IMG/VR virus record: IMGVR_UViG_3300042569_000591
Location: 1-63,251 of that record
Source: a virus
Lineage: Duplodnaviria; Caudoviricetes
DNA length: 63,251 nt
Direction: 5' to 3' (one strand)
In this document: piece by piece, positions 1 to 63,251 of the stretch
How the letters are laid out: each line of letters begins with the position of its first letter
How positions within the stretch are numbered: position 1 is the stretch's first letter
Notes under the pieces: model-generated
The model's database searches: none
What the model saw: only the letters and a program-made list of their open reading frames with translations
What the model was told of the DNA's origin: nothing
Made by a program: the position numbers and the translations under genes

Positions 1-2
1 TT

Positions 3-29
3 CATTGTTCTTGTTGTTTAAAGGTTAAA
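3..29 (-). repeat. Gene-junction repeat TTTAACCTTTAAACAACAAGAACAATG, copy 1
   Basis: Identical to 181-207; spans a stop codon and the next ATG. Confidence 0.9.
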
Positions 30-183
30 ACGAGTCTTTAATAAAATCATATAGAAGAGTATAAATTAGTGCAAGAATTACACTGCAAAATATTACTACT
101 CCTATTATTGGATAAGATATTGCTAATCCCGTACATACAATTACTAAAAGTAAAGCAATAGATGTTTTTAAATGTATATTCAT
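25..183 (-). CDS. 52-aa membrane protein with two predicted TM segments (not in ORF track)
   Basis: Hand translation MNIHLKTSIALLLVIVCTGLAISYPIIGVVIFCSVILALIYTLLYDFIKDSF; lies exactly between two junction repeats. Confidence 0.75.
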   Translation of the reverse strand: MNIHLKTSIALLLVIVCTGLAISYPIIGVVIFCSVILALIYTLLYDFIKDSF

Positions 184-207
184 TGTTCTTGTTGTTTAAA
201 GGTTAAA
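181..207 (-). repeat. Gene-junction repeat, copy 2
   Basis: cattgttcttgttgtttaaaggttaaa, identical to 3-29. Confidence 0.9.
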
Positions 208-417
208 TAATACTAATGAAAAAACTAATGTGGTTATTACTCCAATTAGAAAAAATACTGCTAATGCTTTTAGTGATAAATCCTCTTTGACATCACTATA
301 GTTACTTTGTTTTGTCATTGTTTCTGATTTAGGTTTCTTTACTCCCATCTCCTCCGGTGTTGCTGGAGATGACTTAGGTTTCTTTACCGGTTTTTCTTGT
401 GTGATAATAATCATCAT
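196..417 (-). CDS. Small protein with C-terminal TM segment
   Basis: Hydrophobic C-terminus ending FNL*, encoded by the repeat. Confidence 0.7.
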   Translation of the reverse strand: MMIIITQEKPVKKPKSSPATPEEMGVKKPKSETMTKQSNYSDVKEDLSLKALAVFFLIGVITTLVFSLVLFNL

Positions 418-422
418 GTTAC

Positions 423-770
423 TTAAAGGTTAAAAAATACATCTGAGATCTTTACAGTCTTAATATTACCATCATCTCCTGCTATCTCAAATATAGTATC
501 CATGTTTATGTTGAGGGCCTCCATAAATTTGATTACTGGCTCCAAGCGATCGCTCTCTCTCACAATCATCAGCCTCTCAATGTAGAGCGTTGCATCTTGC
601 AATTCTTCCTGCAGATGTTTAAGCCAATCAAGTGTGCTGAGATCGTCGCGAGTTAGCATCGTCCCATACTTCTTAATACCAGCTTGAGACCTATCATGAA
701 ATTTATTTATCACCCTGTCGACAATTGGGTCGGTCTGAAGATTATCAGCCGTTGACGTTCTATACCACAT
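423..770 (-). CDS. MazG-like all-alpha NTP pyrophosphatase-family protein
   Basis: GIKKYGTML-R-DL...WLKHLQEELQDATLY (EExxD) motif. Confidence 0.55.
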   Translation of the reverse strand: MWYRTSTADNLQTDPIVDRVINKFHDRSQAGIKKYGTMLTRDDLSTLDWLKHLQEELQDATLYIERLMIVRESDRLEPVIKFMEALNINMDTIFEIAGDDGNIKTVKISDVFFNL

Positions 771-784
771 AATTAGATTAGATT

Positions 785-813
785 AAAAATGGGTGCTCCA
801 GGACGCACCCATT
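785..813 (-). terminator. Intrinsic terminator
   Basis: ATGGGTGC/GCACCCAT stem followed by a T run on the minus strand. Confidence 0.6.
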
Positions 814-857
814 ATGTCAAACACTAAAACAACCCATCCTGATGGGCAACAACATCT

Positions 858-1199
858 TTAAAACGGCAGGTCTTCGTCACTAGCGCTTGGTGTGCTAGTA
901 GACACTGGTGCAGGCGCACTGCCTTGAGCACTGATAGCAAAGCCCTCAATAGTAGAGAAGTACTTCACCTGGCCCTGAGGACTAGTCCACTCACGACCTT
1001 TCAAACTGAATGACACCTCAACCTCTTGGCCTTCAGCAATGCTGTCCAATAAGTCACACTTGTCGTTAACAAATGTGAATGGAATGTATTGTGGGTACTG
1101 GGCAGCACCATCAGTTACAACGAACTCACGCTTACGAAATTTTTCGGAGATTACATCCGTGTTGCCTACCTTGTAGACAATCCCTTTGAATTTAAACAT
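858..1199 (-). CDS. DUF3127 family OB-fold, SSB-like protein (start moved to ATG at 1199)
   Basis: F-KREFVV...YPQYI-F...V-VSF-L-GREW...YF pattern and acidic DEDLPF tail. Confidence 0.8.
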   Translation of the reverse strand: MFKFKGIVYKVGNTDVISEKFRKREFVVTDGAAQYPQYIPFTFVNDKCDLLDSIAEGQEVEVSFSLKGREWTSPQGQVKYFSTIEGFAISAQGSAPAPVSTSTPSASDEDLPF

Positions 1200-1207
1200 A
1201 TAGATAA

Positions 1208-1477
1208 TTAAAAGATTACTGAAATAGTTGCAATGACACAAAGTATCACTGCGATTGTAATTACAACAAGACTTGTTAAGGCAGCCTTGTCCTCTGCCGC
1301 TTCTAAGAAGTAAATGTGATCCTGAATAATCTCAATCTCATCGGAGTAGAAATACAACTCCTCATCACCACGGACCTTAACAAGGTAACCATAGTTGTGC
1401 TTACGGGCCTCATAAATCTTGCCGACCTCATCGTGCCACAAGCCATAGCCACCATCTGTTAAAAGCCTTACTCTCAT
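1208..1477 (-). CDS. Hypothetical protein with C-terminal TM segment
   Basis: ORF abutting neighbours; hydrophobic C-terminus. Confidence 0.65.
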   Translation of the reverse strand: MRVRLLTDGGYGLWHDEVGKIYEARKHNYGYLVKVRGDEELYFYSDEIEIIQDHIYFLEAAEDKAALTSLVVITIAVILCVIATISVIF

Positions 1478-2259
1478 AGATTTTTTGTTTTTAATAGTTT
1501 CATATACTCATTGGCATAATCATCAGCCACCTTCAACCAACGCTCAATCGTTGCGATGTCATCGTCAGTTAGTGTTAAACTTACCACGGTTGCACGCATG
1601 TTGTCATCGACATCATCCATGTAATGCAACGTTGGCTCATCCCATTCACCCAACAACTCCTCAGGTGTATTGCACAACATATACGCCACCTCACCATCAC
1701 GCCAATCAAGACCGGTCATCTGACGTAGCATCCATAAGTATGCCTTCACCTGCCAGTCATATCCTGAGTCCTTGACCTTCTTAGCGGCCTTCTCCTCAGT
1801 CTTCGGGAATGTCTTCTTGGTGTAGGATGACTTTATGTCAATGACCTTAAGTCTCTCAGAATCAACTATATCAGGATGACCATGCATGAGCGGTGTGTCT
1901 AAGTATGCGTACTTGTTATTGTCAGACAATTTATTGTATGACGTAAAGAACACGCGGTTATACAACTCAATAGCCTCGTCTTCAACAGCTGTACCCTTGT
2001 CAGTCTCCTTGCTCCAGAACTTATCTTTGTACTGGTATACCTTCTCGTCAATGATTTCCTCGATCAACGTCTTGGCACCCTGACTTAACTCAGGCTTGAC
2101 ATCACGCTTTGCAACTAACTCGTCACGCTTCTTAGCCTGAGCATCAGTCAACTGAATCTTAGCTAATAGACCATCAAGCGTTGACGCCTGCAATGGTGTC
2201 AGACCTGGTGTGCCACTGTTAAACAGCGGTGCACACTTACTTGCCCGTAACTTTAGCAT
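1474..2259 (-). CDS. YqaJ/lambda-exonuclease-like PD-(D/E)xK nuclease
   Basis: KG-AVE, GHPD, IDIKSS, YDWQVKAY motifs. Confidence 0.8.
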   Translation of the reverse strand: MLKLRASKCAPLFNSGTPGLTPLQASTLDGLLAKIQLTDAQAKKRDELVAKRDVKPELSQGAKTLIEEIIDEKVYQYKDKFWSKETDKGTAVEDEAIELYNRVFFTSYNKLSDNNKYAYLDTPLMHGHPDIVDSERLKVIDIKSSYTKKTFPKTEEKAAKKVKDSGYDWQVKAYLWMLRQMTGLDWRDGEVAYMLCNTPEELLGEWDEPTLHYMDDVDDNMRATVVSLTLTDDDIATIERWLKVADDYANEYMKLLKTKNL

Positions 2260-2716
2260 GCTGCTCTGGTGTTAAGCTGAAGTCAGCGATTAATTTCTCA
2301 GCCGTTGTCTTGCCATCAGCGATCGCCTGTAATGCCTTGTCAAAACGCTCATCTGTAATGGTTGGCTTCTCTTTCTTTGGTAACGGACGAGTGCTAAAAC
2401 GCAACGCATCAGTCATACCCTGAGGACTCTTGACCTTCTCAACACCAAGGACAATCTGCTTGCCAATGTAGTCGTTGAAATCAAATGACCCAAAGAATGT
2501 CTCAAGCCTCTTGAAGTTTGTTCGATTGGCTACCATGCTCTTCTGAAACTCAGCAAGCTTGACAAACACCTTGTCTTCCTTGCCCATCTCACCGACCATT
2601 ACGTCCTGATAAATCTTCTCGATTGTTACTACCCTCGGCTCATACTTGCCGTCGACCTCCAAGTCCCAACTCCCTAGGTACTTGTTGTCCTTCATTAAAT
2701 TTCTCCAGTGTGACAT
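2237..2716 (-). CDS. Putative ssDNA-annealing/binding recombination protein
   Basis: HW...YLGSWDL...N-TN...ALR pattern; coupled to the exonuclease. Confidence 0.55.
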   Translation of the reverse strand: MSHWRNLMKDNKYLGSWDLEVDGKYEPRVVTIEKIYQDVMVGEMGKEDKVFVKLAEFQKSMVANRTNFKRLETFFGSFDFNDYIGKQIVLGVEKVKSPQGMTDALRFSTRPLPKKEKPTITDERFDKALQAIADGKTTAEKLIADFSLTPEQHAKVTGK

Positions 2717-2722
2717 TGTTAA

Positions 2723-3058
2723 TTAAATTTGAACAAAATTAATATATTTCTTTTTAAATTCCAAGTATTGCTCGATAATTCTTTTTCTTTTTTTATCGTC
2801 AAACTTACACCTCGCGACATCATCACATAAGTAATCCATCACCACTCTGTATGCGCCTGGCTTAAAGCCTTTGCGTTTAAAAATATCATACTGCTCATCG
2901 GTTACCTCTTCAAACTTATGCTTGCTTGTCATTACATTAAAGATGCGAAAGGTCCCGTCCTGGAACCTCTCGATCTTTACACCCATATCAATGAAGTACT
3001 CAGTGTCATTGGTCTTATATGGTGTGTTATCCTTGATTACATCAGTCCAAGCCTTCAT
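2723..3058 (-). CDS. Hypothetical protein (start MKAWT)
   Basis: The ATG at 3058 gives a short overlap with the upstream gene. Confidence 0.7.
   Translation of the reverse strand: MKAWTDVIKDNTPYKTNDTEYFIDMGVKIERFQDGTFRIFNVMTSKHKFEEVTDEQYDIFKRKGFKPGAYRVVMDYLCDDVARCKFDDKKRKRIIEQYLEFKKKYINFVQI
2734..2741 (-). promoter_or_regulatory. Bacteroidota -7 promoter element TAATTTTG
   Basis: TAnnTTTG 17 nt upstream of the ATG at 2716. Confidence 0.45.
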
Positions 3059-3512
3059 ACTCAATAATTGAATATTCTTCCTCAAACTCATAACGCTTCT
3101 CAGGTAAGTACCTGAACCATATGACATATCCTGTCTTGGCCCTGGCAACATATACAATGTACACAAACTGATTGTTGCGATGAAAGTGATTGTACAAAGG
3201 CGCATCAATATCACTTCTGTCTACATTCAACGTGTGCATTTTTGCATTATTGTACTCAAGAGTGTTGAGCGCAATTGATAAGGCCGTGTTCATGTCACTG
3301 GCCTTGGTATAAAAGTTACCATCATTCAGCACCTCGTAGTCAGGCCGGTCAGGTACCCATTGGGCACTGATGGCTGACGCAAAGGTCATCATGCCTAACA
3401 TGAACATTGCGACTACTATAGGAATTCCTATAGCAGCACGAATGATATCGTTCTTGATTCGTGTAACTGCCATCATACAGATTGCAGATAACAATAAAAG
3501 AATTGCATACAT
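3042..3512 (-). CDS. Hypothetical membrane protein
   Basis: Two N-terminal hydrophobic segments. Confidence 0.7.
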   Translation of the reverse strand: MYAILLLLSAICMMAVTRIKNDIIRAAIGIPIVVAMFMLGMMTFASAISAQWVPDRPDYEVLNDGNFYTKASDMNTALSIALNTLEYNNAKMHTLNVDRSDIDAPLYNHFHRNNQFVYIVYVARAKTGYVIWFRYLPEKRYEFEEEYSIIEYEGLD

Positions 3513-3513
3513 A

Positions 3514-3690
3514 CTAATTTGGATTTATAGGGTTAATACTGACTTGAACTACAGACTCACTGATGTCCTCAATAATATGGTCGCTAACAATAGCACCAAG
3601 AGCAAACGCCCGGATCGGATCAGTGGCCATTAACTTTAACTTCTTGCCATTGTCATAGGTCACGATGTACCTCTTTAAGATTGGCGACAT
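3514..3690 (-). CDS. Hypothetical protein
   Basis: Short ORF tiling the operon. Confidence 0.55.
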   Translation of the reverse strand: MSPILKRYIVTYDNGKKLKLMATDPIRAFALGAIVSDHIIEDISESVVQVSINPINPN

Positions 3691-3811
3691 AGATGATTTC
3701 ATGTTCAGGTATGTTTGATTTGTCAATTGCCTCTTTAACGTTGTCTGCCTCTATCGTTACACCTGAGCAGAGGATTGGACTCAGGTGATAGCAGATGTGG
3801 AATTTCATCAT
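3653..3811 (-). CDS. 52-aa hypothetical protein (MMKFHICYHLS...)
   Basis: Hand translation; fills a gap in the operon. Confidence 0.55.
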   Translation of the reverse strand: MMKFHICYHLSPILCSGVTIEADNVKEAIDKSNIPEHEIIYVANLKEVHRDL

Positions 3812-3913
3812 AACTTTATACTTATACCGTGTAATAAAAAATGGATGAGAATCTCCCTGTCATCCAAACTCAGGGATACTGACAGACCGATAGTCCTACC
3901 GGCCGGCCAACTT

Positions 3914-4117
3914 TCAGTGAATCTGATTATCATAGCTTTCATAGTAATATGCCTCTGAGATGAAGTCCTCAAAGTCGCGTAGTTGTTGGCGGCTCAGCCT
4001 TGACTTCATGTCCTCGGCGGTTGATAAATTGTTTTGCTCAATCTGTTGAGCAATCTCTTCGAAATAGTCAGCCATGGACTCATGGCCGACATACTCAAGG
4101 TCGTGTTTAGTTATCAT
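3914..4117 (-). CDS. Hypothetical acidic protein
   Basis: ORF track; resembles the upstream neighbour. Confidence 0.65.
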   Translation of the reverse strand: MITKHDLEYVGHESMADYFEEIAQQIEQNNLSTAEDMKSRLSRQQLRDFEDFISEAYYYESYDNQIH

Positions 4118-4334
4118 AGTAATTGATTATTTGTTGGTACTCTTTTAACTTGCCATCCGGCATTTCATCATAGAATAAAGTATCACGTAACCAGTCGATG
4201 TACTCGACCTGAAGTTGTGTGCTCAGAGACTTATATATTTCCTTGCTCTGCTTGTGTTGGCCGTTTAGCTTTGACTCTAAGATGTACTCATATAACTCCT
4301 CCCATGTTAAGAAGTCAAGGTTATTTGGTTGCAT
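4107..4334 (-). CDS. Hypothetical protein
   Basis: ORF track; YILES-LNGQ pattern. Confidence 0.65.
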   Translation of the reverse strand: MQPNNLDFLTWEELYEYILESKLNGQHKQSKEIYKSLSTQLQVEYIDWLRDTLFYDEMPDGKLKEYQQIINYYDN

Positions 4335-4338
4335 ATAT

Positions 4339-4557
4339 TTAAAGATTAATTATTTCTTGTTCAACTTCTTGCCAATATGTTACTTGATTAGGGAATGACA
4401 TATAAGGACTTAAACTCAGGAGCAAGGATATTTGCTCTTCAGCTGCAATCAAGGCACACTCTTTAGCAGTGTTAAAACACATTGGATATTTACCCATATG
4501 GTCCTCGACCATGTACATTTTATCAAGTAATTCTTTTGCTTTATCTTGTGGTGACAT
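4339..4557 (-). CDS. Small phage protein (PQDKAKEL...AKECALIA...YWQEV type)
   Basis: Motif recognised by eye; start MSPQ. Confidence 0.7.
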   Translation of the reverse strand: MSPQDKAKELLDKMYMVEDHMGKYPMCFNTAKECALIAAEEQISLLLSLSPYMSFPNQVTYWQEVEQEIINL

Positions 4558-5107
4558 GGTCGTAAAATTTAGGTGGTACAATAATAAAGTGGTTGACGCA
4601 AAATACATTCGATGTCTCTAAAGTGACAACCTTGCATGGTATCTTTTTGGCCTTGAGCTCAGAAACCTTGGCCTTGATGTTGCGCTCAGCATTTGGATAC
4701 GAGCTGTCGTCCCATTGACCGGTGTCAGGCTCGCAGTGAACTGAATACTTCGGCTTGGCATAACCTCTCCAAACATCCAATCGGACGTACTCTTGGCTTT
4801 CATCGAAACACATGCCGACATGCTTGGCATCCGGCTGTGGATTACTGTTGACCTTTGTCATTTCGCCGTCCCATTGGTTGCCGTTTAGGATTGGTTCTTT
4901 TCTTTTCATGTATACACTTACGTTCGGAAGTGTATTTAGCCATTTGTTAGTGGTCCGAGTCGGCCATCCTGCATTGGTGACATACAGGCCGTCCTCTCGG
5001 TGCTCAGCGATTAGGTTGCCGAATAGATATAACGAACGACCATCCGTTTGGCCGTTACCTTGTTTTTTCTTTTTTCCTTCAAGGAAAGATTGGATTACAT
5101 TGTTCAT
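4541..5107 (-). CDS. Hypothetical protein
   Basis: LFGNLIA...AGWPTRTT pattern; 188 aa. Confidence 0.75.
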   Translation of the reverse strand: MNNVIQSFLEGKKKKQGNGQTDGRSLYLFGNLIAEHREDGLYVTNAGWPTRTTNKWLNTLPNVSVYMKRKEPILNGNQWDGEMTKVNSNPQPDAKHVGMCFDESQEYVRLDVWRGYAKPKYSVHCEPDTGQWDDSSYPNAERNIKAKVSELKAKKIPCKVVTLETSNVFCVNHFIIVPPKFYDHVTTR

Positions 5108-5112
5108 AGTTA

Positions 5113-5541
5113 TTAAAGTTGTCCAAGGTCAGCTAATGATGTGTAAGCTGAAGTAGGGGTTAATATAATGCTGTCTAATAGATTGATATCTAACAAGTTA
5201 AGACCTTGCTTTAGTTTTTTGCTCAGGGTGATGTCCTCAGGTGATGGCGCTGGATTTCCAGACGGATGGTTGTGGCAAAAGATTACACCGCTCGATAGGC
5301 TGTCAATAGCATACTTCGCGACTATCTTTGGATCAACATATGTGCCTGCAATTCCGCCTTGGCTTATCTTGGCATAGCCGATTGTTTGGTTCTGACGATT
5401 TAGCATCAAAATGAACGCACTCTCGAATACCTCGATGTCATCACCGTAAAATTGACGGATGAATAGTTGCGCTTCATTTGATGTTGTTATCTTCTCGGTT
5501 GGGAAGTCTGACTGTATTTTTTTTAGCTCGAATAGTTTCAT
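5113..5541 (-). CDS. RadC-like JAB/MPN domain protein
   Basis: E...HNHPSG-P-PS-ED...LLD JAMM motif. Confidence 0.9.
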   Translation of the reverse strand: MKLFELKKIQSDFPTEKITTSNEAQLFIRQFYGDDIEVFESAFILMLNRQNQTIGYAKISQGGIAGTYVDPKIVAKYAIDSLSSGVIFCHNHPSGNPAPSPEDITLSKKLKQGLNLLDINLLDSIILTPTSAYTSLADLGQL

Positions 5542-5866
5542 ATGACGAAATTTAGGTGTTTATGACGATTTATGACGGCGATATGACGAAATTATAGGGC
5601 TCAAACCCTTATAGATACTGACTTTATGACGAAATGACGACTTTTTACCTATATTTTCAAAAAAAAAAAAAATACTACTATATATAGTATATACACATAT
5701 GTATATGTGTATATTTTCTCTATATAGGGGTGAAATTTCGTCATATCGTCATCCCTTATTGATAATCAGGGAGTTACGATTTACGTTTCGTCATATCGGG
5801 CTGTTTTTCGTCATATTTAGTCTGTTTTTTAGACGATTTCGTCATATCTGATGACGATTTCGTCAT
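5541..5866. repeat. Putative replication origin: inverted ATGACG/CGTCAT iterons around an AT-rich core
   Basis: ATGACG at 5542, 5562, 5572, 5583, 5626, 5634; CGTCAT at 5739, 5747, 5789, 5809, 5840, 5861; A14 run and TA repeats between. Confidence 0.75.
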
Positions 5867-5904
5867 GTTGGCAGGCTCAAGGCCTGTTAGCTTTACAAAT
5901 TGGT

Positions 5905-6126
5905 CTATTGTGTACATTTAATTATGGTTTTTAAATTAATCATGCGATAAGCTCTCTTGTGCATATCGAATACTACTAATAAGTTTTTTTCAGCAGGGTC
6001 AAACTTTAGACCTACACCTTTTAGGTTTTTCTTGACGCCCAGTCGGGCCGTCATCTTTCTTAATGAGCCGTCTTTCTTGACGAACGTTACACTGAAAATC
6101 TTTCCGTTTTTAATTTGTTCTAACAT
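5905..6126 (-). CDS. SH3/WYL-like beta-barrel phage protein
   Basis: FSVTFVKKDGSLRKM...VFD...YRMIN motif. Confidence 0.7.
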   Translation of the reverse strand: MLEQIKNGKIFSVTFVKKDGSLRKMTARLGVKKNLKGVGLKFDPAEKNLLVVFDMHKRAYRMINLKTIIKCTQ

Positions 6127-6253
6127 ATTCTTTAAAGTAATATTGCACCAATTGGCGCAAGGTTAAACGATTGGTGTATTGACTGCATTGTGTGGCGTAG
6201 AAGCCATTGATGATTGTGACATTTCCGTCATCAATCCATTCTCTAAATCTCAT
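6110..6253 (-). CDS. 47-aa hypothetical protein (MRFREWIDDG...)
   Basis: Hand translation; fills a gap. Confidence 0.55.
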   Translation of the reverse strand: MRFREWIDDGNVTIINGFYATQCSQYTNRLTLRQLVQYYFKEYVRTN

Positions 6254-6446
6254 TGTATAGAATATTTCCTTGGTTGTCAAAAATGCCTTGGTCGATCAAT
6301 TGGGCGGCAGTTCTGCCATACCATCCTTGCAATTGGTTTACTGACTTTGTCTTGATTAAAAATGACCAAGCATTTAATTGGTCTTGGATTGTTACTTCGT
6401 TCTCGCTGAATCCCTCAGCAATTGCGCACGCCTCGTAAAGTGTCAT
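6243..6446 (-). CDS. Small phage protein (AW-LI...LQGWYGRTA--LI--G type)
   Basis: Motif recognised by eye. Confidence 0.75.
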   Translation of the reverse strand: MTLYEACAIAEGFSENEVTIQDQLNAWSFLIKTKSVNQLQGWYGRTAAQLIDQGIFDNQGNILYNEI

Positions 6447-6493
6447 AGTATATCAATTAAATTAATTTATATTGTAGTTAAAAAGTCAGTTGC

Positions 6494-6778
6494 TTAACAA
6501 TCTAACCCGTTTAAAAATGTACTTGGAAATTCCCAACTTAAACTCTCAAACATATGTATTAGAAGTGCTTCAGTTGTAGTTTGATGTTCTGCAAAGTAAT
6601 CCTCGTTATCATTTTTCCATTCTTCTACCACATCTCTCAGGTCAAGATATGTAAATGCCTCGTCTAAACTTTCAGCATTTTCTGGAATGTAGCAAATCTC
6701 TGTTGCCACTTGGAAAAAAGCATCATTATTTTTGTAGCAAGGGTGCATCTCTTTTTGATAGTCCTCAAATGTTTTCAT
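6494..6778 (-). CDS. Hypothetical acidic protein
   Basis: ORF track. Confidence 0.7.
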   Translation of the reverse strand: MKTFEDYQKEMHPCYKNNDAFFQVATEICYIPENAESLDEAFTYLDLRDVVEEWKNDNEDYFAEHQTTTEALLIHMFESLSWEFPSTFLNGLDC

Positions 6779-6923
6779 AGCGTTTCAATTAAATTAAGTT
6801 CAACAATGTGTAGTGCATCGGTATCAGGACATCGCACAATGTACTTGTTTGATGTCCCGGCTACCTGACCAACTAATTTGTAATTCCCGGTCAATACTGA
6901 CTGCATCCCGTCAATCAGTATTG

Positions 6924-7208
6924 TTATTCAGTTTCATGTTCGTTACCATTTTCGTCGTAGTATACGTCGTCATCTAATTCTTCCCATTCGGTGTAGTAGT
7001 AGTAATCTTCGTTGTAGAAGTACTTTAGTAGTGCGTCATCGGTTACGCAATCGGTTGATTTCTTGCCGTTGCAATCTACCCAGTCAAGCGTTCTGAGGTG
7101 TTCTAATAAATGTTCTTTGTCAGCGAAGTATAGCTCGCCGTCTCCTACTACATAACCCTCGTTGATACCATGTCCAGTGGCATCACATCGTCTTGCGTAC
7201 TTTGTCAT
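6924..7208 (-). CDS. Hypothetical acidic protein
   Basis: ARRCD-TG-G-NEGY...YYYTEWE pattern. Confidence 0.75.
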   Translation of the reverse strand: MTKYARRCDATGHGINEGYVVGDGELYFADKEHLLEHLRTLDWVDCNGKKSTDCVTDDALLKYFYNEDYYYYTEWEELDDDVYYDENGNEHETE

Positions 7209-7735
7209 GATAATAAGTTTTTAAGTTTGTCTTTAGTGTACATGCAATTAAAGAACTCAACCTCATCTTTGTACCGCATCTCCATAATACCATTAACATA
7301 TCTACGTATTTCTAATCCTGTGTAGTAGTCATACCACTCTCTTGTAACGTCGTCACGTCTGTCTTCTTTAATTAAGTAGAACTCCACGCGTAATGCTTCT
7401 TCTCTAATAGAATATTCATCAGTATTGTATTTATATATGAATATGTAGTTTGAATAATTTTGATTATCCATAGCCTCATTTCCACGCTTAACACATAGCC
7501 TATCGCCAATATCTTCTCTTAGCTGAATGACTAAGTCATCAATGTATCTATCACGCTCATCATCCCATAAGTCTCTGGTACGTTGAGCATCAGCTTTTAA
7601 ATCAATGTGACGTTGGTTGATAGCATCAAATTCATCTAAGTCGATCAACTTGAATGGTCGTTTAGCTTTGGCTTCGTTTAGCTTGTTGAACTCAGCAACC
7701 AAGTTGCTGATAATTCTTTGTTGGTTCTCTGTCAT
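7205..7735 (-). CDS. Hypothetical protein
   Basis: 176-aa ORF with ATGA overlaps. Confidence 0.75.
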   Translation of the reverse strand: MTENQQRIISNLVAEFNKLNEAKAKRPFKLIDLDEFDAINQRHIDLKADAQRTRDLWDDERDRYIDDLVIQLREDIGDRLCVKRGNEAMDNQNYSNYIFIYKYNTDEYSIREEALRVEFYLIKEDRRDDVTREWYDYYTGLEIRRYVNGIMEMRYKDEVEFFNCMYTKDKLKNLLS

Positions 7736-8307
7736 ATATTATTTGTTTCAGTTAATATTTCATTCCATTCTTCGTTAGTGAGGTGTTGCTTGTAGTTTTC
7801 CTCAGCAAAATTAAAGTCAATACAATCGTCATTGATATCATCAATCAATCTACCAATTGCATTGTCTCGGTCAGACTCTAACTCATACTCAAAGTATGTC
7901 ATCTCATTGTCTTCGCACTCACCATTCTCCATGGTGTAGAACCCACCGAAGTCACATCCAGACTCAGAGTACTCTCCCTCAATCTTGACATCAAAGACCT
8001 TAGTCATCATTGTCAATAGACCAATAGGTGGTGACCAAGCTGAGTCTCCGATTATGTTCATCCAATCATCACCACGCTCAATATCAAAGTCCCACCACTT
8101 AGTGCCGTACCTATATATTCTGCTGAACAATTCGTCATTGGTCTCATGCTCAGGTACTACCTCAGGGTCAAACCCTAACACCATTCTACTGAACTCAGTG
8201 AATGTAAAGTCTTTCATATCATGATACTTTTTGAAGCGCTCCTCAATGATGTCAAGCGTTTCTTTCGGGCCTGTTATGTGTGCCCTGTTCCAACAATAGT
8301 TTGCCAT
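7732..8307 (-). CDS. DUF1281/YubB ferredoxin-like domain protein
   Basis: MANYCWN...GTKW...SAWSPP...Y-E-G-DF-G motif. Confidence 0.7.
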   Translation of the reverse strand: MANYCWNRAHITGPKETLDIIEERFKKYHDMKDFTFTEFSRMVLGFDPEVVPEHETNDELFSRIYRYGTKWWDFDIERGDDWMNIIGDSAWSPPIGLLTMMTKVFDVKIEGEYSESGCDFGGFYTMENGECEDNEMTYFEYELESDRDNAIGRLIDDINDDCIDFNFAEENYKQHLTNEEWNEILTETNNI

Positions 8308-8309
8308 AA

Positions 8310-8489
8310 TTAAAATAGATTAGGTAATTTAATTTCTTTAATTAACTTATACTCATATCGAATGATATCTTCAAGACCCTTGATACTTTTGTTCCATGTA
8401 TCAGTCAAGTCAGATTCACACCAATAAGCTTCTCTTTTGGACTCTACTAACTCGTCGTAGACGTACCATTTTATTTCATATAAATTCAT
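8310..8489 (-). CDS. 59-aa hypothetical protein
   Basis: Hand translation MNLYEIKWY... Confidence 0.55.
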   Translation of the reverse strand: MNLYEIKWYVYDELVESKREAYWCESDLTDTWNKSIKGLEDIIRYEYKLIKEIKLPNLF

Positions 8490-8608
8490 ATGCTCATTCC
8501 TGATGTTTGACCCATTACTACTTTGTACAAGGCAAATGCAATTGCAATACCTACTGAACTACCCATAACAATTTGGATAGCTTTTGCTAAGATGATTAGT
8601 GCTTTCAT
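8486..8608 (-). CDS. 40-aa membrane peptide
   Basis: Hand translation MKALIILAKAIQIVMGSSVGIAIAFALYKVVMGQTSGMSI. Confidence 0.55.
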   Translation of the reverse strand: MKALIILAKAIQIVMGSSVGIAIAFALYKVVMGQTSGMSI

Positions 8609-8609
8609 T

Positions 8610-8813
8610 TTAATTTACTTTTATAGGGTTTAACTTCCAAAATTCACTTGACTCTAACGTTGTCTCAATGAGAGTAACAACAAAGCCGTTGTTGACATAT
8701 TGTGTCTGATGTAATTTGTATCGAATGTCCTGGCGATGTTTATCGCCTTTCAATTGGTCAACTACAACCAACGTTCCGTTGATGATAGCTTTAAATGTTT
8801 GTAGTGTTGTCAT
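8610..8813 (-). CDS. Hypothetical protein
   Basis: ORF track. Confidence 0.6.
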   Translation of the reverse strand: MTTLQTFKAIINGTLVVVDQLKGDKHRQDIRYKLHQTQYVNNGFVVTLIETTLESSEFWKLNPIKVN

Positions 8814-8817
8814 TGTT

Positions 8818-8988
8818 TTATTTTTTATTTGATTCTACTTTTGGATTGTATTCGTCACCATTTTTAAATGATTCAAAATCTAATTCTTCGGATATGCTTT
8901 CAGCATCTTCTTGACTAATGGCATAAATTATTAATGATTTGCCCGTTGATTCATCATAAACTTCATAATAATTTTGTAGTGTTTTCAT
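8818..8988 (-). CDS. 56-aa hypothetical protein (MKTLQNYYEV...)
   Basis: Hand translation. Confidence 0.6.
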   Translation of the reverse strand: MKTLQNYYEVYDESTGKSLIIYAISQEDAESISEELDFESFKNGDEYNPKVESNKK

Positions 8989-9128
8989 TGTTTTGGGTGT
9001 ATTAATTGGTTAGCGAATAAGCCAAAGTTGGCCATTGTTTGTTTTGAAATGTTGGTTCTACCTTTCATGATTTCGTAAGCAATCATCGCATCTATCAATG
9101 ATTGCTTCATGTTGATTCTTTCGTGCAT
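8985..9128 (-). CDS. 47-aa hypothetical protein (MHERINMK...)
   Basis: Hand translation; coupled overlaps on both sides. Confidence 0.55.
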   Translation of the reverse strand: MHERINMKQSLIDAMIAYEIMKGRTNISKQTMANFGLFANQLIHPKQ

Positions 9129-9238
9129 TATCTGTATCTAAAAGGGATTAATAACTTGCGAGTCTTAACTAACACGCCTTCCTGAAAGAAGCCGATGATT
9201 TCATAACTGCCCTCGATTCTGATTACTCTTGTTTCCAT
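9128..9238 (-). CDS. 36-aa first early gene (METRVIRIEG...)
   Basis: Hand translation; A-rich upstream. Confidence 0.55.
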   Translation of the reverse strand: METRVIRIEGSYEIIGFFQEGVLVKTRKLLIPFRYR

Positions 9239-9254
9239 TTTTATTTGTGTTGGT

Positions 9255-9304
9255 TAGTGGTGCAGTGAGTATCGCTCTCATTAATTAGTCATTCTAACTG
9301 CACC
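9255..9304 (-). ncRNA. tRNA-minihelix-like element
   Basis: GGTGCAG...TGAG AGCGATA CTCA CTGCACC A CTA: 7-bp stem stacked on a 4-bp stem with a 7-nt loop. Confidence 0.4.
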
Positions 9305-9487
9305 TAATATCTTGTATGCCACGTGAAACTGCATACCCTCTTTTATTCCCTACAGGCATCACCATTGGGCCTGTGGTTTTGACGTTGACCACCTGAGTAG
9401 TGTATCAATCGTCCCGACTTTGCGGAGTCTTTATACTTACCGCATCGGCCTCGTATGACCTACCGAGTTAGTTTATTGTCTTACATG

Positions 9488-9501
9488 ATGTCAAAGAACT
9501 T
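9488..9501 (-). promoter_or_regulatory. boxA-like antitermination site AAGTTCTTTGACAT
   Basis: Resembles rrn/lambda boxA; lies in the long early leader. Confidence 0.55.
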
Positions 9502-9672
9502 AGCTTAGAGCTTGTTAGCAGACCTACCTTTGAACCACTTAACCACGGTGGGCTCCCCGAGGGGCACTTAGTTAAGCTTTATCGTTTCGGTCACCTTTAA
9601 TATACTGATTCGTCATCGTAACGCCTTAAGGATTGCTTTAAGAAGTATTGTTATTAGCTCGTTTGCTTGATA

Positions 9673-9704
9673 CAAATATATGGCAACAATTCGGATTGTG
9701 CAAA
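9673..9704 (-). promoter_or_regulatory. Early promoter for the Bacteroidota primary sigma factor (TTTG-N20-TATATTTG)
   Basis: Full -33/-7 consensus with 20-nt spacing, pointing into the early arm. Confidence 0.8.
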
Positions 9705-9734
9705 TAATTTGAACAAAAATATTCAAAAAAGTGC

Positions 9735-9757
9735 TAATTTATATTCATTCTAAATAA
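9735..9757. promoter_or_regulatory. Near-palindromic operator, Fur-box-like
   Basis: TTATTTAGAATGAATATAAATTA on the minus strand. Confidence 0.4.
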
Positions 9758-9968
9758 GAGACACGTTTGTCTGACGGCTAATTGCTTTAGAATCAGTAAG
9801 TTACGACTATAGTAACCTCAATAGCACTCAAATAGGTTTGCTTTGTGAATTGATAGGTAGGTGCAACCCTCTCTCTCCGGGAGCGCAACCAACAGCGCAA
9901 ACAAACGAACGGCCGGCCGTCAGGCGCACCGAATGAACGGCTGTTTGATTGGTCTCAAAGTCTATTCT

Positions 9969-9996
9969 ATTTAACATAATGCTAATTATATAACAT
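9969..9996 (-). other. dif-like XerC/XerD recombination site
   Basis: ATGTTATATAA-TTAGCA-TTATGTTAAAT; right arm identical to the canonical XerD arm; 11-6-11 geometry. Confidence 0.75.
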
Positions 9997-10210
9997 GCCT
10001 ACCTACCGACTACGACAAACGGCAACAAGGCATGTAGGCCGTCTATATTGGTATTGACGACAAACGATAGGCCGACTGGAAAAGCCAAAAAGTTCGGCCG
10101 AAAAGTTCGAAAAGCAGACCCCCCTACCCAAAAAGCAAACCGTTTCCCTTCCGGCCTGGCTCGCGTCAGATGGGGGTATTACCCAAAACCTCTATACATC
10201 TAAAAATCAT

Positions 10211-10218
10211 TATATTTG
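10211..10218 (+). promoter_or_regulatory. -7 element TATATTTG, 4 nt before an ATG
   Basis: TAnnTTTG consensus. Confidence 0.65.
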
Positions 10219-10222
10219 CAGT

Positions 10223-10351
10223 ATGATCATAACACTCTATCCGACGTTCGGCCTATCAGTAGGTTTTGACTATTTGCCTGCAGAAGGGGACCTTCGGCCG
10301 GAGTTTCTTTTTCATTTGTTTATTTTTAAATTATCTATATCATGGCAATAA
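10223..10351 (+). CDS. 42-aa hypothetical protein (MIITLYPTFGLSVGFDY...)
   Basis: Hand translation; directly follows the promoter. Confidence 0.55.
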   Translation: MIITLYPTFGLSVGFDYLPAEGDLRPEFLFHLFIFKLSISWQ

Positions 10352-11358
10352 TGCGCACAAATCGACTCACGTCGAAGACCACTGCACCTGCAAAGGGTGG
10401 TAGAAAATTCACATCAGCATCTGAGCTTGAGGCACAGGACGCGGCTTACAACAAGTATAAATCTGATCTTCCTATTTATGAGAAGAAGATGAAGAGGTAC
10501 AATGAGGAGAGTAAGATTACTAGTAGGGATTACAATACTCTTGGTGGTAAGAAAAATGTTAGAAAACTAAATTCAGAGGAATTAGCTAAATACAATTATA
10601 ATTCTATGAATAACCCAAATGATGATTCTGCTTTAGAGTATAGAACTGTTGAAGTCAATAAGGGCTATAATAAAAAATCAAGTGATAAGAATTTTATGAT
10701 TGGCACTTGGCATCATACAAGCAATCCTATCAAACCAACAGCACCAAAGAAAACCAATCCTGCTGATTGGTCTAATGTTGAGTTGGGTAAGATTGATACT
10801 AAAAAAGCCAAGATAACTACACAAAAAGGTAATTTAAAGAAGCTTAAGGCTACTCCAGAGCTTCCTTCGTTTGAGGGTCCTACTAAAAGCGCTGGTATTA
10901 AGAACAGTGTTGACATGAATCCACTTGCTCAGGGTGCTTACACTAAGGGCAATAAAGGTCGTTATGCAAAGCAAGTTGTTGAGTCTGTAGGTAAAACAGG
11001 TAAGACAAGAGGATTTGATCGTGAGAGAAAGCAGTTTGAGGCATACGCAGGAGCTGGTGGTGATCAAACCAAGTCAATGTTCAAGGCTGAGGCTAAGCAA
11101 TCAAGACAAATTGGCGCTCAGTACAGAGCTGAGGGTAATGCTGAGGGTGCTGAGATGATGCGTCAAGAGGCTAAACAGTTCCGTAAAGCTGCTCAGTTTG
11201 CTGGTAAAGTTGGCAAGGGTAATAATAAGTACTTTGATCGCAACATGGTGAGTGAGTTCAGAGGATCTAAAGAGAACGCAGCCAATCGTAATACGATGGA
11301 AGCTAAGATAAAAGCCGCTGGAGCCAAAGCAGCTAACAATCGAAACACTTTATATTAA
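10342..11358 (+). CDS. Basic hypothetical protein, possibly virion-internal
   Basis: 338 aa, Lys/Ala-rich. Confidence 0.8.
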   Translation: MAIMRTNRLTSKTTAPAKGGRKFTSASELEAQDAAYNKYKSDLPIYEKKMKRYNEESKITSRDYNTLGGKKNVRKLNSEELAKYNYNSMNNPNDDSALEYRTVEVNKGYNKKSSDKNFMIGTWHHTSNPIKPTAPKKTNPADWSNVELGKIDTKKAKITTQKGNLKKLKATPELPSFEGPTKSAGIKNSVDMNPLAQGAYTKGNKGRYAKQVVESVGKTGKTRGFDRERKQFEAYAGAGGDQTKSMFKAEAKQSRQIGAQYRAEGNAEGAEMMRQEAKQFRKAAQFAGKVGKGNNKYFDRNMVSEFRGSKENAANRNTMEAKIKAAGAKAANNRNTLY

Positions 11359-11361
11359 GAA

Positions 11362-11388
11362 AGAGCCCCAGAGATGGGGCTTTTTTAT
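11362..11388 (+). terminator. Intrinsic terminator
   Basis: AGCCCCA-GAGA-TGGGGCT followed by a T run. Confidence 0.85.
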
Positions 11389-11409
11389 TGAACAAAGCGA
11401 AAAAATCAC

Positions 11410-11417
11410 TAGATTTG
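11410..11417 (+). promoter_or_regulatory. -7 element TAGATTTG upstream of groEL
   Basis: TAnnTTTG right after the terminator. Confidence 0.6.
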
Positions 11418-11433
11418 TCAAAAATCAAGTGAA

Positions 11434-13002
11434 ATGGTAGTAAAACATGTACATTTAGGCGACGAAGGTCGCAAAAAGCTCATTAAAGGCATCAAAACGA
11501 TCGCTGGAGCTGTAAAAAGCACATTAGGTGCGCGAGGCCGCACTGTGTTAATCGAGTCAGAGCACCATGTCGGTGGTATTACAGTCACAAAGGACGGTGT
11601 TACGGTCGCTAAGTCGATCAATCTGTATGACCCGGTTGAAAATCTAGCTGTTATGATGATGCGACAGGCTGCTGAGAAGACAGCTACTGTTGCTGGCGAT
11701 GGTACAACCACGTCAATTGTCATTGCGGAGGCCATTGTTGACGCGGCATCTGACGTTTTAACGCCAGATGACAACGTCACCGAGGTAATCCGTGAGATCA
11801 ATAGCATTACAACAAATGTTGTAACGCATCTGACCAAACGTGCTAAGAAGCTATCAGGTAAGAAGCTTAAAGATGTGGCTTCAATCAGTGCAAACAATGA
11901 CACCACTATTGGTGGCATGATCGCTGACGCTTTCAGTGAGGTTAAGATGGTATCTGTTGAGAACAGTAAGGACCACAACACGTATGTTGAGGTGATTAAG
12001 GGGATTAAGGCTGACCGAGGTTGGACTAGTCGCTATTTTATCACTGACTACAAGCGTCAGGAGGCTGTATTGGAGAACCCATATGTGTTGATCACTGACC
12101 AGGAGATCAATAACTTGCTCAATATTGAGCGCGTACTACAACATGTAGTCGCTCAGAACAAGTCTTTGCTTATTATTGGTGAGATGCCAATAGCTGCTTT
12201 GAACACTTTGAATATTAACGTTGCTCAGGGCAAAATCAAGGCATGTAACATTTTACCTCCAAGCTTTGGCTACCGTCAGAAAGATTTGCTGGAAGACCTA
12301 GCGATTGTATTGGGTGGTACATACTTCAGTGAGGACACTGGTGATGACTTGTCGTTGATCGACGTTGCTCACTTAGGTCGTTGTGCTAAGGTGATCGTTG
12401 GCAAGGACAACACTATCTTTATGCCATATGCTAGCTCACAAGAAGCTATTGACAACCGCATTGCTGATATCAACGAGACAATATTCGACGGCATCACTAA
12501 AGAGGAGATGGACAACCGTAAGGAGCGAGTGGCCAATCTATCTGGTGGTGTTGCTGTGATCTATGTAGGTGCGTTGAGCGACATTGAGCAGAAGGAGAAG
12601 AGAGATCGCATTGACGACGCTGTGTGTGCAGTTGAGGCCGCGTTAGAGGAGGGCATTCTTCCTGGTGGTGGTGTTGCACTGCATGAGTATGCTAACATGT
12701 ACTTACGTGGCAAGCTTGGTGCAGCTAAGGAGATTATGTACAAAGCACTGAAGTCACCGATGCGTCAGATCCTTGAGAACGCTGGTAAGGACGCTCAAGA
12801 GATCATGGACAACATCTTACCATTCGATAACGAGGGTTACGACGTGAAGGGTGAGCAGTATGGTGACATGATGAAGCTTGGTATTATTGACCCGGCTAAG
12901 GTTACAAAGAACGCCTTGTTGAACGCTGTGTCTGTAGCGACTACGATCATGAGCACAAATGCAATAATCACAAATATCAGAGCAGATGAAGGTATTAAGT
13001 AA
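11434..13002 (+). CDS. groEL: Chaperonin GroEL (Cpn60)
   Basis: TKDGVTVAK, AGDGTTT, EEGILPGGGVAL, GIIDPAKVT motifs. Confidence 0.97.
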   Translation: MVVKHVHLGDEGRKKLIKGIKTIAGAVKSTLGARGRTVLIESEHHVGGITVTKDGVTVAKSINLYDPVENLAVMMMRQAAEKTATVAGDGTTTSIVIAEAIVDAASDVLTPDDNVTEVIREINSITTNVVTHLTKRAKKLSGKKLKDVASISANNDTTIGGMIADAFSEVKMVSVENSKDHNTYVEVIKGIKADRGWTSRYFITDYKRQEAVLENPYVLITDQEINNLLNIERVLQHVVAQNKSLLIIGEMPIAALNTLNINVAQGKIKACNILPPSFGYRQKDLLEDLAIVLGGTYFSEDTGDDLSLIDVAHLGRCAKVIVGKDNTIFMPYASSQEAIDNRIADINETIFDGITKEEMDNRKERVANLSGGVAVIYVGALSDIEQKEKRDRIDDAVCAVEAALEEGILPGGGVALHEYANMYLRGKLGAAKEIMYKALKSPMRQILENAGKDAQEIMDNILPFDNEGYDVKGEQYGDMMKLGIIDPAKVTKNALLNAVSVATTIMSTNAIITNIRADEGIK

Positions 13003-13243
13003 GTATTTGATTGTCAAGAAAATAGCTGAGCAGAAGCAGACTAAGAGTGGTTTGCTTCTGACTGGCGAGGACGCTAATGAGATGCGTTACCATAAGGCTA
13101 TTGTCTACAAAGTAGGCGACAGCATCAATGGTATAAATTCAGATGACACTGTCTTGTATGACAAGGTTCAGAGTTATGACATTGTCTTAGACAATGAGCG
13201 AATGACGATCATTCAAGAGAGGGACGTTGTTTGCGTTCTTTAA
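12986..13243 (+). CDS. groES: Co-chaperonin GroES (Cpn10)
   Basis: TKSGLLL mobile loop, V--VG, D-VLY pattern; adjacent to groEL. Confidence 0.85.
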   Translation: MKVLSKYLIVKKIAEQKQTKSGLLLTGEDANEMRYHKAIVYKVGDSINGINSDDTVLYDKVQSYDIVLDNERMTIIQERDVVCVL

Positions 13244-13700
13244 ATCGATCGTTAAAATTATTAATGGCGTGAGCAAGGGTCTTCTGATGGAATGGAGCGT
13301 TCTGTCTGAAGACCTTGTTGCGTCTTGGTGACGTCGGAATCGGTTCTAATCCGGTTAACTTCTTATATATTGACGTAATCATCTTCTTACACTTAAAAGA
13401 CACCTCATACATATTGGCCTCTCCGAAACCACGTTTGCGCCATATATAAATCCATTCTTCTTTGAGAAGTCTATCGAAACGGTTCCTATCCCAGTTCATG
13501 AAGTTGGCATATTCAGCGAAGTCTGCCCTAGTGAATAGCTTTTGTTTGTGTAGAAAGAGTAGCATCTCTAGATCTGAGCGACTTAGCTCATAGTTGATCT
13601 GTGCCCATTTACGAACGATAGACCATTCGGCCAGAAAGTCGTAAGTCAAAGGTCTACGTTCATAGGCCTTATCTTTTTTATATCTTCGTTTGATTTTCAT
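13209..13700 (-). CDS. Putative winged-HTH regulator
   Basis: LS--DLEMLLFL...FDRLLKEEWI...YEVS pattern; lone minus-strand gene in the late arm, with its own promoter. Confidence 0.6.
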   Translation of the reverse strand: MKIKRRYKKDKAYERRPLTYDFLAEWSIVRKWAQINYELSRSDLEMLLFLHKQKLFTRADFAEYANFMNWDRNRFDRLLKEEWIYIWRKRGFGEANMYEVSFKCKKMITSIYKKLTGLEPIPTSPRRNKVFRQNAPFHQKTLAHAINNFNDRFKERKQRPSLE

Positions 13701-13718
13701 TATATTTGTACAAAGATA
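13701..13718. promoter_or_regulatory. Face-to-face -7 elements TATATTTG (+) and TATCTTTG (-) sharing the palindrome TTTGTACAAA
   Basis: Seen between divergent ATGs at 13700 and 13725. Confidence 0.65.
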
Positions 13719-13724
13719 TTCATA

Positions 13725-13883
13725 ATGGGACTATATAGCAACATTCACGCAAAAAGAGAGCGAATTAAAGAAGGCTCTGGAGAGAAGATGCGCAAACCTG
13801 GTCAAAAGGGAGCGCCTACTGCCAAAGCGTTTAAGGCTGCTGCTAAGACCGCAAAACCAAAGAAAAATGAAAGCAAAAGGTAA
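13725..13883 (+). CDS. 52-aa basic protein (GLYSNIHAKR...GEKMRKPG-KGAPT type)
   Basis: Hand translation; recognisable small phage protein pattern. Confidence 0.75.
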   Translation: MGLYSNIHAKRERIKEGSGEKMRKPGQKGAPTAKAFKAAAKTAKPKKNESKR

Positions 13884-14004
13884 ACCAATGGTCGAGAAGA
13901 AGACCGGAGAGAAGTATGCGTCTAAGGGTGCTAAGATGAAACATGAGAAGGTTGAGTCTAAGAAAGAGCAGATGCGCGAATACGGCAAAGTAAAGCGTAA
14001 ATGA
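13867..14004 (+). CDS. 45-aa basic protein (EKYASK-AKMKHEK type)
   Basis: Hand translation; ATGA overlap with the next gene. Confidence 0.7.
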   Translation: MKAKGKPMVEKKTGEKYASKGAKMKHEKVESKKEQMREYGKVKRK

Positions 14005-14300
14005 AAGACCCAAGATTAGAAAGAGCTGGCGTTGAGGGCTTTAACAAGCCCAAACGCACTCCTAGTCACCCGACTAAGAGTCACGTTGTGGTTGCCAAAG
14101 AGGGTGATCAGGTGAAGCTTATTCGCTTTGGACAGCAGGGTGTTAAGACCAATCAGACTGCAGGTCAACGTGAGGCTTTCAAAAGCCGTCACGCCAAGAA
14201 TATTTCAAAGGGTAAGATGAGTGCTGCGTTTTGGGCTGACAAAGTTAAGTGGTCCCCAAGCAAGACTGCATCACCTAGCACTAAATGGAAGAAAGGATGA
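14001..14300 (+). CDS. Basic phage protein (NKPKRTPSHPTKSHVV...IRFGQQG type)
   Basis: Motif recognised by eye. Confidence 0.8.
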   Translation: MKDPRLERAGVEGFNKPKRTPSHPTKSHVVVAKEGDQVKLIRFGQQGVKTNQTAGQREAFKSRHAKNISKGKMSAAFWADKVKWSPSKTASPSTKWKKG

Positions 14301-14671
14301 ACAATATACCATTCAAGAATAAGGACATTGAGTTTTTAGGAAAGAAAAAAAGGATCCGTGAGATGCGTGGCGAAGAGTATGTCAACATGCCAAACGGTGA
14401 GGTATCCTCACACTTGATGTCTAGCCGAGGTAAGGAAACGTTTCCAACAGTTTTCCCAAACAAACCAGGGTCTCATGAGTACAAAGATTGGACTGACATG
14501 CCAAACACTTCAGAGGCTTATAATGAGGCCAAGAAGAGAGGCGAGGTTGTAAAGTTTGCCACAGCCAAGAGAGCTGAGAAGATGGCTTTTGGCGCTTGGA
14601 AGAAAGGCGAGGCTAGAAAAGAAGCAATGCAGAACTATGATAATTATAAGAAAACACAAAGGTCTAGGTGA
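14285..14671 (+). CDS. Hypothetical protein
   Basis: ORF track. Confidence 0.7.
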   Translation: MEERMNNIPFKNKDIEFLGKKKRIREMRGEEYVNMPNGEVSSHLMSSRGKETFPTVFPNKPGSHEYKDWTDMPNTSEAYNEAKKRGEVVKFATAKRAEKMAFGAWKKGEARKEAMQNYDNYKKTQRSR

Positions 14672-14864
14672 TACAGTCGCAGCTTTAGCTGAGACTACAG
14701 GCATCAAGACACTAGTCGAGAGTATAACTGAGGACTGCGGATGTCAAGAGAGACAGGCTTCTCTTAACAACCCTGACCTATTAATAAATAAAATGTTCTA
14801 TGGGACAAAGCAAGACATCGAAGTATTACGCGAGCAATCCGAAAGCAGCGGAGAAGAGGCGTGA
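14637..14864 (+). CDS. Hypothetical protein (GLGDT...TGIK...CGC--R type)
   Basis: Motif; start moved to MIIIR. Confidence 0.7.
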   Translation: MIIIRKHKGLGDTVAALAETTGIKTLVESITEDCGCQERQASLNNPDLLINKMFYGTKQDIEVLREQSESSGEEA

Positions 14865-15060
14865 ATATCAGCGCGAGTTGAACTCAACTGAAGAGCGAAA
14901 GAAGTATCGGGCTGATCACACGAAAGCTCGTCGGGCCAATGGTATTGATGGCAAGGGTGGTCCTGATATGAGTTCCACAAAAAGTGGTAAATTTGTAAAA
15001 GAAAACCCAAGTAAAAACCGCGCTCGCAACGGTGCAAACGGCAAGAGCGTAAAAAAATAA
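14800..15060 (+). CDS. Basic protein, degenerate HNH-like
   Basis: DMSSTKSG...NPSKNRARN; no catalytic His at the expected position. Confidence 0.6.
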   Translation: MGQSKTSKYYASNPKAAEKRREYQRELNSTEERKKYRADHTKARRANGIDGKGGPDMSSTKSGKFVKENPSKNRARNGANGKSVKK

Positions 15061-15065
15061 GTAAG

Positions 15066-15332
15066 ATGGCATATCAAAAATTACAAGTACAGCGCGCAGC
15101 ATTAGTTACACCTAGCAATACTGTCGACATTCCATATGTGGGTGGTGATGGTACTACTCCGTCATGGCCTTGTGTCCTTTATATCGGCACTGGTGGAGAT
15201 GTTAGAGTTTTAACTGAGGGTGGTGATGATGTAGTATTTACAAATGTGCTAGGTGGTACAACTCTACCTGTCAATGTTGTAAGAGTATTTGCTACCAATA
15301 CAACGGCTAGCAACATTATAGCGATGTGGTAA
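15066..15332 (+). CDS. Head spike base protein (RcGTA Rcc01079-like)
   Basis: VTPS...LYIGTGGDVRV...F-NV--G--LPV-V-RV-AT-TTA motif. Confidence 0.75.
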   Translation: MAYQKLQVQRAALVTPSNTVDIPYVGGDGTTPSWPCVLYIGTGGDVRVLTEGGDDVVFTNVLGGTTLPVNVVRVFATNTTASNIIAMW

Positions 15333-15333
15333 T

Positions 15334-15489
15334 ATGTGGATTATTAATGGCATATTAAACGCTGTTGGGGCAAACTATATTGGCGATCCTAACTATATAA
15401 CTATATCATTCATTAACAGAGTGAAGGCTGATGGCGGTGTGTTTGAGGCACAAAACTGTTTAACATCATTTTTAAATAGCTTATCATGA
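15334..15489 (+). CDS. 51-aa spike/fibre adaptor-like peptide
   Basis: Hand translation with FINRVKADGGVFEAQNC; ATGA overlap with the fibre gene. Confidence 0.65.
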   Translation: MWIINGILNAVGANYIGDPNYITISFINRVKADGGVFEAQNCLTSFLNSLS

Positions 15490-17237
15490 GTTTATTAACG
15501 CAGGCCAGTTTAATAGTAACACCAAACGGATACAAAGAGGGCAAACTTTATTCCGTTATTCCTTCAGACGGAAGTGGAGACTTGTCCGTAACAAGAGCAA
15601 CAACTGCAACACGAGTAAACTCTGCTGGGTTAGTTGAGTTAGTGCCATACAATTTGCTTTCATATAGCGAAGATTTTAGCAATTCAATTTGGAATAAGAC
15701 CGCTTTAAGCATTTCTACAAATAGCACAACCGCACCAAACGGAAGCACAACCGCTGACACAATCACAAATAGTTCGTCTTCGGGTATTATTTTACAAACT
15801 TATTCATCCGTCAATACTTCTCAAATAGTTACGCATTCCGTTTATTTGAAGCGTACCAACAATGACTGGGCAGTACTTGCTATTGCTCGAAGTGGTGCAA
15901 CTACTTATGGAGAAATGTATGTTTGGTTTAATTTGTCTACGGGTGTAGTAGGTGGTAACCTACCCGATGGTTCAGCAGTTATTTTAGATACTGAAATTGA
16001 AAATGTCGGGAATGGTTGGTATCGTTGTTCAGTTACTGGATATGTACCGAATGCAGTTGCATATACTGCGTTTATGCTTTACCCTGACGGAAATAATTCT
16101 TTTACAAGGGTTACAGGTCAAAGTGTTTACGCTTGGGGTTCACAACTAAACGAGGGTTCGCTCAAAGACTACCAAAAGACGGAAACACGCCTTAACATCC
16201 CAAGACTTGACTACTCAAACGGAACTTGTCCAAGTTTACTTGTAGAGCCACAGAGAACAAATTTAGTTTATCCAAGTAGTGATTTTTCTACCATTTGGAG
16301 TTTATTAAATTCTGCAACAGTAAGCACCAACCAATCAATAGCACCAGATGGGACTTTAACGGCTGATAAAATCACAACAACAAATTCTGCAAATGCGCTT
16401 TTTAATGTTAATGGTTCTGGAACTACCGCTGCTGACTATACAGTTAGTCTTTTTATTAAGCCAATAAATAACAATTCAGTTGGTTTAGGAATGACAAACG
16501 ATACAACTGGAGAAGCATTTGTTTTAATTAATTTACAAACTGGAGCTGGAACAACAACGCAACAATCGGGCTGGAGTAATGCGTCTTACAAATGGCAACA
16601 ATATGAGAATGGTTGGTATAGAATTTCACTTACTGCAACAAAAGGAGCAAGTGGAAATGCTCGTTTCATACTAAAAGGAAATGCAAGTTCTGAATATTAC
16701 CTATGGGGCGCACAACTTGAAGCTGGAAGCTACCCAACAAGTTACATACCAACTCAAGCGGCTACGGTAACACGAAATGCAGATGTTATTTCAAAGACTG
16801 GTATTAGTTCGCTTATCGGTCAAACGGAGGGGACTTTGTTTGTTGAAGCAATAGTATTAGCACATCAAGATAACAACACTATTTTATCAGTCAATGATGG
16901 TTCATTAAGCGAGTATATGGTCATTAGTGGTAACGCTTCGGGAGAAGTCAATGCGTTTATTTTAGATAGTGGAAATGTATCTTCCGTAATTTCGGGAACA
17001 TATGCAGTAGGAACTACTTTAAAATGTGCTTTAGCTTATAAGACAAACGATGTAGCTTACTATATTAATGGAGTTCAAATAGGGGTTGACACTTCGGTAA
17101 CAATACCAACTACAAGCCAAGTGAATATAGGTAGTCTAAATTTCTTGACTGCACAACTTCAAGGTAATATTAAAGCAGCCGCACTTTGGAAAACTCGCCT
17201 AACGAATACTCAACTCGCCGCGCTCACAAGTTTATAA
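15486..17237 (+). CDS. Head spike fibre protein with two carbohydrate-binding-like repeats and a LamG-like C-terminus
   Basis: Duplicated NL...APNG--TAD...NGWYR...WG-QL unit; PTSYIPT...TRNAD. Confidence 0.8.
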   Translation: MSLLTQASLIVTPNGYKEGKLYSVIPSDGSGDLSVTRATTATRVNSAGLVELVPYNLLSYSEDFSNSIWNKTALSISTNSTTAPNGSTTADTITNSSSSGIILQTYSSVNTSQIVTHSVYLKRTNNDWAVLAIARSGATTYGEMYVWFNLSTGVVGGNLPDGSAVILDTEIENVGNGWYRCSVTGYVPNAVAYTAFMLYPDGNNSFTRVTGQSVYAWGSQLNEGSLKDYQKTETRLNIPRLDYSNGTCPSLLVEPQRTNLVYPSSDFSTIWSLLNSATVSTNQSIAPDGTLTADKITTTNSANALFNVNGSGTTAADYTVSLFIKPINNNSVGLGMTNDTTGEAFVLINLQTGAGTTTQQSGWSNASYKWQQYENGWYRISLTATKGASGNARFILKGNASSEYYLWGAQLEAGSYPTSYIPTQAATVTRNADVISKTGISSLIGQTEGTLFVEAIVLAHQDNNTILSVNDGSLSEYMVISGNASGEVNAFILDSGNVSSVISGTYAVGTTLKCALAYKTNDVAYYINGVQIGVDTSVTIPTTSQVNIGSLNFLTAQLQGNIKAAALWKTRLTNTQLAALTSL

Positions 17238-17238
17238 T

Positions 17239-17943
17239 ATGGCATTAGTTTACATACATATGAAGCCAAGCACACGTGATATTTATTATGTTGGTATTGG
17301 CAATTCAAAAGAACGGGCTTACAGGAATGAGGGTAGAAATTCTCATTGGACTCGAGTTTTTAAAAAGTATGGTAAAATAGTTGATATAATTTCTGATGAC
17401 ATTTCATTAGAAGCCGCTAAACAAATGGAAAAGTTTTTGATTGCTTCAATAGGCGTTGAAAATTTATGTAACCAAACATTAGGTGGCGAAGGAGCTTTTG
17501 GATTGAAACATAGTGATGAAACTAAAAGAAAAATATCAGAAGCGAATAAAGGTAGAATTACTTCACCCGAAACAAAAGCTAAAATATCAGCAAAATCAAA
17601 AGGACATCCTAATTATAATTTAAGCCATACAGAAGAGGCGAAAGCCAAAATGTCAGCAGCCTTTAAAGGTAAAAAAAGGAGTGAGTATTTTTGTGGTCAA
17701 GTAAAAAAATCTAAGCAAGGATATTGCCCAAGCAGACAAGCAATAGAAAACGGTGTTCAAAAAAGAAAAGAAAAAGCGGCTTTAATTATTGAAATAAATA
17801 GTGGTTTCATTGGTAAGATTTGGGATATAGAAAAGCAATTTAATATTGATAGAAGGGCTGTTTATTATAATTGTAAGAAAGAAAAAGAAATTGCAACAAG
17901 AGAATGGAAAGGATTAAACTTTAAAAAATATACAACCCTATAA
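17239..17943 (+). CDS. GIY-YIG-like homing endonuclease with NUMOD3 repeats
   Basis: VYIH...YYVGIG, NQTLGGEG, HSDETKRKIS repeats. Confidence 0.85.
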   Translation: MALVYIHMKPSTRDIYYVGIGNSKERAYRNEGRNSHWTRVFKKYGKIVDIISDDISLEAAKQMEKFLIASIGVENLCNQTLGGEGAFGLKHSDETKRKISEANKGRITSPETKAKISAKSKGHPNYNLSHTEEAKAKMSAAFKGKKRSEYFCGQVKKSKQGYCPSRQAIENGVQKRKEKAALIIEINSGFIGKIWDIEKQFNIDRRAVYYNCKKEKEIATREWKGLNFKKYTTL

Positions 17944-17946
17944 ACT

Positions 17947-18306
17947 ATGGAAAATATATTCAAGCTTACTTATAGCGACAAAGCAACCGCACTCGCAGAC
18001 CTTAAAGCCAAAGGCATACTTGTAGAGGTTGAGTTCAACGGAGAGAAACACGAAGCATACGGAAACGGAGTGCAAGCAGTTGTTGAACTTGGGTTGATTA
18101 TGGTAACCCCACCCGTAATGGATGGAATGGAAATAGTAACCCCACCCGTTTACGCTGACGGTTACCACTATGACGTAATGAGTTCCGAGACATACGACTT
18201 CGGAACAAACTTGGTAGAACCAAAGAACCCGAAACACGCATTTGCAGGTCATTCAATTAAAGAGGAGTTCCCTTATGAGCCAACAATACCAACAGAAGTT
18301 CAGTAA
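17947..18306 (+). CDS. Fibre-associated chaperone-like protein
   Basis: GYHYDVM...PKNPKHAFAG; follows the fibre gene. Confidence 0.6.
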   Translation: MENIFKLTYSDKATALADLKAKGILVEVEFNGEKHEAYGNGVQAVVELGLIMVTPPVMDGMEIVTPPVYADGYHYDVMSSETYDFGTNLVEPKNPKHAFAGHSIKEEFPYEPTIPTEVQ

Positions 18307-18613
18307 TTATGGATCACTATCTCTTGCCGGAACGATCATTCATCAGGCACCAGATAACAATTCATCGGTAGTTAAATCAATACGATTTAACAACTCAGCT
18401 TCTTGCGCAATAACATTGTCTCACTACAACAGCTCAGCGTCTACAACTAGTGTTATATACACAATTAATCTTTCTGCAGGTGACATCATGACGGATACAT
18501 TTCCATTCTATTTAGAGGCTGGAGATAGATTAATTGCTACTCCAACATCTATTGGAACATCATTTACTATAGAAGGAGAGAGTGGTCCAAACTTAGGTGT
18601 TAGATGCAAGTAG
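18275..18613 (+). CDS. Small beta-rich structural protein
   Basis: LEAGD-L pattern; start MSQQ. Confidence 0.65.
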   Translation: MSQQYQQKFSNYGSLSLAGTIIHQAPDNNSSVVKSIRFNNSASCAITLSHYNSSASTTSVIYTINLSAGDIMTDTFPFYLEAGDRLIATPTSIGTSFTIEGESGPNLGVRCK

Positions 18614-19284
18614 TAGATAGATATGGTATTGTTTACGGTGTTGATAGGATTCAGATCAACAGTGCAGATGGAAGGCAAAAGCCATCCTCTATAAACTATG
18701 GTCTTTTTACTCAAACATCTAGGAGTGTTCCAGTAACAAATACAACTCAGGAGCAGTCATTAATATATGTAAACTTTGAAACAAGAGTAGACAACGATGG
18801 TGGTGTTACCGAGTCGATGTCTTGCATGGATCCAAGTTTAAGATATTACGGAAGCGTTGGTGGATTATCTGTACCTGCAAATACATTCCGAGTCGGAGAT
18901 AGCTTCTTTGCGGTTGCTACAGGATATTTATCAGCTGTAAACAATCACACGCTACAAATAAGAATTAAGAGTGATGGTGTAGTACTTGCTGATACAGGTG
19001 TTATAAGCATGTCTTCTGCTACAAATAAACATTGGAAATTAGACATCTATTTCACTGTTAGAACGTTAGGAGGTCCAGGAGTAGCTTCAATTGCAACAGG
19101 AGGGACATTTGTTTACACAAAAGATGCTTCTAATTCATTTGAAGGTACTAATTTTAGTACTGAAACATTCACTGGGTTTGACACCACTATTGACAATACG
19201 TTAGTAGTTACTGCTCAATGGGGGACAGCAAGTACAGGAGATATAATTTCAAGTCAAGTATTTACGCTTACAAAAACATTCTAA
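18604..19284 (+). CDS. Structural/fibre-like protein
   Basis: Beta-rich; VPANTF-VGD and FDTT-DNTL-VTAQW. Confidence 0.7.
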   Translation: MQVVDRYGIVYGVDRIQINSADGRQKPSSINYGLFTQTSRSVPVTNTTQEQSLIYVNFETRVDNDGGVTESMSCMDPSLRYYGSVGGLSVPANTFRVGDSFFAVATGYLSAVNNHTLQIRIKSDGVVLADTGVISMSSATNKHWKLDIYFTVRTLGGPGVASIATGGTFVYTKDASNSFEGTNFSTETFTGFDTTIDNTLVVTAQWGTASTGDIISSQVFTLTKTF

Positions 19285-19709
19285 TGCGATATATAATTAT
19301 AGCTCTATTACTAGCTTCATGTAGTCCTACTAAGCGCTTTACACGCCTTATTACTAAATACCCGTATCTAATCACTACAGACACTGTAGTGGTAAGAGAC
19401 ACTATTACCCTATATGTGCCTGAGGTAAAGGTAGACACTATAGTGACAATTAAAGAACTTACTGACACAATTACCATAACTAAAGACAGAGTAACTGTAA
19501 AGGCTTGGTATGTGCCAAAAGAGAAGAAAGTTTATATACAAGGCAAGTGTGATCCTATATACATAACAAAAATAGTGGATCGTAAAATACCCGTGAAGTA
19601 CTACGAGAAGTACCCATGGTGGAAGAAGCTGGTCAACAACTTGTTGGCTTTTTTAATTATCTTTGCTATAGTCTATACAGGCTATAGATTATACAAGAAG
19701 TTATTATGA
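19284..19709 (+). CDS. Lipoprotein with C-terminal TM; candidate unimolecular spanin
   Basis: Lipobox LLLASC, DT-repeat beta region, C-terminal TM; next to holin and endolysin. Confidence 0.65.
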   Translation: MRYIIIALLLASCSPTKRFTRLITKYPYLITTDTVVVRDTITLYVPEVKVDTIVTIKELTDTITITKDRVTVKAWYVPKEKKVYIQGKCDPIYITKIVDRKIPVKYYEKYPWWKKLVNNLLAFLIIFAIVYTGYRLYKKLL

Positions 19710-20149
19710 AAACCAACGCACTTATTATTTTGTCTGGCATTGTTACAATTCTCGCACCGGTAGGACCGTTGCTAACCATAGCTTTAATTTCAATAGGACT
19801 AGATGTGTGTTTTGGCGTATGGCGGTCATACAAAAAACGTGAGGATCAGGAGGCAAAATTTTGGGATGTGGTCCAAAGCCAACGTTTATATGCTACAGCA
19901 GTTAAGTCTGCTATTTACGCGGCAGCAATCACATTCTTTTTCTTGGTAGAAAAGTACATCGCAGGTGATATCATATCACACTTTATATCAATAGAGCTCT
20001 TACTTACAAAGGCAGTGGCTCTATTTTTTGTATTCATAGAAGTAAAGAGTATGAATGAGAGCTATAAAGACGTCACAGGTAAAGATATACTAGCTGCATT
20101 TAGAAAGTTCATTACAGGGCTTAAATTAGAAAGTGACAAATGGCGGTAA
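19706..20149 (+). CDS. Holin
   Basis: Several TM segments; IE-KS-NE motif. Confidence 0.75.
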   Translation: MKTNALIILSGIVTILAPVGPLLTIALISIGLDVCFGVWRSYKKREDQEAKFWDVVQSQRLYATAVKSAIYAAAITFFFLVEKYIAGDIISHFISIELLLTKAVALFFVFIEVKSMNESYKDVTGKDILAAFRKFITGLKLESDKWR

Positions 20150-20721
20150 GGTCTTATAAGGATAAGCAATTACTTGACAAGGTAAAGTCTCTATCTAATT
20201 ACAAAGAGATACCAAAAGGCTATTGGCTTCTTGGTGTCAGATCTAACGAGGATACTCCAAATATATTTGATGATAAGATCTATTTATTTAAGGGTGAAGA
20301 GTTTGTTTTGGTTACGTCGGCAACGACTAACCCAGGAACGCCAACGCTTAAACAATTTGAAAAAGTCAACAAAGCAGGAGCCGCAGTTCTCAAATCAGAC
20401 GTATGGTATTATAATCTCTGGAAGTATGGAAGGCACAATGGAAAGATTGAAGCATTGCTACAAATCGGAAACTCAGTGCAAGTATATAGAGACAAAGACA
20501 AAGATTCAAAAGCAGAAGAACAAGGAGAGCTTCAGAAAGGTTATTTTGGTATTAATTTTCATCCTAATACATACGACATAGCTGCAGATAATACTGGAGC
20601 AACTATTGGCTGGTTTTCGGCAGGGTGTCAAGTAGTTAATGATATGTCAAAATACAGAGAAATTATTAAGCTTGTTAAGGTGGAAAAATTTGTTTCTTAC
20701 TGTTTAATAAAGGAGTTTTAA
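20140..20721 (+). CDS. Putative endolysin (His/Cys peptidase, YkuD-like motif)
   Basis: GVRS...FDD...TTNPG...GINFH...SAGCQV; follows the holin. Confidence 0.7.
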   Translation: MAVRSYKDKQLLDKVKSLSNYKEIPKGYWLLGVRSNEDTPNIFDDKIYLFKGEEFVLVTSATTNPGTPTLKQFEKVNKAGAAVLKSDVWYYNLWKYGRHNGKIEALLQIGNSVQVYRDKDKDSKAEEQGELQKGYFGINFHPNTYDIAADNTGATIGWFSAGCQVVNDMSKYREIIKLVKVEKFVSYCLIKEF

Positions 20722-21278
20722 TGTTTTACATATATACTCATCTTCATCCTGAATCAGGAATACCATTTTACATTGGAAAAGGAACTAATAACAGACTAAA
20801 ATCTAAAAAATACAGAAATGATTTCTGGAGTAAAGTTGTATTAAAGTATGGATTTGATCCTGTTATTATAGAAGATGGTTTAACTGAGGAAGAATCTTTT
20901 AATCGTGAGATTTATTGGATTGATAGAATAGGTCTATATAAAAATGGAGGTACATTAGTAAATATTTGCAGCGGTGGTATCGGCGGAGATACTATATCAA
21001 ACCATCCAGATAGGGAAAATATCATAAACAAAATAAAAGAATCTTTAGCAAAAAGACCAAATGCTAATTTGGGTGGAAAATTATGCACTAAAGAATGGAG
21101 GGAGAAACAATCTGCATCTCAAAGTAAAATACAATTAAAAGTAACAGACACATTAACCGGTCAAGTTATGTATTTTAATAATTCTAAAGATTGTGCAAAA
21201 GCTTTAAATGCTAAACATTCTAATGTTAGAACTTGCAAGGGTAAATACAAGCTAATGAGAAGATATATAATTGAGTAA
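20721..21278 (+). CDS. GIY-YIG-like homing endonuclease
   Basis: YIYTH...PFYIGKG...R...E-YWI...LVN---GG-GG. Confidence 0.8.
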   Translation: MFYIYTHLHPESGIPFYIGKGTNNRLKSKKYRNDFWSKVVLKYGFDPVIIEDGLTEEESFNREIYWIDRIGLYKNGGTLVNICSGGIGGDTISNHPDRENIINKIKESLAKRPNANLGGKLCTKEWREKQSASQSKIQLKVTDTLTGQVMYFNNSKDCAKALNAKHSNVRTCKGKYKLMRRYIIE

Positions 21279-21289
21279 AATAATTTTAG

Positions 21290-21297
21290 TAAATTTG
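21290..21297 (+). promoter_or_regulatory. -7 element TAAATTTG, 4 nt before an ATG
   Basis: TAnnTTTG. Confidence 0.65.
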
Positions 21298-21301
21298 CTA
21301 C

Positions 21302-21433
21302 ATGAAGAAGAACGAGTCTACATCAATCGTAAAGGTTAAGGTAAGTCGACCAGGTGTCCATGCAAAGTGCAAGACGTCTAAGTTGAAGTCTTCTAAGAAT
21401 TATAAAAAACAAAATAGAGGTCAAGGACGATGA
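21302..21433 (+). CDS. 43-aa basic protein (RPGVHAK...KNYKKQNRGQG type)
   Basis: Hand translation; ATGA overlap with the next gene. Confidence 0.75.
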   Translation: MKKNESTSIVKVKVSRPGVHAKCKTSKLKSSKNYKKQNRGQGR

Positions 21434-22023
21434 AAATACAGAACTATACAACAGATCAGCCTGCTTTAAATGATATATTATTAGGAAGCAATACTTCTGA
21501 AAATAATAGCACTGCGAACTTTAGAGTTAGTGACCTACTGGCTTTAAATAATGGTTCTATATTTAAGTTTGATGACATGGTCGGTGGCGCCTTGACGGGC
21601 ACAGGTACCGACATTAAGGTCTCAAGCGTATTAATACCAGGTGATAGTCTTTCATCAGATTGCACTCTTAATGTAAACTTTAGATTCGTAAAGTCAGATG
21701 TAGCAATAACAAACTCTATTATTAAACTTTACGTAAATACTGTGGACTCAATTACAGGTGCATCAGTGTTAGGTACAGTAAATATAACGTCTACATCAAA
21801 CAGAGCTTCTTCATTTTCTAGGAACTTTTACATAAAGAGTGGCGCTATTAGAGGATTAATCTTTACAGCGTCCTCTCTTTCAGACGAAACTGAGATTAAC
21901 TTTGTAGATAGTTCTTTAAATATTGATGTAAACTCAAACTTATACTTCATGGTGGCTGTAACTAATTCAGCATCTACATCAACTTTAACCGTTCCTTATT
22001 CAAGGTACTTAATTTACAGATAA
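21430..22023 (+). CDS. Structural/fibre-like protein
   Basis: MKIQNY...D-LLG...TANF N-terminus; beta-rich. Confidence 0.7.
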   Translation: MKIQNYTTDQPALNDILLGSNTSENNSTANFRVSDLLALNNGSIFKFDDMVGGALTGTGTDIKVSSVLIPGDSLSSDCTLNVNFRFVKSDVAITNSIIKLYVNTVDSITGASVLGTVNITSTSNRASSFSRNFYIKSGAIRGLIFTASSLSDETEINFVDSSLNIDVNSNLYFMVAVTNSASTSTLTVPYSRYLIYR

Positions 22024-22033
22024 TTTAAATAAA

Positions 22034-22273
22034 ATGTCAAATAAAATCACACAAGAAGAACTCGACGCGTTAGTAAATGCGAATCGAGTTTACAGAGATC
22101 TAAAATTTAAGGTAGCAGATATTGAAATGAATATCCACCACCTAAACACACACAAAGGTCTAACAATTAGTCAGCTAGAAGATGCTACCAAAGGACTTGC
22201 TCAAGAGCAGCAAGCTATCTTTGATAAGTATGGCGACGTCAGTGTAAATCTACAAACAGGTGAATATAATTAG
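22034..22273 (+). CDS. Small coiled-coil protein
   Basis: KYGDVSVNLQTGE C-terminus. Confidence 0.7.
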   Translation: MSNKITQEELDALVNANRVYRDLKFKVADIEMNIHHLNTHKGLTISQLEDATKGLAQEQQAIFDKYGDVSVNLQTGEYN

Positions 22274-22481
22274 AAAAATTTCCATTGGTCCTGACTATAT
22301 GAAGTGCATGCACTATATGGTAGGCCAAGAGGTGCTAGATCGCACTTGGACTATCGACACTATCAGAGTCGAGGATGATAATGCTATTCGTATCTACATC
22401 AAAAAGAACGGAGAGATTATCAAGTGGAAGTCTTTTTCTAATACAATGCCTATCTCTATTGAGTATAAAATAGATTACTAA
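22260..22481 (+). CDS. Hypothetical protein
   Basis: IRKISIG-DY--MHY-VGQ motif. Confidence 0.75.
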   Translation: MNIIRKISIGPDYMKCMHYMVGQEVLDRTWTIDTIRVEDDNAIRIYIKKNGEIIKWKSFSNTMPISIEYKIDY

Positions 22482-23038
22482 TGAAATCACCATACTGCTT
22501 CATCATCAAACCAGTTGGTCAGAGGCGGTACGATAACATAAAGAAATTCGGTGATACCGAATTCTACATCAGTTCCTCCCAAGAAGACCATAAGACATCT
22601 AACCGCCACGCTGAGGTGGTTGCAGTCCCTATTTACTATGATGGTCCAGTTAAACCTGGAGATGTAGTTCTTGTGCACCACAATGTGTTCAAGTTCTACT
22701 ATGACATGAAGGGCCGTCAGAAGAGTAGCTGGAATTTTATAATGGATGACTTATTCTTAGCTGAGCTTGATCAGGTCTATATGTTTAAGAGAGATGACAA
22801 GTGGAATGCCGTAGATCCTTTTATCTTTATCAGACCAATACCAAGTGAAGATAAGGTGATCAGCACGCTAGGATCGCTTGAGGAGATGTGGGGTGAGGTT
22901 GTGTATAAGACACCTACACTGACAGATGTCAGCGTTGGCGACACAGTATCATTCACACCTGATAGTGAGTATGAGTTTAGGATAGATGATGAGGTTCTTT
23001 ACCGAATGTATAACAAGAACATATGTCTAAAAAGATAG
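22481..23038 (+). CDS. Tandem GroES-like domain protein
   Basis: Two FII-P...V--GD-V units. Confidence 0.55.
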   Translation: MKSPYCFIIKPVGQRRYDNIKKFGDTEFYISSSQEDHKTSNRHAEVVAVPIYYDGPVKPGDVVLVHHNVFKFYYDMKGRQKSSWNFIMDDLFLAELDQVYMFKRDDKWNAVDPFIFIRPIPSEDKVISTLGSLEEMWGEVVYKTPTLTDVSVGDTVSFTPDSEYEFRIDDEVLYRMYNKNICLKR

Positions 23039-23304
23039 AGATTGTAGAGGCAGCCAAGCAGGCAATAGATGAGTTGATAAAGGTGCTAAAGTCACCTATC
23101 ATCACTCACGCTGAGGATGACATATCTGCAGACAAGATGAAGAACGCTGCATCAGCTAAACGTTTGGCTTTTGAGGATGCTATGTATATGCTCAACAAGA
23201 TTGAGGAGGAAGAGAACAAGGCATCTGAAACACCCGTTGCTGAAGTAACGTTAGGAAAGTCAGGATTCGCTGAGGGCAGAGCTAAAGCTAAAAATGGAAA
23301 ATAG
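23023..23304 (+). CDS. terS: Putative terminase small subunit
   Basis: Helical; KNAASAKRLAFEDA; immediately upstream of TerL. Confidence 0.55.
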   Translation: MSKKIEIVEAAKQAIDELIKVLKSPIITHAEDDISADKMKNAASAKRLAFEDAMYMLNKIEEEENKASETPVAEVTLGKSGFAEGRAKAKNGK

Positions 23305-25513
23305 TTTATATAAAGTCCTTAAGGATCACCTACACAGATCGGTAATTGTGACAAAGAACAAGCACAAGTCTTGGGCTTATGGTTACAATAAAGAGTATGA
23401 CATCATTGTTATATCAAAGGACGGAACTGTAGGAGATATCTACGAGATAAACAACTTAAAGATTGCACTACCTGCCATACCTAAAGAAGTAGAGAGCAGA
23501 GACAACAGATGGCAACCAATAGAATACCCTGCCGAGCTTCAGAAGATTAAGTCAATATTTGATTGGAACCGTAGAGATAATGTGTTCAAGTTGAAGTATG
23601 TCGACATGATCGAGACTGAGTTTGAGCGACGTGAGCAAGGATATTGGTTTATGAATAATGGTGAGCCTACCTACATGACGGGTACTCACTACATGTATCT
23701 TCAGTGGACTAAGATTGACATCGGTCTACCTGACTTCCGTGAGTCCAACCGGATATTCTATATATTCTGGGAGGCATGCAAGGCTGACAACAGATCTTTT
23801 GGTATGTGCTACCTAAAGAACCGTCGTTCAGGTTTCTCATTTATGTCATCTGCCGAGACGTCCAATACAGGTACAATTGTAAGAGATGCTAGACTTGGTA
23901 TTTTATCTAAAACTGGTTCTGATGCTAAAAAAATGTTTACTGATAAGGTTGTACCTATAGTAAGAAATTACCCCTTCTTTTTCAAGCCGATCCAGGATGG
24001 TATGGACAACCCGAAGACGGAGTTGGCCTTCCGGGTTCCTGCGAGTAAGATCACTCGTAAGAATATGGATGAGGAGCGCGATGATGATATAGAGGGGCTA
24101 GATACTACCATCGACTGGAAGAACACTGCAGACAACAGCTATGATGGTGAGAAGCTTCTTTTACTAGTTCACGATGAGAGTGGTAAGTGGGAGAAGCCAG
24201 AGAACATTCTAAATAACTGGCGTGTAACTAAGACATGTCTTAGATTGGGGTCTAAAATTATTGGAAAGTGCATGATGGGTTCAACATCAAATGCGTTGAG
24301 CAAGGGTGGTGAGAACTTTAAGAGGCTATATTACGATAGTGAACCTACCAAGAGATCTGCCAACGGTCAGACTAAATCAGGTTTATATTCTTTGTTTATT
24401 CCAATGGAGTGGAATATGGAAGGATTTATTGACGAGTATGGTTGGCCAGTATTTGATGATCCAAAGAAACCTGTGAAAGGTATCGATGGAGAGGATATAA
24501 CTATGGGTGTCATCACCTATTGGAATAATGAGGTTGCTGCGATGAAGTCAGACTCTGACGCACTCAACGAATACTATCGTCAGTTCCCTAGGACTGAGTC
24601 TCACGCGTTCCGTGATGAGAGTAAGTCATCTTTATTCAACCTAACAAAGATATATCAGCAGATCGACTACAATGACTCCATGATTAAAGATAGAGTATTG
24701 ACTCGTGGTTATTTCCATTGGAAGAATGGTGAGCAAGACAGTGAAGTAATTTGGACGCCTGATCCAAAGGGCAGGTTCTTGGTATCTTGGATACCCGACC
24801 AGAATATGCGCAACAACGTCATTAAGAAGGATGGTAAGTTCTATCCCGGCAATAAAGATATTGGTGTGTTTGGGTGTGACCCTTATGACATATCCGGTGT
24901 AGTTGGAGGAGGTGGGTCCGCTGGTGCGCTACATGGAATCACTCAATTCCATATGCAGAACGCTCCAACAAATCACTTTTTTTTAGAGTATATTGCTCGT
25001 CCTCAGACTGCTGAGATATTTTTTGAAGAGGTGCTGATGGCTTGTTTCTTTTATGGCATGCCTATCCTTGTAGAGAATAATAAGCAGCGTTTGCTGTACC
25101 ATTTTAAGAATAGAGGTTATCGTCAATTTTCATTAAATAGACCTGATAAACACATATCAAAGTTATCAAAAACAGAGCTTGAATTAGGTGGTATTCCAAA
25201 CTCTTCAGAGGATGTAAAACACGCGCATGCTAATAGTATCAACACTTACATTGAAGAATACGTTGGAATTGACGCAGACGGTAATTATCGAGAAAAAGAT
25301 AGTATGGGTGATATGTACTTTACCAAAACTTTAGAAGATTGGGCTCGATTTGATATAAACAACAGGACAAAACATGATGCCTCAATTAGTTCTGGATTAG
25401 CATTAATGGCATCTAGAAAACACCTATTTATACCTGTTAAACAGGAATCTAAAATAAGTGTTAAATTTGTAAGATATAAGAATACTGGCATAAGAAGCGA
25501 AATTATCGAATAA
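23294..25513 (+). CDS. terL: Terminase large subunit
   Basis: KNRRSGFS Walker A, LLVHDE Walker B, GST coupling motif, GCDPYD nuclease motif. Confidence 0.93.
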   Translation: MENSLYKVLKDHLHRSVIVTKNKHKSWAYGYNKEYDIIVISKDGTVGDIYEINNLKIALPAIPKEVESRDNRWQPIEYPAELQKIKSIFDWNRRDNVFKLKYVDMIETEFERREQGYWFMNNGEPTYMTGTHYMYLQWTKIDIGLPDFRESNRIFYIFWEACKADNRSFGMCYLKNRRSGFSFMSSAETSNTGTIVRDARLGILSKTGSDAKKMFTDKVVPIVRNYPFFFKPIQDGMDNPKTELAFRVPASKITRKNMDEERDDDIEGLDTTIDWKNTADNSYDGEKLLLLVHDESGKWEKPENILNNWRVTKTCLRLGSKIIGKCMMGSTSNALSKGGENFKRLYYDSEPTKRSANGQTKSGLYSLFIPMEWNMEGFIDEYGWPVFDDPKKPVKGIDGEDITMGVITYWNNEVAAMKSDSDALNEYYRQFPRTESHAFRDESKSSLFNLTKIYQQIDYNDSMIKDRVLTRGYFHWKNGEQDSEVIWTPDPKGRFLVSWIPDQNMRNNVIKKDGKFYPGNKDIGVFGCDPYDISGVVGGGGSAGALHGITQFHMQNAPTNHFFLEYIARPQTAEIFFEEVLMACFFYGMPILVENNKQRLLYHFKNRGYRQFSLNRPDKHISKLSKTELELGGIPNSSEDVKHAHANSINTYIEEYVGIDADGNYREKDSMGDMYFTKTLEDWARFDINNRTKHDASISSGLALMASRKHLFIPVKQESKISVKFVRYKNTGIRSEIIE

Positions 25514-27936
25514 TGGATAAACCATCAGTTGTTATCTCCTCATTACCCTTTCCGGACCAAATGGCTCCAGATGAAGTCAAGGCGACATATGAGTATGGAT
25601 TAAAGGTAGGAAAAGCCATCGAAGGGGAATGGTTTAAGAGGAAGTCTAATTCAAGCAGATTTTATCAGCAGTGGGGTGAATTCCACCGTTTGAGATTATA
25701 TGCTCGTGGGGAACAGCCTGTACAAAAGTATAAGGATGAAATTGCTGTTAATGGCGATATATCAATGTTAAACTTAGATTGGACTCCGGTTCCAATTATA
25801 CCTAAGTTTGTTGATGTTGTTGTGAATGGTATGTTAGATAGGCCATATACAATTAAGGCTGAAGCTCAAGACATATTATCTGCTGAAAAGAAAAATGCAT
25901 TTCAAGACATGATCGAGTCCGACATGGTCGCTAAAGATTTCTTGATGATGACCAAGGAGACACTTGGTATTGATGCGTTTAATGTTAATCCTGATGAACT
26001 ACCTGCAAATGATGAAGAGCTTTCTTTATATATGCAGATGAACTATAAGCCATCTATTGAGATAGCTGAAGAAATTGCTATCAACACTCTACTCAAAATG
26101 AATAACTATGAGGATGTGTTGAGAGATTACTACTATGATGTTGCCACTTTAGGAATTGGTGTTGCTAAGCATGAGTTTCTAATTAATGATGGCGTTAAAG
26201 TTGAGTATGTAGATCCTGCAAACTGGATACATAGTTATACAGAGAAAAATGATTTCTCTGATTGCTTCTATTTTGGAGAGGTTAAGCAAGTTCATTATAC
26301 TGAGCTTCTTAAAATGAATCCAAACTTGACAGATGAAGACCTTACTGAAATTAAGAACGCTGGATCAGCTTGGTATGACTATTTTCCTATAATTAGAAAT
26401 TATCAAGATGATGCCTTCTTAAATGAGGTTGTTACATTGTTGTATTTTAATTACAAGACTCACAAGAAATTTGTTTGGAAAAAGAAATTACTTGAAAATG
26501 GAGGAGAGCGAGTAATCCGTAAGGATGATAACTTCAACCCACCACCAAACGAAATGTTTGAAGTAGTTGAGGCAGTTCGCGACGTTTGGTATGAAGGTGT
26601 ATTAGTAGGAGGCTCAAACATTATTATCAAATGGGAGATGATGAAGAATATGGTTCGTCCTAAGTCTGCATCACAAAAAGCGCTACCAAACTATATTGCT
26701 TACGCTCCTCGTTACTATAAAGGAAATATAGAGTCATTAGTTAGACGAATGATTCCGTTTGCGGATCAGATTCAGCTTACACATTTAAAGTTACAGCAAG
26801 TTATGGCTCGCGTAGTTCCTGATGGTGTATTCATTGATGCTGATGGTATTAATGAAGTTGATCTTGGAACAGGTGCTGCATATAATCCTGAAGATGCTCT
26901 TAACCTATACTTCCAAACTGGTAGTGTAGTTGGTAGGTCATATACTCAAGATGGTGATTTTAACAACGCTCGTATTCCAATTCAAGAACTAAACTCAAAC
27001 AGTGGTCAAGCTAAAATGGCCGCCTTGATTGGAAACTATAACCATTACCTAAATATGATCCGTGATGTTACAGGTGTAAATGAGGTGCGTGATGCATCCT
27101 CACCACATCCGGATGCTTTAGTTGGTGTTCAGAAGCTTGCCGCACTTAATTCAAATACAGCTACTAGACACATTCTAGATGCTGGTATAAATACTACTAA
27201 GAGAATAGCTGAGTGCTTGTCTATTCGTGTTGCTGACATACTTGAGTACTCTGATTTCGCTGAGGAATTTGCTATGCAGATTGGTAAGTTCAACATGACA
27301 ATACTTGAGGACATTAAGAATTTATATCTTCACAACTTTGGTATTTTCATTGAAGTTTCTCCAGATGAAGAGCAAAAAGCACAGTTAGAGGCAAATATTC
27401 AAATTGCTCTACAGCAGCAGACAATTGATCTAGAGGATGCTATTGATATTAGAATGATTAATAATACCAAGCTAGCAAACGAGATGCTTAAGATGAAGCG
27501 TCGTAAGCGTATGGAGCAAAAGCAGAAAGAAAAAGAGATGGAATTCCAAATGCAAATGCAGACGAATATTCAGTCATCTCAAGCAGCTGCTGAATCCAAA
27601 GCACAGATCATTCAATTGGAAGGTCAGACAAAAGCACAGATCAAACAAATGGAAGTTCAGGGAGACATTCAGAAAATGCAAGCTGAAGCTGAGCTTAAGA
27701 AAGAGCTAATGGCTATTGAGTTCCAGTATAACATGCAGTTAAACGGAATGCAGATGCAGACATTAAAAGATCGTGAGGCTGAGAAGGAGAAGGCAAAAGA
27801 TAAGCGAGTTGACCTACAGGCCACTCGTCAGTCTGAGCTAATTAACCAACGACAAAATAACCTACCACCTCAAAACTTTGAGAGTACTGAAGACTCACTT
27901 GATGGCTTCGATTTAGAAGCGTTTGGACCTAAATAA
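25513..27936 (+). CDS. Portal protein
   Basis: Follows TerL; IIPKFVD; coiled-coil C-terminus. Confidence 0.88.
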   Translation: MDKPSVVISSLPFPDQMAPDEVKATYEYGLKVGKAIEGEWFKRKSNSSRFYQQWGEFHRLRLYARGEQPVQKYKDEIAVNGDISMLNLDWTPVPIIPKFVDVVVNGMLDRPYTIKAEAQDILSAEKKNAFQDMIESDMVAKDFLMMTKETLGIDAFNVNPDELPANDEELSLYMQMNYKPSIEIAEEIAINTLLKMNNYEDVLRDYYYDVATLGIGVAKHEFLINDGVKVEYVDPANWIHSYTEKNDFSDCFYFGEVKQVHYTELLKMNPNLTDEDLTEIKNAGSAWYDYFPIIRNYQDDAFLNEVVTLLYFNYKTHKKFVWKKKLLENGGERVIRKDDNFNPPPNEMFEVVEAVRDVWYEGVLVGGSNIIIKWEMMKNMVRPKSASQKALPNYIAYAPRYYKGNIESLVRRMIPFADQIQLTHLKLQQVMARVVPDGVFIDADGINEVDLGTGAAYNPEDALNLYFQTGSVVGRSYTQDGDFNNARIPIQELNSNSGQAKMAALIGNYNHYLNMIRDVTGVNEVRDASSPHPDALVGVQKLAALNSNTATRHILDAGINTTKRIAECLSIRVADILEYSDFAEEFAMQIGKFNMTILEDIKNLYLHNFGIFIEVSPDEEQKAQLEANIQIALQQQTIDLEDAIDIRMINNTKLANEMLKMKRRKRMEQKQKEKEMEFQMQMQTNIQSSQAAAESKAQIIQLEGQTKAQIKQMEVQGDIQKMQAEAELKKELMAIEFQYNMQLNGMQMQTLKDREAEKEKAKDKRVDLQATRQSELINQRQNNLPPQNFESTEDSLDGFDLEAFGPK

Positions 27937-28568
27937 TGGCATATATAGAACATAACTTTTTCCCATTAAAAGTATTCGTTAGAAATGAATACATGTATCA
28001 AAATCAAAAAGGTCATGGGGAGTTTACACCTGGAGTAATAATGTCTGTTAGGTGCATGCCTGGACAAGCTGCATTATTTCAAGTTCTTTTAGAAAATGGA
28101 GTAATGCGTGATAAATTACCAAGCCATGCATTACTTACTGAACCTAAGACTCCAGATCCAGATCTTCCATTTCATTTTTTACAAATATGGAATTGTTTTT
28201 CTTACAATTTTACTTTGCTTCATTTGTCATATGTTTATGACACTAAGGTTGAGGTATTTATGAAAGATCATAAGTTTTATCCGGGAAGTTACTATGCAAC
28301 TATCAATTGGGGAGCAAATGATTTAAACACTGATTTATCTTTAGCTGAGGATCCATTAGAGCATAAAAGCCATCACATAATACTTCTTGATAACGGACAG
28401 ATAGCACTACAACCAAACAATCGAATAAAGTGGTCTGAGCCATCATTTGTAACAAAACCATTTCCAGAGCGCCCTGATTATTTAGTAAATATAGATTACT
28501 ATAATTGCGAAAGCTTTGATAAATGGCATACAGAGGATTCTGATCGTATGTTCTACGATAATGAATAA
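27936..28568 (+). CDS. Conserved phage hypothetical protein (ALQPNNR type)
   Basis: WNCFS, EHKSHH, QPNNR motifs. Confidence 0.75.
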   Translation: MAYIEHNFFPLKVFVRNEYMYQNQKGHGEFTPGVIMSVRCMPGQAALFQVLLENGVMRDKLPSHALLTEPKTPDPDLPFHFLQIWNCFSYNFTLLHLSYVYDTKVEVFMKDHKFYPGSYYATINWGANDLNTDLSLAEDPLEHKSHHIILLDNGQIALQPNNRIKWSEPSFVTKPFPERPDYLVNIDYYNCESFDKWHTEDSDRMFYDNE

Positions 28569-28581
28569 ATAAAATAATTAC

Positions 28582-28589
28582 TAACTTTG
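28582..28589 (+). promoter_or_regulatory. -7 element TAACTTTG upstream of scaffold/MCP
   Basis: TAnnTTTG in the intergenic region. Confidence 0.65.
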
Positions 28590-28605
28590 TTGAAAATTAA
28601 ATTAA

Positions 28606-29724
28606 ATGGAAGGTGAATTTAAAGTAAGAGCTGTAGATTTCGAAGAGAAGTCTGTGGCTGAAAAAGAAGCAGATCTTCTTGAAGGATTAGAAGATCATTC
28701 TGGCGATAATGATACTATTAAGATAGACTTAACAGATCAACCACCAGCTGATCCTGTAATAGAAGATACTCCACCACAAGAGGTGGATTTAGATGATAAT
28801 AAAGTTCTTTCATATCTTGGTAAAAGATGGAACAAAGAGATTACATCTTTAGATGACTTAGTTCAAGAGCGAGAACAAGCTGAGGAACTACCTGAAGATG
28901 TCTCTGCGTTTTTAAAATACAAAAGAGAAACAGGGCGTGGTATTGAAGACTTCATGAAATTGAATGTCGATTACAGCGCAATGGATGAAGATTCTCTACT
29001 TTATCAGTATTACAAAGATCAAAACCCAGAGCTAGATGCAGATGAGGTTAGATTTGAGCTTGAAACAAAGTTCTCATACGATGAGGATTTTGATGATGAC
29101 AAGCAAATTAAGAAGGTAAAATTAGAGCGTAAAAAAGAGCTGACTAAGGCTCGTGACTACTTTAACAAACTAAAAGAACAGTACAAGGTTCCGCTTGAGT
29201 CAAGGGAAGCCTTTGTTCCGCAGGAAGAAAAAGAAGCTTACGAATCTTACAAGCAATATAAACAAGCCGCGACTAGCGAGCAAGAGGAACAGATGAAGAG
29301 GTCTAAGTATTTTGCTGATAAGACTACTGAATTGTTTTCTGATAAGTTTGAAGGTTTCAAATTTGCAATTGACGAAAACAAAGCAGTTACTTACAAACCA
29401 GCAGAAGCTAAGTCACTTCTTGAAGAGCAGTCTTCACTAAAGAACTTTGTAAATAAGTTCCTAAATGAAGAGGGTTATCTAAAAGATGCTGAGTCTTTCC
29501 ATCGAGCAATAGCGATTGCTTCGAATCCTGATAAGTTTGCAAAGTTCTTCTATGAGAAAGGAATGGCAGACACAGTTGATACGGTCTCTAAGGAGTCAAA
29601 GAATATCGACATGGTGCGTCAATCTACTCAAGTAACTAAGAAAACTGATGGTGGTATTCAAGTAAGAGCTATAGAACCTAGTTACGGTAACAGATTAGTT
29701 ATTAAACAAAAACCTAAAAACTAG
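28606..29724 (+). CDS. Putative scaffolding protein
   Basis: Acidic and helical; directly upstream of the MCP. Confidence 0.7.
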   Translation: MEGEFKVRAVDFEEKSVAEKEADLLEGLEDHSGDNDTIKIDLTDQPPADPVIEDTPPQEVDLDDNKVLSYLGKRWNKEITSLDDLVQEREQAEELPEDVSAFLKYKRETGRGIEDFMKLNVDYSAMDEDSLLYQYYKDQNPELDADEVRFELETKFSYDEDFDDDKQIKKVKLERKKELTKARDYFNKLKEQYKVPLESREAFVPQEEKEAYESYKQYKQAATSEQEEQMKRSKYFADKTTELFSDKFEGFKFAIDENKAVTYKPAEAKSLLEEQSSLKNFVNKFLNEEGYLKDAESFHRAIAIASNPDKFAKFFYEKGMADTVDTVSKESKNIDMVRQSTQVTKKTDGGIQVRAIEPSYGNRLVIKQKPKN

Positions 29725-29729
29725 AAAAA

Positions 29730-31148
29730 ATGGCTGGTACATTACAATCATCTCCGGGTCCATTATTGACCCCGAGCTCTGTAAAGGCAACATTGCCTAC
29801 AAACTACATCACAAATTTTGATTTCTTGAATCAATATTTGCCTGACACTTACGAGCAAGAATTTGAGCGTTACGGTAACCGTTCAATCGCATCTTTCTTG
29901 CGTATGGTAGGTGCAGAACTTCCTACTAACTCTGACCTCATCAAATGGGCAGAACAAGGTCGTCTTCACACTAAGTATACTGCAGTTACTGCTGTTGGTG
30001 CTTCTGGTGGTGATGATACAGTTACTTTTGACATCGGTACAGGTACATGTGTATTCCGCATGGGTCAAACTGTATTCTTATCTAACAATGCATCTGCTAC
30101 ATCTTCTTACAAAGGTGTAATTACTGCATTACCTGCTGCTGATCGCTTTACTGTAGCTTTCTACAACGCTGGTGGTATTTCTGGTGGTGACACTGGAGCT
30201 ACATTCACTGCTTTTGTTTACGGTTCTGAATTCAAAAAAGGTGACTCTGGTATGGATGGATCTTTGGAAGCTCAAGATCTTTTCTTCGACAACAAGCCAA
30301 TCATCATCAAAGATAAATATACTGTCTCTGGTTCTGACATGGCTCAAGTTGGTTGGGTTGAAGTGACTACTGAGAACGGTGCTACTGGTTACTACTGGTA
30401 CATGAAGTCTGAGCACGAAACTCGTCTACGTTTCGAAGACTATCTTGAAATGGCAATGGTTGAAGGTGTTCCTGCTGAAGCAAACTCTGGTGCTGCTGCA
30501 GCTCTTGGTGTTTCATCTCCAACACCACCTGCGACTACAGGTGCTGGTACTCAAGGTATGTTTGCTGCTATCGAGTCTCGTGGTAACATCTGGGCAGGTG
30601 GTAACCCATCTTCTTTGGCTGACTTCGATACAATCGTACAACGTCTTGACAAGCAAGGTGCTATCGCTGAGAACGTATTGTTCTTAAACCGTCAGTTCTC
30701 TTTTGACATCGACGATATGTTGGCTGCTCAAAACTCTTACGGTGCAGGTGGTACTTCTTACGGTTTGTTTGACAACAGCGAAGAAATGGCTCTAAACCTT
30801 GGTTTCTCTGGATTCCGTCGTGGTTACGAGTTCTACAAGACAGATTGGAAATACCTTAACGATGCAACCCTTCGTGGTGGTCTTGTTGGTGGTGCTATCA
30901 ATGGTGTCTTGGTTCCTGCTGGTACAATGAGCGTTTACGATCAAGTACTTGGTAAGAATGCAAAACGTCCATTCCTTCACGTTCGCTACCGTGCTTCTGA
31001 AGCTGAAAATCGTCGTTACAAAACGTGGATGACTGGTTCTGCCGGTGGTGCCGCTACAAGCGACCTCGATGCAATGGAAGTTAACTTCTTGTCAGAGCGT
31101 GCGCTTTGTACAATGGGTGCTAACAACTTCTTCATCTTCAAAGGATAA
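29730..31148 (+). CDS. Major capsid protein
   Basis: Position, size, strongly biased codons, W-EQGRLH motif, followed by a terminator. Confidence 0.88.
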   Translation: MAGTLQSSPGPLLTPSSVKATLPTNYITNFDFLNQYLPDTYEQEFERYGNRSIASFLRMVGAELPTNSDLIKWAEQGRLHTKYTAVTAVGASGGDDTVTFDIGTGTCVFRMGQTVFLSNNASATSSYKGVITALPAADRFTVAFYNAGGISGGDTGATFTAFVYGSEFKKGDSGMDGSLEAQDLFFDNKPIIIKDKYTVSGSDMAQVGWVEVTTENGATGYYWYMKSEHETRLRFEDYLEMAMVEGVPAEANSGAAAALGVSSPTPPATTGAGTQGMFAAIESRGNIWAGGNPSSLADFDTIVQRLDKQGAIAENVLFLNRQFSFDIDDMLAAQNSYGAGGTSYGLFDNSEEMALNLGFSGFRRGYEFYKTDWKYLNDATLRGGLVGGAINGVLVPAGTMSVYDQVLGKNAKRPFLHVRYRASEAENRRYKTWMTGSAGGAATSDLDAMEVNFLSERALCTMGANNFFIFKG

Positions 31149-31163
31149 GAAGACCAATAATAT

Positions 31164-31193
31164 GAGAGGGGTTTCGGCCCCTCTCTATTTTTT
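31164..31193 (+). terminator. Intrinsic terminator
   Basis: GAGAGGGG-TTTCGG-CCCCTCTC followed by a T-rich tract. Confidence 0.85.
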
Positions 31194-31213
31194 ATTAATT
31201 AAAATTATATCAA

Positions 31214-31978
31214 ATGAACAGAGTAAAATTAGAGCCTAAGGATAGGACTTATTTATTAAAGATTAAAGAAGCTCCATTGAGCTATTTTATCGCACACAAA
31301 GACACACCTCGTAAACGTCTTTTATATTACAATGAAGAGACTAACACGAATCACCCACTTCGCTATGCGCGAAATTCAAACACACCATTTCAAGATCAAC
31401 AAGATGCCAACGTAATTGTTGAGCCAATTGTTTTTGAAGATGGCGTTCTTAATGTTCCAAAAACAAATCCGGTATTACAAGAATTCTTACATTATCATCC
31501 TGGTAATGGAACTGAATTTTATGAATTTGATGCTGAAAAAGATGCACAAGAGGATGTTAAAGAATTATTCTCTGAAATTGATGCATTAATACTTGCTCGT
31601 GATTTAGCTGATAAAGACTTTAATACTCTTGAGGCAGTAGCTAGATTGGTATTAAGTTCAAATGTAGACAACATGAGCTCTACAGAGATTAAGCGTGATA
31701 TGATGTTGTTTGCTAAGAGATATCCACAAGATTTTATAGAAGCCGCATCTGATCCATTACTTAAGATCAATAACTTTGCTGCTCGTGCATTCACTTCTGG
31801 ATATTTTACATTCCGTGGAAATAAGGATATTCATTTTAACCTAAAAGACAATAAGAAGAGATTGATGACAGTTCCTTTTGGGCATGATCATATTCATGTT
31901 CTTGCATCATATTTGCAGTCAGATGAGGGGTTAGATCTATATAAATTCCTTGAAGAAAAGTTTTCAGGAAATGATTAA
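31214..31978 (+). CDS. Conserved post-capsid hypothetical protein
   Basis: LRYA-N...FEDG-L-V...LQEFL--HP. Confidence 0.8.
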   Translation: MNRVKLEPKDRTYLLKIKEAPLSYFIAHKDTPRKRLLYYNEETNTNHPLRYARNSNTPFQDQQDANVIVEPIVFEDGVLNVPKTNPVLQEFLHYHPGNGTEFYEFDAEKDAQEDVKELFSEIDALILARDLADKDFNTLEAVARLVLSSNVDNMSSTEIKRDMMLFAKRYPQDFIEAASDPLLKINNFAARAFTSGYFTFRGNKDIHFNLKDNKKRLMTVPFGHDHIHVLASYLQSDEGLDLYKFLEEKFSGND

Positions 31979-31983
31979 CTTTG
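31976..31983 (+). promoter_or_regulatory. -7 element TAACTTTG
   Basis: TAnnTTTG upstream of the ATG at 32015. Confidence 0.55.
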
Positions 31984-32014
31984 AGCATTGTTTAACCCAT
32001 TAATTTTTTATAAA

Positions 32015-32293
32015 ATGGAAAAGTTTTTATCTATCCCGGTTACCAGTGCTGGTAATCAATTGGTTGCAGTAACTAATGTTATTTTAGTTGATGCTGCTTC
32101 CGCTACTGCTACTGCTACTGCAATTACTTATGCTGGTGGTAAAGTTGTTACATTGACTCATGCTGCTCAAGTTGCATTTAGTATGCGCGATGCAATTCAA
32201 AATGGAATTGCTAATGCATTACAAACATCTTGGACTAATCCAGTCTATGAAATTGCTGTCCCACAAGCAGTAAGTGATATTGCTGTAGCCTAA
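32015..32293 (+). CDS. Small Ala-rich structural protein
   Basis: MEKFLSIPV start; own promoter and terminator. Confidence 0.75.
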   Translation: MEKFLSIPVTSAGNQLVAVTNVILVDAASATATATAITYAGGKVVTLTHAAQVAFSMRDAIQNGIANALQTSWTNPVYEIAVPQAVSDIAVA

Positions 32294-32315
32294 TCTATAG
32301 CTAACTACTACTATG

Positions 32316-32346
32316 AAAAGGGCACTCATATAGAGTGCCTTTTTTT
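32316..32346 (+). terminator. Intrinsic terminator
   Basis: GGCACTC-ATATA-GAGTGCC followed by T7. Confidence 0.85.
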
Positions 32347-32349
32347 ATT

Positions 32350-32357
32350 TATCTTTG
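32350..32357 (+). promoter_or_regulatory. -7 element TATCTTTG
   Basis: TAnnTTTG right after the terminator. Confidence 0.6.
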
Positions 32358-32372
32358 TACAAAAGCAGTCAG

Positions 32373-33089
32373 ATGATCAATGACGTTCGAAATACCGTAC
32401 TTTCTATAATCAGCAAGGAGAACCGTGGCTTTATTACGCCATTAGAGTTTAATCTATTTGCTAAGCAAGCTCAATTAGAAATATTTGAGCAATATATATT
32501 TAATTACAGCAATGCAATCAATAAGCAGAATGCTAGAATGCATGGTGAAGGTTATACCGACATTCCTAAGAATATAGTTGAGGTTATAGATTCATTCTCT
32601 GTTCTTTCACCATTATCATATAATGGTATTACAAGTAGATTTACACTACCTGCTGATTACTTTTTCTTAGATAAAGTAGTCTATAATAATAACACAGAGG
32701 TAGAGAAGGTTAGCCATCGTAAGATATTAAATTTATTAAACTCAAATCTAACTACTCCTAATACTGAATATCCAGTATATATAATGGATCAGAATGGAAT
32801 TATTGTATATCCAACAACAATAGCTCCTCCTCCTCCTTATACATCTACATCTATAACAGCACAATATTTAAGATATCCAAAAGATCCACAGTGGACCTAT
32901 TTAACTGTTAATGGAGATCCTGTATTTAATATATCATCATCTACATACCAAGACTTTGAATTACCTTTGGCTGATTTTGCTAATCTAGTAATTAAGATAT
33001 TAGAGTATGCTGGTATATCAATTAGAGAACAAGATGTTGTATCAGCAGCTAAGGCAGAAGAAGTACAAGACATGCAAACTAAACAATAA
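32373..33089 (+). CDS. Head-tail adaptor / tail ring protein
   Basis: G-ITP-EFN-FA--AQ-E-F...YLR-P-DP-W...DFEL. Confidence 0.7.
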   Translation: MINDVRNTVLSIISKENRGFITPLEFNLFAKQAQLEIFEQYIFNYSNAINKQNARMHGEGYTDIPKNIVEVIDSFSVLSPLSYNGITSRFTLPADYFFLDKVVYNNNTEVEKVSHRKILNLLNSNLTTPNTEYPVYIMDQNGIIVYPTTIAPPPPYTSTSITAQYLRYPKDPQWTYLTVNGDPVFNISSSTYQDFELPLADFANLVIKILEYAGISIREQDVVSAAKAEEVQDMQTKQ

Positions 33090-33997
33090 TGGCATATATT
33101 ACTAACTATCAGTACTATACCAACAATGGTAACACACCTGAAGACGCAAACTGGGGATCGTATCAGTATGTCAGTTTAGCTGACATTGTTAACAATTTTA
33201 TGTTGATGTATGTTGGCAATGATAAGTTGGTCAACAATGTAGACAGATATACTGTATTATTTCATGCAAAAAGAGCAATACAGGAATTAAACTATGACGC
33301 ATTAAGAAATATTAAGGTTTTAGAGTTTGAGTTAGGTGATCAATTGAAGATGGTGTTACCTCCTGACTATGTTAACTATGCAAGGATATCAATGTTGCGA
33401 AATGGCGTATTATATCCACTTACAGAGTCACGTCAGAGTATTACAGCTACAGCATATTTACAAGACAATAATGGTGACATTGTGTTTGATTCAAATGGTG
33501 AAGTAGTTGTAGGTGATGCTAAACTAGATATACTTCGTCAAAAAAACCAATTATATGTTGGTCCCGGACCATACTATAACCAATGGGGATGGGAATACGA
33601 AGGAGAGTGGTATTTTGGATACCCTATTGCAAATAACTTTGGATTAGAAACAGCCGATGCTAATATCAATCCTAAATTCTTTGTTAATAAGGCAGCAGGA
33701 GTAATTGATTTTACATCTGGCGTTCAATATGCATATATTGTGCTTGAGTACATTTCAGATGGAATGGAAAATGGAGATGATAGTTTGATTACAATTAACA
33801 AGCTAGCAGAAGAATATATTTACGCTTACTTAAAGTGGGCTCTTCTTAATAATAAGTATGGAGTTCAAGAATATATCATCAACAGAGTTAAAAAAGATAA
33901 AACAGCTATGTTGAGAAATACTAAAATTAGATTAAGCAACATGCATCCTGGTCGCTTGCTTATGGCTATGCGTGGTAAGGATAAATGGATTAAATAG
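33089..33997 (+). CDS. Tail ring / structural protein
   Basis: FHAKR-IQEL-YD, LP-DYVNY, LEYISDG. Confidence 0.7.
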   Translation: MAYITNYQYYTNNGNTPEDANWGSYQYVSLADIVNNFMLMYVGNDKLVNNVDRYTVLFHAKRAIQELNYDALRNIKVLEFELGDQLKMVLPPDYVNYARISMLRNGVLYPLTESRQSITATAYLQDNNGDIVFDSNGEVVVGDAKLDILRQKNQLYVGPGPYYNQWGWEYEGEWYFGYPIANNFGLETADANINPKFFVNKAAGVIDFTSGVQYAYIVLEYISDGMENGDDSLITINKLAEEYIYAYLKWALLNNKYGVQEYIINRVKKDKTAMLRNTKIRLSNMHPGRLLMAMRGKDKWIK

Positions 33998-33999
33998 AT

Positions 34000-36900
34000 A
34001 TGGCTGATACTCAAAGAACATTCCTTGCCGGACGGATGAATAAAGACCTTGACGAAAGGTTAATTCCAGACGGAGAGTACCGTGATGCGGTAAACGTAAC
34101 TATTGATACGTCGGAAGGCGCTAACATTGGTGCAGTTCAAAACGCATTAGGTAATAGTATAACGACAAATATAGCTAACATACTTTCTAAATATCAAGTA
34201 AATGCGCCATTAAATGCGGTGACTATTGGAGCTATATCCGTTGAAGCAGAAAATTTACTTTATTGGTTTGTAAAAGCAGATAATTTTGAGGGTATATTTG
34301 AATACAATCAAGTTACTAACAATTCTTTGTTAGTACTTGGATGTGAGATACCAAATGCGGTTCGTTTAAATTTTGATAAAAACTATCTAATTACTGGCGT
34401 TAATTACGTTACAGATGGGAATGGTGGTGGTCTACTTATTTGGAATGACAACTTAAATCCACCTAGAAAGATTAATATTAATAGATGTAAGACGTATAAT
34501 TTAAACGATCCTAGAATAAATGATGATATTAATTTGATCGTCGCGCCTCCATTAAACTCTCCTTTTATATCGTTAAGTACTCAAACAACATCTAGTTCTA
34601 ATCCAAATAACATTGAGGATAAATTTGTTTATTTCAGTTATAGGTATAAGTACATAGATAATGAGTATTCATCAATGTCTCCATTTTCGGCTGCATCGTT
34701 TAATCCTAAAATGCTTCAAATTGATACTGAAACAGGAGATAATAAAGGAATGCTTAATGAATTCAACCAAGTCCAAGTTACATTTGAGACGGGTAATGAA
34801 TTTGTAAAAGAGATACAATTATTGGTTTGGGAGTCTAGAACATTGAATGTAAAAATAGTTGAGACCCTAAATAAAGAAGAGATGGGTATACAAAGTAATT
34901 CTGCGTATAGCTTCTACTTTATGAATAATAAAACATACGCAGCACTTCCGTCTGATCAGGTAAGTAGATTATTCGATAATGTACCATTGAAGGCACTGTC
35001 TCAAGATATTATAGGTAGTCGATTAATAATGGGTAACTATACTCAATTTAGAGATCTTATTGGATATAATTCAAAAGAATTTATTGATATAGATTACACA
35101 GTTAAGTATGTTGACGAAACAGTTTCATCGTTACCTAAACAAACATGGAGAAGCGATAGAGATTATGAGATTGGTATTGCATACTTGGATGATTACGGTC
35201 GTATGACCACTGTACTTACCACTACTAACGATAACTCTGTAAATGATTTATCCAATTCTGTATATATTCCTGCTGCCAATTCTAGTACTGCTAATTCATT
35301 AATTGTTAGCATTAAAAATGAGGCTCCTGAATGGGCTACTGGATACAGGTTGTTTGTAAAGCAATCAAAAACTGAATACTATAATATATTTCCTATTACT
35401 TTTTTAAAAAAGAATAATTTTAGATATTTCCTTATTAATGAGGCTGATAGAGATAAGATAAAAGTAAATGGATATATTATATTCAAATCATCTGGCGGAT
35501 CACCGACCAACTCAAACAAACAGTTTAAGATACTAGAGCTTGAGCAAAAGGAAGCATTATTTATTCCAAATGCTATAGAGGGCTTATATTTTAAAATAAA
35601 AGCAGATCCTACGGATTCATTTTTAGCAACATCTAATCAACAATCATATTCAAAAAATGCATCTGGTAGAGGTCCTAGACCAATAGCGTGTACAACTGAT
35701 CCAGATACACAGCCTCCGGTAACTAATAGATTTTTTGATATCCAAGGCCCTGTATATTATTCAGGAACATCACCAAGTAGCACTATAAATCAAGGACCTA
35801 CTGTAAGTGCTAATATATCATCATCTGTATCAACAACAGATTTAAGATTAACCATAGAAATAGTTAACTCAGTTACATTTAGATGGACTATAGATGTTGG
35901 TCAAAACTGGTGGATAGCTGATTTACCTATAAGTACATCACCTATATCATTACAGGCTACAGGTTTTTCTATATCTGTTCAATTCTCATCAAACGGTTTA
36001 GCTGGAAGTCCTCAGTATAACATTGGAGACAAGTTTGTGTTTAATGTTAGAACTTTAAGTGCATTAAGTGGAACACCAGCGCAGCCGAATGGTAACAGAG
36101 GTTTGCCGCCATCAGTTCCATTAAGTGGTCAAACAAATACATATGGAGGTCACGCAGTAATTGAAGGTCCTGGCCCTATTTTCCCTGGAGCTGTCATAAG
36201 TATTAATATATTGAATGATGGCCCTCAAACTAGTGCCCCTGGTCAAAATGCTTCTTCGATGACATTCCAGGCATCTCAAGGATATTACAAAAATATAGAG
36301 GAGTGGTTTTGGCAATCAGGTGCTTATTTATCTTTTGTTCAATATGATCAAAATGGAAATAACTTACAGGCAGCTGCAGTTACATTTAGAGATGGTTCAT
36401 TTATAACCAATTCGCCTAGTAATCAAATGCAGCAGCAATTATCTGGATCAAACTTTATGTTAATTAGAGGTTTTGGTGATGCTAGTGTATGTAGTAAAAA
36501 CTTAATACAAGTTGAACTAAAAGTAACTCAAACACCACCAAATGCTCAATTATCAGCTGAAACGGTGCCATTTGATGATGATGTAGATATCTACTATGAA
36601 ATGAGTAGAACATATCCTATAGAAACAGGAAATCACTTAGTTTTATGGAAATATGATGTATCTACAATTGCTGCAAATACAACCTTAATTCAAAATGGAA
36701 ATAAATATCCACACTATTTTGATGTTGGTCAGTCTGTATATGTAACTGCATCAAATATACCTGCTGGATATTACACAATAACTAATGTACCTAATAGATA
36801 CTCAATAACTATTAACTTTTCAGCCGCATCATCTGCTCCTGGTGGAGTATCTAATAGTGACTTAGAAAAGGATCAATCAGGTACGCTTAATCAAGCTGTT

Positions 36901-37911
36901 ATTAAGTTAAATAATACTGGCAATAAAAATTCAGACTACAATGCATATTGCTACGGTAGTGGTGTTGAGTCAAATAGAATACTAGATGGGTTTAATGAGC
37001 CTTGGTTAAAATACAGCATACGCGCAAGTGGTGTTATTGAAGACTATAGTCAGCAAATAAAAGATACATCAGTAACATATAGCGGTCTTTATCGTTGGGA
37101 CTCATCAATTAATAGATTAAACGAATTTAACTTATCTATTTCTAATTTCAAGAATTTAGATAAAAACTTTGGAACGGTACAAAAGCTTTATGCTAGGACT
37201 ACTGACTTGATTGTATTACACCAAGATAAGATTACATCTGTTCTTTATGGTAAAAACCTATTGGTTGATGCTGTAGGTGGTGGATCAGTAGCTTCAGTTC
37301 CTGAAGTTCTTGGTACTCAGATTGCTTTACCTTATGAGTTTGGTATATCATCAAACCCAGAAAGTTTTGCAGTGTGGAGTGATAGAATGTATTTTACTGA
37401 TGCTAAAAGAGGTGTAGTTCTTCAAGTGCAAGGTGATCAGGTCATGCAGATATCTAGGATGGGTATGTCTGATTACTTTAGAGATCTATTAGCAAGCACA
37501 CCAAACATGGCAAAGCTTGGCGCATATGATCCATACAACCATAACTATGTCATTGCATCAACAAATAGAAGAAATACTCCATGCGATATACAGATAAATC
37601 CTATAAAAGATAGTTTTCCATATAATACAGGAGGATCACTTGATTATTTATTTTCAATATCAGGCACAACAAGTTGGGGAATTCTATTAGTTGATAATGG
37701 TTTTGGGACAAACTGGGTTGAAATACCTCCTTATTGTCAGTCAGGAATTGGTGCGCAAGACATATATGCAAGAATTCAAAATAATACCACGCTCACTCAA
37801 AGAAGAGTTATTCTTAGAGTTTATTACTGTAATACATATGTAGATTACACACTTACTCAAGGACGTGGACCAAGAACAAATTTTAATATCATAACATTAG
37901 GTAAAAAATGA
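34000..37911 (+). CDS. Tail stabilisation/muzzle protein, N-terminal part
   Basis: MNKDLDERL-P-GEYRDA-N, F-YRYKY-D-EYS, GIS-NPESFA, FTD-KRG, GAYDP. Confidence 0.8.
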   Translation: MADTQRTFLAGRMNKDLDERLIPDGEYRDAVNVTIDTSEGANIGAVQNALGNSITTNIANILSKYQVNAPLNAVTIGAISVEAENLLYWFVKADNFEGIFEYNQVTNNSLLVLGCEIPNAVRLNFDKNYLITGVNYVTDGNGGGLLIWNDNLNPPRKININRCKTYNLNDPRINDDINLIVAPPLNSPFISLSTQTTSSSNPNNIEDKFVYFSYRYKYIDNEYSSMSPFSAASFNPKMLQIDTETGDNKGMLNEFNQVQVTFETGNEFVKEIQLLVWESRTLNVKIVETLNKEEMGIQSNSAYSFYFMNNKTYAALPSDQVSRLFDNVPLKALSQDIIGSRLIMGNYTQFRDLIGYNSKEFIDIDYTVKYVDETVSSLPKQTWRSDRDYEIGIAYLDDYGRMTTVLTTTNDNSVNDLSNSVYIPAANSSTANSLIVSIKNEAPEWATGYRLFVKQSKTEYYNIFPITFLKKNNFRYFLINEADRDKIKVNGYIIFKSSGGSPTNSNKQFKILELEQKEALFIPNAIEGLYFKIKADPTDSFLATSNQQSYSKNASGRGPRPIACTTDPDTQPPVTNRFFDIQGPVYYSGTSPSSTINQGPTVSANISSSVSTTDLRLTIEIVNSVTFRWTIDVGQNWWIADLPISTSPISLQATGFSISVQFSSNGLAGSPQYNIGDKFVFNVRTLSALSGTPAQPNGNRGLPPSVPLSGQTNTYGGHAVIEGPGPIFPGAVISINILNDGPQTSAPGQNASSMTFQASQGYYKNIEEWFWQSGAYLSFVQYDQNGNNLQAAAVTFRDGSFITNSPSNQMQQQLSGSNFMLIRGFGDASVCSKNLIQVELKVTQTPPNAQLSAETVPFDDDVDIYYEMSRTYPIETGNHLVLWKYDVSTIAANTTLIQNGNKYPHYFDVGQSVYVTASNIPAGYYTITNVPNRYSITINFSAASSAPGGVSNSDLEKDQSGTLNQAVIKLNNTGNKNSDYNAYCYGSGVESNRILDGFNEPWLKYSIRASGVIEDYSQQIKDTSVTYSGLYRWDSSINRLNEFNLSISNFKNLDKNFGTVQKLYARTTDLIVLHQDKITSVLYGKNLLVDAVGGGSVASVPEVLGTQIALPYEFGISSNPESFAVWSDRMYFTDAKRGVVLQVQGDQVMQISRMGMSDYFRDLLASTPNMAKLGAYDPYNHNYVIASTNRRNTPCDIQINPIKDSFPYNTGGSLDYLFSISGTTSWGILLVDNGFGTNWVEIPPYCQSGIGAQDIYARIQNNTTLTQRRVILRVYYCNTYVDYTLTQGRGPRTNFNIITLGKK

Positions 37912-40562
37912 GTGTAAAAACTAAGCAGTTATTTAGCTACACAGGTAGTTTAACATATACGATTGATAATGTAGTGTTAAGTGATGGTGCGATTGCATTA
38001 TTTGATGCATCTACAGGGATTGGTGGAGTTGGGTATGTACCATATAATGGATCTTTAGTTACTGTTGTTGCTGGTGATGTTTTATCAGACTATCGTCAAC
38101 TTGCTCCAACATTAAATAATAAGCTATATTACTTAGTTTCTAATACTGAATATACAGCAGCTGACAAAACAATAATACTTGGTTTGGCAACTGAAATTCC
38201 AGTTATCTATTCTGGAGGAGTTTTTACAGGTCAGTTCGTTTTCTCAAATCCAAATAATTACGAATATGTCTATTTATTGTGGGATTATGAGGATAAAATT
38301 AACACGGTTGCATCTTACAAGGGCGTAACAGAAAGTCGATCAATTGACATGTCTTTTGGTTCTAATATAGGTAGAGCTGGTATTAATTTCAATACTGCTG
38401 ATCCTGATCAACCAACTAGATATCAGGTTGAGTGGAATGGAGAAATTGTTATTGATACTAAATATGTTGGGGTTAATTCTTCTTCCAACTATAATGCATT
38501 AATTGCAGCTGGAGTCCCGGTAGATGAAATAGGATTAGTTGCTCCATATGACGGTACAGTAAATAATGGTGTTGGTACTGCTGAATTCTATAAGAATCTT
38601 CCAGTATCAGATGCTAGCTTAATTGTCTCATCTCCATTTAGTGGGTCTACTTGGATTGTAAATAAAATTAGTCCATATTTAACTCAGTTTTATATTGATA
38701 ATGATCCTGGAACACCTTTAAATGTATGTGCTCAATGTCCTAATGTATCTACTTACCATAATGGCGTTGATGCCCTGCCAAATGTTGGAGATCAGTTGTT
38801 TACAACAAGCACAGGTTCAGATGTTTACATTGGTGATGATTCTCTACATCTTATTGATAGCACATCGTGTGTGACTCCTCCTATATCTAACTTAAGCTAT
38901 ATTGAGGTAAGTCCAACTGGTGAGGTGGCATCAAAACAAAGTTGTACTTGTTCAGAATTTGCGGTTCCATTTATTATTGCAGATCCAATATCAACTGCTA
39001 CCAATGTATCAGAAAATGTAACTATTGAAGTTATTAATAACCCAACCTCATGGAATTTACTTGCAAGTACATTGCCAAATCAAGTAACATTTTCAAATGG
39101 GGATTTATATTTTAATAATTGTCCTGCAGGAGTATACTCAATAACAGTTAGAGCTCAAAATTGCTTTGGCGTTAGCTTAGCTGTTACAATTCCTATTACA
39201 GTGTCTGATCCTGGAAATATGAAGCCTTTTTTAATTGACGTTGAGCAATTTAAAGAATCTGGATCAGATGCTTGCTTGGTTATACCCACGTTCACTTTAA
39301 TGTACTTTGACGGTGATGGATATATACCTGATTTAGTAGATAAAGTATTCTATGATTCAGATGGATTACGTCCATTTATGGGAGGTAAAAAATGGTATCA
39401 GATTAATGACTCAGATTATAGCATACAAATTGACCAAGATGGAACAATTATTGCTAAATCTAATTGTCCTGGCACTACTACAACAACTACGACAACTAGT
39501 ACAACTACTCTTCCAACTGGAACATACTTTTCAGGAACATCTTGCTCTGATAATTCAGTTACTGTAGTTTTAAGAAATTCATTAGGTACTCCGATAACTA
39601 CATCATTAGTTGTTAGAACTACAGATGGTAATTGTTGGAGAATAAATGGATCAACATCGGCATCATTTCCTTATTACAATATAGTCACGCCTATTGTTAC
39701 ATATGCAGATTGCACTGCGTGTACTGGAACTACTACAACAACGACTACTACAACAACTACAACGGCAACTCCTGTAAGTAGTTTTGATCTTGATGTAACT
39801 CCATTTAATACAAGTGTATTAGCATGTACATCCACACCATCTTATGTTACATATTATCATACTGGAACACTAGCAGTAAACAGTTTTGTTTACATTGACT
39901 CAGGAGCTACTACATTGTTTGATGGAGCATTTTTATGGTATTTAGTTAGAAAATCAGGTGTAATTTATGCTTGCTTAATTGCTGACACTGGTCAAATACT
40001 GCAATTATTAGCTTGTTCTGGTGTAACTACTACAACTACAACGACAACAATACCTTATTACTACTATATTGGTAATAAATGTGTTGGTGGTGCTTCTGTG
40101 TTGATGAGATACCAAGGATTTGAGCCTCTGTCTCTTCCTAATTTCATAAAAGATAGTAATGGAGATTGTATTACTATATCAGCAACAGCATCTCCAGGTT
40201 CTCAGAATGGTGATATTTACTATGTATATGGAAGCTGCTCTGAATGTGCAGCAACTACAACCACGACATCAACTACAACCACGACATCAACAACTACAAC
40301 AACTACGACAACCACAACTACAACAATGCCAACTTATACGAAGTTGGTTTTGTCATACTCTTCTTCACAATCATCTGTTTGTACAGATATAAATATTGGA
40401 GATTATTATGTAAATGGAGCAATTGGTATTCCTGGAAATAATATCTTTACAGATATCTTAGGAGTTACATTAGCTCCTGCTGGTTGGTATTTGAATTTAA
40501 TTATTAATGTTGCTTACGAGTGGGACGGATCAGACTGGACCGGGGCAACTAAATCTTGCTAA
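37908..40562 (+). CDS. Tail appendage protein with Cys-rich modules and four poly-Thr tracts
   Basis: Thr runs at ~39473, ~39730, ~40026 and ~40253 separating Cys-containing beta modules. Confidence 0.8.
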   Translation: MSVKTKQLFSYTGSLTYTIDNVVLSDGAIALFDASTGIGGVGYVPYNGSLVTVVAGDVLSDYRQLAPTLNNKLYYLVSNTEYTAADKTIILGLATEIPVIYSGGVFTGQFVFSNPNNYEYVYLLWDYEDKINTVASYKGVTESRSIDMSFGSNIGRAGINFNTADPDQPTRYQVEWNGEIVIDTKYVGVNSSSNYNALIAAGVPVDEIGLVAPYDGTVNNGVGTAEFYKNLPVSDASLIVSSPFSGSTWIVNKISPYLTQFYIDNDPGTPLNVCAQCPNVSTYHNGVDALPNVGDQLFTTSTGSDVYIGDDSLHLIDSTSCVTPPISNLSYIEVSPTGEVASKQSCTCSEFAVPFIIADPISTATNVSENVTIEVINNPTSWNLLASTLPNQVTFSNGDLYFNNCPAGVYSITVRAQNCFGVSLAVTIPITVSDPGNMKPFLIDVEQFKESGSDACLVIPTFTLMYFDGDGYIPDLVDKVFYDSDGLRPFMGGKKWYQINDSDYSIQIDQDGTIIAKSNCPGTTTTTTTTSTTTLPTGTYFSGTSCSDNSVTVVLRNSLGTPITTSLVVRTTDGNCWRINGSTSASFPYYNIVTPIVTYADCTACTGTTTTTTTTTTTTATPVSSFDLDVTPFNTSVLACTSTPSYVTYYHTGTLAVNSFVYIDSGATTLFDGAFLWYLVRKSGVIYACLIADTGQILQLLACSGVTTTTTTTTIPYYYYIGNKCVGGASVLMRYQGFEPLSLPNFIKDSNGDCITISATASPGSQNGDIYYVYGSCSECAATTTTTSTTTTTSTTTTTTTTTTTTMPTYTKLVLSYSSSQSSVCTDINIGDYYVNGAIGIPGNNIFTDILGVTLAPAGWYLNLIINVAYEWDGSDWTGATKSC

Positions 40563-41479
40563 TGAAGACATTAAGAATGTTGTCAGCGCAACCTGCGCTT
40601 GACTACTATGCTTGGCAGATAGAGGTGTGTATACATAACTTTGCATCTCTAGGATATAAGAACATTGACATAGTCGCTGGCTATCAAGACGAGATACCAG
40701 AATCATGGAATAAGCTGTATCAGACCTACTCTGACATAGCTAGATTCTTCTTCTATAAAGATACCATGGGTGACTGCAATTACCCACCTGCTATTCAGGC
40801 CCACTTACTTCAGAAGCATTTTAAGAAGCATCCAGAACTAAAAGACGACGTGTTCTTTTTTCACGATGCTGACTTTGTATTCACCAAATATATGGACTTC
40901 ACACCATATATAGATGGCGATACTTGGTACTTCTCAGACACTATCTCATACATAGGCTACGACTATATCATGAGCAAGGGAGAAGAGGTCTTAAAAGCGA
41001 TGTGTAATCAAGTCGGAATATCTCGCAAATTAGTTGAGTTCTACAAAAACAAAAGCGGTGGCGCTCAAAAACTAATGAAGAATTTAACGTCACATTATTG
41101 GAAAAAGGTTGAGCAAGATAGTAAGGCTTTATATAACATACTGAACAACCTTCAACATGTTAGAAAGGAAGGCGATCCGAACGGCATACAAGCATGGACT
41201 GCAAGCATGTGGGCAGAGCTATGGAATGCTTGGTTTTTTGGACATCAAGTTGAAGTGCCTAAAGACTTTGACTTTGCTTGGGCAACATGTCCGTCTATTA
41301 AATGGGATGAATTATATTTTTTTCATAATGCCGGTGTAATGAATGCCAATCAAGGTATGTTTCATAAGGCAGCATACATGCATGAGATACCGTTTGATAC
41401 TGATATAAAACTTGATCCAAATAGATGCTCACATAAGTACTATGAGATTATCAAAAGCATGAAAAGCTGCTTGGTCTAA
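40556..41479 (+). CDS. Putative GT-A glycosyltransferase (HPAT/peptidyl-serine galactosyltransferase-like)
   Basis: FFFHDADFVF DxD motif, NYPP, GGAQ, W-A-MWA, FFHNAG. Confidence 0.65.
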   Translation: MLMKTLRMLSAQPALDYYAWQIEVCIHNFASLGYKNIDIVAGYQDEIPESWNKLYQTYSDIARFFFYKDTMGDCNYPPAIQAHLLQKHFKKHPELKDDVFFFHDADFVFTKYMDFTPYIDGDTWYFSDTISYIGYDYIMSKGEEVLKAMCNQVGISRKLVEFYKNKSGGAQKLMKNLTSHYWKKVEQDSKALYNILNNLQHVRKEGDPNGIQAWTASMWAELWNAWFFGHQVEVPKDFDFAWATCPSIKWDELYFFHNAGVMNANQGMFHKAAYMHEIPFDTDIKLDPNRCSHKYYEIIKSMKSCLV

Positions 41480-41485
41480 AATTCG

Positions 41486-41493
41486 TAACTTTG
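41486..41493 (+). promoter_or_regulatory. -7 element TAACTTTG, 4 nt before an ATG
   Basis: TAnnTTTG. Confidence 0.65.
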
Positions 41494-41497
41494 TTAT

Positions 41498-42253
41498 ATG
41501 ATTATAGATACACTTACTTTCTCTAATAAAGCTGAGGGATGGACATCTAGGTGGACTTATCGTCCTGAATGGATGATTGGACTTAATAGTACATTTTATT
41601 CTTTTAAGGGTGGAAATCTATACAAGCATGATTCCAATCAAAATAGAACTCAATTTTATGATCAGCCTATTAATAATCTTTACGGCTTTTCTGTAGAGAC
41701 TATATTCAATGAGTCGCCTATGGAGATTAAAATGTTTAAGACATTATCTTTAGATTGTACAACAGCATTGAATGTTGAAGGATATACTGATTTAGATAAG
41801 GTAGAAATACTTAAAGATCAATTTGTAAATAAAGAGGGAGAGTTTCATTCTTACGTAAGGAGACCACAGAATGATGTTGATTACGAGTTATTATCTACTC
41901 AAGGTGTTGGTGTTGTCAGTCAAGTAGTATCAAATACTATTACAATCGCAGGTGAAATTACTAATGTAAACGTAGGTGATATTGCATATGGAGGTGTGAT
42001 TATTGGATCTCAAATAAGCCCATTTTTAATAGGTCAAATATCATCAGTTACACCATCATCTATAAATGTAGCCGTTGGATCTACACTCCCAGCAGTTGGC
42101 AATTATTTATTTATTGTTAAACAGTCATCTGTAGAATCTTATGGAGCAAGAGGTTACTTTCTTAATTTAAAACTTTCTTTAAGTGGAACTGAAGCAACAT
42201 CAGATCATGAGCTATTTGCTGTCAAGAGTTCTTTATTCAAAAGTTTTCCTTAA
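41498..42253 (+). CDS. Muzzle/stabilisation protein, C-terminal part as a separate gene
   Basis: TLTFS---GWTS--Y-PE-M...FYSFK-G-LY-H, K-FKT, KEG, G-RGY. Confidence 0.7.
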   Translation: MIIDTLTFSNKAEGWTSRWTYRPEWMIGLNSTFYSFKGGNLYKHDSNQNRTQFYDQPINNLYGFSVETIFNESPMEIKMFKTLSLDCTTALNVEGYTDLDKVEILKDQFVNKEGEFHSYVRRPQNDVDYELLSTQGVGVVSQVVSNTITIAGEITNVNVGDIAYGGVIIGSQISPFLIGQISSVTPSSINVAVGSTLPAVGNYLFIVKQSSVESYGARGYFLNLKLSLSGTEATSDHELFAVKSSLFKSFP

Positions 42254-42258
42254 ATTTG
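42251..42258 (+). promoter_or_regulatory. -7 element TAAATTTG, 4 nt before an ATG
   Basis: TAnnTTTG. Confidence 0.65.
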
Positions 42259-42262
42259 TTAC

Positions 42263-42667
42263 ATGGAAGTTAGGTATCTTGATGACCGTGACTACGATGT
42301 TTTGGCGTCATGGTGGAAAGATTGGAGATGGACTCCACCTCCAAAAGATATGCTACCTCAAAACGGCCGTGGAGGCTTAATGATTACAAAAGACGGTGTA
42401 GATATTTGCGCTGGATTTATATACTTTACTAACTCCGCTACGGCTTGGGTTGAGTTTATTGTATCTAATTTTCAGTATAAACAAAAAGATAGGAAGGATG
42501 CTATTATTCTTTTGATTAATGCACTTTCTGAGGTTGCTAAAGAGAATGGATGCAAGTATGTATACACCTCACTTAAGAACCAAAGTTTGATTAACTATTA
42601 TGCAGAATGTGGATTCCAAAAAGGATCTGAAAACTGCACTGAAATGATAAAGATATGGCAGCAGTAA
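42263..42667 (+). CDS. GNAT-fold-like protein preceding the ejection proteins
   Basis: CAGF-Y-TNS--AW-E-IVSN...Y---GF. Confidence 0.6.
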   Translation: MEVRYLDDRDYDVLASWWKDWRWTPPPKDMLPQNGRGGLMITKDGVDICAGFIYFTNSATAWVEFIVSNFQYKQKDRKDAIILLINALSEVAKENGCKYVYTSLKNQSLINYYAECGFQKGSENCTEMIKIWQQ

Positions 42668-43458
42668 CATCAACATTAGTAGCACTTGGAGGCGTAGGAC
42701 TCAGTGCTGCACAAGCCATCAAGGCAAACAAAGACATGAAGGCTGCAAGTGCAGCGTCACAACAAGCAAAAAATCAACTTAAGCAAATTAAGGAGACAAA
42801 CCCTTTCAAGGCAGTTCAGACACCTATGCTTGGTTTTGAATTAGCTCAACAACAGCAATCACAACGTGAATCTCAAATGGTAGAAGCATTGCAAGGTGTT
42901 GGTGCTGAAGGCGTTATTGGTGGCATTGGTCAATTGGCTCAAGCTGGTAACGAGCAAGATTTACAACTAGCTGCTCAAGCAAATCAAACACAATTCCAAA
43001 GAGATATGGCTCAAGCTGAAGCTGAGTCAGGCATTGAAGCGCGTAAGGCTGAGAGAGATTGGATGGCTGGAATTGGAGAAATTCAGGAACAAAATATGCG
43101 AAGAGCTGAAGCAGCTGCTAATAGAAATGCAGCTATTCAAGGAGCTTTTCAATCTTTAGGAACAGCAGCTCTGGGAGCTGACAAGATGGTTGATTTATAT
43201 AGAAATACAGGTGATGCCACTAACGTAGCTACTCAAGCTACTCAAGCTGGACAAGATGCGCTTGGTAATCCATTTAGAAGGCCTAATCCTTTAGATCAAC
43301 CACTTACAGATTCAACTAGATTAAATTATTTATTTGATAATCCTGTTGCTGGTAATATGAGATTAAGAAATAACACTAATATTGACTACCTTTTTAATAA
43401 CCCATTTGGTCAAAGAATTAACCCAGTAAATGTTAGTTTACTAAATAGTCTTAAGTAA
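42655..43458 (+). CDS. Internal virion/ejection protein
   Basis: Hydrophobic Gly/Ala N-terminus, Gln/Ala coiled coil; position. Confidence 0.7.
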   Translation: MAAVTSTLVALGGVGLSAAQAIKANKDMKAASAASQQAKNQLKQIKETNPFKAVQTPMLGFELAQQQQSQRESQMVEALQGVGAEGVIGGIGQLAQAGNEQDLQLAAQANQTQFQRDMAQAEAESGIEARKAERDWMAGIGEIQEQNMRRAEAAANRNAAIQGAFQSLGTAALGADKMVDLYRNTGDATNVATQATQAGQDALGNPFRRPNPLDQPLTDSTRLNYLFDNPVAGNMRLRNNTNIDYLFNNPFGQRINPVNVSLLNSLK

Positions 43459-43459
43459 T

Positions 43460-44878
43460 ATGTCAACTAATAATCAAAACATATTTGGATACATGCCTGT
43501 TGAGTCAGTCGACTGGGCAAAGGGCTTCAATGATTTATCCAAAACAATTGGTGGTATTGGAGAAAGACGCGAAAAAGAAAAGGAAGAGCTTGATAAATTA
43601 AAGGATGACAATATAAAAACAATCCAACAGTCTGATTCATTTGCTAGTCAGAATTTTGGACAGATGATGCTTGGTGGATCTCAAGATGGTGTTGCCTTAA
43701 TGAAGCAGTGGAACGATGCTCTTAAAAAAGGTCAATTAGATCCAAAACAATACAAGCAAAACGTCAACAACTTAATGGAAAGCTGGAAAACGCTAGGTAA
43801 TAGTGTTAAAAGCTTTGACGCTAAAAATGCTGAGCTTCAGAAAATGATTAAAGATAATAAGGCATCTAAAGCTTCTATTGAGGCTGCTCAATATTTTGCT
43901 AGAATGGGTGAACTTAAAAATCTAAAGGTATTTATAGATCCATCAACAGGAACAGTAAGCACAGGAAGACTAGACCCTAAAACAGGACGGGTTATCCCAG
44001 ATACAATAGAAAGTGCAAAGACTATTGCTGATCCAAGTAATGCTGTTTTCGATAAAGTAAATCTTGACGAGGCTGTTAATGAGACAACTAAGCTTTGGAA
44101 AGATTATGTAGTTGAGAATGGATTGACAACTATAAGTGATCTTAGAAAAAATCCAATGTTTGCGTCAAAAATGGCTGACTTAAAAGGAGCCTTGACTAGC
44201 AACGATCGTTTGACTTTAAGTATTCTTCAGGATAATACTGATGAGGACTATTCAACTTATTATACCAATGAAGACAGGGTTGCTTTAATGGAGCAAATGG
44301 TCCAAAGAGAAAACGAAATAAGAGCTTACCAAGATAAAGGCAAGCTAACTGGATCAGAGCTTCAAGAATTCTTAAATAAGGCCGAACAAAAGCTTATACC
44401 TATGCAGAAAGATCCATCTGGTGTTTATCAACCTATGTTGACTGAAGCACAAAGAGAGGAAGCTAGAAAAGCAATTGACACTGCAGCAGCTCTTCAACTT
44501 GGATTTAAAGTGATGCAGGATGAACCTAAAGCCCCATCTGGTGGAGGTGGTTCAACTCCAAAAGAAGATAAGCCAGAATACTATGCATTGGCTTCTCAAG
44601 TTAGAAACGCTTGGCTAGATGGTGATGTTGAAAGATTAAACACTTTGTCTGCTGGTAAATTTATATTTGAGAAAGTTGGCAAAGGAACATATAGAGTAAT
44701 AAATTCAGCTAATCCTAAAGACGTTAGGGGTCCATTTAATTACATTAATGATGTTGGGCCTTTCTTTGGAACTAATCAAGGTTCATGGATTAAGCAAATG
44801 AATAAAGCTAGAACAGCAGCTGGAGTACAACAACCTGCTGGTAAAAAACAAACATCTTCTGGTATTAATTGGGGATAA
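43460..44878 (+). CDS. Internal virion/ejection protein
   Basis: VDW N-terminal motif, helical; precedes the giant gene. Confidence 0.65.
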   Translation: MSTNNQNIFGYMPVESVDWAKGFNDLSKTIGGIGERREKEKEELDKLKDDNIKTIQQSDSFASQNFGQMMLGGSQDGVALMKQWNDALKKGQLDPKQYKQNVNNLMESWKTLGNSVKSFDAKNAELQKMIKDNKASKASIEAAQYFARMGELKNLKVFIDPSTGTVSTGRLDPKTGRVIPDTIESAKTIADPSNAVFDKVNLDEAVNETTKLWKDYVVENGLTTISDLRKNPMFASKMADLKGALTSNDRLTLSILQDNTDEDYSTYYTNEDRVALMEQMVQRENEIRAYQDKGKLTGSELQEFLNKAEQKLIPMQKDPSGVYQPMLTEAQREEARKAIDTAAALQLGFKVMQDEPKAPSGGGGSTPKEDKPEYYALASQVRNAWLDGDVERLNTLSAGKFIFEKVGKGTYRVINSANPKDVRGPFNYINDVGPFFGTNQGSWIKQMNKARTAAGVQQPAGKKQTSSGINWG

Positions 44879-44900
44879 AATAATAATTAAAAAAATAAAT

Positions 44901-47900
44901 ATGCCAAACGATAATCTTAAGCAGTACTATTCTTACTTAAAGTCAAGTGGCGCTGATGTAGCTCCTACATATGATGCTTTTGCAACAACTTTAAGCAATG
45001 AAGAAAATGCGAAAAAGTACCACTCATATTTATTAAATAATGGTTTTGACACACCAAAGTCATACGACTCATTTTCTCAGACATTAGGATTAAAAAAAAA
45101 AGATCTTACGGTATCTGGATCGGCAAAACCTTCATCGGTAAAATTATCGACCACAACAACAATAAAGCCTACGGCATCTTCATCTTCAACAGGACTTCCT
45201 GATGGATTATATTCTTTTCCAGGGCAAGAAAATGCTACCTATAAAAAGGAAAAAGGAGATTGGTCTGTAGCATTTGATGGCTCATATAAATACATACCGC
45301 TATACAAAGGTGATGTACAAGCTCGTGTTGCTAACCTTGAAAAGAATGCTGTATCACTTGAACAATATGGTTTTGAAACACAACCTAGAAAAGAAGAGCA
45401 ATTAAAATATACAGAAGCTCCAAAACCAAAGTCAATCGCCAAACCAAAAACTGAAGCACAGAAGAAAGAGCAACAGTTATTTGAAACAGAATTCAAGGCA
45501 TTAGATCTTAATGATCCTGAATACTTGAGAAGAAAAGCTAGATCAGAAAAGATAGATCAATTATTAGCTCCAGTAACCGGAGATTTGATAGATTACAATG
45601 AAGGTAATGTTGTACCTGTCATTGATAATATAATTAAGCAATACCCATACTTAGAAGTATCTGAATCAGGTGTTGGATATGATGAATTAAAAATTCGTAA
45701 TAAAGTTACTGGCGAGAAAGCTGTCATTAATCTAGACAACTGGACTTCTGGAAGAGATGAGGAAGAGGCTAAGCAATTAAGAGCTTTCTTAGATGTTCAA
45801 ATTAACTCAAAAGATTATGTAGCTCAGAAACAGAAAGTAGATGAATTACAGGCTCAAATGCAGGATGCAACACCTACTCAACGTATTGACTTATCACAGC
45901 AATTATTAGAAGAGAAAGCTAAACTTAACGATCTTTCAGGGGCTAGATACAACTACGCAAAGAATGACAAGTATAAAGCTGCTGCTATCTATGATAAGAA
46001 TGCAAAGGATAATATTAAAGTAGATTATGCTAATCTTCAATTAAGATCAATTGACTACGCTGAAAAAGTAAAAAGCTATAATGAGTGGAATCAGACAGTA
46101 AATGATGCTAGAAGTAAAGGCTTGATCACTGAAGAGCAATACAATACAGAATATGCTCCAAAGTTACAGGCTGAGAAGAACATGTTAAATGATGAGAGAT
46201 TTCAAATCAATGAGTCATTTAATCAGGTAAGAAGTGATAGTACTTCTATTGACAATATAGCAGCAAGTGAGTATGCTATACAAGCGGAGAAAGGCAACGT
46301 TCTTAGTGGAGCAACATACTCATTCTTAGAAGGAGCTGAGAGCTCATTAAGATTTTTATTAGAGACAGGTGACTTTAAAGATGGTGAATTCAAAGGTTTT
46401 TTAACTCAAGCCGCACCTGGATCAATTAGTGATGTATATACTTCAGCTGAAGGAAGAAATGCTTTTGAGCAAATTATATTTGGTCTTGCAAACTCAGGTG
46501 GATCGGCTCTTGTTAGTGCAGCATCTGGATCCACATTATTGGGATTATATGCTTCTTCATATGTCAACATGAAGGACCAAATGAGCACCCCACAATTTAA
46601 GGATGTTCCAGAATACCAGAAAATATTGATGTCTGGTATTTATGGTGCCACTATTGGATATCTTGAAAATAAAGGTATTGGTAAGTGGTTTCAGAAGACA
46701 CCTGCTGGTAAAGGGCTTACTAATTGGATTTTAAAGAAAACAATATCAGAGCTAGGCAAAGATGCAACGGCTGAAACAATTGAGCTTACTATTAAAAAAA
46801 ATCTAGGAGCTGCCATAAAAAATGGCCTTATACAAGTAACAGCATCTGGATTAGTTGAGGGTTCTACCGAACTTGCTCAAGAAGCCACAGATATGGCGTA
46901 CAAAGAGGTATTCAATATAATGTCTGAAAAGAAATACTTTGACAATCCGACATCTTGGACAGATGTTGCTGATCGATTAGGTAAATCTTTTGTACTTGGT
47001 TTTGCTGGAGGTGCTGGAATGCAATCAATTACTCAAGCCACTCAGGTAGGCATGAATGAATTGGATAAAAATCAGATCAACAATATTACTGAACTGATTA
47101 ATAGTCCTGAGTTAAAGGATGTATTTAGACTCAACCTTAAGGATCAAATACTATCTGGCCAAATATCAAAAGAAGAAGCCAAAAGACAGATTCAAAAGAT
47201 AAATGAGATTGAAGGTACTCTTAACAAAATACCTGAAAAAGTAGATAGATTCCAAGCGTTCAAGTTAATCAATGAGCGCGATGCGATACAAAAAGAAATT
47301 GCAGGGAAAGACCCTGCTCTTGTCGCTGCTCAAACAGAGCGCGTCAATGCTATTAATGATGAATTAAAACAATTAAGTTATGCCGTTCAAGAGCAAGCAA
47401 CAAGTGAAGTACCTGTACAGCCAGGAGCCAAAATTGGCGGAGAAGTGGCGCAAGGAAAACCCGAAACAGGACTTAAAGAAACTACCCAAGAAGGTAGCCA
47501 AGCCCAAGAAGTAGAACAAGGTAAGTTTGTTGCAGAGGAAGCAACTCGTTTAGCGCAAGAAAATATAAGTACTGAGCAAAGACAATCTCTTGTAGATAGA
47601 CTTTATGAAGACCCAATTGCTTATGCTAGAGAAAATAATACTCCTGGTTCCCCTTCTGAAAACTTTATAAACTCATTAGAACAACCTATTAATATAGAAA
47701 ATAAATCTACTAAAGAAATAGCCAGCGAACTTAATACTATAGATAATACAGATTTAATAAAACAATTAGGTATAGAATCTAACTGGGATATGACAGCAGA
47801 AGGCGACCTTCTTGCTGGCAATGATCCTGTTTTGGCTTATACACAAAGAAAACTACCTCAATGGAATAGAGAAAGCCAACTAGGTAACATAAATCCTGAG

Positions 47901-50900
47901 TCAGAATTAACTTACGATATAGTTAAGGGAAGATTTGGATCGGTTGATAATAAGAACGTAGTAACTGCTAAAGATGAGAATGGAGTTATTGTAGGGGTTG
48001 TTGAATTGGCTAGTAATGGAGGAATAGAACATATTGCTGTAGCACCCGAATTTAGAAGAAAAGGAGTAGCCAATAAATTAATAGAAGTTTTAAAAGATAA
48101 CAATCCAAACCTTGATCTATCTAAAACAAAATTAAGAAGCAAGGGTTTTGAAAAAGTATTCTCTAACACTATAATTGCTGAAGCATATAAAAAAGCCAAG
48201 CAAGATGGTAGCAATCCAACGCTAGTCAAGGCAGTTGAGGATTCTTTAAGTAATAAAAATTTGGTTAGTAGCCAAAAACAAACTAAATTTGCACAAGATG
48301 AAACAGGAAACATACAACCCGAACGCACCGGAGACGGAAGAGGACGGACTGAGAGCAGGAAATTTACGCCTCTTGAAGGCGCGCCAGCAGTTCCAGGCAT
48401 TAACGGGCCGGACCCACAGCTTGTTGGAGTCGCAGAAAAGTACGCAGCAGACAATGGAATCGAGCTCAAAAGACAGTCAGAGTACGTCGAAGTAGACGAG
48501 CAAAGAGCCAAAAGAATAGCCGACGCTTACGAGCAGATGGCTAATAATCCTCAGGATCCAAAAGTAAAAGAAGCATACCAAGATCTCATAAATCAAACAA
48601 TTGCTCAGTATCAAGCATTAGTTGATGCCGGGTATAAGTTTTGGTTTATGGACCTAAATATTCCAAGCAATGAGGAGTATGCAGCAAGCCCATACAATGC
48701 CTTAAGAGACTTAAGACAGAATAAAGAGATGGGCGTATTCCCAACTACTGATGGATACGGAGAAGGTGACATAACACAAGCGCAGATCGACGCTAACCCA
48801 TTACTAGCTGACACAGGTATCAAATGGCCTGTGGGTGGACTAGATGGAGAAATGAAACCTGTTCTTGCAAATGACTTGTTCAGAGCAGTTCACGATGCAT
48901 TCGGCCATGGTCTTGAGGGTGCTGGGTTTAGAGCAAGAGGCGAAGAGAATGCATGGCAGGCTCACGTCAGATTGTTTACAGGACCTGCAGTCGGAGCTAT
49001 TACTAGTGAGACTAGAGGTCAGAACTCTTGGTTAAATTATGGTCCTTTTGGAGAAACTAATAGAACAGCAAAAGTAGAAGACACTGTATTTGCTGATCAG
49101 AAGATTGGCCTTATGCCTGAGTGGACTTGGTCTGAAGGTCGTGCAGGTGATATGGAGGAAGATATTTTACAAGCAGACACTAAAGATGCTACTAATCTAC
49201 AGAAAGCACTCGATGCTTTAGATAAGATTGAGAAGGATCTTGATAAGTTTGGAAAAGAAACTCTAGGCGTAAACATTCCAGTTGCTTTAGCTAAAACAAT
49301 TGTCAAGGCTGTTAAAGCGCTAGTTAAAGCCGGCGTAACACTTGAGCAAGCGATTAAACAAATTGCCGCTGAATACAATCTATCTGACAGAGATGTAAAA
49401 TCATTACTCACGCCTACGAAAGTATCTGATATTGACGTAAATGAAGTTAGAGCCAAGGCTAGACCTGGTAAACGTATATCAAAAGGATTATCAGTTAAAA
49501 CAGTTGCTGGTAAAAAGGTTATTGAGGAAACTGAAGATTTGTCTATAGAATACGTTAAGAAAAATGCCCCAAAGGCGTTTATTGCTAACGCTAATATTAT
49601 TTCCAAGTATCCACTAGTTGCCGGTAAGAAGAAGTTTAAAACAGCAACGACAGTTGAGCAAGCTCAAGAGATATATGATGTATTTGTTAGAGAAGTAGCT
49701 GATAACCTTAACTACTTAATGGCTGAATTTAAACCAGAGTACAGAGAAATATCAACTCTTTGGTATGATGGAGCTAATGCCATAGCAAATGATTTTGCTG
49801 CACAGTTTGGCGTATCAGCAGAGCAAGCAGCAGGTATTATTGCCGCCATGTCTCCTCAGAAAGACTGGTATCAAAACGTTCGTTTAGCTGAGATGGTATT
49901 GATGGCCTACAAAGATAATCCAGTCATGACTAAAGAAATGGTTGATTATCAGAAGAGTGTAAATGAAAAAGGACTTTACGATGGAGCTGAGTCAGCTGGA
50001 AAGAAATTAAAAAAAGCACAAAAAGAATACAACGAATCTAGAACTAAAGCCAATAAAGAAACTCTAGAAGAGGCTAAAGTTAAAATGCAGGAAGCTATTG
50101 AAAAAGCTGACGCTGTAATAACTATGCTTAATAAGTATATAGGTAAAAAATTAAATGAAGTTCCTGCATTTGTTCAGCCATATATGGTTAGAACATATCA
50201 TGAGGTGAACACAACTAAAGATTACAATATTGTAGCTCCTGATGGTAGCGTTCAAGGCGTCGCTAAAAATAAAGATGGATTAAATGCAAAAATTGCATGG
50301 GGATCTTATGTTGAGATTGGAAAGGCTGTATCAATTAAAAATGACGGTAGCCAGGAAAATATCACAAGATCTTTAGGTGAGATGCATAAGATTAGAAACT
50401 TCTATAACAACATCATTGATCCAATGAGCAAGGACGGTGATGTGACAATGGATACACATGCGATCGCTGCAGCATTGTTACTTCCTGTGTCAGGTAAATC
50501 AATTCAGGTTATTCAAAATTTTGGAGGCAAAGGAACTGCTGCTTCAAATTCATTTGGTATTAAAGGTTTGTATTATGCTTATGCAGATGCATACGCATTA
50601 GCTGCCAAAGAAGCCGGTCTATTACCAAGACAAGTACAAAGTATTACCTGGGAGGCTGTACGCGGTTTATATACAGACACATTTAAAAATAATAAAGCTG
50701 AAGTAGCAAAAATTAATAACATTTGGAAAGACTATCAAGATGGAAAAATTACAATCGATGAAGCAAGAGAACAAGCCAAAGAATCAGCCGGTGGAATCAA
50801 AGATCCAACCTGGGCAGGACCTGTTCAGACAGAGCTTGGAGAAGGCGCTGGGACGCAAGGTGTCGAAGGAAGAGGAGATGGAGATGAACGAGATACTGTC

Positions 50901-53900
50901 GGGGGGACCGATGGAGGAGGAGTTCTAACTGCAGACACTAAAGACAAAACAAACCTAAAGAAAGCCCTTGATGTATTAAACAAAGCTGACGACGACTTAG
51001 CCAAGTTTGGTAGAGAAACACTTGGTATCAATATACCTGTAGCTACAATGAGAGCTATTATTAAGCTTGCTAAAGTATTAGTTAAGACTGGTATAACTCT
51101 ACAAGACGCAATCATTCAAGCTGCTGAGCAGAAAAATGTATCCAAAAAAGATGCATTGAATGCTATTAAGTTTATATCTGAGACAATTAAACAACCAATT
51201 AAAAAAGTTGTTATTAATGAAATGGCAGCACTCAAGTCACAAATTAGACTTGAAGCTAGAGCCGCTCGTGAAGCTAAGGGCGATATAAATGCTAAAAGAA
51301 AAGCACTTGCAGCTGCTATTACCAGTATGGTAAGACAAGGAAAGATTACAGCTCTTCAAGCTAGAAGTATTATTAATAAGGTAAGTAAAGTTAATCTTGA
51401 TAATCCTATAATGGTTGATAGATTGATTAGCTATGCAGAAAGAGTATTTGACAGAGCTGACTACCAAGAGACATTAAGCAAGGCAGCTAAGATCAGAAAG
51501 TCAATCAAAAAAGCCATGAAGTCAAAAGACTTACAGGCTGAGGTTGCTGCCATGGCTAAGAAGTTCTCTAGTGTTGATCCGTTTATGGTTGAGGATATTG
51601 ATCAGTACATTGAGAATGCAGAGAAAGTACTTAATGCTGTTCGTCCTGTCAGAGATACAGATGTATCACTTCGTCAAGCTGTTGACATTGAAGCTATTAG
51701 TGAATACACAACAGCTCAGTTTGAGCGTCAAGAGGCAAATAAAAAAGCTGAATTACTTGCATTAAATAAATATTTAGTAGACTCTGGTATTGTTACTGAA
51801 GACATGACTGCCAAGGAGATCCAAGAGATGATCGACATTATTGCATCTGAAGAGTATGAGGTTGAAAACGCTGATAAGAAATTAAATTTCTTAAAAAATC
51901 GTTTTGAATTTATGGCAGGTGTGATAAAAGAGATGATTGTGAATAACAGAGATATATTTACAGACGAACCACTTGATCTAACTCAAAGCCAAAAAGATTT
52001 AATGAATGAAGTTCTTAAGTTTGACATTGATAAATTATCAGTTAAGCAGGCTGCTCAAGTTCTTGAAGCGATGGATAACTTCATCAACAATGGCATTACT
52101 AGTGGTCTTGAAGCTGTGGTTAAAAATTACATTGGTACAGAGAACGCTAATAAACTAGCCGCATCTGGTCTTAAGTCTAGACCACTTAAGATGTATTGGA
52201 ATAAAGCTGTAGGCCGTTTCTTCGGAGAGCAGTTTGTTTCATTGCCATTGCTCATCGAGAGAATGTTTCCTGGAATGAAAAAAGGTCTTAGATTCATGTC
52301 AGAAATGGGACTTACTGATGTAATCAGAGGAGTTGCTAAAGCTGACAGGGAGCATAAGATGATCGTAAAAGATTATACTAGTCAGGAATTCTCAAAAGGT
52401 AAGGGGTTTATGAAGGCTGAGAATGTATACGAGAGAGGTATGATTGCCTTCTTAAGTAGAAATTTAGCCGGAACCAAAACAGAAATGCGTAACGAATTCT
52501 TACGTCGCATTAAGATGATTGAAGAATCTATCAATGCCTTGATGACCGGATCAGAGACAGAGAGAAAAATGGGTGAAGCTTATCAAAAAGTATATGACAA
52601 GCTAAAAGTAGATAGCCAGGATCTTGACGTCATCAAAGCTAATGCTGAGCAAATGAATCTTGACGCTGTTAATTGGATGACACAACAATGGGCTGAAAAA
52701 TATAGCGACCTATCTGACATTAGTTTGTCTGTATACAACGCAATATTAGGAAGCGACACCAACTATACCCCAGATAGATATAAAGCTCTTGACGAGGCTG
52801 ATATTGAGTTGGATGAAAACTTATTGCAGAAAGGCAGCGCGTTTATGGGTGGTCTTGAGTACACTGACAAGAATAAGTCAGGTGTATTGATAGAGACAAC
52901 TAGACCAAAGGCTTTGCCAAAAGGTCGTTTTGTTAGTCTTGACTTTGACGTCAATAACTTCTCTAGTTTAAAAGGCGCGATGATTGACATTGAAACAGCT
53001 CCGGCTATTCGTCAAGTTGATGGATTTATCAAGTCAGACGGATATAAGAAAATGGTCAATGGTGACGACAGAAAAATTCTTACTCGTCGTATAAATAACT
53101 ATATCATTTCTGTAAAAGGAAAGACTAGCTTCAATCGTGACAGCATGAGATCAGTTGAGCGATTAGCCAACTTCTTAGGTAGTCTTGGTGTTGGTAAAGC
53201 GTTAGGTGGTTTTGACCAAACTATTAAGCAGACTGCTCCGGTTATTATCAACACATTGATTAATGCCGGGCGTTTTGATGGTCTTAATATGGAAATGAAT
53301 GAAGCCATCAACCGATCAGGTATGCCAATTGCAAATCGTGGTATTGAGGCTATATCAGGTGTTGAATCTGTTGACGCGTTGATTGATAAGAAAGGAGCAA
53401 CAGCTGCAGAGATAGCTAAGGCTATTGAGAAAGTCAGTCAAATGTATATGAAGGCTTTGCTATCTAAGCCGGATGTATGGGTTGCTAGATCGTCATTTAT
53501 TTCTTACTATAAGAATTACTTGAAGAACAATGGCATGTCAACTAACATTGACTGGAAATCACATGAGTGGAACCAGGATGCATTAAACTATGCTCAAATG
53601 ATGGTTGACCGTCAGCAAAACATTTCAGATGAAAAGCTAGCCGGTTCATTTATGAGCTCTCCAGATCCATGGAAAAGTGTTACTAGAAAGGTTATGCTTC
53701 CATTTGCTACGTTCATCATTAACCAAAAGAACCGTATGCACAATGACTTTGTAGCTTTATTTGGCAGAGGTGCAGAGACTTCTTTAGAAGATAAAAAGAA
53801 AGCAGCTAGATCATTGATTGGATTAAGTGCTGAGATGTTGGCATATCAAGCTATTGCTTACTTCATCAAGAACCAAATTTATGACAATGTAGCTGCTATG

Positions 53901-54767
53901 ATCACAGGTGAAGATGATGAGGAAGAGAAAAAAGAGCGCTCATTCTTCGGAATCAAGATGACGAATAAGCAATGGAATGCTACTAAGTTCCCTGTCAAGA
54001 GTTTAATATCTGACATTTTATCACCTTTCCCATTATTCGATGACGCAGTAGTACTTGGTTTTGATAAGCTGATGAGTAACTTCCCAATGATATCTGATGA
54101 AGATATTAAGCAAGCTATACAAGATCAAAATGATGCTAGAATGCTAAAGGGTGGTGAGCCTATGGATGCAGAGCAAGAGACTAATTTTGTAAAAGCATTG
54201 AAAAGCAAAAATACATACGCTGTTACATTCCAAAATGAAAGCATAGGCCGTCAGTATGGTGTGCCTGGAATTGCTTTTGATACATACACTGAGCTTGCTG
54301 AAATGTCTAGATTAGCATACACAGGTGAATTCGAAGATGATATGGGGTATGGTCCTAAGCTTAAGCATATTTCAAAGAAAGATCAAGAGATAGTCAAGTG
54401 GACACTATTGCCGATGATGCTATACTCTACAGGATTGGTTCCTAAAGACGCTGGTGTGGTTTCTAGAAAGGTAGTCAATACCGTTAAGAAAAGAGCCATC
54501 AGTGACAATAAGTTTAAGAATGTTGGCTATTTAAAAGATGAACTTGGCCGTAAGCCAAAAGATTGGGAAGAAAGTTTGGTGATGAATACCACCAAGAAGA
54601 TACCTACGCTTGTAGACGCTATTAAATTTGCTGAAAGATTTGGCGGCCTGACAGAAAGCCAGGGCAAAGAATACGCCAAACTTATAGAATTGACAGGTGA
54701 TTACGGTTACATGGACTTGAAGAGAATTCAAGCCAATGAGACCGCTGATCAAATAATAAAGAAGTAA
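44901..54767 (+). CDS. 3288-aa polyvalent ejection protein (GNAT-like, HDxxGH and HhH-glycosylase-like domains)
   Basis: IAVAPEFRRKGVA; FRAVHDAFGH...GEENAW; WYD...AAMSPQ...KIRNFY...TMDTH...QSITW. Confidence 0.85.
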   Translation: MPNDNLKQYYSYLKSSGADVAPTYDAFATTLSNEENAKKYHSYLLNNGFDTPKSYDSFSQTLGLKKKDLTVSGSAKPSSVKLSTTTTIKPTASSSSTGLPDGLYSFPGQENATYKKEKGDWSVAFDGSYKYIPLYKGDVQARVANLEKNAVSLEQYGFETQPRKEEQLKYTEAPKPKSIAKPKTEAQKKEQQLFETEFKALDLNDPEYLRRKARSEKIDQLLAPVTGDLIDYNEGNVVPVIDNIIKQYPYLEVSESGVGYDELKIRNKVTGEKAVINLDNWTSGRDEEEAKQLRAFLDVQINSKDYVAQKQKVDELQAQMQDATPTQRIDLSQQLLEEKAKLNDLSGARYNYAKNDKYKAAAIYDKNAKDNIKVDYANLQLRSIDYAEKVKSYNEWNQTVNDARSKGLITEEQYNTEYAPKLQAEKNMLNDERFQINESFNQVRSDSTSIDNIAASEYAIQAEKGNVLSGATYSFLEGAESSLRFLLETGDFKDGEFKGFLTQAAPGSISDVYTSAEGRNAFEQIIFGLANSGGSALVSAASGSTLLGLYASSYVNMKDQMSTPQFKDVPEYQKILMSGIYGATIGYLENKGIGKWFQKTPAGKGLTNWILKKTISELGKDATAETIELTIKKNLGAAIKNGLIQVTASGLVEGSTELAQEATDMAYKEVFNIMSEKKYFDNPTSWTDVADRLGKSFVLGFAGGAGMQSITQATQVGMNELDKNQINNITELINSPELKDVFRLNLKDQILSGQISKEEAKRQIQKINEIEGTLNKIPEKVDRFQAFKLINERDAIQKEIAGKDPALVAAQTERVNAINDELKQLSYAVQEQATSEVPVQPGAKIGGEVAQGKPETGLKETTQEGSQAQEVEQGKFVAEEATRLAQENISTEQRQSLVDRLYEDPIAYARENNTPGSPSENFINSLEQPINIENKSTKEIASELNTIDNTDLIKQLGIESNWDMTAEGDLLAGNDPVLAYTQRKLPQWNRESQLGNINPESELTYDIVKGRFGSVDNKNVVTAKDENGVIVGVVELASNGGIEHIAVAPEFRRKGVANKLIEVLKDNNPNLDLSKTKLRSKGFEKVFSNTIIAEAYKKAKQDGSNPTLVKAVEDSLSNKNLVSSQKQTKFAQDETGNIQPERTGDGRGRTESRKFTPLEGAPAVPGINGPDPQLVGVAEKYAADNGIELKRQSEYVEVDEQRAKRIADAYEQMANNPQDPKVKEAYQDLINQTIAQYQALVDAGYKFWFMDLNIPSNEEYAASPYNALRDLRQNKEMGVFPTTDGYGEGDITQAQIDANPLLADTGIKWPVGGLDGEMKPVLANDLFRAVHDAFGHGLEGAGFRARGEENAWQAHVRLFTGPAVGAITSETRGQNSWLNYGPFGETNRTAKVEDTVFADQKIGLMPEWTWSEGRAGDMEEDILQADTKDATNLQKALDALDKIEKDLDKFGKETLGVNIPVALAKTIVKAVKALVKAGVTLEQAIKQIAAEYNLSDRDVKSLLTPTKVSDIDVNEVRAKARPGKRISKGLSVKTVAGKKVIEETEDLSIEYVKKNAPKAFIANANIISKYPLVAGKKKFKTATTVEQAQEIYDVFVREVADNLNYLMAEFKPEYREISTLWYDGANAIANDFAAQFGVSAEQAAGIIAAMSPQKDWYQNVRLAEMVLMAYKDNPVMTKEMVDYQKSVNEKGLYDGAESAGKKLKKAQKEYNESRTKANKETLEEAKVKMQEAIEKADAVITMLNKYIGKKLNEVPAFVQPYMVRTYHEVNTTKDYNIVAPDGSVQGVAKNKDGLNAKIAWGSYVEIGKAVSIKNDGSQENITRSLGEMHKIRNFYNNIIDPMSKDGDVTMDTHAIAAALLLPVSGKSIQVIQNFGGKGTAASNSFGIKGLYYAYADAYALAAKEAGLLPRQVQSITWEAVRGLYTDTFKNNKAEVAKINNIWKDYQDGKITIDEAREQAKESAGGIKDPTWAGPVQTELGEGAGTQGVEGRGDGDERDTVGGTDGGGVLTADTKDKTNLKKALDVLNKADDDLAKFGRETLGINIPVATMRAIIKLAKVLVKTGITLQDAIIQAAEQKNVSKKDALNAIKFISETIKQPIKKVVINEMAALKSQIRLEARAAREAKGDINAKRKALAAAITSMVRQGKITALQARSIINKVSKVNLDNPIMVDRLISYAERVFDRADYQETLSKAAKIRKSIKKAMKSKDLQAEVAAMAKKFSSVDPFMVEDIDQYIENAEKVLNAVRPVRDTDVSLRQAVDIEAISEYTTAQFERQEANKKAELLALNKYLVDSGIVTEDMTAKEIQEMIDIIASEEYEVENADKKLNFLKNRFEFMAGVIKEMIVNNRDIFTDEPLDLTQSQKDLMNEVLKFDIDKLSVKQAAQVLEAMDNFINNGITSGLEAVVKNYIGTENANKLAASGLKSRPLKMYWNKAVGRFFGEQFVSLPLLIERMFPGMKKGLRFMSEMGLTDVIRGVAKADREHKMIVKDYTSQEFSKGKGFMKAENVYERGMIAFLSRNLAGTKTEMRNEFLRRIKMIEESINALMTGSETERKMGEAYQKVYDKLKVDSQDLDVIKANAEQMNLDAVNWMTQQWAEKYSDLSDISLSVYNAILGSDTNYTPDRYKALDEADIELDENLLQKGSAFMGGLEYTDKNKSGVLIETTRPKALPKGRFVSLDFDVNNFSSLKGAMIDIETAPAIRQVDGFIKSDGYKKMVNGDDRKILTRRINNYIISVKGKTSFNRDSMRSVERLANFLGSLGVGKALGGFDQTIKQTAPVIINTLINAGRFDGLNMEMNEAINRSGMPIANRGIEAISGVESVDALIDKKGATAAEIAKAIEKVSQMYMKALLSKPDVWVARSSFISYYKNYLKNNGMSTNIDWKSHEWNQDALNYAQMMVDRQQNISDEKLAGSFMSSPDPWKSVTRKVMLPFATFIINQKNRMHNDFVALFGRGAETSLEDKKKAARSLIGLSAEMLAYQAIAYFIKNQIYDNVAAMITGEDDEEEKKERSFFGIKMTNKQWNATKFPVKSLISDILSPFPLFDDAVVLGFDKLMSNFPMISDEDIKQAIQDQNDARMLKGGEPMDAEQETNFVKALKSKNTYAVTFQNESIGRQYGVPGIAFDTYTELAEMSRLAYTGEFEDDMGYGPKLKHISKKDQEIVKWTLLPMMLYSTGLVPKDAGVVSRKVVNTVKKRAISDNKFKNVGYLKDELGRKPKDWEESLVMNTTKKIPTLVDAIKFAERFGGLTESQGKEYAKLIELTGDYGYMDLKRIQANETADQIIKK
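47380..47514 (+). CDS. Nested +1-frame gene, 44-aa basic protein MPFKSKQQVKYLYSQEPKLAEKW...
   Basis: Hand translation; A-rich upstream; resembles the MPFKS type of standalone small phage proteins. Confidence 0.65.
   Translation: MPFKSKQQVKYLYSQEPKLAEKWRKENPKQDLKKLPKKVAKPKK
48298..48495 (+). CDS. Candidate nested +1-frame gene (65 aa) with internal -7 element at 48284-48291
   Basis: TAAATTTG-cacaag-ATG; GC-elevated stretch. Confidence 0.45.
   Translation: MKQETYNPNAPETEEDGLRAGNLRLLKARQQFQALTGRTHSLLESQKSTQQTMESSSKDSQSTSK
49152..51130 (+). repeat. Diverged ~70-codon direct repeat (~49152-49370 and ~50911-51130)
   Basis: ADTKD-TNL-KALD-L-K---DL-KFG-ETLG-NIPVA occurs twice. Confidence 0.85.
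50740..50928 (+). CDS. Candidate nested +1-frame gene (62 aa)
   Basis: ATG start; overlaps a Gly-rich linker; stops at the start of repeat copy 2. Confidence 0.35.
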   Translation: MEKLQSMKQENKPKNQPVESKIQPGQDLFRQSLEKALGRKVSKEEEMEMNEILSGGPMEEEF

Positions 54768-55909
54768 GGCATAGCAACCTTACGATTAGAATCAAGGTCG
54801 ATCTGGAAGAATACAAACCCGGATCGGCCTTTTTTAAAGTTTGTTTGAACCCACTCTGAACTAACAGAAAAAGCCGGGTAGTTGAAATAGTCAAACTCAT
54901 CAGAAGAGCAATAGTCAAAAAGCATCTGGTGTGAGTCACCCTTACTAAACTCAATATGATCGCATGATCTTAAGTCGTGCGAGTGTCTAATGTACTGAGA
55001 TATTTTCTCAACACCTCTTGGATCAAGTTGGACCTTGAATCCAAACTTAAGGTTGCGAGAGTCTTTGCCATGGCTGATGATAAACCCATGCTTTCCGATT
55101 ATGTAGTGGTTTATGAACTTCTTATGGTTGATAACATGAACGTTGCTATATTTACGATCAACAACATGCTTGAATGCAGAGTTAACAATGTAACCAAATG
55201 CACCTGAGTGGTTATCCTCACAGATGTTGTTACACATAATATTCTTATACTGAGGTGCAAGATAGTCAATTAACAAAACCTTTGCCTTGAGTCCTGCCTC
55301 AAATGCCTCTTCGTTTGTCATGTTCTGTTGGAGCTTGTGTCCCTTACGGGTAGTCTCACCATCCCAACCATCCATAAAGTCTCCTAGATCGTCTATAATT
55401 AGGCTGTCTGAAGATTTATTAGCCAGAACAAACTCAGCCATCTCTTTAACTCTTTTATTAAGAATGTCAGCGTTCCAATCCTCAGCATATAATGCCAGTC
55501 CTTTACGGCTAGCATCCATTCCTACGTGTACATCAGTCCATACCAAACGATCGATCGTCTTTCCTGGCTTCCAATCACCCTTTGGCACTGGTGACTTACC
55601 ATCTAAACACTTTGATATGATTGACTCGTAATCAATCTCATCTACACGATAGGCAGGATTCTTAATAAAAAGAGATGCTTGCTTGGTCTTAAGCCAAAGG
55701 TATGGCACATTTGATGGGGCAACTTGTAAGTCGTCGCATACTTCTTTAACACCTTGATTAGATTGCTTAGATGCTAAGCGAGAAACATAAACTCTAGCCG
55801 TTTCTTCTCTTACATCAAGATTATTTTCTGAAATTACTTGTCTGGCGATATCAGCCTTTGTCATTCCCGATTCTAGTAACTCTAGAATCCTGTCCATATA
55901 CTGTCTCAT
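54749..55909 (-). CDS. Calcineurin-like metallophosphoesterase with N-terminal HTH
   Basis: TDVHVG, LGDFMDG, EDNH, HG, GDSH motifs. Confidence 0.85.
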   Translation of the reverse strand: MRQYMDRILELLESGMTKADIARQVISENNLDVREETARVYVSRLASKQSNQGVKEVCDDLQVAPSNVPYLWLKTKQASLFIKNPAYRVDEIDYESIISKCLDGKSPVPKGDWKPGKTIDRLVWTDVHVGMDASRKGLALYAEDWNADILNKRVKEMAEFVLANKSSDSLIIDDLGDFMDGWDGETTRKGHKLQQNMTNEEAFEAGLKAKVLLIDYLAPQYKNIMCNNICEDNHSGAFGYIVNSAFKHVVDRKYSNVHVINHKKFINHYIIGKHGFIISHGKDSRNLKFGFKVQLDPRGVEKISQYIRHSHDLRSCDHIEFSKGDSHQMLFDYCSSDEFDYFNYPAFSVSSEWVQTNFKKGRSGFVFFQIDLDSNRKVAMPYFFII

Positions 55910-56066
55910 CGTAATGGGATTTATGTAGATCCCTGAGGACCATGATTAGATTTTGAATTGTTGGGATTAGAGCGTCGTAGTCTTCGTCCATGAGGTGCTC
56001 ATAGATACTATCTGTAAGCTCATTTATTTCGAGCATTACAGAGTTTACATAGTTGACGTTCTGCAT
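55851..56066 (-). CDS. Hypothetical protein
   Basis: ORF track. Confidence 0.6.
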   Translation of the reverse strand: MQNVNYVNSVMLEINELTDSIYEHLMDEDYDALIPTIQNLIMVLRDLHKSHYDETVYGQDSRVTRIGNDKG

Positions 56067-56090
56067 TACGCAAGCTAATGTACAAATAAA

Positions 56091-56333
56091 TTAAACAACA
56101 TAGTTAAATGTTGATAAATATTTTATTGGTTCTATTTGGTAAGTTATGCGATATTTATTAATGTTCTCCTGTTTAATGTTCTTAGCTATGAAGTAATCAC
56201 TTACAACTGATCCATCTTCTCTTAGACCTACTGGCCATTTTTCTAATACTCTGTTGATAGGGTACAACCTAGTTCCTGTCTTCAGTGGGATTGCTTTTAA
56301 AGTTATGTTAGCTACGTATACTCCTGGCTTCAT
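56091..56333 (-). CDS. Hypothetical protein
   Basis: ORF track. Confidence 0.65.
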   Translation of the reverse strand: MKPGVYVANITLKAIPLKTGTRLYPINRVLEKWPVGLREDGSVVSDYFIAKNIKQENINKYRITYQIEPIKYLSTFNYVV

Positions 56334-56590
56334 AGGTCACTAAATTTTAATCCGTAGTCAAGGGCTAACCAAGACATTGTAAATGCAGCTCCAAGTTTCT
56401 TCATCTTTAAAGACTTCCTAATGTACTCAGTGCCCCATTTTTTCCATTGCTCATACTGATCTTCTGTCATTGTCCAATCATTATACCAATCATCTGTGCG
56501 GCCTTTAATGTCAGTATACTTTACGTCGTGTCCAGCAATACGAAACATTTCGTTGATAAGTCCTTCAAGTACCTTTTCTTCTTTTGTCAT
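56330..56590 (-). CDS. Hypothetical protein
   Basis: W--WTMTE-Q---W...YGL pattern. Confidence 0.7.
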   Translation of the reverse strand: MTKEEKVLEGLINEMFRIAGHDVKYTDIKGRTDDWYNDWTMTEDQYEQWKKWGTEYIRKSLKMKKLGAAFTMSWLALDYGLKFSDL

Positions 56591-56816
56591 CTTCTAAAAA
56601 TTTAAGTGCTTCTTCTCCGCAAGAAAAGCGGTGAATGTTCCAATTATTCTCCGCAAAGTCATACCTTACTGCCATTAAGTTATTAACTGTCCAATTTGTA
56701 GCGCAGGTATTACAGCTAAACACCTTACCTTGTCTTGACTTAATCTGATAATGTCTTCGGTTATCCTGAAACTCATCAGCAGGTTTCATCTTAAAACATC
56801 GAAAGCAGTATATCAT
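56565..56816 (-). CDS. Zn-finger-like protein
   Basis: CFRC...CNTC. Confidence 0.65.
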   Translation of the reverse strand: MIYCFRCFKMKPADEFQDNRRHYQIKSRQGKVFSCNTCATNWTVNNLMAVRYDFAENNWNIHRFSCGEEALKFLEDDKRRKGT

Positions 56817-57174
56817 ATTATTCTGATTTAAATTGCATGAATTTTTCCAAATTTTTCAGGCTATAGGCTTAAATAATTCCTATTTCATCAGTCTATAACC
56901 TTATACATAAGAACTAACTTATGTATAGATTGTTGGATTTTTTATACATAAGTGGTCATATAAGGCACTAATGTCCAGTTTTTTGCGCAATATACGGGAC
57001 ATTATATTTCACCAAATGTCTTTAATATTAAGTGTTTTTATCTTTAATTAAGTAAATTACCCCGGCAACAGTATCACCGGGGGTGCAGTATAATCAAGTT
57101 ACTCACTCGATAACATCACTGCGAGTTTAAAAAGAGGGGAGGTCCTGATTTAGTCTTTCTGTTAATAATAGTTA

Positions 57175-57363
57175 CTAATCCCCCCTCTTAAAATCTAAAT
57201 AGAATCCTATTGCTACTAAGATATTCATACCAAAAGACATAATAATCTCATGTATGTCTTCATATATATTTAAGCTTAAGTGTACATGTCCAACTACCCA
57301 GAAAGGAATAGCTAAGTTTTGACTAATCCAGATTATTGTGAATTTTATAAATCTTCTAACCAT
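57175..57363 (-). CDS. Small membrane protein
   Basis: WISQNLAIPFW-VGHVHL; two hydrophobic segments. Confidence 0.7.
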   Translation of the reverse strand: MVRRFIKFTIIWISQNLAIPFWVVGHVHLSLNIYEDIHEIIMSFGMNILVAIGFYLDFKRGD

Positions 57364-57623
57364 TGCCTAAAATAATTACCCATGTTCACAAGTTCATAGT
57401 AAAACTCATGCACATCTTTTTCATGTTCATGGTCCATCTTTTTATACAAATGGTTGATTGACTTTTCTACAGCTTCGATAAAATCATTACCAGACTTCTT
57501 TATTCTTTTGTCATATACAGCTGGATACTGATCCTTAACATCTTCCATAAAGTCCATCATAACTGGAAGAACGCCAATCAAAGCGGCTAATTTCTTTTCA
57601 TTCGATATCATAATATTCACCAT
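57345..57623 (-). CDS. Hypothetical protein
   Basis: ORF track. Confidence 0.65.
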   Translation of the reverse strand: MVNIMISNEKKLAALIGVLPVMMDFMEDVKDQYPAVYDKRIKKSGNDFIEAVEKSINHLYKKMDHEHEKDVHEFYYELVNMGNYFRQWLEDL

Positions 57624-57855
57624 TATACCAGTTTGCCGAGACTCCGTGGGCTTTCAGCTCCTTAATTCTATAGACCTGCAGAGGTCTCGGCTTATGTCCT
57701 GGACGTTTTACTTCTATAAATTTAACATCTGAGTTCTTTGGTATGGCTATCAAGTCAGGTATTCCTGGCTTATTGGTAACCGATAGTTTGAGTACGTAGT
57801 ACCCATCACTCTCCAACTTTTTGATCAGTTTCGCTTGTATCTGCTGCTCGGTCAC
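57598..57855 (-). CDS. VRR-NUC domain nuclease (likely GTG start)
   Basis: EQQIQ...GIPDL...FIEVK-PG---PLQ; TACATTTG 3 nt upstream. Confidence 0.85.
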   Translation of the reverse strand: MTEQQIQAKLIKKLESDGYYVLKLSVTNKPGIPDLIAIPKNSDVKFIEVKRPGHKPRPLQVYRIKELKAHGVSANWYNGEYYDIE

Positions 57856-58270
57856 TTGCAAATGTAGAGTTTTTTTCATAAAAACCCATCTTTACACGCC
57901 TTTGAATTCTTTTAAATGTGATAAAATTTTTAGCTTCCAATAGATCTTGTTTAAGATCGTAGTATCTGTCACGCTTAAAAACTTTACTAATATTTGGAAA
58001 TTCAAGGCCATCCAAATCTGCTTGTATTGCACACGTCTCTGCAACATAATCTACGTCTCTATAACTTAACATATCCTTATGTACTCTAAGTCCATGTAGA
58101 ATAGTTGCATGATTTTTTCCAAATATCTCACCTATCATACTGAGACTTAATCCGTAATTTCTTAATTCGTTGTAGATGTAATATCTTTTGAATAACACAT
58201 CCCTTCTTCTTGTTTTCTCCTTGAGAGAATATTTCTCAATTAAATCATTTATCTTTTCTAGTCTGTTCAT
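57806..58270 (-). CDS. DnaA domain IV-like HTH protein
   Basis: SLSMIGEIFGKNHATILHG. Confidence 0.75.
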   Translation of the reverse strand: MNRLEKINDLIEKYSLKEKTRRRDVLFKRYYIYNELRNYGLSLSMIGEIFGKNHATILHGLRVHKDMLSYRDVDYVAETCAIQADLDGLEFPNISKVFKRDRYYDLKQDLLEAKNFITFKRIQRRVKMGFYEKNSTFASDRAADTSETDQKVGE

Positions 58271-59489
58271 AATCCTTCTTAAAAATGTTTAACGTATAAC
58301 TCTTTTTACTTTTAACAGCTTTGTAGATCTTGTCCTCAATGCCGCCTGCACTGAATATCCAGTAGACTTTATTGAACTTACGATCCATTGTAGTCATCCT
58401 ATCGCGCGCTTGCCAGTAAGATGTAGCACTGAAGTCAATATTGTAGAAGACCACGTAGTCAGCGTTCTTTAGCGATATACCCTCACGTCCTGATACGATC
58501 TGCAGTGCAATCACTTTGTACTGACCGGTATCAAAGTCTTCAAGATTCTCAGTAAGATCTTTACCAAACACAGACTTTAGTGCACTCAGTTCTTCTTTAA
58601 ACTTGTAAAACACGCCTATTTTTGAGCTATCAAATCGATTCCTTATGAACTCAGCCTTAGTGGTGTCAATCGTCATACTGTTACCGCTCTCAAACTTCAC
58701 GGTGCCACTCCACAACTGGTGTAGCTTCTGCATTAACTTGACTGGCGTGTCAGCTAAAATAACTTCTTCCTTTCCCTCAACAACCAAGTCCCTCTCTAAC
58801 TTCTTCACAATCATCTTTGTCTTCTCAGACATATCGACATAAAGAACTTCTTCCTCGATTGCTGTCTCAAAGCCAGCCTGCGACTGCGTGAAGCTAATCA
58901 TCAAATGAGCTACATTTGACATAATCTTGAGCTCCATTCCACCAGAGTAGTCAGTAACCTTGAAGCCATTGATCACCCGGTCGAACTTGTTGACATAGTC
59001 ATCGGCCCATCTGTAGAAGTTCTTGTACTCCTTGAATGGCGAGTGGTCGCTCACCCAGAACTGATGGTACATCTGACTGAATGACTCTGGGCATGGTGTA
59101 CCTGACAAAAAGATCATCGGCAAGTGGCTGTACATCTTCTTGTACATCTTGGTGTACAACCCTGGCTTTGGGAAGGCACCAAACCTATGGTGCTCATCGT
59201 GAATAATCAGGTCAGGATCAGTCATTTGTGCCTTATGCATTGACTCATCGTTAATTATCTCAATGACAAAGTCATGACCAAACTCTACATAGTCAAGCAT
59301 AATTGATCCAACGGCCTTCTTCTTTGTTAAGAATAGAACTCTCTTAGCTCCAAACCTTTTAGCTATCTCCAAAGAGGTGGCCGTCTTACCGGTTCGCACC
59401 TCCATGGCGAGATAAAGCAGGTTATGTTTGAGTAGAATATAGGCCCCTGCGTTGGCAATTTCATTTTGATAGCTTCTTAGTGCTTTCAT
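58245..59489 (-). CDS. SF2 (SNF2-like) helicase
   Basis: RTGKT, DEHH, LSGTP, GREGISL, QA-DR motifs. Confidence 0.9.
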   Translation of the reverse strand: MKALRSYQNEIANAGAYILLKHNLLYLAMEVRTGKTATSLEIAKRFGAKRVLFLTKKKAVGSIMLDYVEFGHDFVIEIINDESMHKAQMTDPDLIIHDEHHRFGAFPKPGLYTKMYKKMYSHLPMIFLSGTPCPESFSQMYHQFWVSDHSPFKEYKNFYRWADDYVNKFDRVINGFKVTDYSGGMELKIMSNVAHLMISFTQSQAGFETAIEEEVLYVDMSEKTKMIVKKLERDLVVEGKEEVILADTPVKLMQKLHQLWSGTVKFESGNSMTIDTTKAEFIRNRFDSSKIGVFYKFKEELSALKSVFGKDLTENLEDFDTGQYKVIALQIVSGREGISLKNADYVVFYNIDFSATSYWQARDRMTTMDRKFNKVYWIFSAGGIEDKIYKAVKSKKSYTLNIFKKDYEQTRKDK

Positions 59490-59751
59490 CTTTCAGTAAT
59501 TTAATTGCATTGTTTAATTCATCTGTCAGCTCTTTCGATTGACTGACCGATGGCAACTCCCTTCTTAAGGCAATGATGGCATAGTAAGGATCGGCATACC
59601 ATTCGATATGTAGTCCCTTAAGTATACCTATGGCATTGAGATACGAGTCAAGCATGTCAGAAAGCTCCTTGCGAATCTTCTTACTTTTATTCATATTCAT
59701 AATCTCAATGGATGCCTCCATTCGTTTCTGTAGAATAACTAGTGCTAACAT
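59461..59751 (-). CDS. Hypothetical protein
   Basis: ORF track. Confidence 0.65.
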   Translation of the reverse strand: MLALVILQKRMEASIEIMNMNKSKKIRKELSDMLDSYLNAIGILKGLHIEWYADPYYAIIALRRELPSVSQSKELTDELNNAIKLLKDESTKKLSK

Positions 59752-62078
59752 AACTTTGTTTGTATTGGTTCTTTAACAATAAAATGTATCTCCTTGCCAT
59801 TCATACCTTTGTATGCCCTTGGCTTCTGACCAAACGCATACTCACCATATGCATCTAACCAATGGTAGAACTTAGCGTTTGACAGCTTATATCTACCATA
59901 CCTATCGTAGTCAGGATAGTCAGCAATAAATCTGTTGAGCATGTCCTGGCCTACTGACTTAGCGTTTGGCTTGGTGTCCATGTTGTCTCTAGATGTAGCC
60001 CACTCCCAAAACTCTGGAGATGTCTCAGCTATCAACTTACGGACCTTGAGGTTCTTGAATTCAGTCTCAACCAATCCTTTCTTCAGATATAACTGAAGGT
60101 TTCGGATCATGTAATTATCAAACTTAATCCACTCACTATCGTCCCATCCACTGTATAGCATGTGTCCAAACTCATCCTCAGGCGTTCTGTCTTTGGTATA
60201 GTACTGTCTGAACTCAAGGTCCCACTTACGTCTCTCGAATGAGTTCCCTGCACCCTTGATGGCGTAGTTAGTGGTGATGAATATCTTTGGCGACCGCTCG
60301 AAAGGAATGTGTATCTCATCCTTGTTCTTCTTTTCCAATGTGATACCCTCAGTAATCACAGAGAATAAGTTCTCAAAGGCAAACCCCTTAGACACATCAT
60401 CAAACACCAACACCTGAGTGTCAACCTGCACACGTTGGTATGGAAATGACTTCTGAAAACTGAAACCTTTACCGTCAATCTTAACCATCTTTTTCATGTG
60501 GTTGATCGAGTTGACAAAGATACCTTTACCAGTACCTCCCTCAGGGTTGGAGCTGATGACCTCATCGTTTAATATGACAGCCGGGCAATAGCTCGCTGGC
60601 TTATAGCTGTGCATCATATAGCCTAACGTTGACTCCATCGATCGCTTGCGAGACTCGTCGTCACCTGAAATGTTCTTGACAAACGTCTCGAACTCGTTAT
60701 CTCCGATGTTATCTGAGAATACAAACTCACGATTGATGCGCTGCATCTCCCACACATGGCCACCCAAGTCTTTATAGTCAATGACATTGACGCTGTCTTT
60801 TGTTATCTGAACAGCACAGTTTAAGTAATACAAGTATGCGCTGTCAATGGTGTCTTCCTTGAACACTGCATCAATCTTTGGCACAAAGTTTAAGAACGTC
60901 TCCTGGAAGAACTTGGTGTTCATAGCGAAGTAGTTGTACACCATCATGTCGTCAATCTCTAGCAAGTAATCCAACACAAAGTCTTTAATCATGTCGTCAG
61001 TCACATCGCTCATCAAGTTGTCAATCACCCTGACAAACACAAACGTCCTTGATCCCGGTGGATAGTATTTGAAGAACCCATTGTTATTTAGAAAGATTCT
61101 AAATAAGTGTGGCACCACCTCAACTTTACCTTTACTAGACTTGGTCCAGAACTCAGTGATCTCTGGCAGCTCCTCGATCTGATACTTCTCAGCGACCTGC
61201 TCAGCTGGAACACCTCTCTTAAGCTCATTCTTTACGTTCTCAAACTCATCGTAAAATTTAGTACCAAACGTCGACATATCCTTGTATGCGCTTCTAACAA
61301 TCGTTGTTATCTCTGACGCCATGTCGCCACCTTGATCCTGATCGTTTAGAATTGAGTGAGCCATCGACTGATCAATGCCATACTCCTTCAATGCAATTGC
61401 TAGCACATATAAGTTGTTGTTGCGCTGTCCTGGAACCATGCCGTAGTTCTTACCCCACCAAATACTTAAGCGTCTGATGATCTCATTGGTGTCGTCTACC
61501 CTGATGGTTGTTGTTTGCGCAACACGTTGTTGCGCAGGCATCGGCTTAATCATGTCAATGAACACCTGACTGTTCTCGTTTACATAGATGTCTGGGTCAT
61601 ACGACTCATAGCATACACGGCTGAGGTTCTTACTTGTTGTATCAAACTCCTTGCAGAAGAACAACGAATGAAGGCCATCAAAGTAGTACTTGTGGTTCTC
61701 AATGTCAGCAGGTATCTTTACCAACATCTTCAACCCATCACCTGATGGTGACGTGAATATAGCATGCGCATAAGGGCTTAACTGCAGCTCAAAACGTTTG
61801 TCATATAATGCCTGCTGATCGTCAAAGCCATCAAAGTCTAGGCAGATAATCCCACTGTGCTCGATGCAGGCAGTGTCTGCACGCTTCTCAAACTTACCGC
61901 TAAAGCATATCGCTGGAAGAAGTTTCTTCTTCTCATTGCGCGCATCCTTTTGAGTAAGGGCTCTCACTTCCTCCACTATCTGCTGCGACTTGCCCTCCTT
62001 GATTCTCTGAAGAGCCTTCTCCAACGGAACGTAGAATGGCTTGCTCGTGTTCGTTACTGTTTGAAAGTAGGTTATCAT
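59745..62078 (-). CDS. Primase-helicase (BT4734/VirE-N-like AEP, PriCT, P-loop helicase)
   Basis: LP---FSG-F, HSG--CLDFD, SPSGDGLK, GQRNN, GGTGKG, FDDV, TTN. Confidence 0.88.
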   Translation of the reverse strand: MITYFQTVTNTSKPFYVPLEKALQRIKEGKSQQIVEEVRALTQKDARNEKKKLLPAICFSGKFEKRADTACIEHSGIICLDFDGFDDQQALYDKRFELQLSPYAHAIFTSPSGDGLKMLVKIPADIENHKYYFDGLHSLFFCKEFDTTSKNLSRVCYESYDPDIYVNENSQVFIDMIKPMPAQQRVAQTTTIRVDDTNEIIRRLSIWWGKNYGMVPGQRNNNLYVLAIALKEYGIDQSMAHSILNDQDQGGDMASEITTIVRSAYKDMSTFGTKFYDEFENVKNELKRGVPAEQVAEKYQIEELPEITEFWTKSSKGKVEVVPHLFRIFLNNNGFFKYYPPGSRTFVFVRVIDNLMSDVTDDMIKDFVLDYLLEIDDMMVYNYFAMNTKFFQETFLNFVPKIDAVFKEDTIDSAYLYYLNCAVQITKDSVNVIDYKDLGGHVWEMQRINREFVFSDNIGDNEFETFVKNISGDDESRKRSMESTLGYMMHSYKPASYCPAVILNDEVISSNPEGGTGKGIFVNSINHMKKMVKIDGKGFSFQKSFPYQRVQVDTQVLVFDDVSKGFAFENLFSVITEGITLEKKNKDEIHIPFERSPKIFITTNYAIKGAGNSFERRKWDLEFRQYYTKDRTPEDEFGHMLYSGWDDSEWIKFDNYMIRNLQLYLKKGLVETEFKNLKVRKLIAETSPEFWEWATSRDNMDTKPNAKSVGQDMLNRFIADYPDYDRYGRYKLSNAKFYHWLDAYGEYAFGQKPRAYKGMNGKEIHFIVKEPIQTKLC

Positions 62079-62367
62079 ATTCTTGTTTATATTCGTTAAT
62101 CACTGACAAATAAGCAAGGTTGCCCTTGATAGTCATACCATTGTAGTCATAGGTCTCAGACATGAACTTCTCATGCATCTTGATTCCATGTATGACTACA
62201 GAATGGTGTCTGTTAAACAACCTACCGATCTGTTGTAGTGTCATGTGGTCTCTAAGTATACTGAACAAATAGTCCCTCTTGTATACCAAGTCGATACGCT
62301 GACTTGGACCATCCAAGCCATCTCTCTCAATCCATTGTGTTATTTTTTCTAGCATACAAATTCTCAT
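61933..62367 (-). CDS. Second DnaA domain IV-like HTH protein
   Basis: TLQQIGRLFNRHHSVVIHG. Confidence 0.7.
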   Translation of the reverse strand: MRICMLEKITQWIERDGLDGPSQRIDLVYKRDYLFSILRDHMTLQQIGRLFNRHHSVVIHGIKMHEKFMSETYDYNGMTIKGNLAYLSVINEYKQEYDNLLSNSNEHEQAILRSVGEGSSENQGGQVAADSGGSESPYSKGCAQ

Positions 62368-62515
62368 AATAAGTTAACTTTCTACCGGTCAGACCGTCTG
62401 TTATATCTTTCTCTTTTGGCACCTCGATCACACCATACTCAACTCTCGGTTCGTTATGGAATAACCAGTATCCAATAGCGATACCGGCTAGTAGAAATAA
62501 GATTCGTTGTTTCAT
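62327..62515 (-). CDS. Small protein with N-terminal TM segment
   Basis: ILFLLAGIAIGYWLF. Confidence 0.65.
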   Translation of the reverse strand: MKQRILFLLAGIAIGYWLFHNEPRVEYGVIEVPKEKDITDGLTGRKLTYYENLYARKNNTMD

Positions 62516-62850
62516 TGTTCTTGATTTAAAAATTCATAAATCTTGTCAAATAGCCATCCTGTTAAGTACGCTTCTGGTTCGTCATTATGTAGGTCAATTT
62601 TAGCATTTATACCTAAGAATATATAGTTCTTAATATGTACAATCTCGTGTGCTATATTGCTTAAATGACTGGCATCAGTAAAAGCTACTACATAGTTTCT
62701 ATGCTTTGACTTGTTCTCAAATGTTAAAGCACCAAAATTACCAAACTCACCATTTAACTTGTATTTTTTCACAACTTCATTAAGGTCTTTAGTTAGAATA
62801 ATTGTGAGGCCACATTCGTATACAGGAACATTAATTGTCTTGCTTTTCAT
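62512..62850 (-). CDS. HExxH metallopeptidase-like protein
   Basis: IAHEIVH...EPEAYL. Confidence 0.7.
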   Translation of the reverse strand: MKSKTINVPVYECGLTIILTKDLNEVVKKYKLNGEFGNFGALTFENKSKHRNYVVAFTDASHLSNIAHEIVHIKNYIFLGINAKIDLHNDEPEAYLTGWLFDKIYEFLNQEQ

Positions 62851-63058
62851 CTTTAGGAGATAAGATAAATTTCAAAGTGTAAACATCATCTGCTGCATCA
62901 ATGAAGCTATCGCTGCTCATATACACATTATAATATTCACTCAAATCTTCTATCCGTTTGCCAATAAGGACTAACTCATTAGTGATTCCTTGACCATTCT
63001 TTCCAAAGTCAACTACATATGAGTCAACTCCTGATTCTCTTACAATTTCTTCTTTCAT
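62831..63058 (-). CDS. Hypothetical protein
   Basis: ORF track. Confidence 0.6.
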   Translation of the reverse strand: MKEEIVRESGVDSYVVDFGKNGQGITNELVLIGKRIEDLSEYYNVYMSSDSFIDAADDVYTLKFILSPKDEKQDN

Positions 63059-63069
63059 TTTATTTTAGT

Positions 63070-63246
63070 TTAAAGGTTTCCAAATGCTTCAATTACATAG
63101 GCAAAAGATAGCCCAACTCCAAATACAGAACCAAATACTATTCCTTCGTGTTTTGGTTCTTTACTCTTTCTATAAATAAGAATTAATGAACTACACACAA
63201 TAAATTGTACCATTGCTAATGTTATTACCATATAAAATTTAATCAT
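63070..63246 (-). CDS. 58-aa membrane protein with two predicted TM segments (not in ORF track)
   Basis: Hand translation MIKFYMVITLAM...AFGNL; starts and ends in junction-repeat variants. Confidence 0.7.
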   Translation of the reverse strand: MIKFYMVITLAMVQFIVCSSLILIYRKSKEPKHEGIVFGSVFGVGLSFAYVIEAFGNL

Positions 63247-63251
63247 TGTTC

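Follow-up and report, generated by a model that had tools for sequence, protein, structure and literature searches.

Our analysis points to a run of ten adenines, close to the beginning of the gene for a giant phage protein, as what is very likely a conserved slippage site. The window is the whole stretch of DNA that was analyzed, the 63,251 nucleotides of IMG/VR record IMGVR_UViG_3300042569_000591 (Caudoviricetes). Its list of open reading frames includes one of 3288 amino acids on the plus strand, from 44901 to 54767 (hereafter frame 0). On the same strand, the proposed slippage site occupies positions 45092 to 45101 and consists of the final base of a TTA codon followed by three AAA codons; positions 45090-45104 read TTA AAA AAA AAA GAT in the frame set by the ATG at 44901. 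The initial annotation of this DNA had placed a run of ten adenines ahead of a Ser/Thr stretch and had inferred that recoding there makes a product of about 100 residues and sets its ratio to the long form, a role that can only be inferred. The run is indeed present, and the comparative evidence supports the inference, leaving undecided whether the shift is ribosomal or transcriptional. That genuine recoding occurs at the run we consider highly probable, in the absence of any RNA or peptide evidence; among the sequencing runs listed for the stretch, none is of RNA.

The reading proposed for the -1 frame was confirmed: it continues for 33 codons (45101 to 45199, plus strand; RSYGIWIGKTFIGKIIDHNNNKAYGIFIFNRTS) to a TGA stop at 45200 to 45202 on the same strand. 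This tail is predicted to form the C-terminal end of the short isoform, which would amount to 67 + 33 = 100 amino acids. It overprints a Ser/Thr-rich linker of frame 0 (45102 to 45199, plus strand; DLTVSGSAKPSSVKLSTTTTIKPTASSSSTGLP), which we think is a tolerant one. The entire open -1 stretch comprises 50 codons (45050 to 45202, plus strand) and ranks longest among the 453 stop-to-stop -1 ORFs of the giant gene. From a random codon of this gene, the chance that the -1 frame remains open for at least 33 codons is 1.0-1.5%, and for at least 24 codons 2.8%. Every one of the 24 distinct homologous sequences carrying the site keeps this frame open, over 30-47 codons; the open stretch measures 24-43 codons in four GenBank phages whose run is in frame (MW202828.1, elemoE, phi38:1) or one base shorter (Panino, phi18:3 group). 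The abundance of C-ending codons in the -1 reading, initially likened to that of the capsid gene, holds as an observation: among Tyr, Phe, Asn, Asp, His and Ile codons, 16 of 18 end in C in the -1 stretch, 88 of 121 in the capsid gene and 254 of 843 in the rest of the giant gene. Its meaning is ambiguous, however, as the third-position Cs of the tail are in part the second bases of Ser/Thr codons in frame 0.

Conservation of the run is documented down to its synonymous positions. All three lysine codons are AAA in 24 of 24 sequences (72 of 72 codons), with ten adenines in 23 of them and nine in one. AAA makes up 62% of the lysine codons of the giant gene, and the two other KKK sites of this gene include AAG. 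The tenth adenine falls on the third, synonymous base of TTA, GTA, CCA or ATA, four codons that represent only 29-45% of their codon families in the giant gene. AAG codons or early -1 stops in the homologs, singled out beforehand as findings that would refute the proposal, are absent from every one of the 24 sequences.

The overlap bears the marks of a second coding frame. When diversity was compared among 11 close relatives over 31 overlap columns and 81 downstream columns, frame-0 third-position diversity was 0.15 in the overlap versus 0.45 downstream (Mann-Whitney p = 7e-7), and differences synonymous in the -1 frame were 194 of 529 versus 129 of 1785. Within the overlap, variation moves to the -1 third positions, and right at the -1 stop the ordinary frame-0 pattern returns. 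A comparison of 11 divergent lineages showed greater similarity among the -1 peptides than among the frame-0 peptides encoded by the same bases, with z > 3 in 18 of 55 pairs for the tail frame versus 2 of 55 for frame 0. Shared ancestry within clades makes the counts of 24 sequences and 55 pairs overstate independence. The expectation of the initial annotation, that homologs would keep the A-run and conserve the -1 frame better, was fulfilled, and the nucleotide comparisons demonstrate purifying selection on the -1 frame. A conserved alternative-frame ORF under selection is a criterion for transcriptional slippage, as is a homopolymeric A or T run of about nine or more inside an ORF; both are met, the latter by ten adenines.

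The tail is a 33-residue aromatic and basic peptide that, according to an AF2 model with a mean pLDDT of 84, folds as a three-stranded beta-meander. F11, G13 and G25 are invariant in the tail alignment (A5), and the F-x-G...G motif and the basic end persist across deep divergence. No PDB entry matched the tail model in Foldseek at E <= 0.001, and four tails searched against Pfam with E values up to 10 returned no family. Positions 6-20 of the tail profile, an F-x-G-W/Y hairpin, match many Flg_new (Listeria-Bacteroides) repeats (PF09479); however, only this hairpin-sized piece matches, and the criterion of a match to the whole 65-residue repeat model is not met, so that we speak of motif resemblance and not of family membership. 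A complex prediction for two tail copies scored 0.02, which we take as evidence neither way. Searching with the tail profile retrieved six small predicted proteins (67-97 amino acids) that end in the tail; five of them consist of an N-terminal module, a lysine run and the tail, and one (P0070) has an N-terminal module of the window's kind. A word search for the -1 peptide in proteins of 89-2000 amino acids found none.

The part common to the long product and the predicted short one is an N-terminal module of 64 codons (44901 to 45092, plus strand). Translation confirmed that residues 1-64 form a tandem two-repeat (NLKQYYSYLKSSGADVAPTYDAFATTL / NAKKYHSYLLNNGFDTPKSYDSFSQTL), as the initial annotation had it. 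In the AF2 model of the in-frame relative P0070, this module is predicted to form four helices arranged as two helix-loop-helix units (pLDDT about 80); Pfam gave nothing beyond noise for it. At least ten unrelated kinds of two-repeat module occupy this position among relatives, and the run measures nine to eleven adenines in every relative that has the module. Three loci (L015, L024, L025) are without N-module, run and tail, so that the short form must be dispensable in those phages; in these and two more loci without the run (L013, L016), no stand-alone gene for a short protein was found upstream of the giant ORF.

The 3288-residue product itself is a virion protein of the "polyvalent" type. 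It satisfies the criterion for such proteins, being very large and having several unrelated enzymatic or "LPD" domains that vary among relatives. Pfam matches a GNAT domain at about residues 1000-1075 and DUF7178 at about residues 1597-1678; for the first 167 residues past the overlap, Pfam matches were only at noise level. Its 64 homologs range from 1872 to 3565 amino acids and bring in ART-PolyVal, LPD23, DUF6782 and ddrB-ParB domains, and its counterparts in Cellulophaga phages bear the annotation of virion structural protein. Neither blastn nor tblastn matched the first part of the giant gene to anything in the phage collection. The arrangement is common to Flavobacterium elemo phages, Cellulophaga phi38:1 and phi18:3-like phages, and Maribacter phage Panino. 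Scans of viral contigs with the N-termini of three relatives (P0051, P0062, P0063) yielded a sole new sequence, L033.

How might two proteins arise from this gene? We envision that both initiate at the ATG at 44901. Expression without slippage would give the 3288-residue virion protein, while a -1 shift inside the run would give about 100 residues made of the two-repeat N-module, KKK and the 33-residue tail. The shift would occur mostly at the level of transcription: RNA polymerase, slipping on the homopolymer of 9-11 bases, would add one extra A in a fraction of the transcripts, which would then be translated normally. We give about an even chance to this account, in which slippage itself, its level and its efficiency are all inferred. 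In the part of the literature on this point available to us, bacterial RNA polymerase is described as slipping efficiently on runs of nine A or T (PMC5009743). The codon phase of the run argues in the same direction. In most sequences the run starts at codon position 3, but it starts at position 2 in elemoE (GAA AAA AAA AAT, ten adenines) and MW202828.1 (CAA AAA AAA AAA, eleven) and at position 1 in L022 (nine). The phase is thus variable and the length always at least nine, and a length maintained irrespective of phase is easier to reconcile with polymerase slippage than with a ribosomal heptamer.

The same two proteins could result if ribosomes shifted on an unchanged mRNA, either by a -1 slip on A AAA AAA or by sliding on the consecutive AAA codons. 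We find this less probable than polymerase slippage, which we favor, and still a serious contender. The evidence for a coding -1 frame fits it equally well. The X XXY YYZ criterion for ribosomal frameshifting is met in the zero frame by A AAA AAA, which is in frame in every arrangement, including relatives with another phase, and three consecutive AAA codons are a context in which E. coli ribosomes have been reported to slide, as far as the accessible portion of that report goes (PMC4363877). Seven adenines would suffice for a ribosome, yet 9-11 are kept in any phase, and in four codon families the tenth A is a synonymous choice. A downstream stimulatory RNA structure, usual and not obligatory at ribosomal sites, could not be identified: RNAalifold, applied to an alignment of 16 sequences, predicted no pairs near the run, and folding the window locally around it gave z = -0.64, leaving no conserved stem-loop or pseudoknot to invoke. 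Moreover, if the genomes with nine adenines are real, ribosomes would need a +1 or -2 shift to reach the tail and a -1 shift to reach the giant body at the same site, and added adenines are the simpler explanation.

One could go further and combine several of these elements into a joint reading that we regard as speculative and unlikely as a whole. The run would be at once a three-frame dial and a recombination joint, with slippage by RNA polymerase distributing transcripts among the three frames; lineages would have tuned it to nine, ten or eleven adenines to set the amounts of giant protein and short isoform, the giant protein being slippage-dependent where there are nine. The run would also be the crossover point for shuffling two-repeat cassettes, and the short isoform an adaptor bringing the giant protein into the capsid by way of the cassette the two have in common.

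That the run and some 100 bases beyond it are conserved only as nucleic acid, as a joint for cassette exchange or as a lysine patch plus linker, with the open -1 frame as a by-product and no recoding at all, appears decidedly improbable. The idea draws on real observations: it is precisely at the run that unrelated N-modules meet the conserved sequence downstream; in the same metagenomes, contigs from other phages match positions 45091-45125 only and diverge upstream; the match between phi13:2 and phi18:3 begins only at the run; and TCN, ACN and GCN codons rarely yield -1 stops. However, nucleotides past the run differ widely between clades, yet the length of the -1 frame, its F-x-G...G motif and its basic end persist, and the displaced variation described above ceases exactly at the -1 stop. 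A lysine patch alone needs neither AAA in every one of the 72 codons nor a synonymous tenth adenine. The confident model of the tail, and the ability of its profile to recover small proteins that carry it, likewise count against this idea.

Variation in run length raises another possibility, namely that replication slippage between nine, ten and eleven adenines generates mixed genomes encoding either the giant or the short form, in the manner of phase variation. All three lengths occur among deposited genomes, and a few metagenome ORFs have N-module and tail in one frame. These in-frame fusions are rare, found in one or two contigs each, mostly of 634-2194 bases, and may be homopolymer errors. 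Against such a switch, a pattern permitting nine to eleven adenines matched ten in 9 of 9 cases in IMG/VR; contigs of three other lake metagenome runs span the ten adenines without a gap; and 56 of the 60 elemo records, among those listed, are 100% identical over a 400-base query spanning the run. Loss of the giant virion protein would, we infer, probably leave a genome non-viable. Taken together, we consider a DNA-level switch very hard to sustain. The genomes with nine adenines (Panino and the phi18:3 group), where N-module and giant body lie in different frames, would favor polymerase slippage but call for caution. The Cellulophaga phage genomes were, we assume, sequenced by 454. Panino was sequenced by Nanopore only, according to the section of its description that we could access (PMC11590407). 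These calls are doubtful because such platforms are prone to homopolymer errors, and nine adenines in the Panino and Cellulophaga genomes may be undercalls of ten. This suggests that the deposited phi18:3-group and Panino genomes present one gene split into two at the homopolymer. In phi18:3, the N-module ORF, gp122, is labelled "hypothetical protein" and does not carry the label of a protein found by MS/MS, which gp123 does.

Nothing beyond the open frame itself suggests that the tail ORF stands as a small gene in its own right, read from an internal start, an idea with virtually no chance of being right given that an independent start is demonstrably lacking: no ATG, GTG or TTG precedes the tail in the window's -1 stretch or lies between the preceding -1 stop and the tail in any of the 24 sequences, this stop is only 2-20 codons upstream (often just 2-5), and the ORF list has no start-codon ORF in the -1 frame there. 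Entry into the tail frame must therefore occur within the run.

Should recoding be confirmed, phages, for which few recoding sites are known, would gain a well-conserved one open to testing in culture. It lies in the largest gene of widespread aquatic podophages of Flavobacteriia (Elemovirus, Pervagoviridae, Pachyviridae, Panino and many uncultured freshwater relatives), and the predicted small protein is absent from all annotation. It would also be a clean example of overprinting, in which a Ser/Thr linker shares its bases with what is modelled as a folded beta module. What the short form does can only be inferred. It is conceivable that the short form binds the same partner as the giant protein through the N-module and acts as an accessory factor in assembly, loading or dosage, as do the products of other long/short pairs made by recoding. 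This would give access to the unsolved question of how giant "polyvalent" virion proteins are loaded or their dosage set.

No earlier description of the site was found in the literature on Cellulophaga and Flavobacterium phages, slippage and Panino; supplementary peptide tables, which might hold relevant peptides, were outside the scope of this search. Nothing relevant emerged, at the level of titles and abstract openings, on polyvalent proteins in connection with phage frameshifting. Within the portions of text available, PMC5009743 does not mention Cellulophaga, Flavobacter or Bacteroidetes, PMC13288928 does not mention gp101, frameshift or slippage, and PMC11590407 does not mention frameshift or homopolymer. 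The polyvalent proteins of phages and conjugative elements resemble the present one in being giant and multidomain, in lying at the end of the virion module and in having homologs that swap enzymatic domains (GNAT; ART-PolyVal, LPD23, ddrB-ParB).

Pairs of proteins with a common N-terminal part are known from E. coli dnaX and from the G/GT proteins of phage lambda, where -1 programmed ribosomal frameshifting at an A/Lys-rich slippery site fixes their ratio. The lambda pair serves virion assembly, its frameshift product being the longer of the two, and E. coli dnaX has stimulatory elements on the flanks of its slippery site. In contrast, the run described here is longer than a heptamer and no conserved structure was found with it. 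A further likeness is the tssM gene of Citrobacter rodentium, in which, as far as the accessible text tells, transcriptional frameshifting at a homopolymeric run in a large structural gene gives two length variants through slippage at the mRNA level (PMC4256274). There, by the same partial source, the frameshift rescues a prematurely interrupted gene, whereas most of the phage genomes encode the long form in frame, the slipped product would be the short one, and several phage groups have the site in conserved form. Another precedent is dnaX of Thermus thermophilus, whose tau and gamma proteins are made by transcriptional slippage on a 9-base homopolymer (PMC5009743, in the part available). Both systems combine a homopolymer of at least nine bases inside an ORF with a long product and a shorter one that start at the same codon, the shorter ending in a brief alternative C-terminus, and both would be expected to contain mixed mRNA. 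The phage gene differs in that it encodes a virion protein, that slippage is undemonstrated, and that its alternative frame specifies a conserved, foldable module of 24-47 residues and not just a few residues ahead of a stop. The A-run is an addition to a known class of recoding sites; what is new is this site.

Behind a tandem two-repeat module that occupies residues 1-64 of the giant protein (the N-module, 44901-45092), the gene carries a run of ten A (45092-45101, plus strand), read in frame 0 as TTA AAA AAA AAA GAT (45090-45104), after which frame 0 enters a Ser/Thr-rich stretch. The initial annotation had taken this run for a slippery site opening a coding-like -1 frame, and both run and frame proved to be as described. 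The -1 frame reads RSYGIWIGKTFIGKIIDHNNNKAYGIFIFNRTS up to a TGA at 45200-45202; of 453 open stretches in this frame of the giant gene, the one here (45050-45202) is the longest, and just 1.0% of positions in the rest of the gene are followed by 33 or more -1 codons without a stop. AAA makes up 62% of the gene's Lys codons, and both other KKK sites contain AAG. The A10 is spanned without a gap by contigs from three other lake-metagenome runs and therefore does not stem from an error in assembling this record. A shorter run within the gene (A8, 46794-46801) has a -1 frame open for 18 codons and a +1 frame that stops immediately. The longest homopolymer of the window, an A14 at 5659-5672, lies in AT-rich intergenic DNA adjoining TATATA/GTATATAC-type palindromic repeats, possibly a promoter or origin region.

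N-terminal queries against viral and metagenome contigs retrieved 33 loci; seven lack the site, and the other 26 together with the window give 24 distinct sequences. All 24 encode the lysines as AAA AAA AAA, within A10 in 23 cases and A9 in one (L022), and in 23 the preceding base is an A at the synonymous third position of TTA, GTA, CCA or ATA, codons that make up only 29-45% of their families in the window's giant gene. The -1 frame after the run is open for 30-47 codons throughout; the +1 frame is open for 7 to 56 codons, without conservation. Thus the A-run is conserved as anticipated, and neither AAG codons nor early -1 stops, either of which would have spoken against the proposal, were seen. 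No ATG, GTG or TTG occurs in any of the 24 between the previous -1 stop, 2-20 codons upstream, and the -1-frame peptide, or tail, which can therefore be entered only by a shift within the run. Among the loci without the site, four (L013, L014, L016, L031) are distant or matched elsewhere. The other three (L015, L024, L025) lack N-module, run, linker and tail frame; their giant ORF begins directly at the conserved PDG-Y-x-x-PG domain (start near 1432), and no separate small gene turned up ahead of it. In every genome examined, N-module, run and tail were all present together or all absent.

Variation in the overlap was assessed in a codon alignment of 11 close relatives, with 31 gap-free overlap columns (run to -1 stop) and 81 downstream. 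Averaged over pairs, diversity at the first, second and third frame-0 positions was 0.09, 0.15 and 0.15 in the overlap as against 0.21, 0.17 and 0.45 downstream (lower position-3 diversity in the overlap, Mann-Whitney p = 7e-7). Pairwise codon differences were synonymous in frame 0 in 168/529 cases in the overlap and 939/1698 downstream, and synonymous in the -1 frame in 194/529 and 129/1785, respectively; column by column, the switch in pattern falls at the -1 stop. Such a pattern marks an overlapping coding frame. From clade to clade the nucleotides after the run change greatly, yet the -1 peptide keeps its pattern: ...TFIGKIIDHNNNKAYGIFIF... in the window, ...YFIGALIQHNHKAYGVFIFKRRK... in L026, ...CFIGYTRNGSKEAFGIFISR in L027, ...WFFGYYRDSSKTVIGFIKTRR... 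in L008, ...HFIGWYSDSKKSVFGYIRQR in L022 and ...CFVGYIKAKDGSKAFGIVIKSRR... in L033. F11, G13 and G25 are invariant in a 17-sequence tail alignment. In comparisons of 11 divergent representatives with one another, z against shuffles exceeded 3 for 18 of 55 pairs in the tail frame and for 2 of 55 in frame 0 over the same bases (Wilcoxon p = 5e-5, the pairs not being independent), so that the better conservation looked for in the -1 frame is indeed found.

AlphaFold2 run on the tail alignment predicts a three-stranded antiparallel meander (strands 2-7, 10-16 and 22-28; mean pLDDT 84), for which no significant PDB match was found; no Pfam family matched the tails themselves. Searched against 1.84 billion representative proteins, the tail profile returned 14 matches. 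Six are small proteins of 67-97 aa with the tail at the end, and five of these consist of N-module, Lys run and tail in a single frame, the N-module being of the window's kind in P0070 (97 aa), of the KYPEY kind in P0069, P0079 and P0072, and of the IKPVIVADDGIN x2 kind in P0076. In the model of P0070 (mean pLDDT 70.5), two helix-loop-helix units are followed by a disordered Lys linker and then three strands. These in-frame fusions are rare, each coming from one or two contigs that mostly measure 634-2194 bases (one reaches 27,940), and may be run-length variants or homopolymer errors; to judge from their sequences, they have the look of the predicted short product. The remaining eight matches are large proteins, and five of the six scanned carry Flg_new (Listeria-Bacteroides) repeats, whose likeness to the tail is confined to an F-x-G-W/Y hairpin.

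How the inferred shift would be made is less certain. We lean toward transcriptional slippage, without holding it to be better than evenly supported: no conserved RNA structure was found alongside the run, the run is held at 9-11 bases regardless of codon phase, and bacterial RNA polymerase slips efficiently on 9 A or T, a property exploited by Thermus dnaX (PMC5009743). Addition of one A to the transcript would bring translation into the -1 frame. The ribosome could make the shift instead, by -1 frameshifting or by sliding on AAA codons, as reported in PMC4363877. This remains possible but is the more doubtful reading; the run exceeds the seven bases of a ribosomal heptamer whatever its phase, and the missing RNA structure again counts against it. 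The short protein would be identical by either route. Run-length variation in the DNA itself looks rare, as all nine IMG/VR matches to a pattern permitting A9-A11 have A10.

Named phages share the arrangement. The Manatee Spring podovirus (MW202828.1) has A11 (CAA AAA AAA AAA GAC) behind a two-repeat module, with a 25-codon -1 ORF; Flavobacterium phage elemoE has A10 in a different phase (GAA AAA AAA AAT) and a 43-codon tail frame ending ...TYIGWRKTKNNWGFGIFCWER; and Cellulophaga phi38:1 gp101 has A10 behind ELDEFGIP x2, with the tail-frame peptide RKRRAFGIEFYLWSGSFKFGWFRL. Fifty-six of the 60 listed elemo records are 100% identical across a 400-base query spanning the run. MT497078.1 and about 30 other elemo records start at the same base, which lies within the 5' region of the giant gene, some 90 bases ahead of the A10; whether by assembly convention or at a real genome end we cannot tell.

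The deposited run is A9 in Panino, phi18:3, phi19:3, phi46:3 and phi13:2. There the N-module forms a separate small ORF; relative to it, the giant body is in the -1 frame, where the only annotated start is weak and 40-126 bases farther along, and the tail (...KWFIGFFRPEGGGWFFGISRKSD; ...SAIGFGTSSRSWFFGWCTK) is in the +1 frame: the A10 arrangement less exactly one A. The split falls at 14310-14633 in phi18:3 (NC_021794.1, gp122/gp123) and at 31586-31768 in Panino (PP540027.1), and recurs in L040, L041 and L042; the Panino annotation adds a minus-strand ORF over the junction. Either production of the giant protein in these phages genuinely depends on slippage or the homopolymer was undercalled, and we cannot tell which. 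The Cellulophaga genomes were presumably sequenced by 454. Panino was sequenced by Nanopore alone (PMC11590407). Under either reading the split annotation is probably wrong.

The window (38% G+C) encodes a terminase (23294-25513), a portal (25513-27936), a capsid-like structural protein (29730-31148) and further virion proteins in a block that closes with the 3288-aa ORF (44901-54767). Since the giant protein carries a GNAT domain and DUF7178, and its homologs (n = 64, 1872-3565 aa) carry ART-PolyVal, LPD23, DUF6782 and ddrB-ParB at equivalent places, it is of the "polyvalent" type. Cellulophaga records label its counterpart a structural protein of the virion, a designation that in phi18:3 derives from MS/MS. 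Ranked by capsid similarity, the closest named phages are the Manatee Spring podovirus (63%), Maribacter phage Panino (54%) and the elemo phages (49%); at 41%, Cellulophaga phi38:1 and the Calle phages lie farther off, as does the phi18:3 group at 25%. For Y/F/N/D/H/I the capsid gene shows a strong preference for codons ending in C (88/121) that the portal (74/246) and giant (254/843) genes do not share, suggesting codon adaptation in the gene with the highest expression.

The N-module, common to the long and the predicted short product, nearly always consists of a motif of 10-30 residues duplicated in tandem. Otherwise close, even near-identical, phages carry different versions, at least 10 unrelated kinds in all, including WTPPSD...FVPPSD, LPSPEEVLG x2, KYPEYK x2, ELDEFGIP x2 and IKPVIVADDGIN x2, and the swap junction falls exactly at the A-run (surveyed in the window, loci L002-L012, L022, L034, L036, L038, L039 and L041, and proteins P0037 and P0076). 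That it is a binding cassette is only an inference. Long/short protein pairs made by recoding exist in other systems, and it is by analogy with these that we infer, no more firmly, that the short form might be an accessory factor with the same partner, helping to assemble, load or dose the giant protein. No published description of this site was found in the literature searched, which did not cover supplementary tables. Like Thermus dnaX, with its polymerase slippage on a 9-base homopolymer (PMC5009743), the giant gene has a long homopolymer run, of 9-11 bases across the relatives; the class of mechanism is already known, and what appears to be new is the present example, how widely it occurs and the folded module that is overprinted.

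Follow-up and report, generated by a model that had tools for sequence, protein, structure and literature searches.

Layout of the Giant Gene and Its Embedded Reading Frame

The window analyzed here, i.e., the whole 63,251 nucleotide stretch of IMG/VR virus record IMGVR_UViG_3300042569_000591 (Duplodnaviria; Caudoviricetes), carries on its + strand a giant gene (44901–54767) which, from the ORF list and its translation, encodes a 3288 residue multidomain virion protein of the polyvalent type. It is the last gene of a structural module, with genes for terminase, portal, and virion proteins upstream, and the corresponding giant ORFs in relatives are 3128–3484 residues long. The Pfam matches in this protein were to GNAT and DUF7178; together with an HDAFGH domain (named after its central motif) and a repeated module, these give it the composition of a polyvalent protein, and its BFVD relatives bear the names polyvalent or ART-PolyVal. 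A megablast search of the giant gene against phage records returned 0 matches. The GNAT acetyltransferase domain occupies main-frame residues 1000–1074 (47898–48122, + strand; Pfam Acetyltransf_10, _1, and _7, E-values of 1e-7 to 7e-6), and the very conserved HDAFGH domain of ~259 residues occupies residues 1155–1413 (48363–49139, + strand), with the HDAFGH motif itself at residues 1331–1336 (48891–48908, + strand), whose two H residues, D, and G are invariant.

Wholly inside this gene and in its +1 frame lies a small ORF of 65 codons plus a stop (48298–48495, + strand), which we call X2 and which is kept across relatives. A sequence-only reading of this DNA had described it as a 65-codon +1 ORF opened by TAAATTTG-N6-ATG in a GC-elevated stretch, and this description holds: TAAATTTG is at 48284–48291, followed by CACAAG, the ATG at 48298, and a stop that ends at 48495 (a TTG-extended form begins at 48289), while GC content is 0.51–0.53 at 48275–48499 versus ~0.3–0.4 in the rest of the gene, and GC3 is 0.45–0.50 versus 0.285 gene-wide. 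The same reading had placed X2 exactly between the GNAT-like and HDAFGH domains; X2 does begin in the linker, but it overlaps main-frame residues 1133–1199 and enters the HDAFGH domain by 44 codons, and "between" is therefore not strictly accurate. X2 can be divided into an N-terminal conserved part (48298–48390, + strand), consisting of an acidic motif, NPNAPETEEDG, and the start of a basic amphipathic helix, written over the main-frame linker QPERTGDGRGR..., and an S/T/Q-rich tail (48391–48495, + strand), whose sequence follows for the most part from the conserved main-frame beginning of the HDAFGH domain, yet stays free of stops. The product contains no Cys and no hydrophobic N-terminus; an AF2 model shows one long helix (pLDDT of 90–94 for residues 11–30), and the ~65 residue protein would comprise an extended acidic motif with a long basic amphipathic helix behind it. 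Only one copy of X2 is present in the window, in which TANNTTTG is counted 107 times.

Judged from this one genome, the length of X2 is ordinary. In 2000 gene-wide synonymous-codon shuffles the longest +1 ORF starting with ATG had a mean length of 66 codons (sd 18), and 44% of the shuffles contained one of at least 65 codons; the sole unusual single-genome feature was the local stop-free run of 81 codons at X2, matched by 2.9% of the shuffles. The X2 stretch is also low in T (15% versus 26% gene-wide), and the ORF list of the window includes many alternative-frame ORFs of at least 50 residues. Our initial reading, based on the gene-wide shuffle, was hence that of a chance ORF in which a T-poor, purine-rich linker of an AT-rich gene merely lacks +1 stops; this was rejected in view of the openness of the frame among relatives, the start signals, and the peptide identities presented below.

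Synonymous Constraint in the Giant Gene

An unbiased scan of synonymous codon identity against five full-length relatives (gene mean of 0.64) reached values of at least 0.84 at four places only: X2 (as 48231–48410), two further +1 ORFs that we call X1 and X3, and a poly-A site. The first of these ORFs, X1 (47380–47514, + strand; 44 residues, beginning MPFKSKQQVKYLY), lies in the linker before the GNAT domain with a synonymous identity of 0.87–0.99. In 15 loci its +1 peptide was 0.58–0.98 identical to that of the window, always higher than both the main-frame identity (0.36–0.80) and the null (0.27–0.44), and homology islands in contigs from four runs begin exactly at 47380. X3 (50740–50928, + strand; 62 residues) covers the C-terminal end of the DUF7178 region and extends into the linker behind it, with a synonymous identity of 0.85–0.93; it is conserved in four of seven loci (L008, L004, L063, and L024; not in L072, L068, and L045), and in L063 X3 and X2 are fused as one ORF. 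The suggestion of the sequence-only reading that the ORFs at 47380 and 50740 belong to the same system as X2 is thus borne out to the extent that both, like X2, are overprinted ORFs that have been conserved. Searches with X1, X2, and X3 of Pfam, PHROGs, and NCBIfam identified no families other than a weak match of X1 to phrog_1375 (E-value of 0.019) and a stray NCBIfam row (E-value of 0.083). For X1, the ESM Atlas yielded 30 unnamed small-protein clusters, among which DUF3008 is merely a lead at 0.85, and a word-based homolog search found 10 close relatives only.

The fourth peak of the scan (0.85–0.86; frames were compared in four relatives) is an A10 run at 45092–45101 and, behind it, a −1 (+2) frame peptide of 33 codons that is conserved (45092–45202 in all, + strand), a candidate slippage or frameshift site.

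Conservation of X2 among Relatives

The relatives search returned 318 relatives. For X2, the window and 82 loci (83 in all) were reduced to 73 distinct loci by removing two with an incomplete segment and eight exact duplicates; counts of the extent of the GNAT domain were taken over 80 loci from the same search. As a null for openness, each locus was recoded with its own codon usage. Over alignment columns 16–83 the +1 frame was free of stops in 54 of the 73 loci (16.2 expected), including all 22 loci with a GC content below 0.45 (0.3 expected), although these loci are related, forming perhaps 9 AT-rich and ~19 GC-richer lineages, so the counts exceed the number of independent events. Five control windows downstream gave observed/expected open frames near expectation (4/8.8, 26/19.8, 22/21.7, 7/10.7, and 5/5.0). 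The tail, considered separately, lacked stops in 58 of the 73 loci (25.9 expected) and in 22/22 of the AT-rich ones (1.0 expected). Its sequence is otherwise largely a shadow of the main frame, and the X2 profile also matches this shadow in loci without the gene. The X2 stop falls 26 or 28 codons past the GPDP anchor in 63 of the 83 rows and is formed by a main-frame Val codon, GTA, at column 86 in 54/73 loci and at column 84 in 12/73.

The pattern of variation is that of a second coding frame. For columns 16–44 the entropies at the three main-frame codon positions (m1/m2/m3) were 1.16/0.90/1.17, as compared with ~0.7/0.57/1.55 in controls, and over the 30 N-terminal codons of X2 the main-frame third positions are frozen, m3 being fixed in 65–70 of 73 loci at several codons. 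For example, m3 is G in 69/73 loci at column 36, where the main-frame residue is 55% conserved, and A in 65/73 loci at column 27, where it is 26% conserved; i.e., third positions are better conserved than the very residues that they help encode. Consistent with this, the +1 peptide is far more similar to that of the window than recoding would produce (L022, 0.77 versus 0.29, sd 0.06; L034, with a GC content of 0.65, 0.56 versus 0.25, sd 0.04), with a consensus motif, [DN]PNxPETEEDGxRAxxLRxLKxR, that is kept across loci with GC contents of 0.34–0.69. Loci lacking the N-terminal part mostly fell within ~1.5 sd of the null (identity/null of 0.29/0.29 for L040, 0.28/0.28 for L057, 0.17/0.18 for L078, and 0.24/0.21 for L067), with two of them somewhat above it (L072, 0.32/0.23; L043, 0.40/0.30).

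Frame openness and peptide conservation therefore both go beyond what the host frame demands. With the relatives considered, a chance ORF is scarcely credible: openness stands well above the null at X2 while the controls sit at expectation, the start signals are conserved, and the motif also occurs in free-standing proteins. We considered it highly improbable, too, that the constraint reflects a nucleic-acid element that encodes no protein, such as an RNA structure, a recombination joint for domain shuffling, or a packaging or regulatory site. Such an element would suit the strongly conserved nucleotides of three domain junctions and of the poly-A tract, as well as the coincidence of mosaic breakpoints with the junctions; it would not explain why variation is phased and high at m1 (the wobble position of the +1 frame), why stops are avoided over 68 codons, why an ATG and Shine-Dalgarno sequence are kept, or why the peptide motif persists across so wide a range of GC content and in proteins that overlap nothing. 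From these comparisons, X2 is very probably a real coding gene.

The sequence-only reading had offered as a check whether the ORF travels with one domain across phages, and it does: its companion is the downstream HDAFGH domain and not the GNAT domain, which was upstream in 0 of 10 diverse loci. In the wider set, just 3 of 80 loci matched from query residue 43 or earlier, and thus over the whole GNAT stretch (query residues 51–125), whereas 74 of 80 matched only from residue 122 or later. The motif was present in 63 of the 73 loci with an HDAFGH domain, indicating co-inheritance, although the motif HMM was built from 46 of the same sequences, making this count a classification and no independent test. 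The N-terminal part was absent from the other 10 domain loci, and thus the domain can exist without it. A search for a second X2 copy in contigs whose locus lacks X2 identified tail shadows with stops only, plus one degraded N-terminal part (with a TGA) in G003.

Start Signals and Proposed Expression of X2

Of the 63 loci with the motif, 61 have an in-frame ATG downstream of the preceding +1 stop and ahead of the motif (35.1 expected). Among the 39 loci with a GC content of at least 0.45, GGAG, GAGG, or AGGA preceded this ATG by 4–17 nucleotides in 29 (4.9 expected), and a 5-mer Shine-Dalgarno sequence was present in 22 (1.5 expected) as compared with 0 of the 22 AT-rich loci. X2 thus has start signals of its own, and relatives whose hosts rely on Shine-Dalgarno sequences carry one ahead of the X2 ATG. 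The genes of the phage analyzed here are themselves without Shine-Dalgarno sequences.

The sequence-only reading had inferred separate transcription of X2 from an internal promoter. A pattern scan does place a promoter-like motif pair, TTTG-N20-TAAATTTG, at 48260–48291 (+ strand), ending 6 nucleotides before the X2 ATG, and the pair fits, with both motifs rightly spaced, what we take to be the Bacteroidota promoter consensus (TTTG at −33 and TAnnTTTG at −7). This class of pair is not enriched in the window (4 found, 2.66 expected), and as a feature of the system the promoter did not hold up, since TAnnTTTG-N6-ATG persists in just 5 of the 22 AT-rich relatives. A scan for sigma-70-type promoters and terminators gave counts at shuffle level (30 versus 33.4). 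The stretch or part of it was found in 24 runs, one of which is recorded as RNA (share of 0.05), these being contigs that are unable to show transcript starts and whose uncovered parts are uninformative. That GC-richer relatives have Shine-Dalgarno sequences instead points to internal translation initiation on a long mRNA; X2 would then be translated from the late mRNA of the giant gene, with initiation in this phage using an A-rich leader, and a local promoter for X2 is possible but not required.

Ribosomal frameshifting offers another route into the +1 frame, by which the conserved peptide would be an alternative C-terminal end of a truncated polyvalent protein. The candidate A10 slippage site with its conserved −1-frame peptide occurs in the same gene, and in some loci the +1 ORF extends upstream for up to 172 codons. 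Nevertheless, we regard frameshifting as very unlikely, as in many loci (e.g., L027, L041, L080, L006, and L015) a +1 stop lies 0–4 codons before the conserved ATG, leaving no space for a shift upstream of the start, and the conserved Shine-Dalgarno and ATG signals argue for a start at X2 itself.

The HDAFGH Domain and Its Predicted Complex with X2

The HDAFGH domain is well conserved (mean column identity of 78% over the 61 sequences of our domain alignment, A2) and was modeled by AF2 with a pLDDT of 93 and a pTM of 0.91. No match to the family was identified in Pfam, NCBIfam, or the PDB: sequence profile searches of the PDB gave nothing below an E-value of 0.6, Foldseek searches of the PDB with the fold gave nothing at an E-value of 0.001 or less, and no Pfam LPD family, the only LPD families compared, matched at an E-value of 0.1 or less. 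Matches in BFVD were only to unnamed phage polyvalent proteins. A likeness to YbeY in a wide VIA-align comparison (best Z of 2.5) was discarded as not meaningful.

The sequence-only reading had proposed that X2 is an immunity or chaperone partner of a packaged effector, with complex prediction among the suggested checks. Partnership with the domain gained support in silico only. The predicted complex of X2 with the HDAFGH domain had a median ipSAE of 0.94 (0.95, 0.94, and 0.93), a score that is the model's own confidence, while the best of three controls scored 0.00; the runs shared at least 76% of contacts, with a partner pLDDT of at least 68. In a benchmark, 58 of 80 solved complexes and 2 of 110 mismatched pairs attained this mark, counts that hold only roughly here because our alignments were self-supplied. 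The predicted interface involves residues 6–45 of X2 and, in the domain, residues 95–111, 126–130, 188–193, and 225–246 plus a few within 6–46. The motif and helix of X2 would accordingly dock onto the domain mostly through domain residues that are encoded outside the overlap. On the other side, a covariation check of the interface gave no signal: in loci without X2, domain residues at the interface had diverged no further (0.73 to 0.67) than the remaining residues (0.80 to 0.76). We consider it more likely than not that X2 binds the HDAFGH domain.

Free-Standing Proteins with the X2 Motif

A profile search with X2 identified 284 representatives with E-values of 1e-3 or less, 97 of them with E-values of 1e-10 or less. 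The motif was also found at the head of free-standing bacterial proteins in MAGs and metagenomes, and in several matches it is joined with conserved but unrelated C-terminal domains. A Pseudomonadota MAG offers a natural experiment: two stops interrupt the former domain frame there, and the small frame is intact. One free-standing protein, P0047, is encoded in a mobile or defense island adjoined by a P4-like primase, a SocA/Panacea antitoxin, and a type I restriction enzyme; its gene retains a broken shadow of the domain, and was hence derived from the overlap. In viral contigs we found no P0047, and a second motif-bearing protein, P0125, was matched there by its motif part alone; P0125 had no usable match in the ESM Atlas. 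A metagenome scan with A4 returned mostly the lone C-terminal domain. Free-standing motif proteins also occur in genomes without an intact HDAFGH domain (G007 and G008, and 4 of 8 loci in another survey), which is compatible with an antidote, and no less with a protein whose target is not the domain.

These proteins bear on the possibility that X2 is a real gene acting away from the domain, as a small host-directed or anti-defense factor, with a motif that would bind some conserved target in bacteria, that sits at the junction only because the linker tolerates a second frame. The unrelated C-terminal domains behind the motif, its occurrence in genomes without an intact HDAFGH domain, the island setting of P0047, and the absence of an interface covariation signal all speak for such a role. 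Against it are the strong complex prediction relative to its controls, the joint occurrence of motif and domain in the large majority of loci irrespective of upstream content, and the origin of the P0047 gene from the overlap. We hold an off-domain role to be rather unlikely.

Proposed Role of X2

Our preferred reading, to which we assign a probability of roughly 0.6 from comparative sequence evidence and structure prediction, is that X2 is a genuine +1 gene, overlapping the linker and the opening 44 codons of the HDAFGH domain, whose product is a cognate partner of that domain. Much as an immunity protein or antitoxin does, X2 would most likely hold or silence the enzyme-like effector domain in the producing cell until it is packaged, and orphan copies in bacteria and mobile elements would serve as antidotes to the injected domain. 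That X2 acts as an inhibitor, as opposed to a chaperone or in some other role, can be suggested only tentatively. More doubtfully still, we speculate that X1, X2, and X3, at successive junctions, are cognate antidotes or holders of neighboring effector domains, that the modules of effector and partner shuffle whole, and that bacteria and mobile elements have captured antidotes of the P0047 type to disarm effectors that are injected into them.

Few phage weapons are as large or as poorly understood as polyvalent proteins, and how their production is tolerated and their domains exchanged is a question to which a partner gene carried out of frame over its own effector would, if our reading is correct, supply a mechanism for both tolerance and unit-wise exchange. 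It would also add a class of small proteins that the rules of gene callers throw out, and a captured antidote would be a possible bacterial counter-measure. Exchanging the main-frame Asp codon GAT for GAC would abolish the +1 start of X2 without altering the giant protein, and X2, as a predicted specific binder, would provide a handle on the very conserved HDAFGH domain.

Comparison with Known Systems

The Rz/Rz1 spanin genes of lambdoid phages provide a precedent in which a small gene lies wholly inside another, in frame +1 and on the same strand, and the two products bind; Rz1 itself, a lipoprotein, bears a signal sequence and a lipobox Cys. X2 resembles this pair in its same-strand +1 embedding, with partner binding in the case of X2 only predicted, but X2 is no Rz1-type spanin, as it lacks both a Cys and a hydrophobic leader. 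Furthermore, the host of X2 is a 3288 residue virion effector protein and not a lysis protein, and there are three embedded ORFs in the one gene.

Effector-immunity and toxin-antitoxin pairs, which include the orphan immunity genes of polymorphic toxin systems, are similar in a different respect. X2 would likewise be a small cognate protein, predicted to bind an enzyme-like conflict domain; it moves with this domain in domain shuffling and has orphans in bacterial or mobile islands. In contrast to these pairs, X2 is written out of frame over the coding sequence of the effector itself and not as an adjacent gene, and our searches of Pfam, PHROGs, and NCBIfam showed no relation in sequence or fold to known immunity or antitoxin families.

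The host protein is much like the polyvalent proteins as described by Iyer et al. 2017 (PMC5512222), being giant and multidomain, with GNAT and uncharacterized domains, and encoded with virion genes; for these proteins, delivery with the DNA and processing into units have been proposed. The words "overlapping" and "frameshift" are absent from that paper, and the literature searched, the coverage of which was limited, contained no mention of overprinted genes within polyvalent proteins. Overprinted genes are familiar from small viruses, e.g., phiX174, and are the subject of two reviews (PMC8227390 and PMC6195259). The likeness is that two frames share one stretch, one of them being constrained chiefly where the other encodes a tolerant linker; the differences are that here the genomes are those of large tailed phages with no obvious need for compression, that the arrangement is repeated at successive domain junctions, and that the products of the two frames are predicted to interact.

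The giant gene and its embedded frame

In the complete virus record (63,251 bp) the structural module runs from the terminase large subunit (23294) and the portal (25513) through several virion proteins, and is closed by a single giant ORF of 3288 aa at 44901–54767 (+). The ORF that we call X2 (65 codons, + strand, ATG at 48298, stop ending at 48495) is not in an intergenic gap; it is embedded in this gene in frame +1. TAAATTTG (48284–48291, +) stands six bases upstream of its ATG, so the arrangement described in the sequence-only reading checks out, as does the locally raised GC (0.51–0.53 at this stretch, with GC3 of 0.45–0.50 vs 0.285 gene-wide). Pfam placed a GNAT domain at aa 1000–1074 of the giant protein and DUF7178 further downstream, and the HDAFGH motif (aa 1331–1336) lies inside a domain of ~259 aa beginning at aa 1155. 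As X2 covers main-frame aa 1133–1199, it spans the linker together with the first 44 codons of the HDAFGH domain; its earlier placement exactly between the two domains is thus right for the linker part but misses this entry into the HDAFGH domain.

Chance ORF or gene

Within this genome alone, the length of X2 is no more than chance would give: in gene-wide synonymous shuffles (n = 2000) the longest +1 ATG ORF averaged 66 codons (sd 18) and 44% reached 65 codons, the sole unusual feature being a local +1 stop-free run of 81 codons, matched by 2.9% of shuffles. The expectation from the shuffles, that X2 is an artefact of a T-poor linker, was overturned by comparison with relatives. A viral-contig scan identified 318 relatives of the GNAT-to-HDAFGH stretch, from which the best 80 were used along with two annotated phage records; the resulting 83 sequences, including the window, were reduced to 73 distinct loci by removal of two that were missing the full segment and eight exact duplicates. 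Host-ORF GC ranged from 0.34 to 0.69 across these relatives, and most have a +1 ATG ORF of 59–68 codons at the equivalent position, the peptides sharing [DN]PNxPETEEDGxRAxxLRxLKxR and, after it, a tail rich in S/T/Q/P.

When every locus was synonymously recoded from the codons of its own ORF, the +1 frame was expected to be stop-free over codon columns 16–83 of the alignment in 16.2 of the 73 loci and was so in 54, and in all 22 loci with GC <0.45 (0.3 expected), although the loci are related (an estimated ~9 AT-rich and ~19 GC-richer lineages) and these counts are therefore not independent events. Five control windows of equal length deeper in the domain gave observed/expected values of 4/8.8, 26/19.8, 22/21.7, 7/10.7 and 5/5.0, and were open in 0–1 of the 22 AT-rich loci. 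Entropies at main-frame codon positions 1, 2 and 3 were 1.16, 0.90 and 1.17 over columns 16–44 (controls ~0.7, 0.57 and 1.55), and conservation at third positions exceeded that of the encoded residues: G in 69/73 loci at column 36 (residue conservation 55%) and A in 65/73 at column 27 (26%). Position 1, the wobble position of the +1 codon, varies most, which is a signature of selection on a +1 protein. Peptide identity to the window in frame +1 was many sd above the recoding null in motif-bearing loci, and was near it, mostly within ~1.5 sd, in loci of similar main-frame divergence that lack the conserved N-terminal part of X2 (somewhat higher in L072, 0.32 vs 0.23, and L043, 0.40 vs 0.30), which largely rules out shared ancestry as the cause. 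We put the probability that X2 is a real coding gene at roughly 0.9.

Start, stop and possible promoter signals

Of the 63 loci that bear the motif, 61 have an in-frame ATG ahead of it and downstream of the preceding +1 stop (35.1 expected). Among the 39 loci with GC ≥0.45, a Shine-Dalgarno 4-mer lies 4–17 nt before this ATG in 29 (4.9 expected) and a 5-mer precedes it in 22 (1.5 expected). No Shine-Dalgarno sequence precedes the ATG in any of the 22 AT-rich loci, which fits the present phage, as its own long genes mostly do without one (2/23 have it) and have A-rich leaders instead (0.45 vs 0.32). The +1 stop is formed by a main-frame Val codon GTA at column 86 in 54/73 loci and at column 84 in 12/73, and falls 26 or 28 codons past the GPDP anchor in 63 of the 83 aligned rows. 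Taken together, the alignments show that dual coding is conserved in this stretch and that the +1 frame has start signals of its own.

The internal promoter proposed for X2 fared less well. The promoter-like pair TTTG-N20-TAAATTTG (48260–48291, +) fits the Bacteroidota promoter consensus, and TANNTTTG occurs 107 times in the window (71.75 expected, sd 8.68; 0/100 shuffles reach 107), but the two-part pattern is unenriched (4 vs 2.66 expected; 27/100 shuffles reach 4) and only 5/22 AT-rich relatives retain the second motif ahead of the X2 ATG. A local promoter is possible in this phage, but not as a conserved part of the system; the conserved signal is apparently one of internal translation initiation, not a promoter. 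The best sigma-70-type match nearby (TTGAAA-16-TATAAT, 11/12) lies at 48148–48175, 120 nt before the X2 start, and the scan for such matches showed no excess (30 vs 33.4 in shuffles). DNA runs containing this stretch are lake and freshwater metagenomes; with the TANNTTTG excess, the scarce Shine-Dalgarno sequences and the A-rich leaders, this suggests a freshwater host of Bacteroidota type. Runs labelled as RNA consist of contigs with small shares.

Further constrained sites in the giant gene

The giant gene was compared over its full length with those of five relatives, and the share of identical codons at identical residues was scored in 30-codon windows. Against a gene-wide mean of 0.64, values of at least 0.84 were reached at four places only, 47331–47540 (0.87–0.99), 48231–48410 (0.84–0.95, X2), 50631–50900 (0.85–0.93) and 45081–45200 (0.85–0.86), and the first three peaks of this unbiased scan are exactly the ORFs at 47380, 48298 and 50740 that had been grouped beforehand. 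X1, a 44-aa +1 ORF (47380–47514, +), has higher identity in the +1 frame (0.58–0.98) than in the main frame (0.36–0.80) in 15/15 loci, and in contigs of four sequencing runs the match to the window begins exactly at its ATG, the upstream sequence being unlike. Family searches with X1 gave a weak match to phrog_1375 (E 0.019), 30 small-protein clusters in Atlas and, as a lead only, DUF3008. X3 (50740–50928, +) starts within the conserved C-terminus of the DUF7178 region and extends across the following linker; it is conserved in four of seven loci and missing or broken in three, and in one related locus (L063, 3795–4106) a single +1 ORF of 104 aa fuses the X3 motif to that of X2. By eye, the giant protein also has two copies of a ~70-aa module (ADTKD...L.KALD...FG.ETLG.NIPV...), one after the HDAFGH domain (window ~49260–49480, aa ~1455–1525) and one after X3 (~50850–51070, aa ~1985–2055).

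In the fourth peak an A10 run (main frame KKK) is kept in 4/4 relatives having this region, and downstream of it a 33-codon peptide in the -1 (+2) frame is conserved (run and peptide together 45092–45202, +); in the main frame this part encodes a linker rich in S/T. The pattern resembles a site of transcriptional slippage or -1 frameshifting that would yield a short product of ~100 aa.

The X2 motif outside the overlap

A profile from 46 X2 peptides, run against 1.84 billion proteins, identified 284 representatives at E ≤1e-3 and 97 at ≤1e-10, many of them products of 55–66 aa called as genes by other pipelines. In several longer matches the motif is joined to unrelated, clearly conserved C-terminal domains (P0047/P0150, both from Pseudomonadota MAGs, and P0079/P0122/P0125/P0133). 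P0047 is an intact 135-aa X2-type gene with a new C-terminal domain (L097, 7901–8408), located among genes for a Toprim/DUF3987 primase, a SocA/Panacea antitoxin and the R subunit of a type I restriction enzyme; here the former HDAFGH frame is recognisable for ~43 residues and then meets two stops, and an Akkermansiaceae MAG has the same truncated shadow. Both loci are evidently natural cases where only the +1 frame survived, and the X2 motif is, judging from these matches, a real protein module. Tandem X2-like copies were also seen, several in a 302-aa ORF of an uncultured bacterium contig (L104) and two in P0005.

The HDAFGH domain as predicted partner

X2 travels with the HDAFGH domain, the question of which domain it accompanies having been raised by the sequence-only reading. 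Among the best 80 of 318 loci, only three match from query residue ≤43 and so cover the whole GNAT stretch (query 51–125), while 74 matches begin at residue ≥122; upstream of X2 in ten diverse loci there was GNAT in 0/10 and DUF7178 in 2/10. The motif is present in 63/73 HDAFGH loci, a classification rather than a test, as 46 of the same sequences had gone into the motif HMM. In the other ten, homology begins only at 'PLPGAP', and no other X2 copy was found in their contigs.

The domain itself is highly conserved (mean column identity 78%, 61 sequences) and has a confident predicted fold (pLDDT 93, pTM 0.91), with no relatives in Pfam, NCBIfam, PDB sequence or PDB fold searches and only unnamed phage polyvalent proteins in BFVD; its invariant H, D, H, E and N suggest an enzyme. 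In the prediction for X2 on its own, an extended acidic segment leads into a single long helix (pLDDT 90–94 at residues 11–30). Predicted complexes of the two had ipSAE values of 0.95/0.94/0.93 (best of three controls 0.00), with at least 76% contact agreement between runs and partner pLDDT of at least 68; 58/80 solved complexes and 2/110 mismatched pairs reached the score mark, counts that are approximate here, our own alignments having been supplied. Contacts are mostly with domain residues 95–111, 126–130, 188–193 and 225–246. The codons for these segments lie beyond the overlap, and the DNA common to both frames therefore cannot account for the prediction; segment 188–193 adjoins the HDAFGH motif (177–182). 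Interface residues showed no signal of divergence where X2 has been lost. The models support binding, and X2 probably binds the HDAFGH domain.

Proposed role and known parallels

We propose that the small protein would be produced as the giant gene undergoes late expression and would bind the HDAFGH domain. As its cognate partner it would hold or inhibit an effector destined for packaging and subsequent injection, and the orphan copies in bacteria would act as antidotes. This is our preferred role, the inhibitor part being tentative; X2 may instead be a chaperone or act on a host target.

In the literature library searched there was no report of overprinted genes in polyvalent proteins, and the words 'overlapping' and 'frameshift' are absent from the polyvalent-protein paper (PMC5512222). 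Rz1, inside Rz, is an embedded +1 partner gene, and this pair is the closest parallel, X2 likewise being an embedded +1 gene and a putative partner of the host-gene product; X2 has no Cys, so the lipoprotein features of Rz1 are not shared. By analogy, X2 would work in the manner of an effector-immunity pair.
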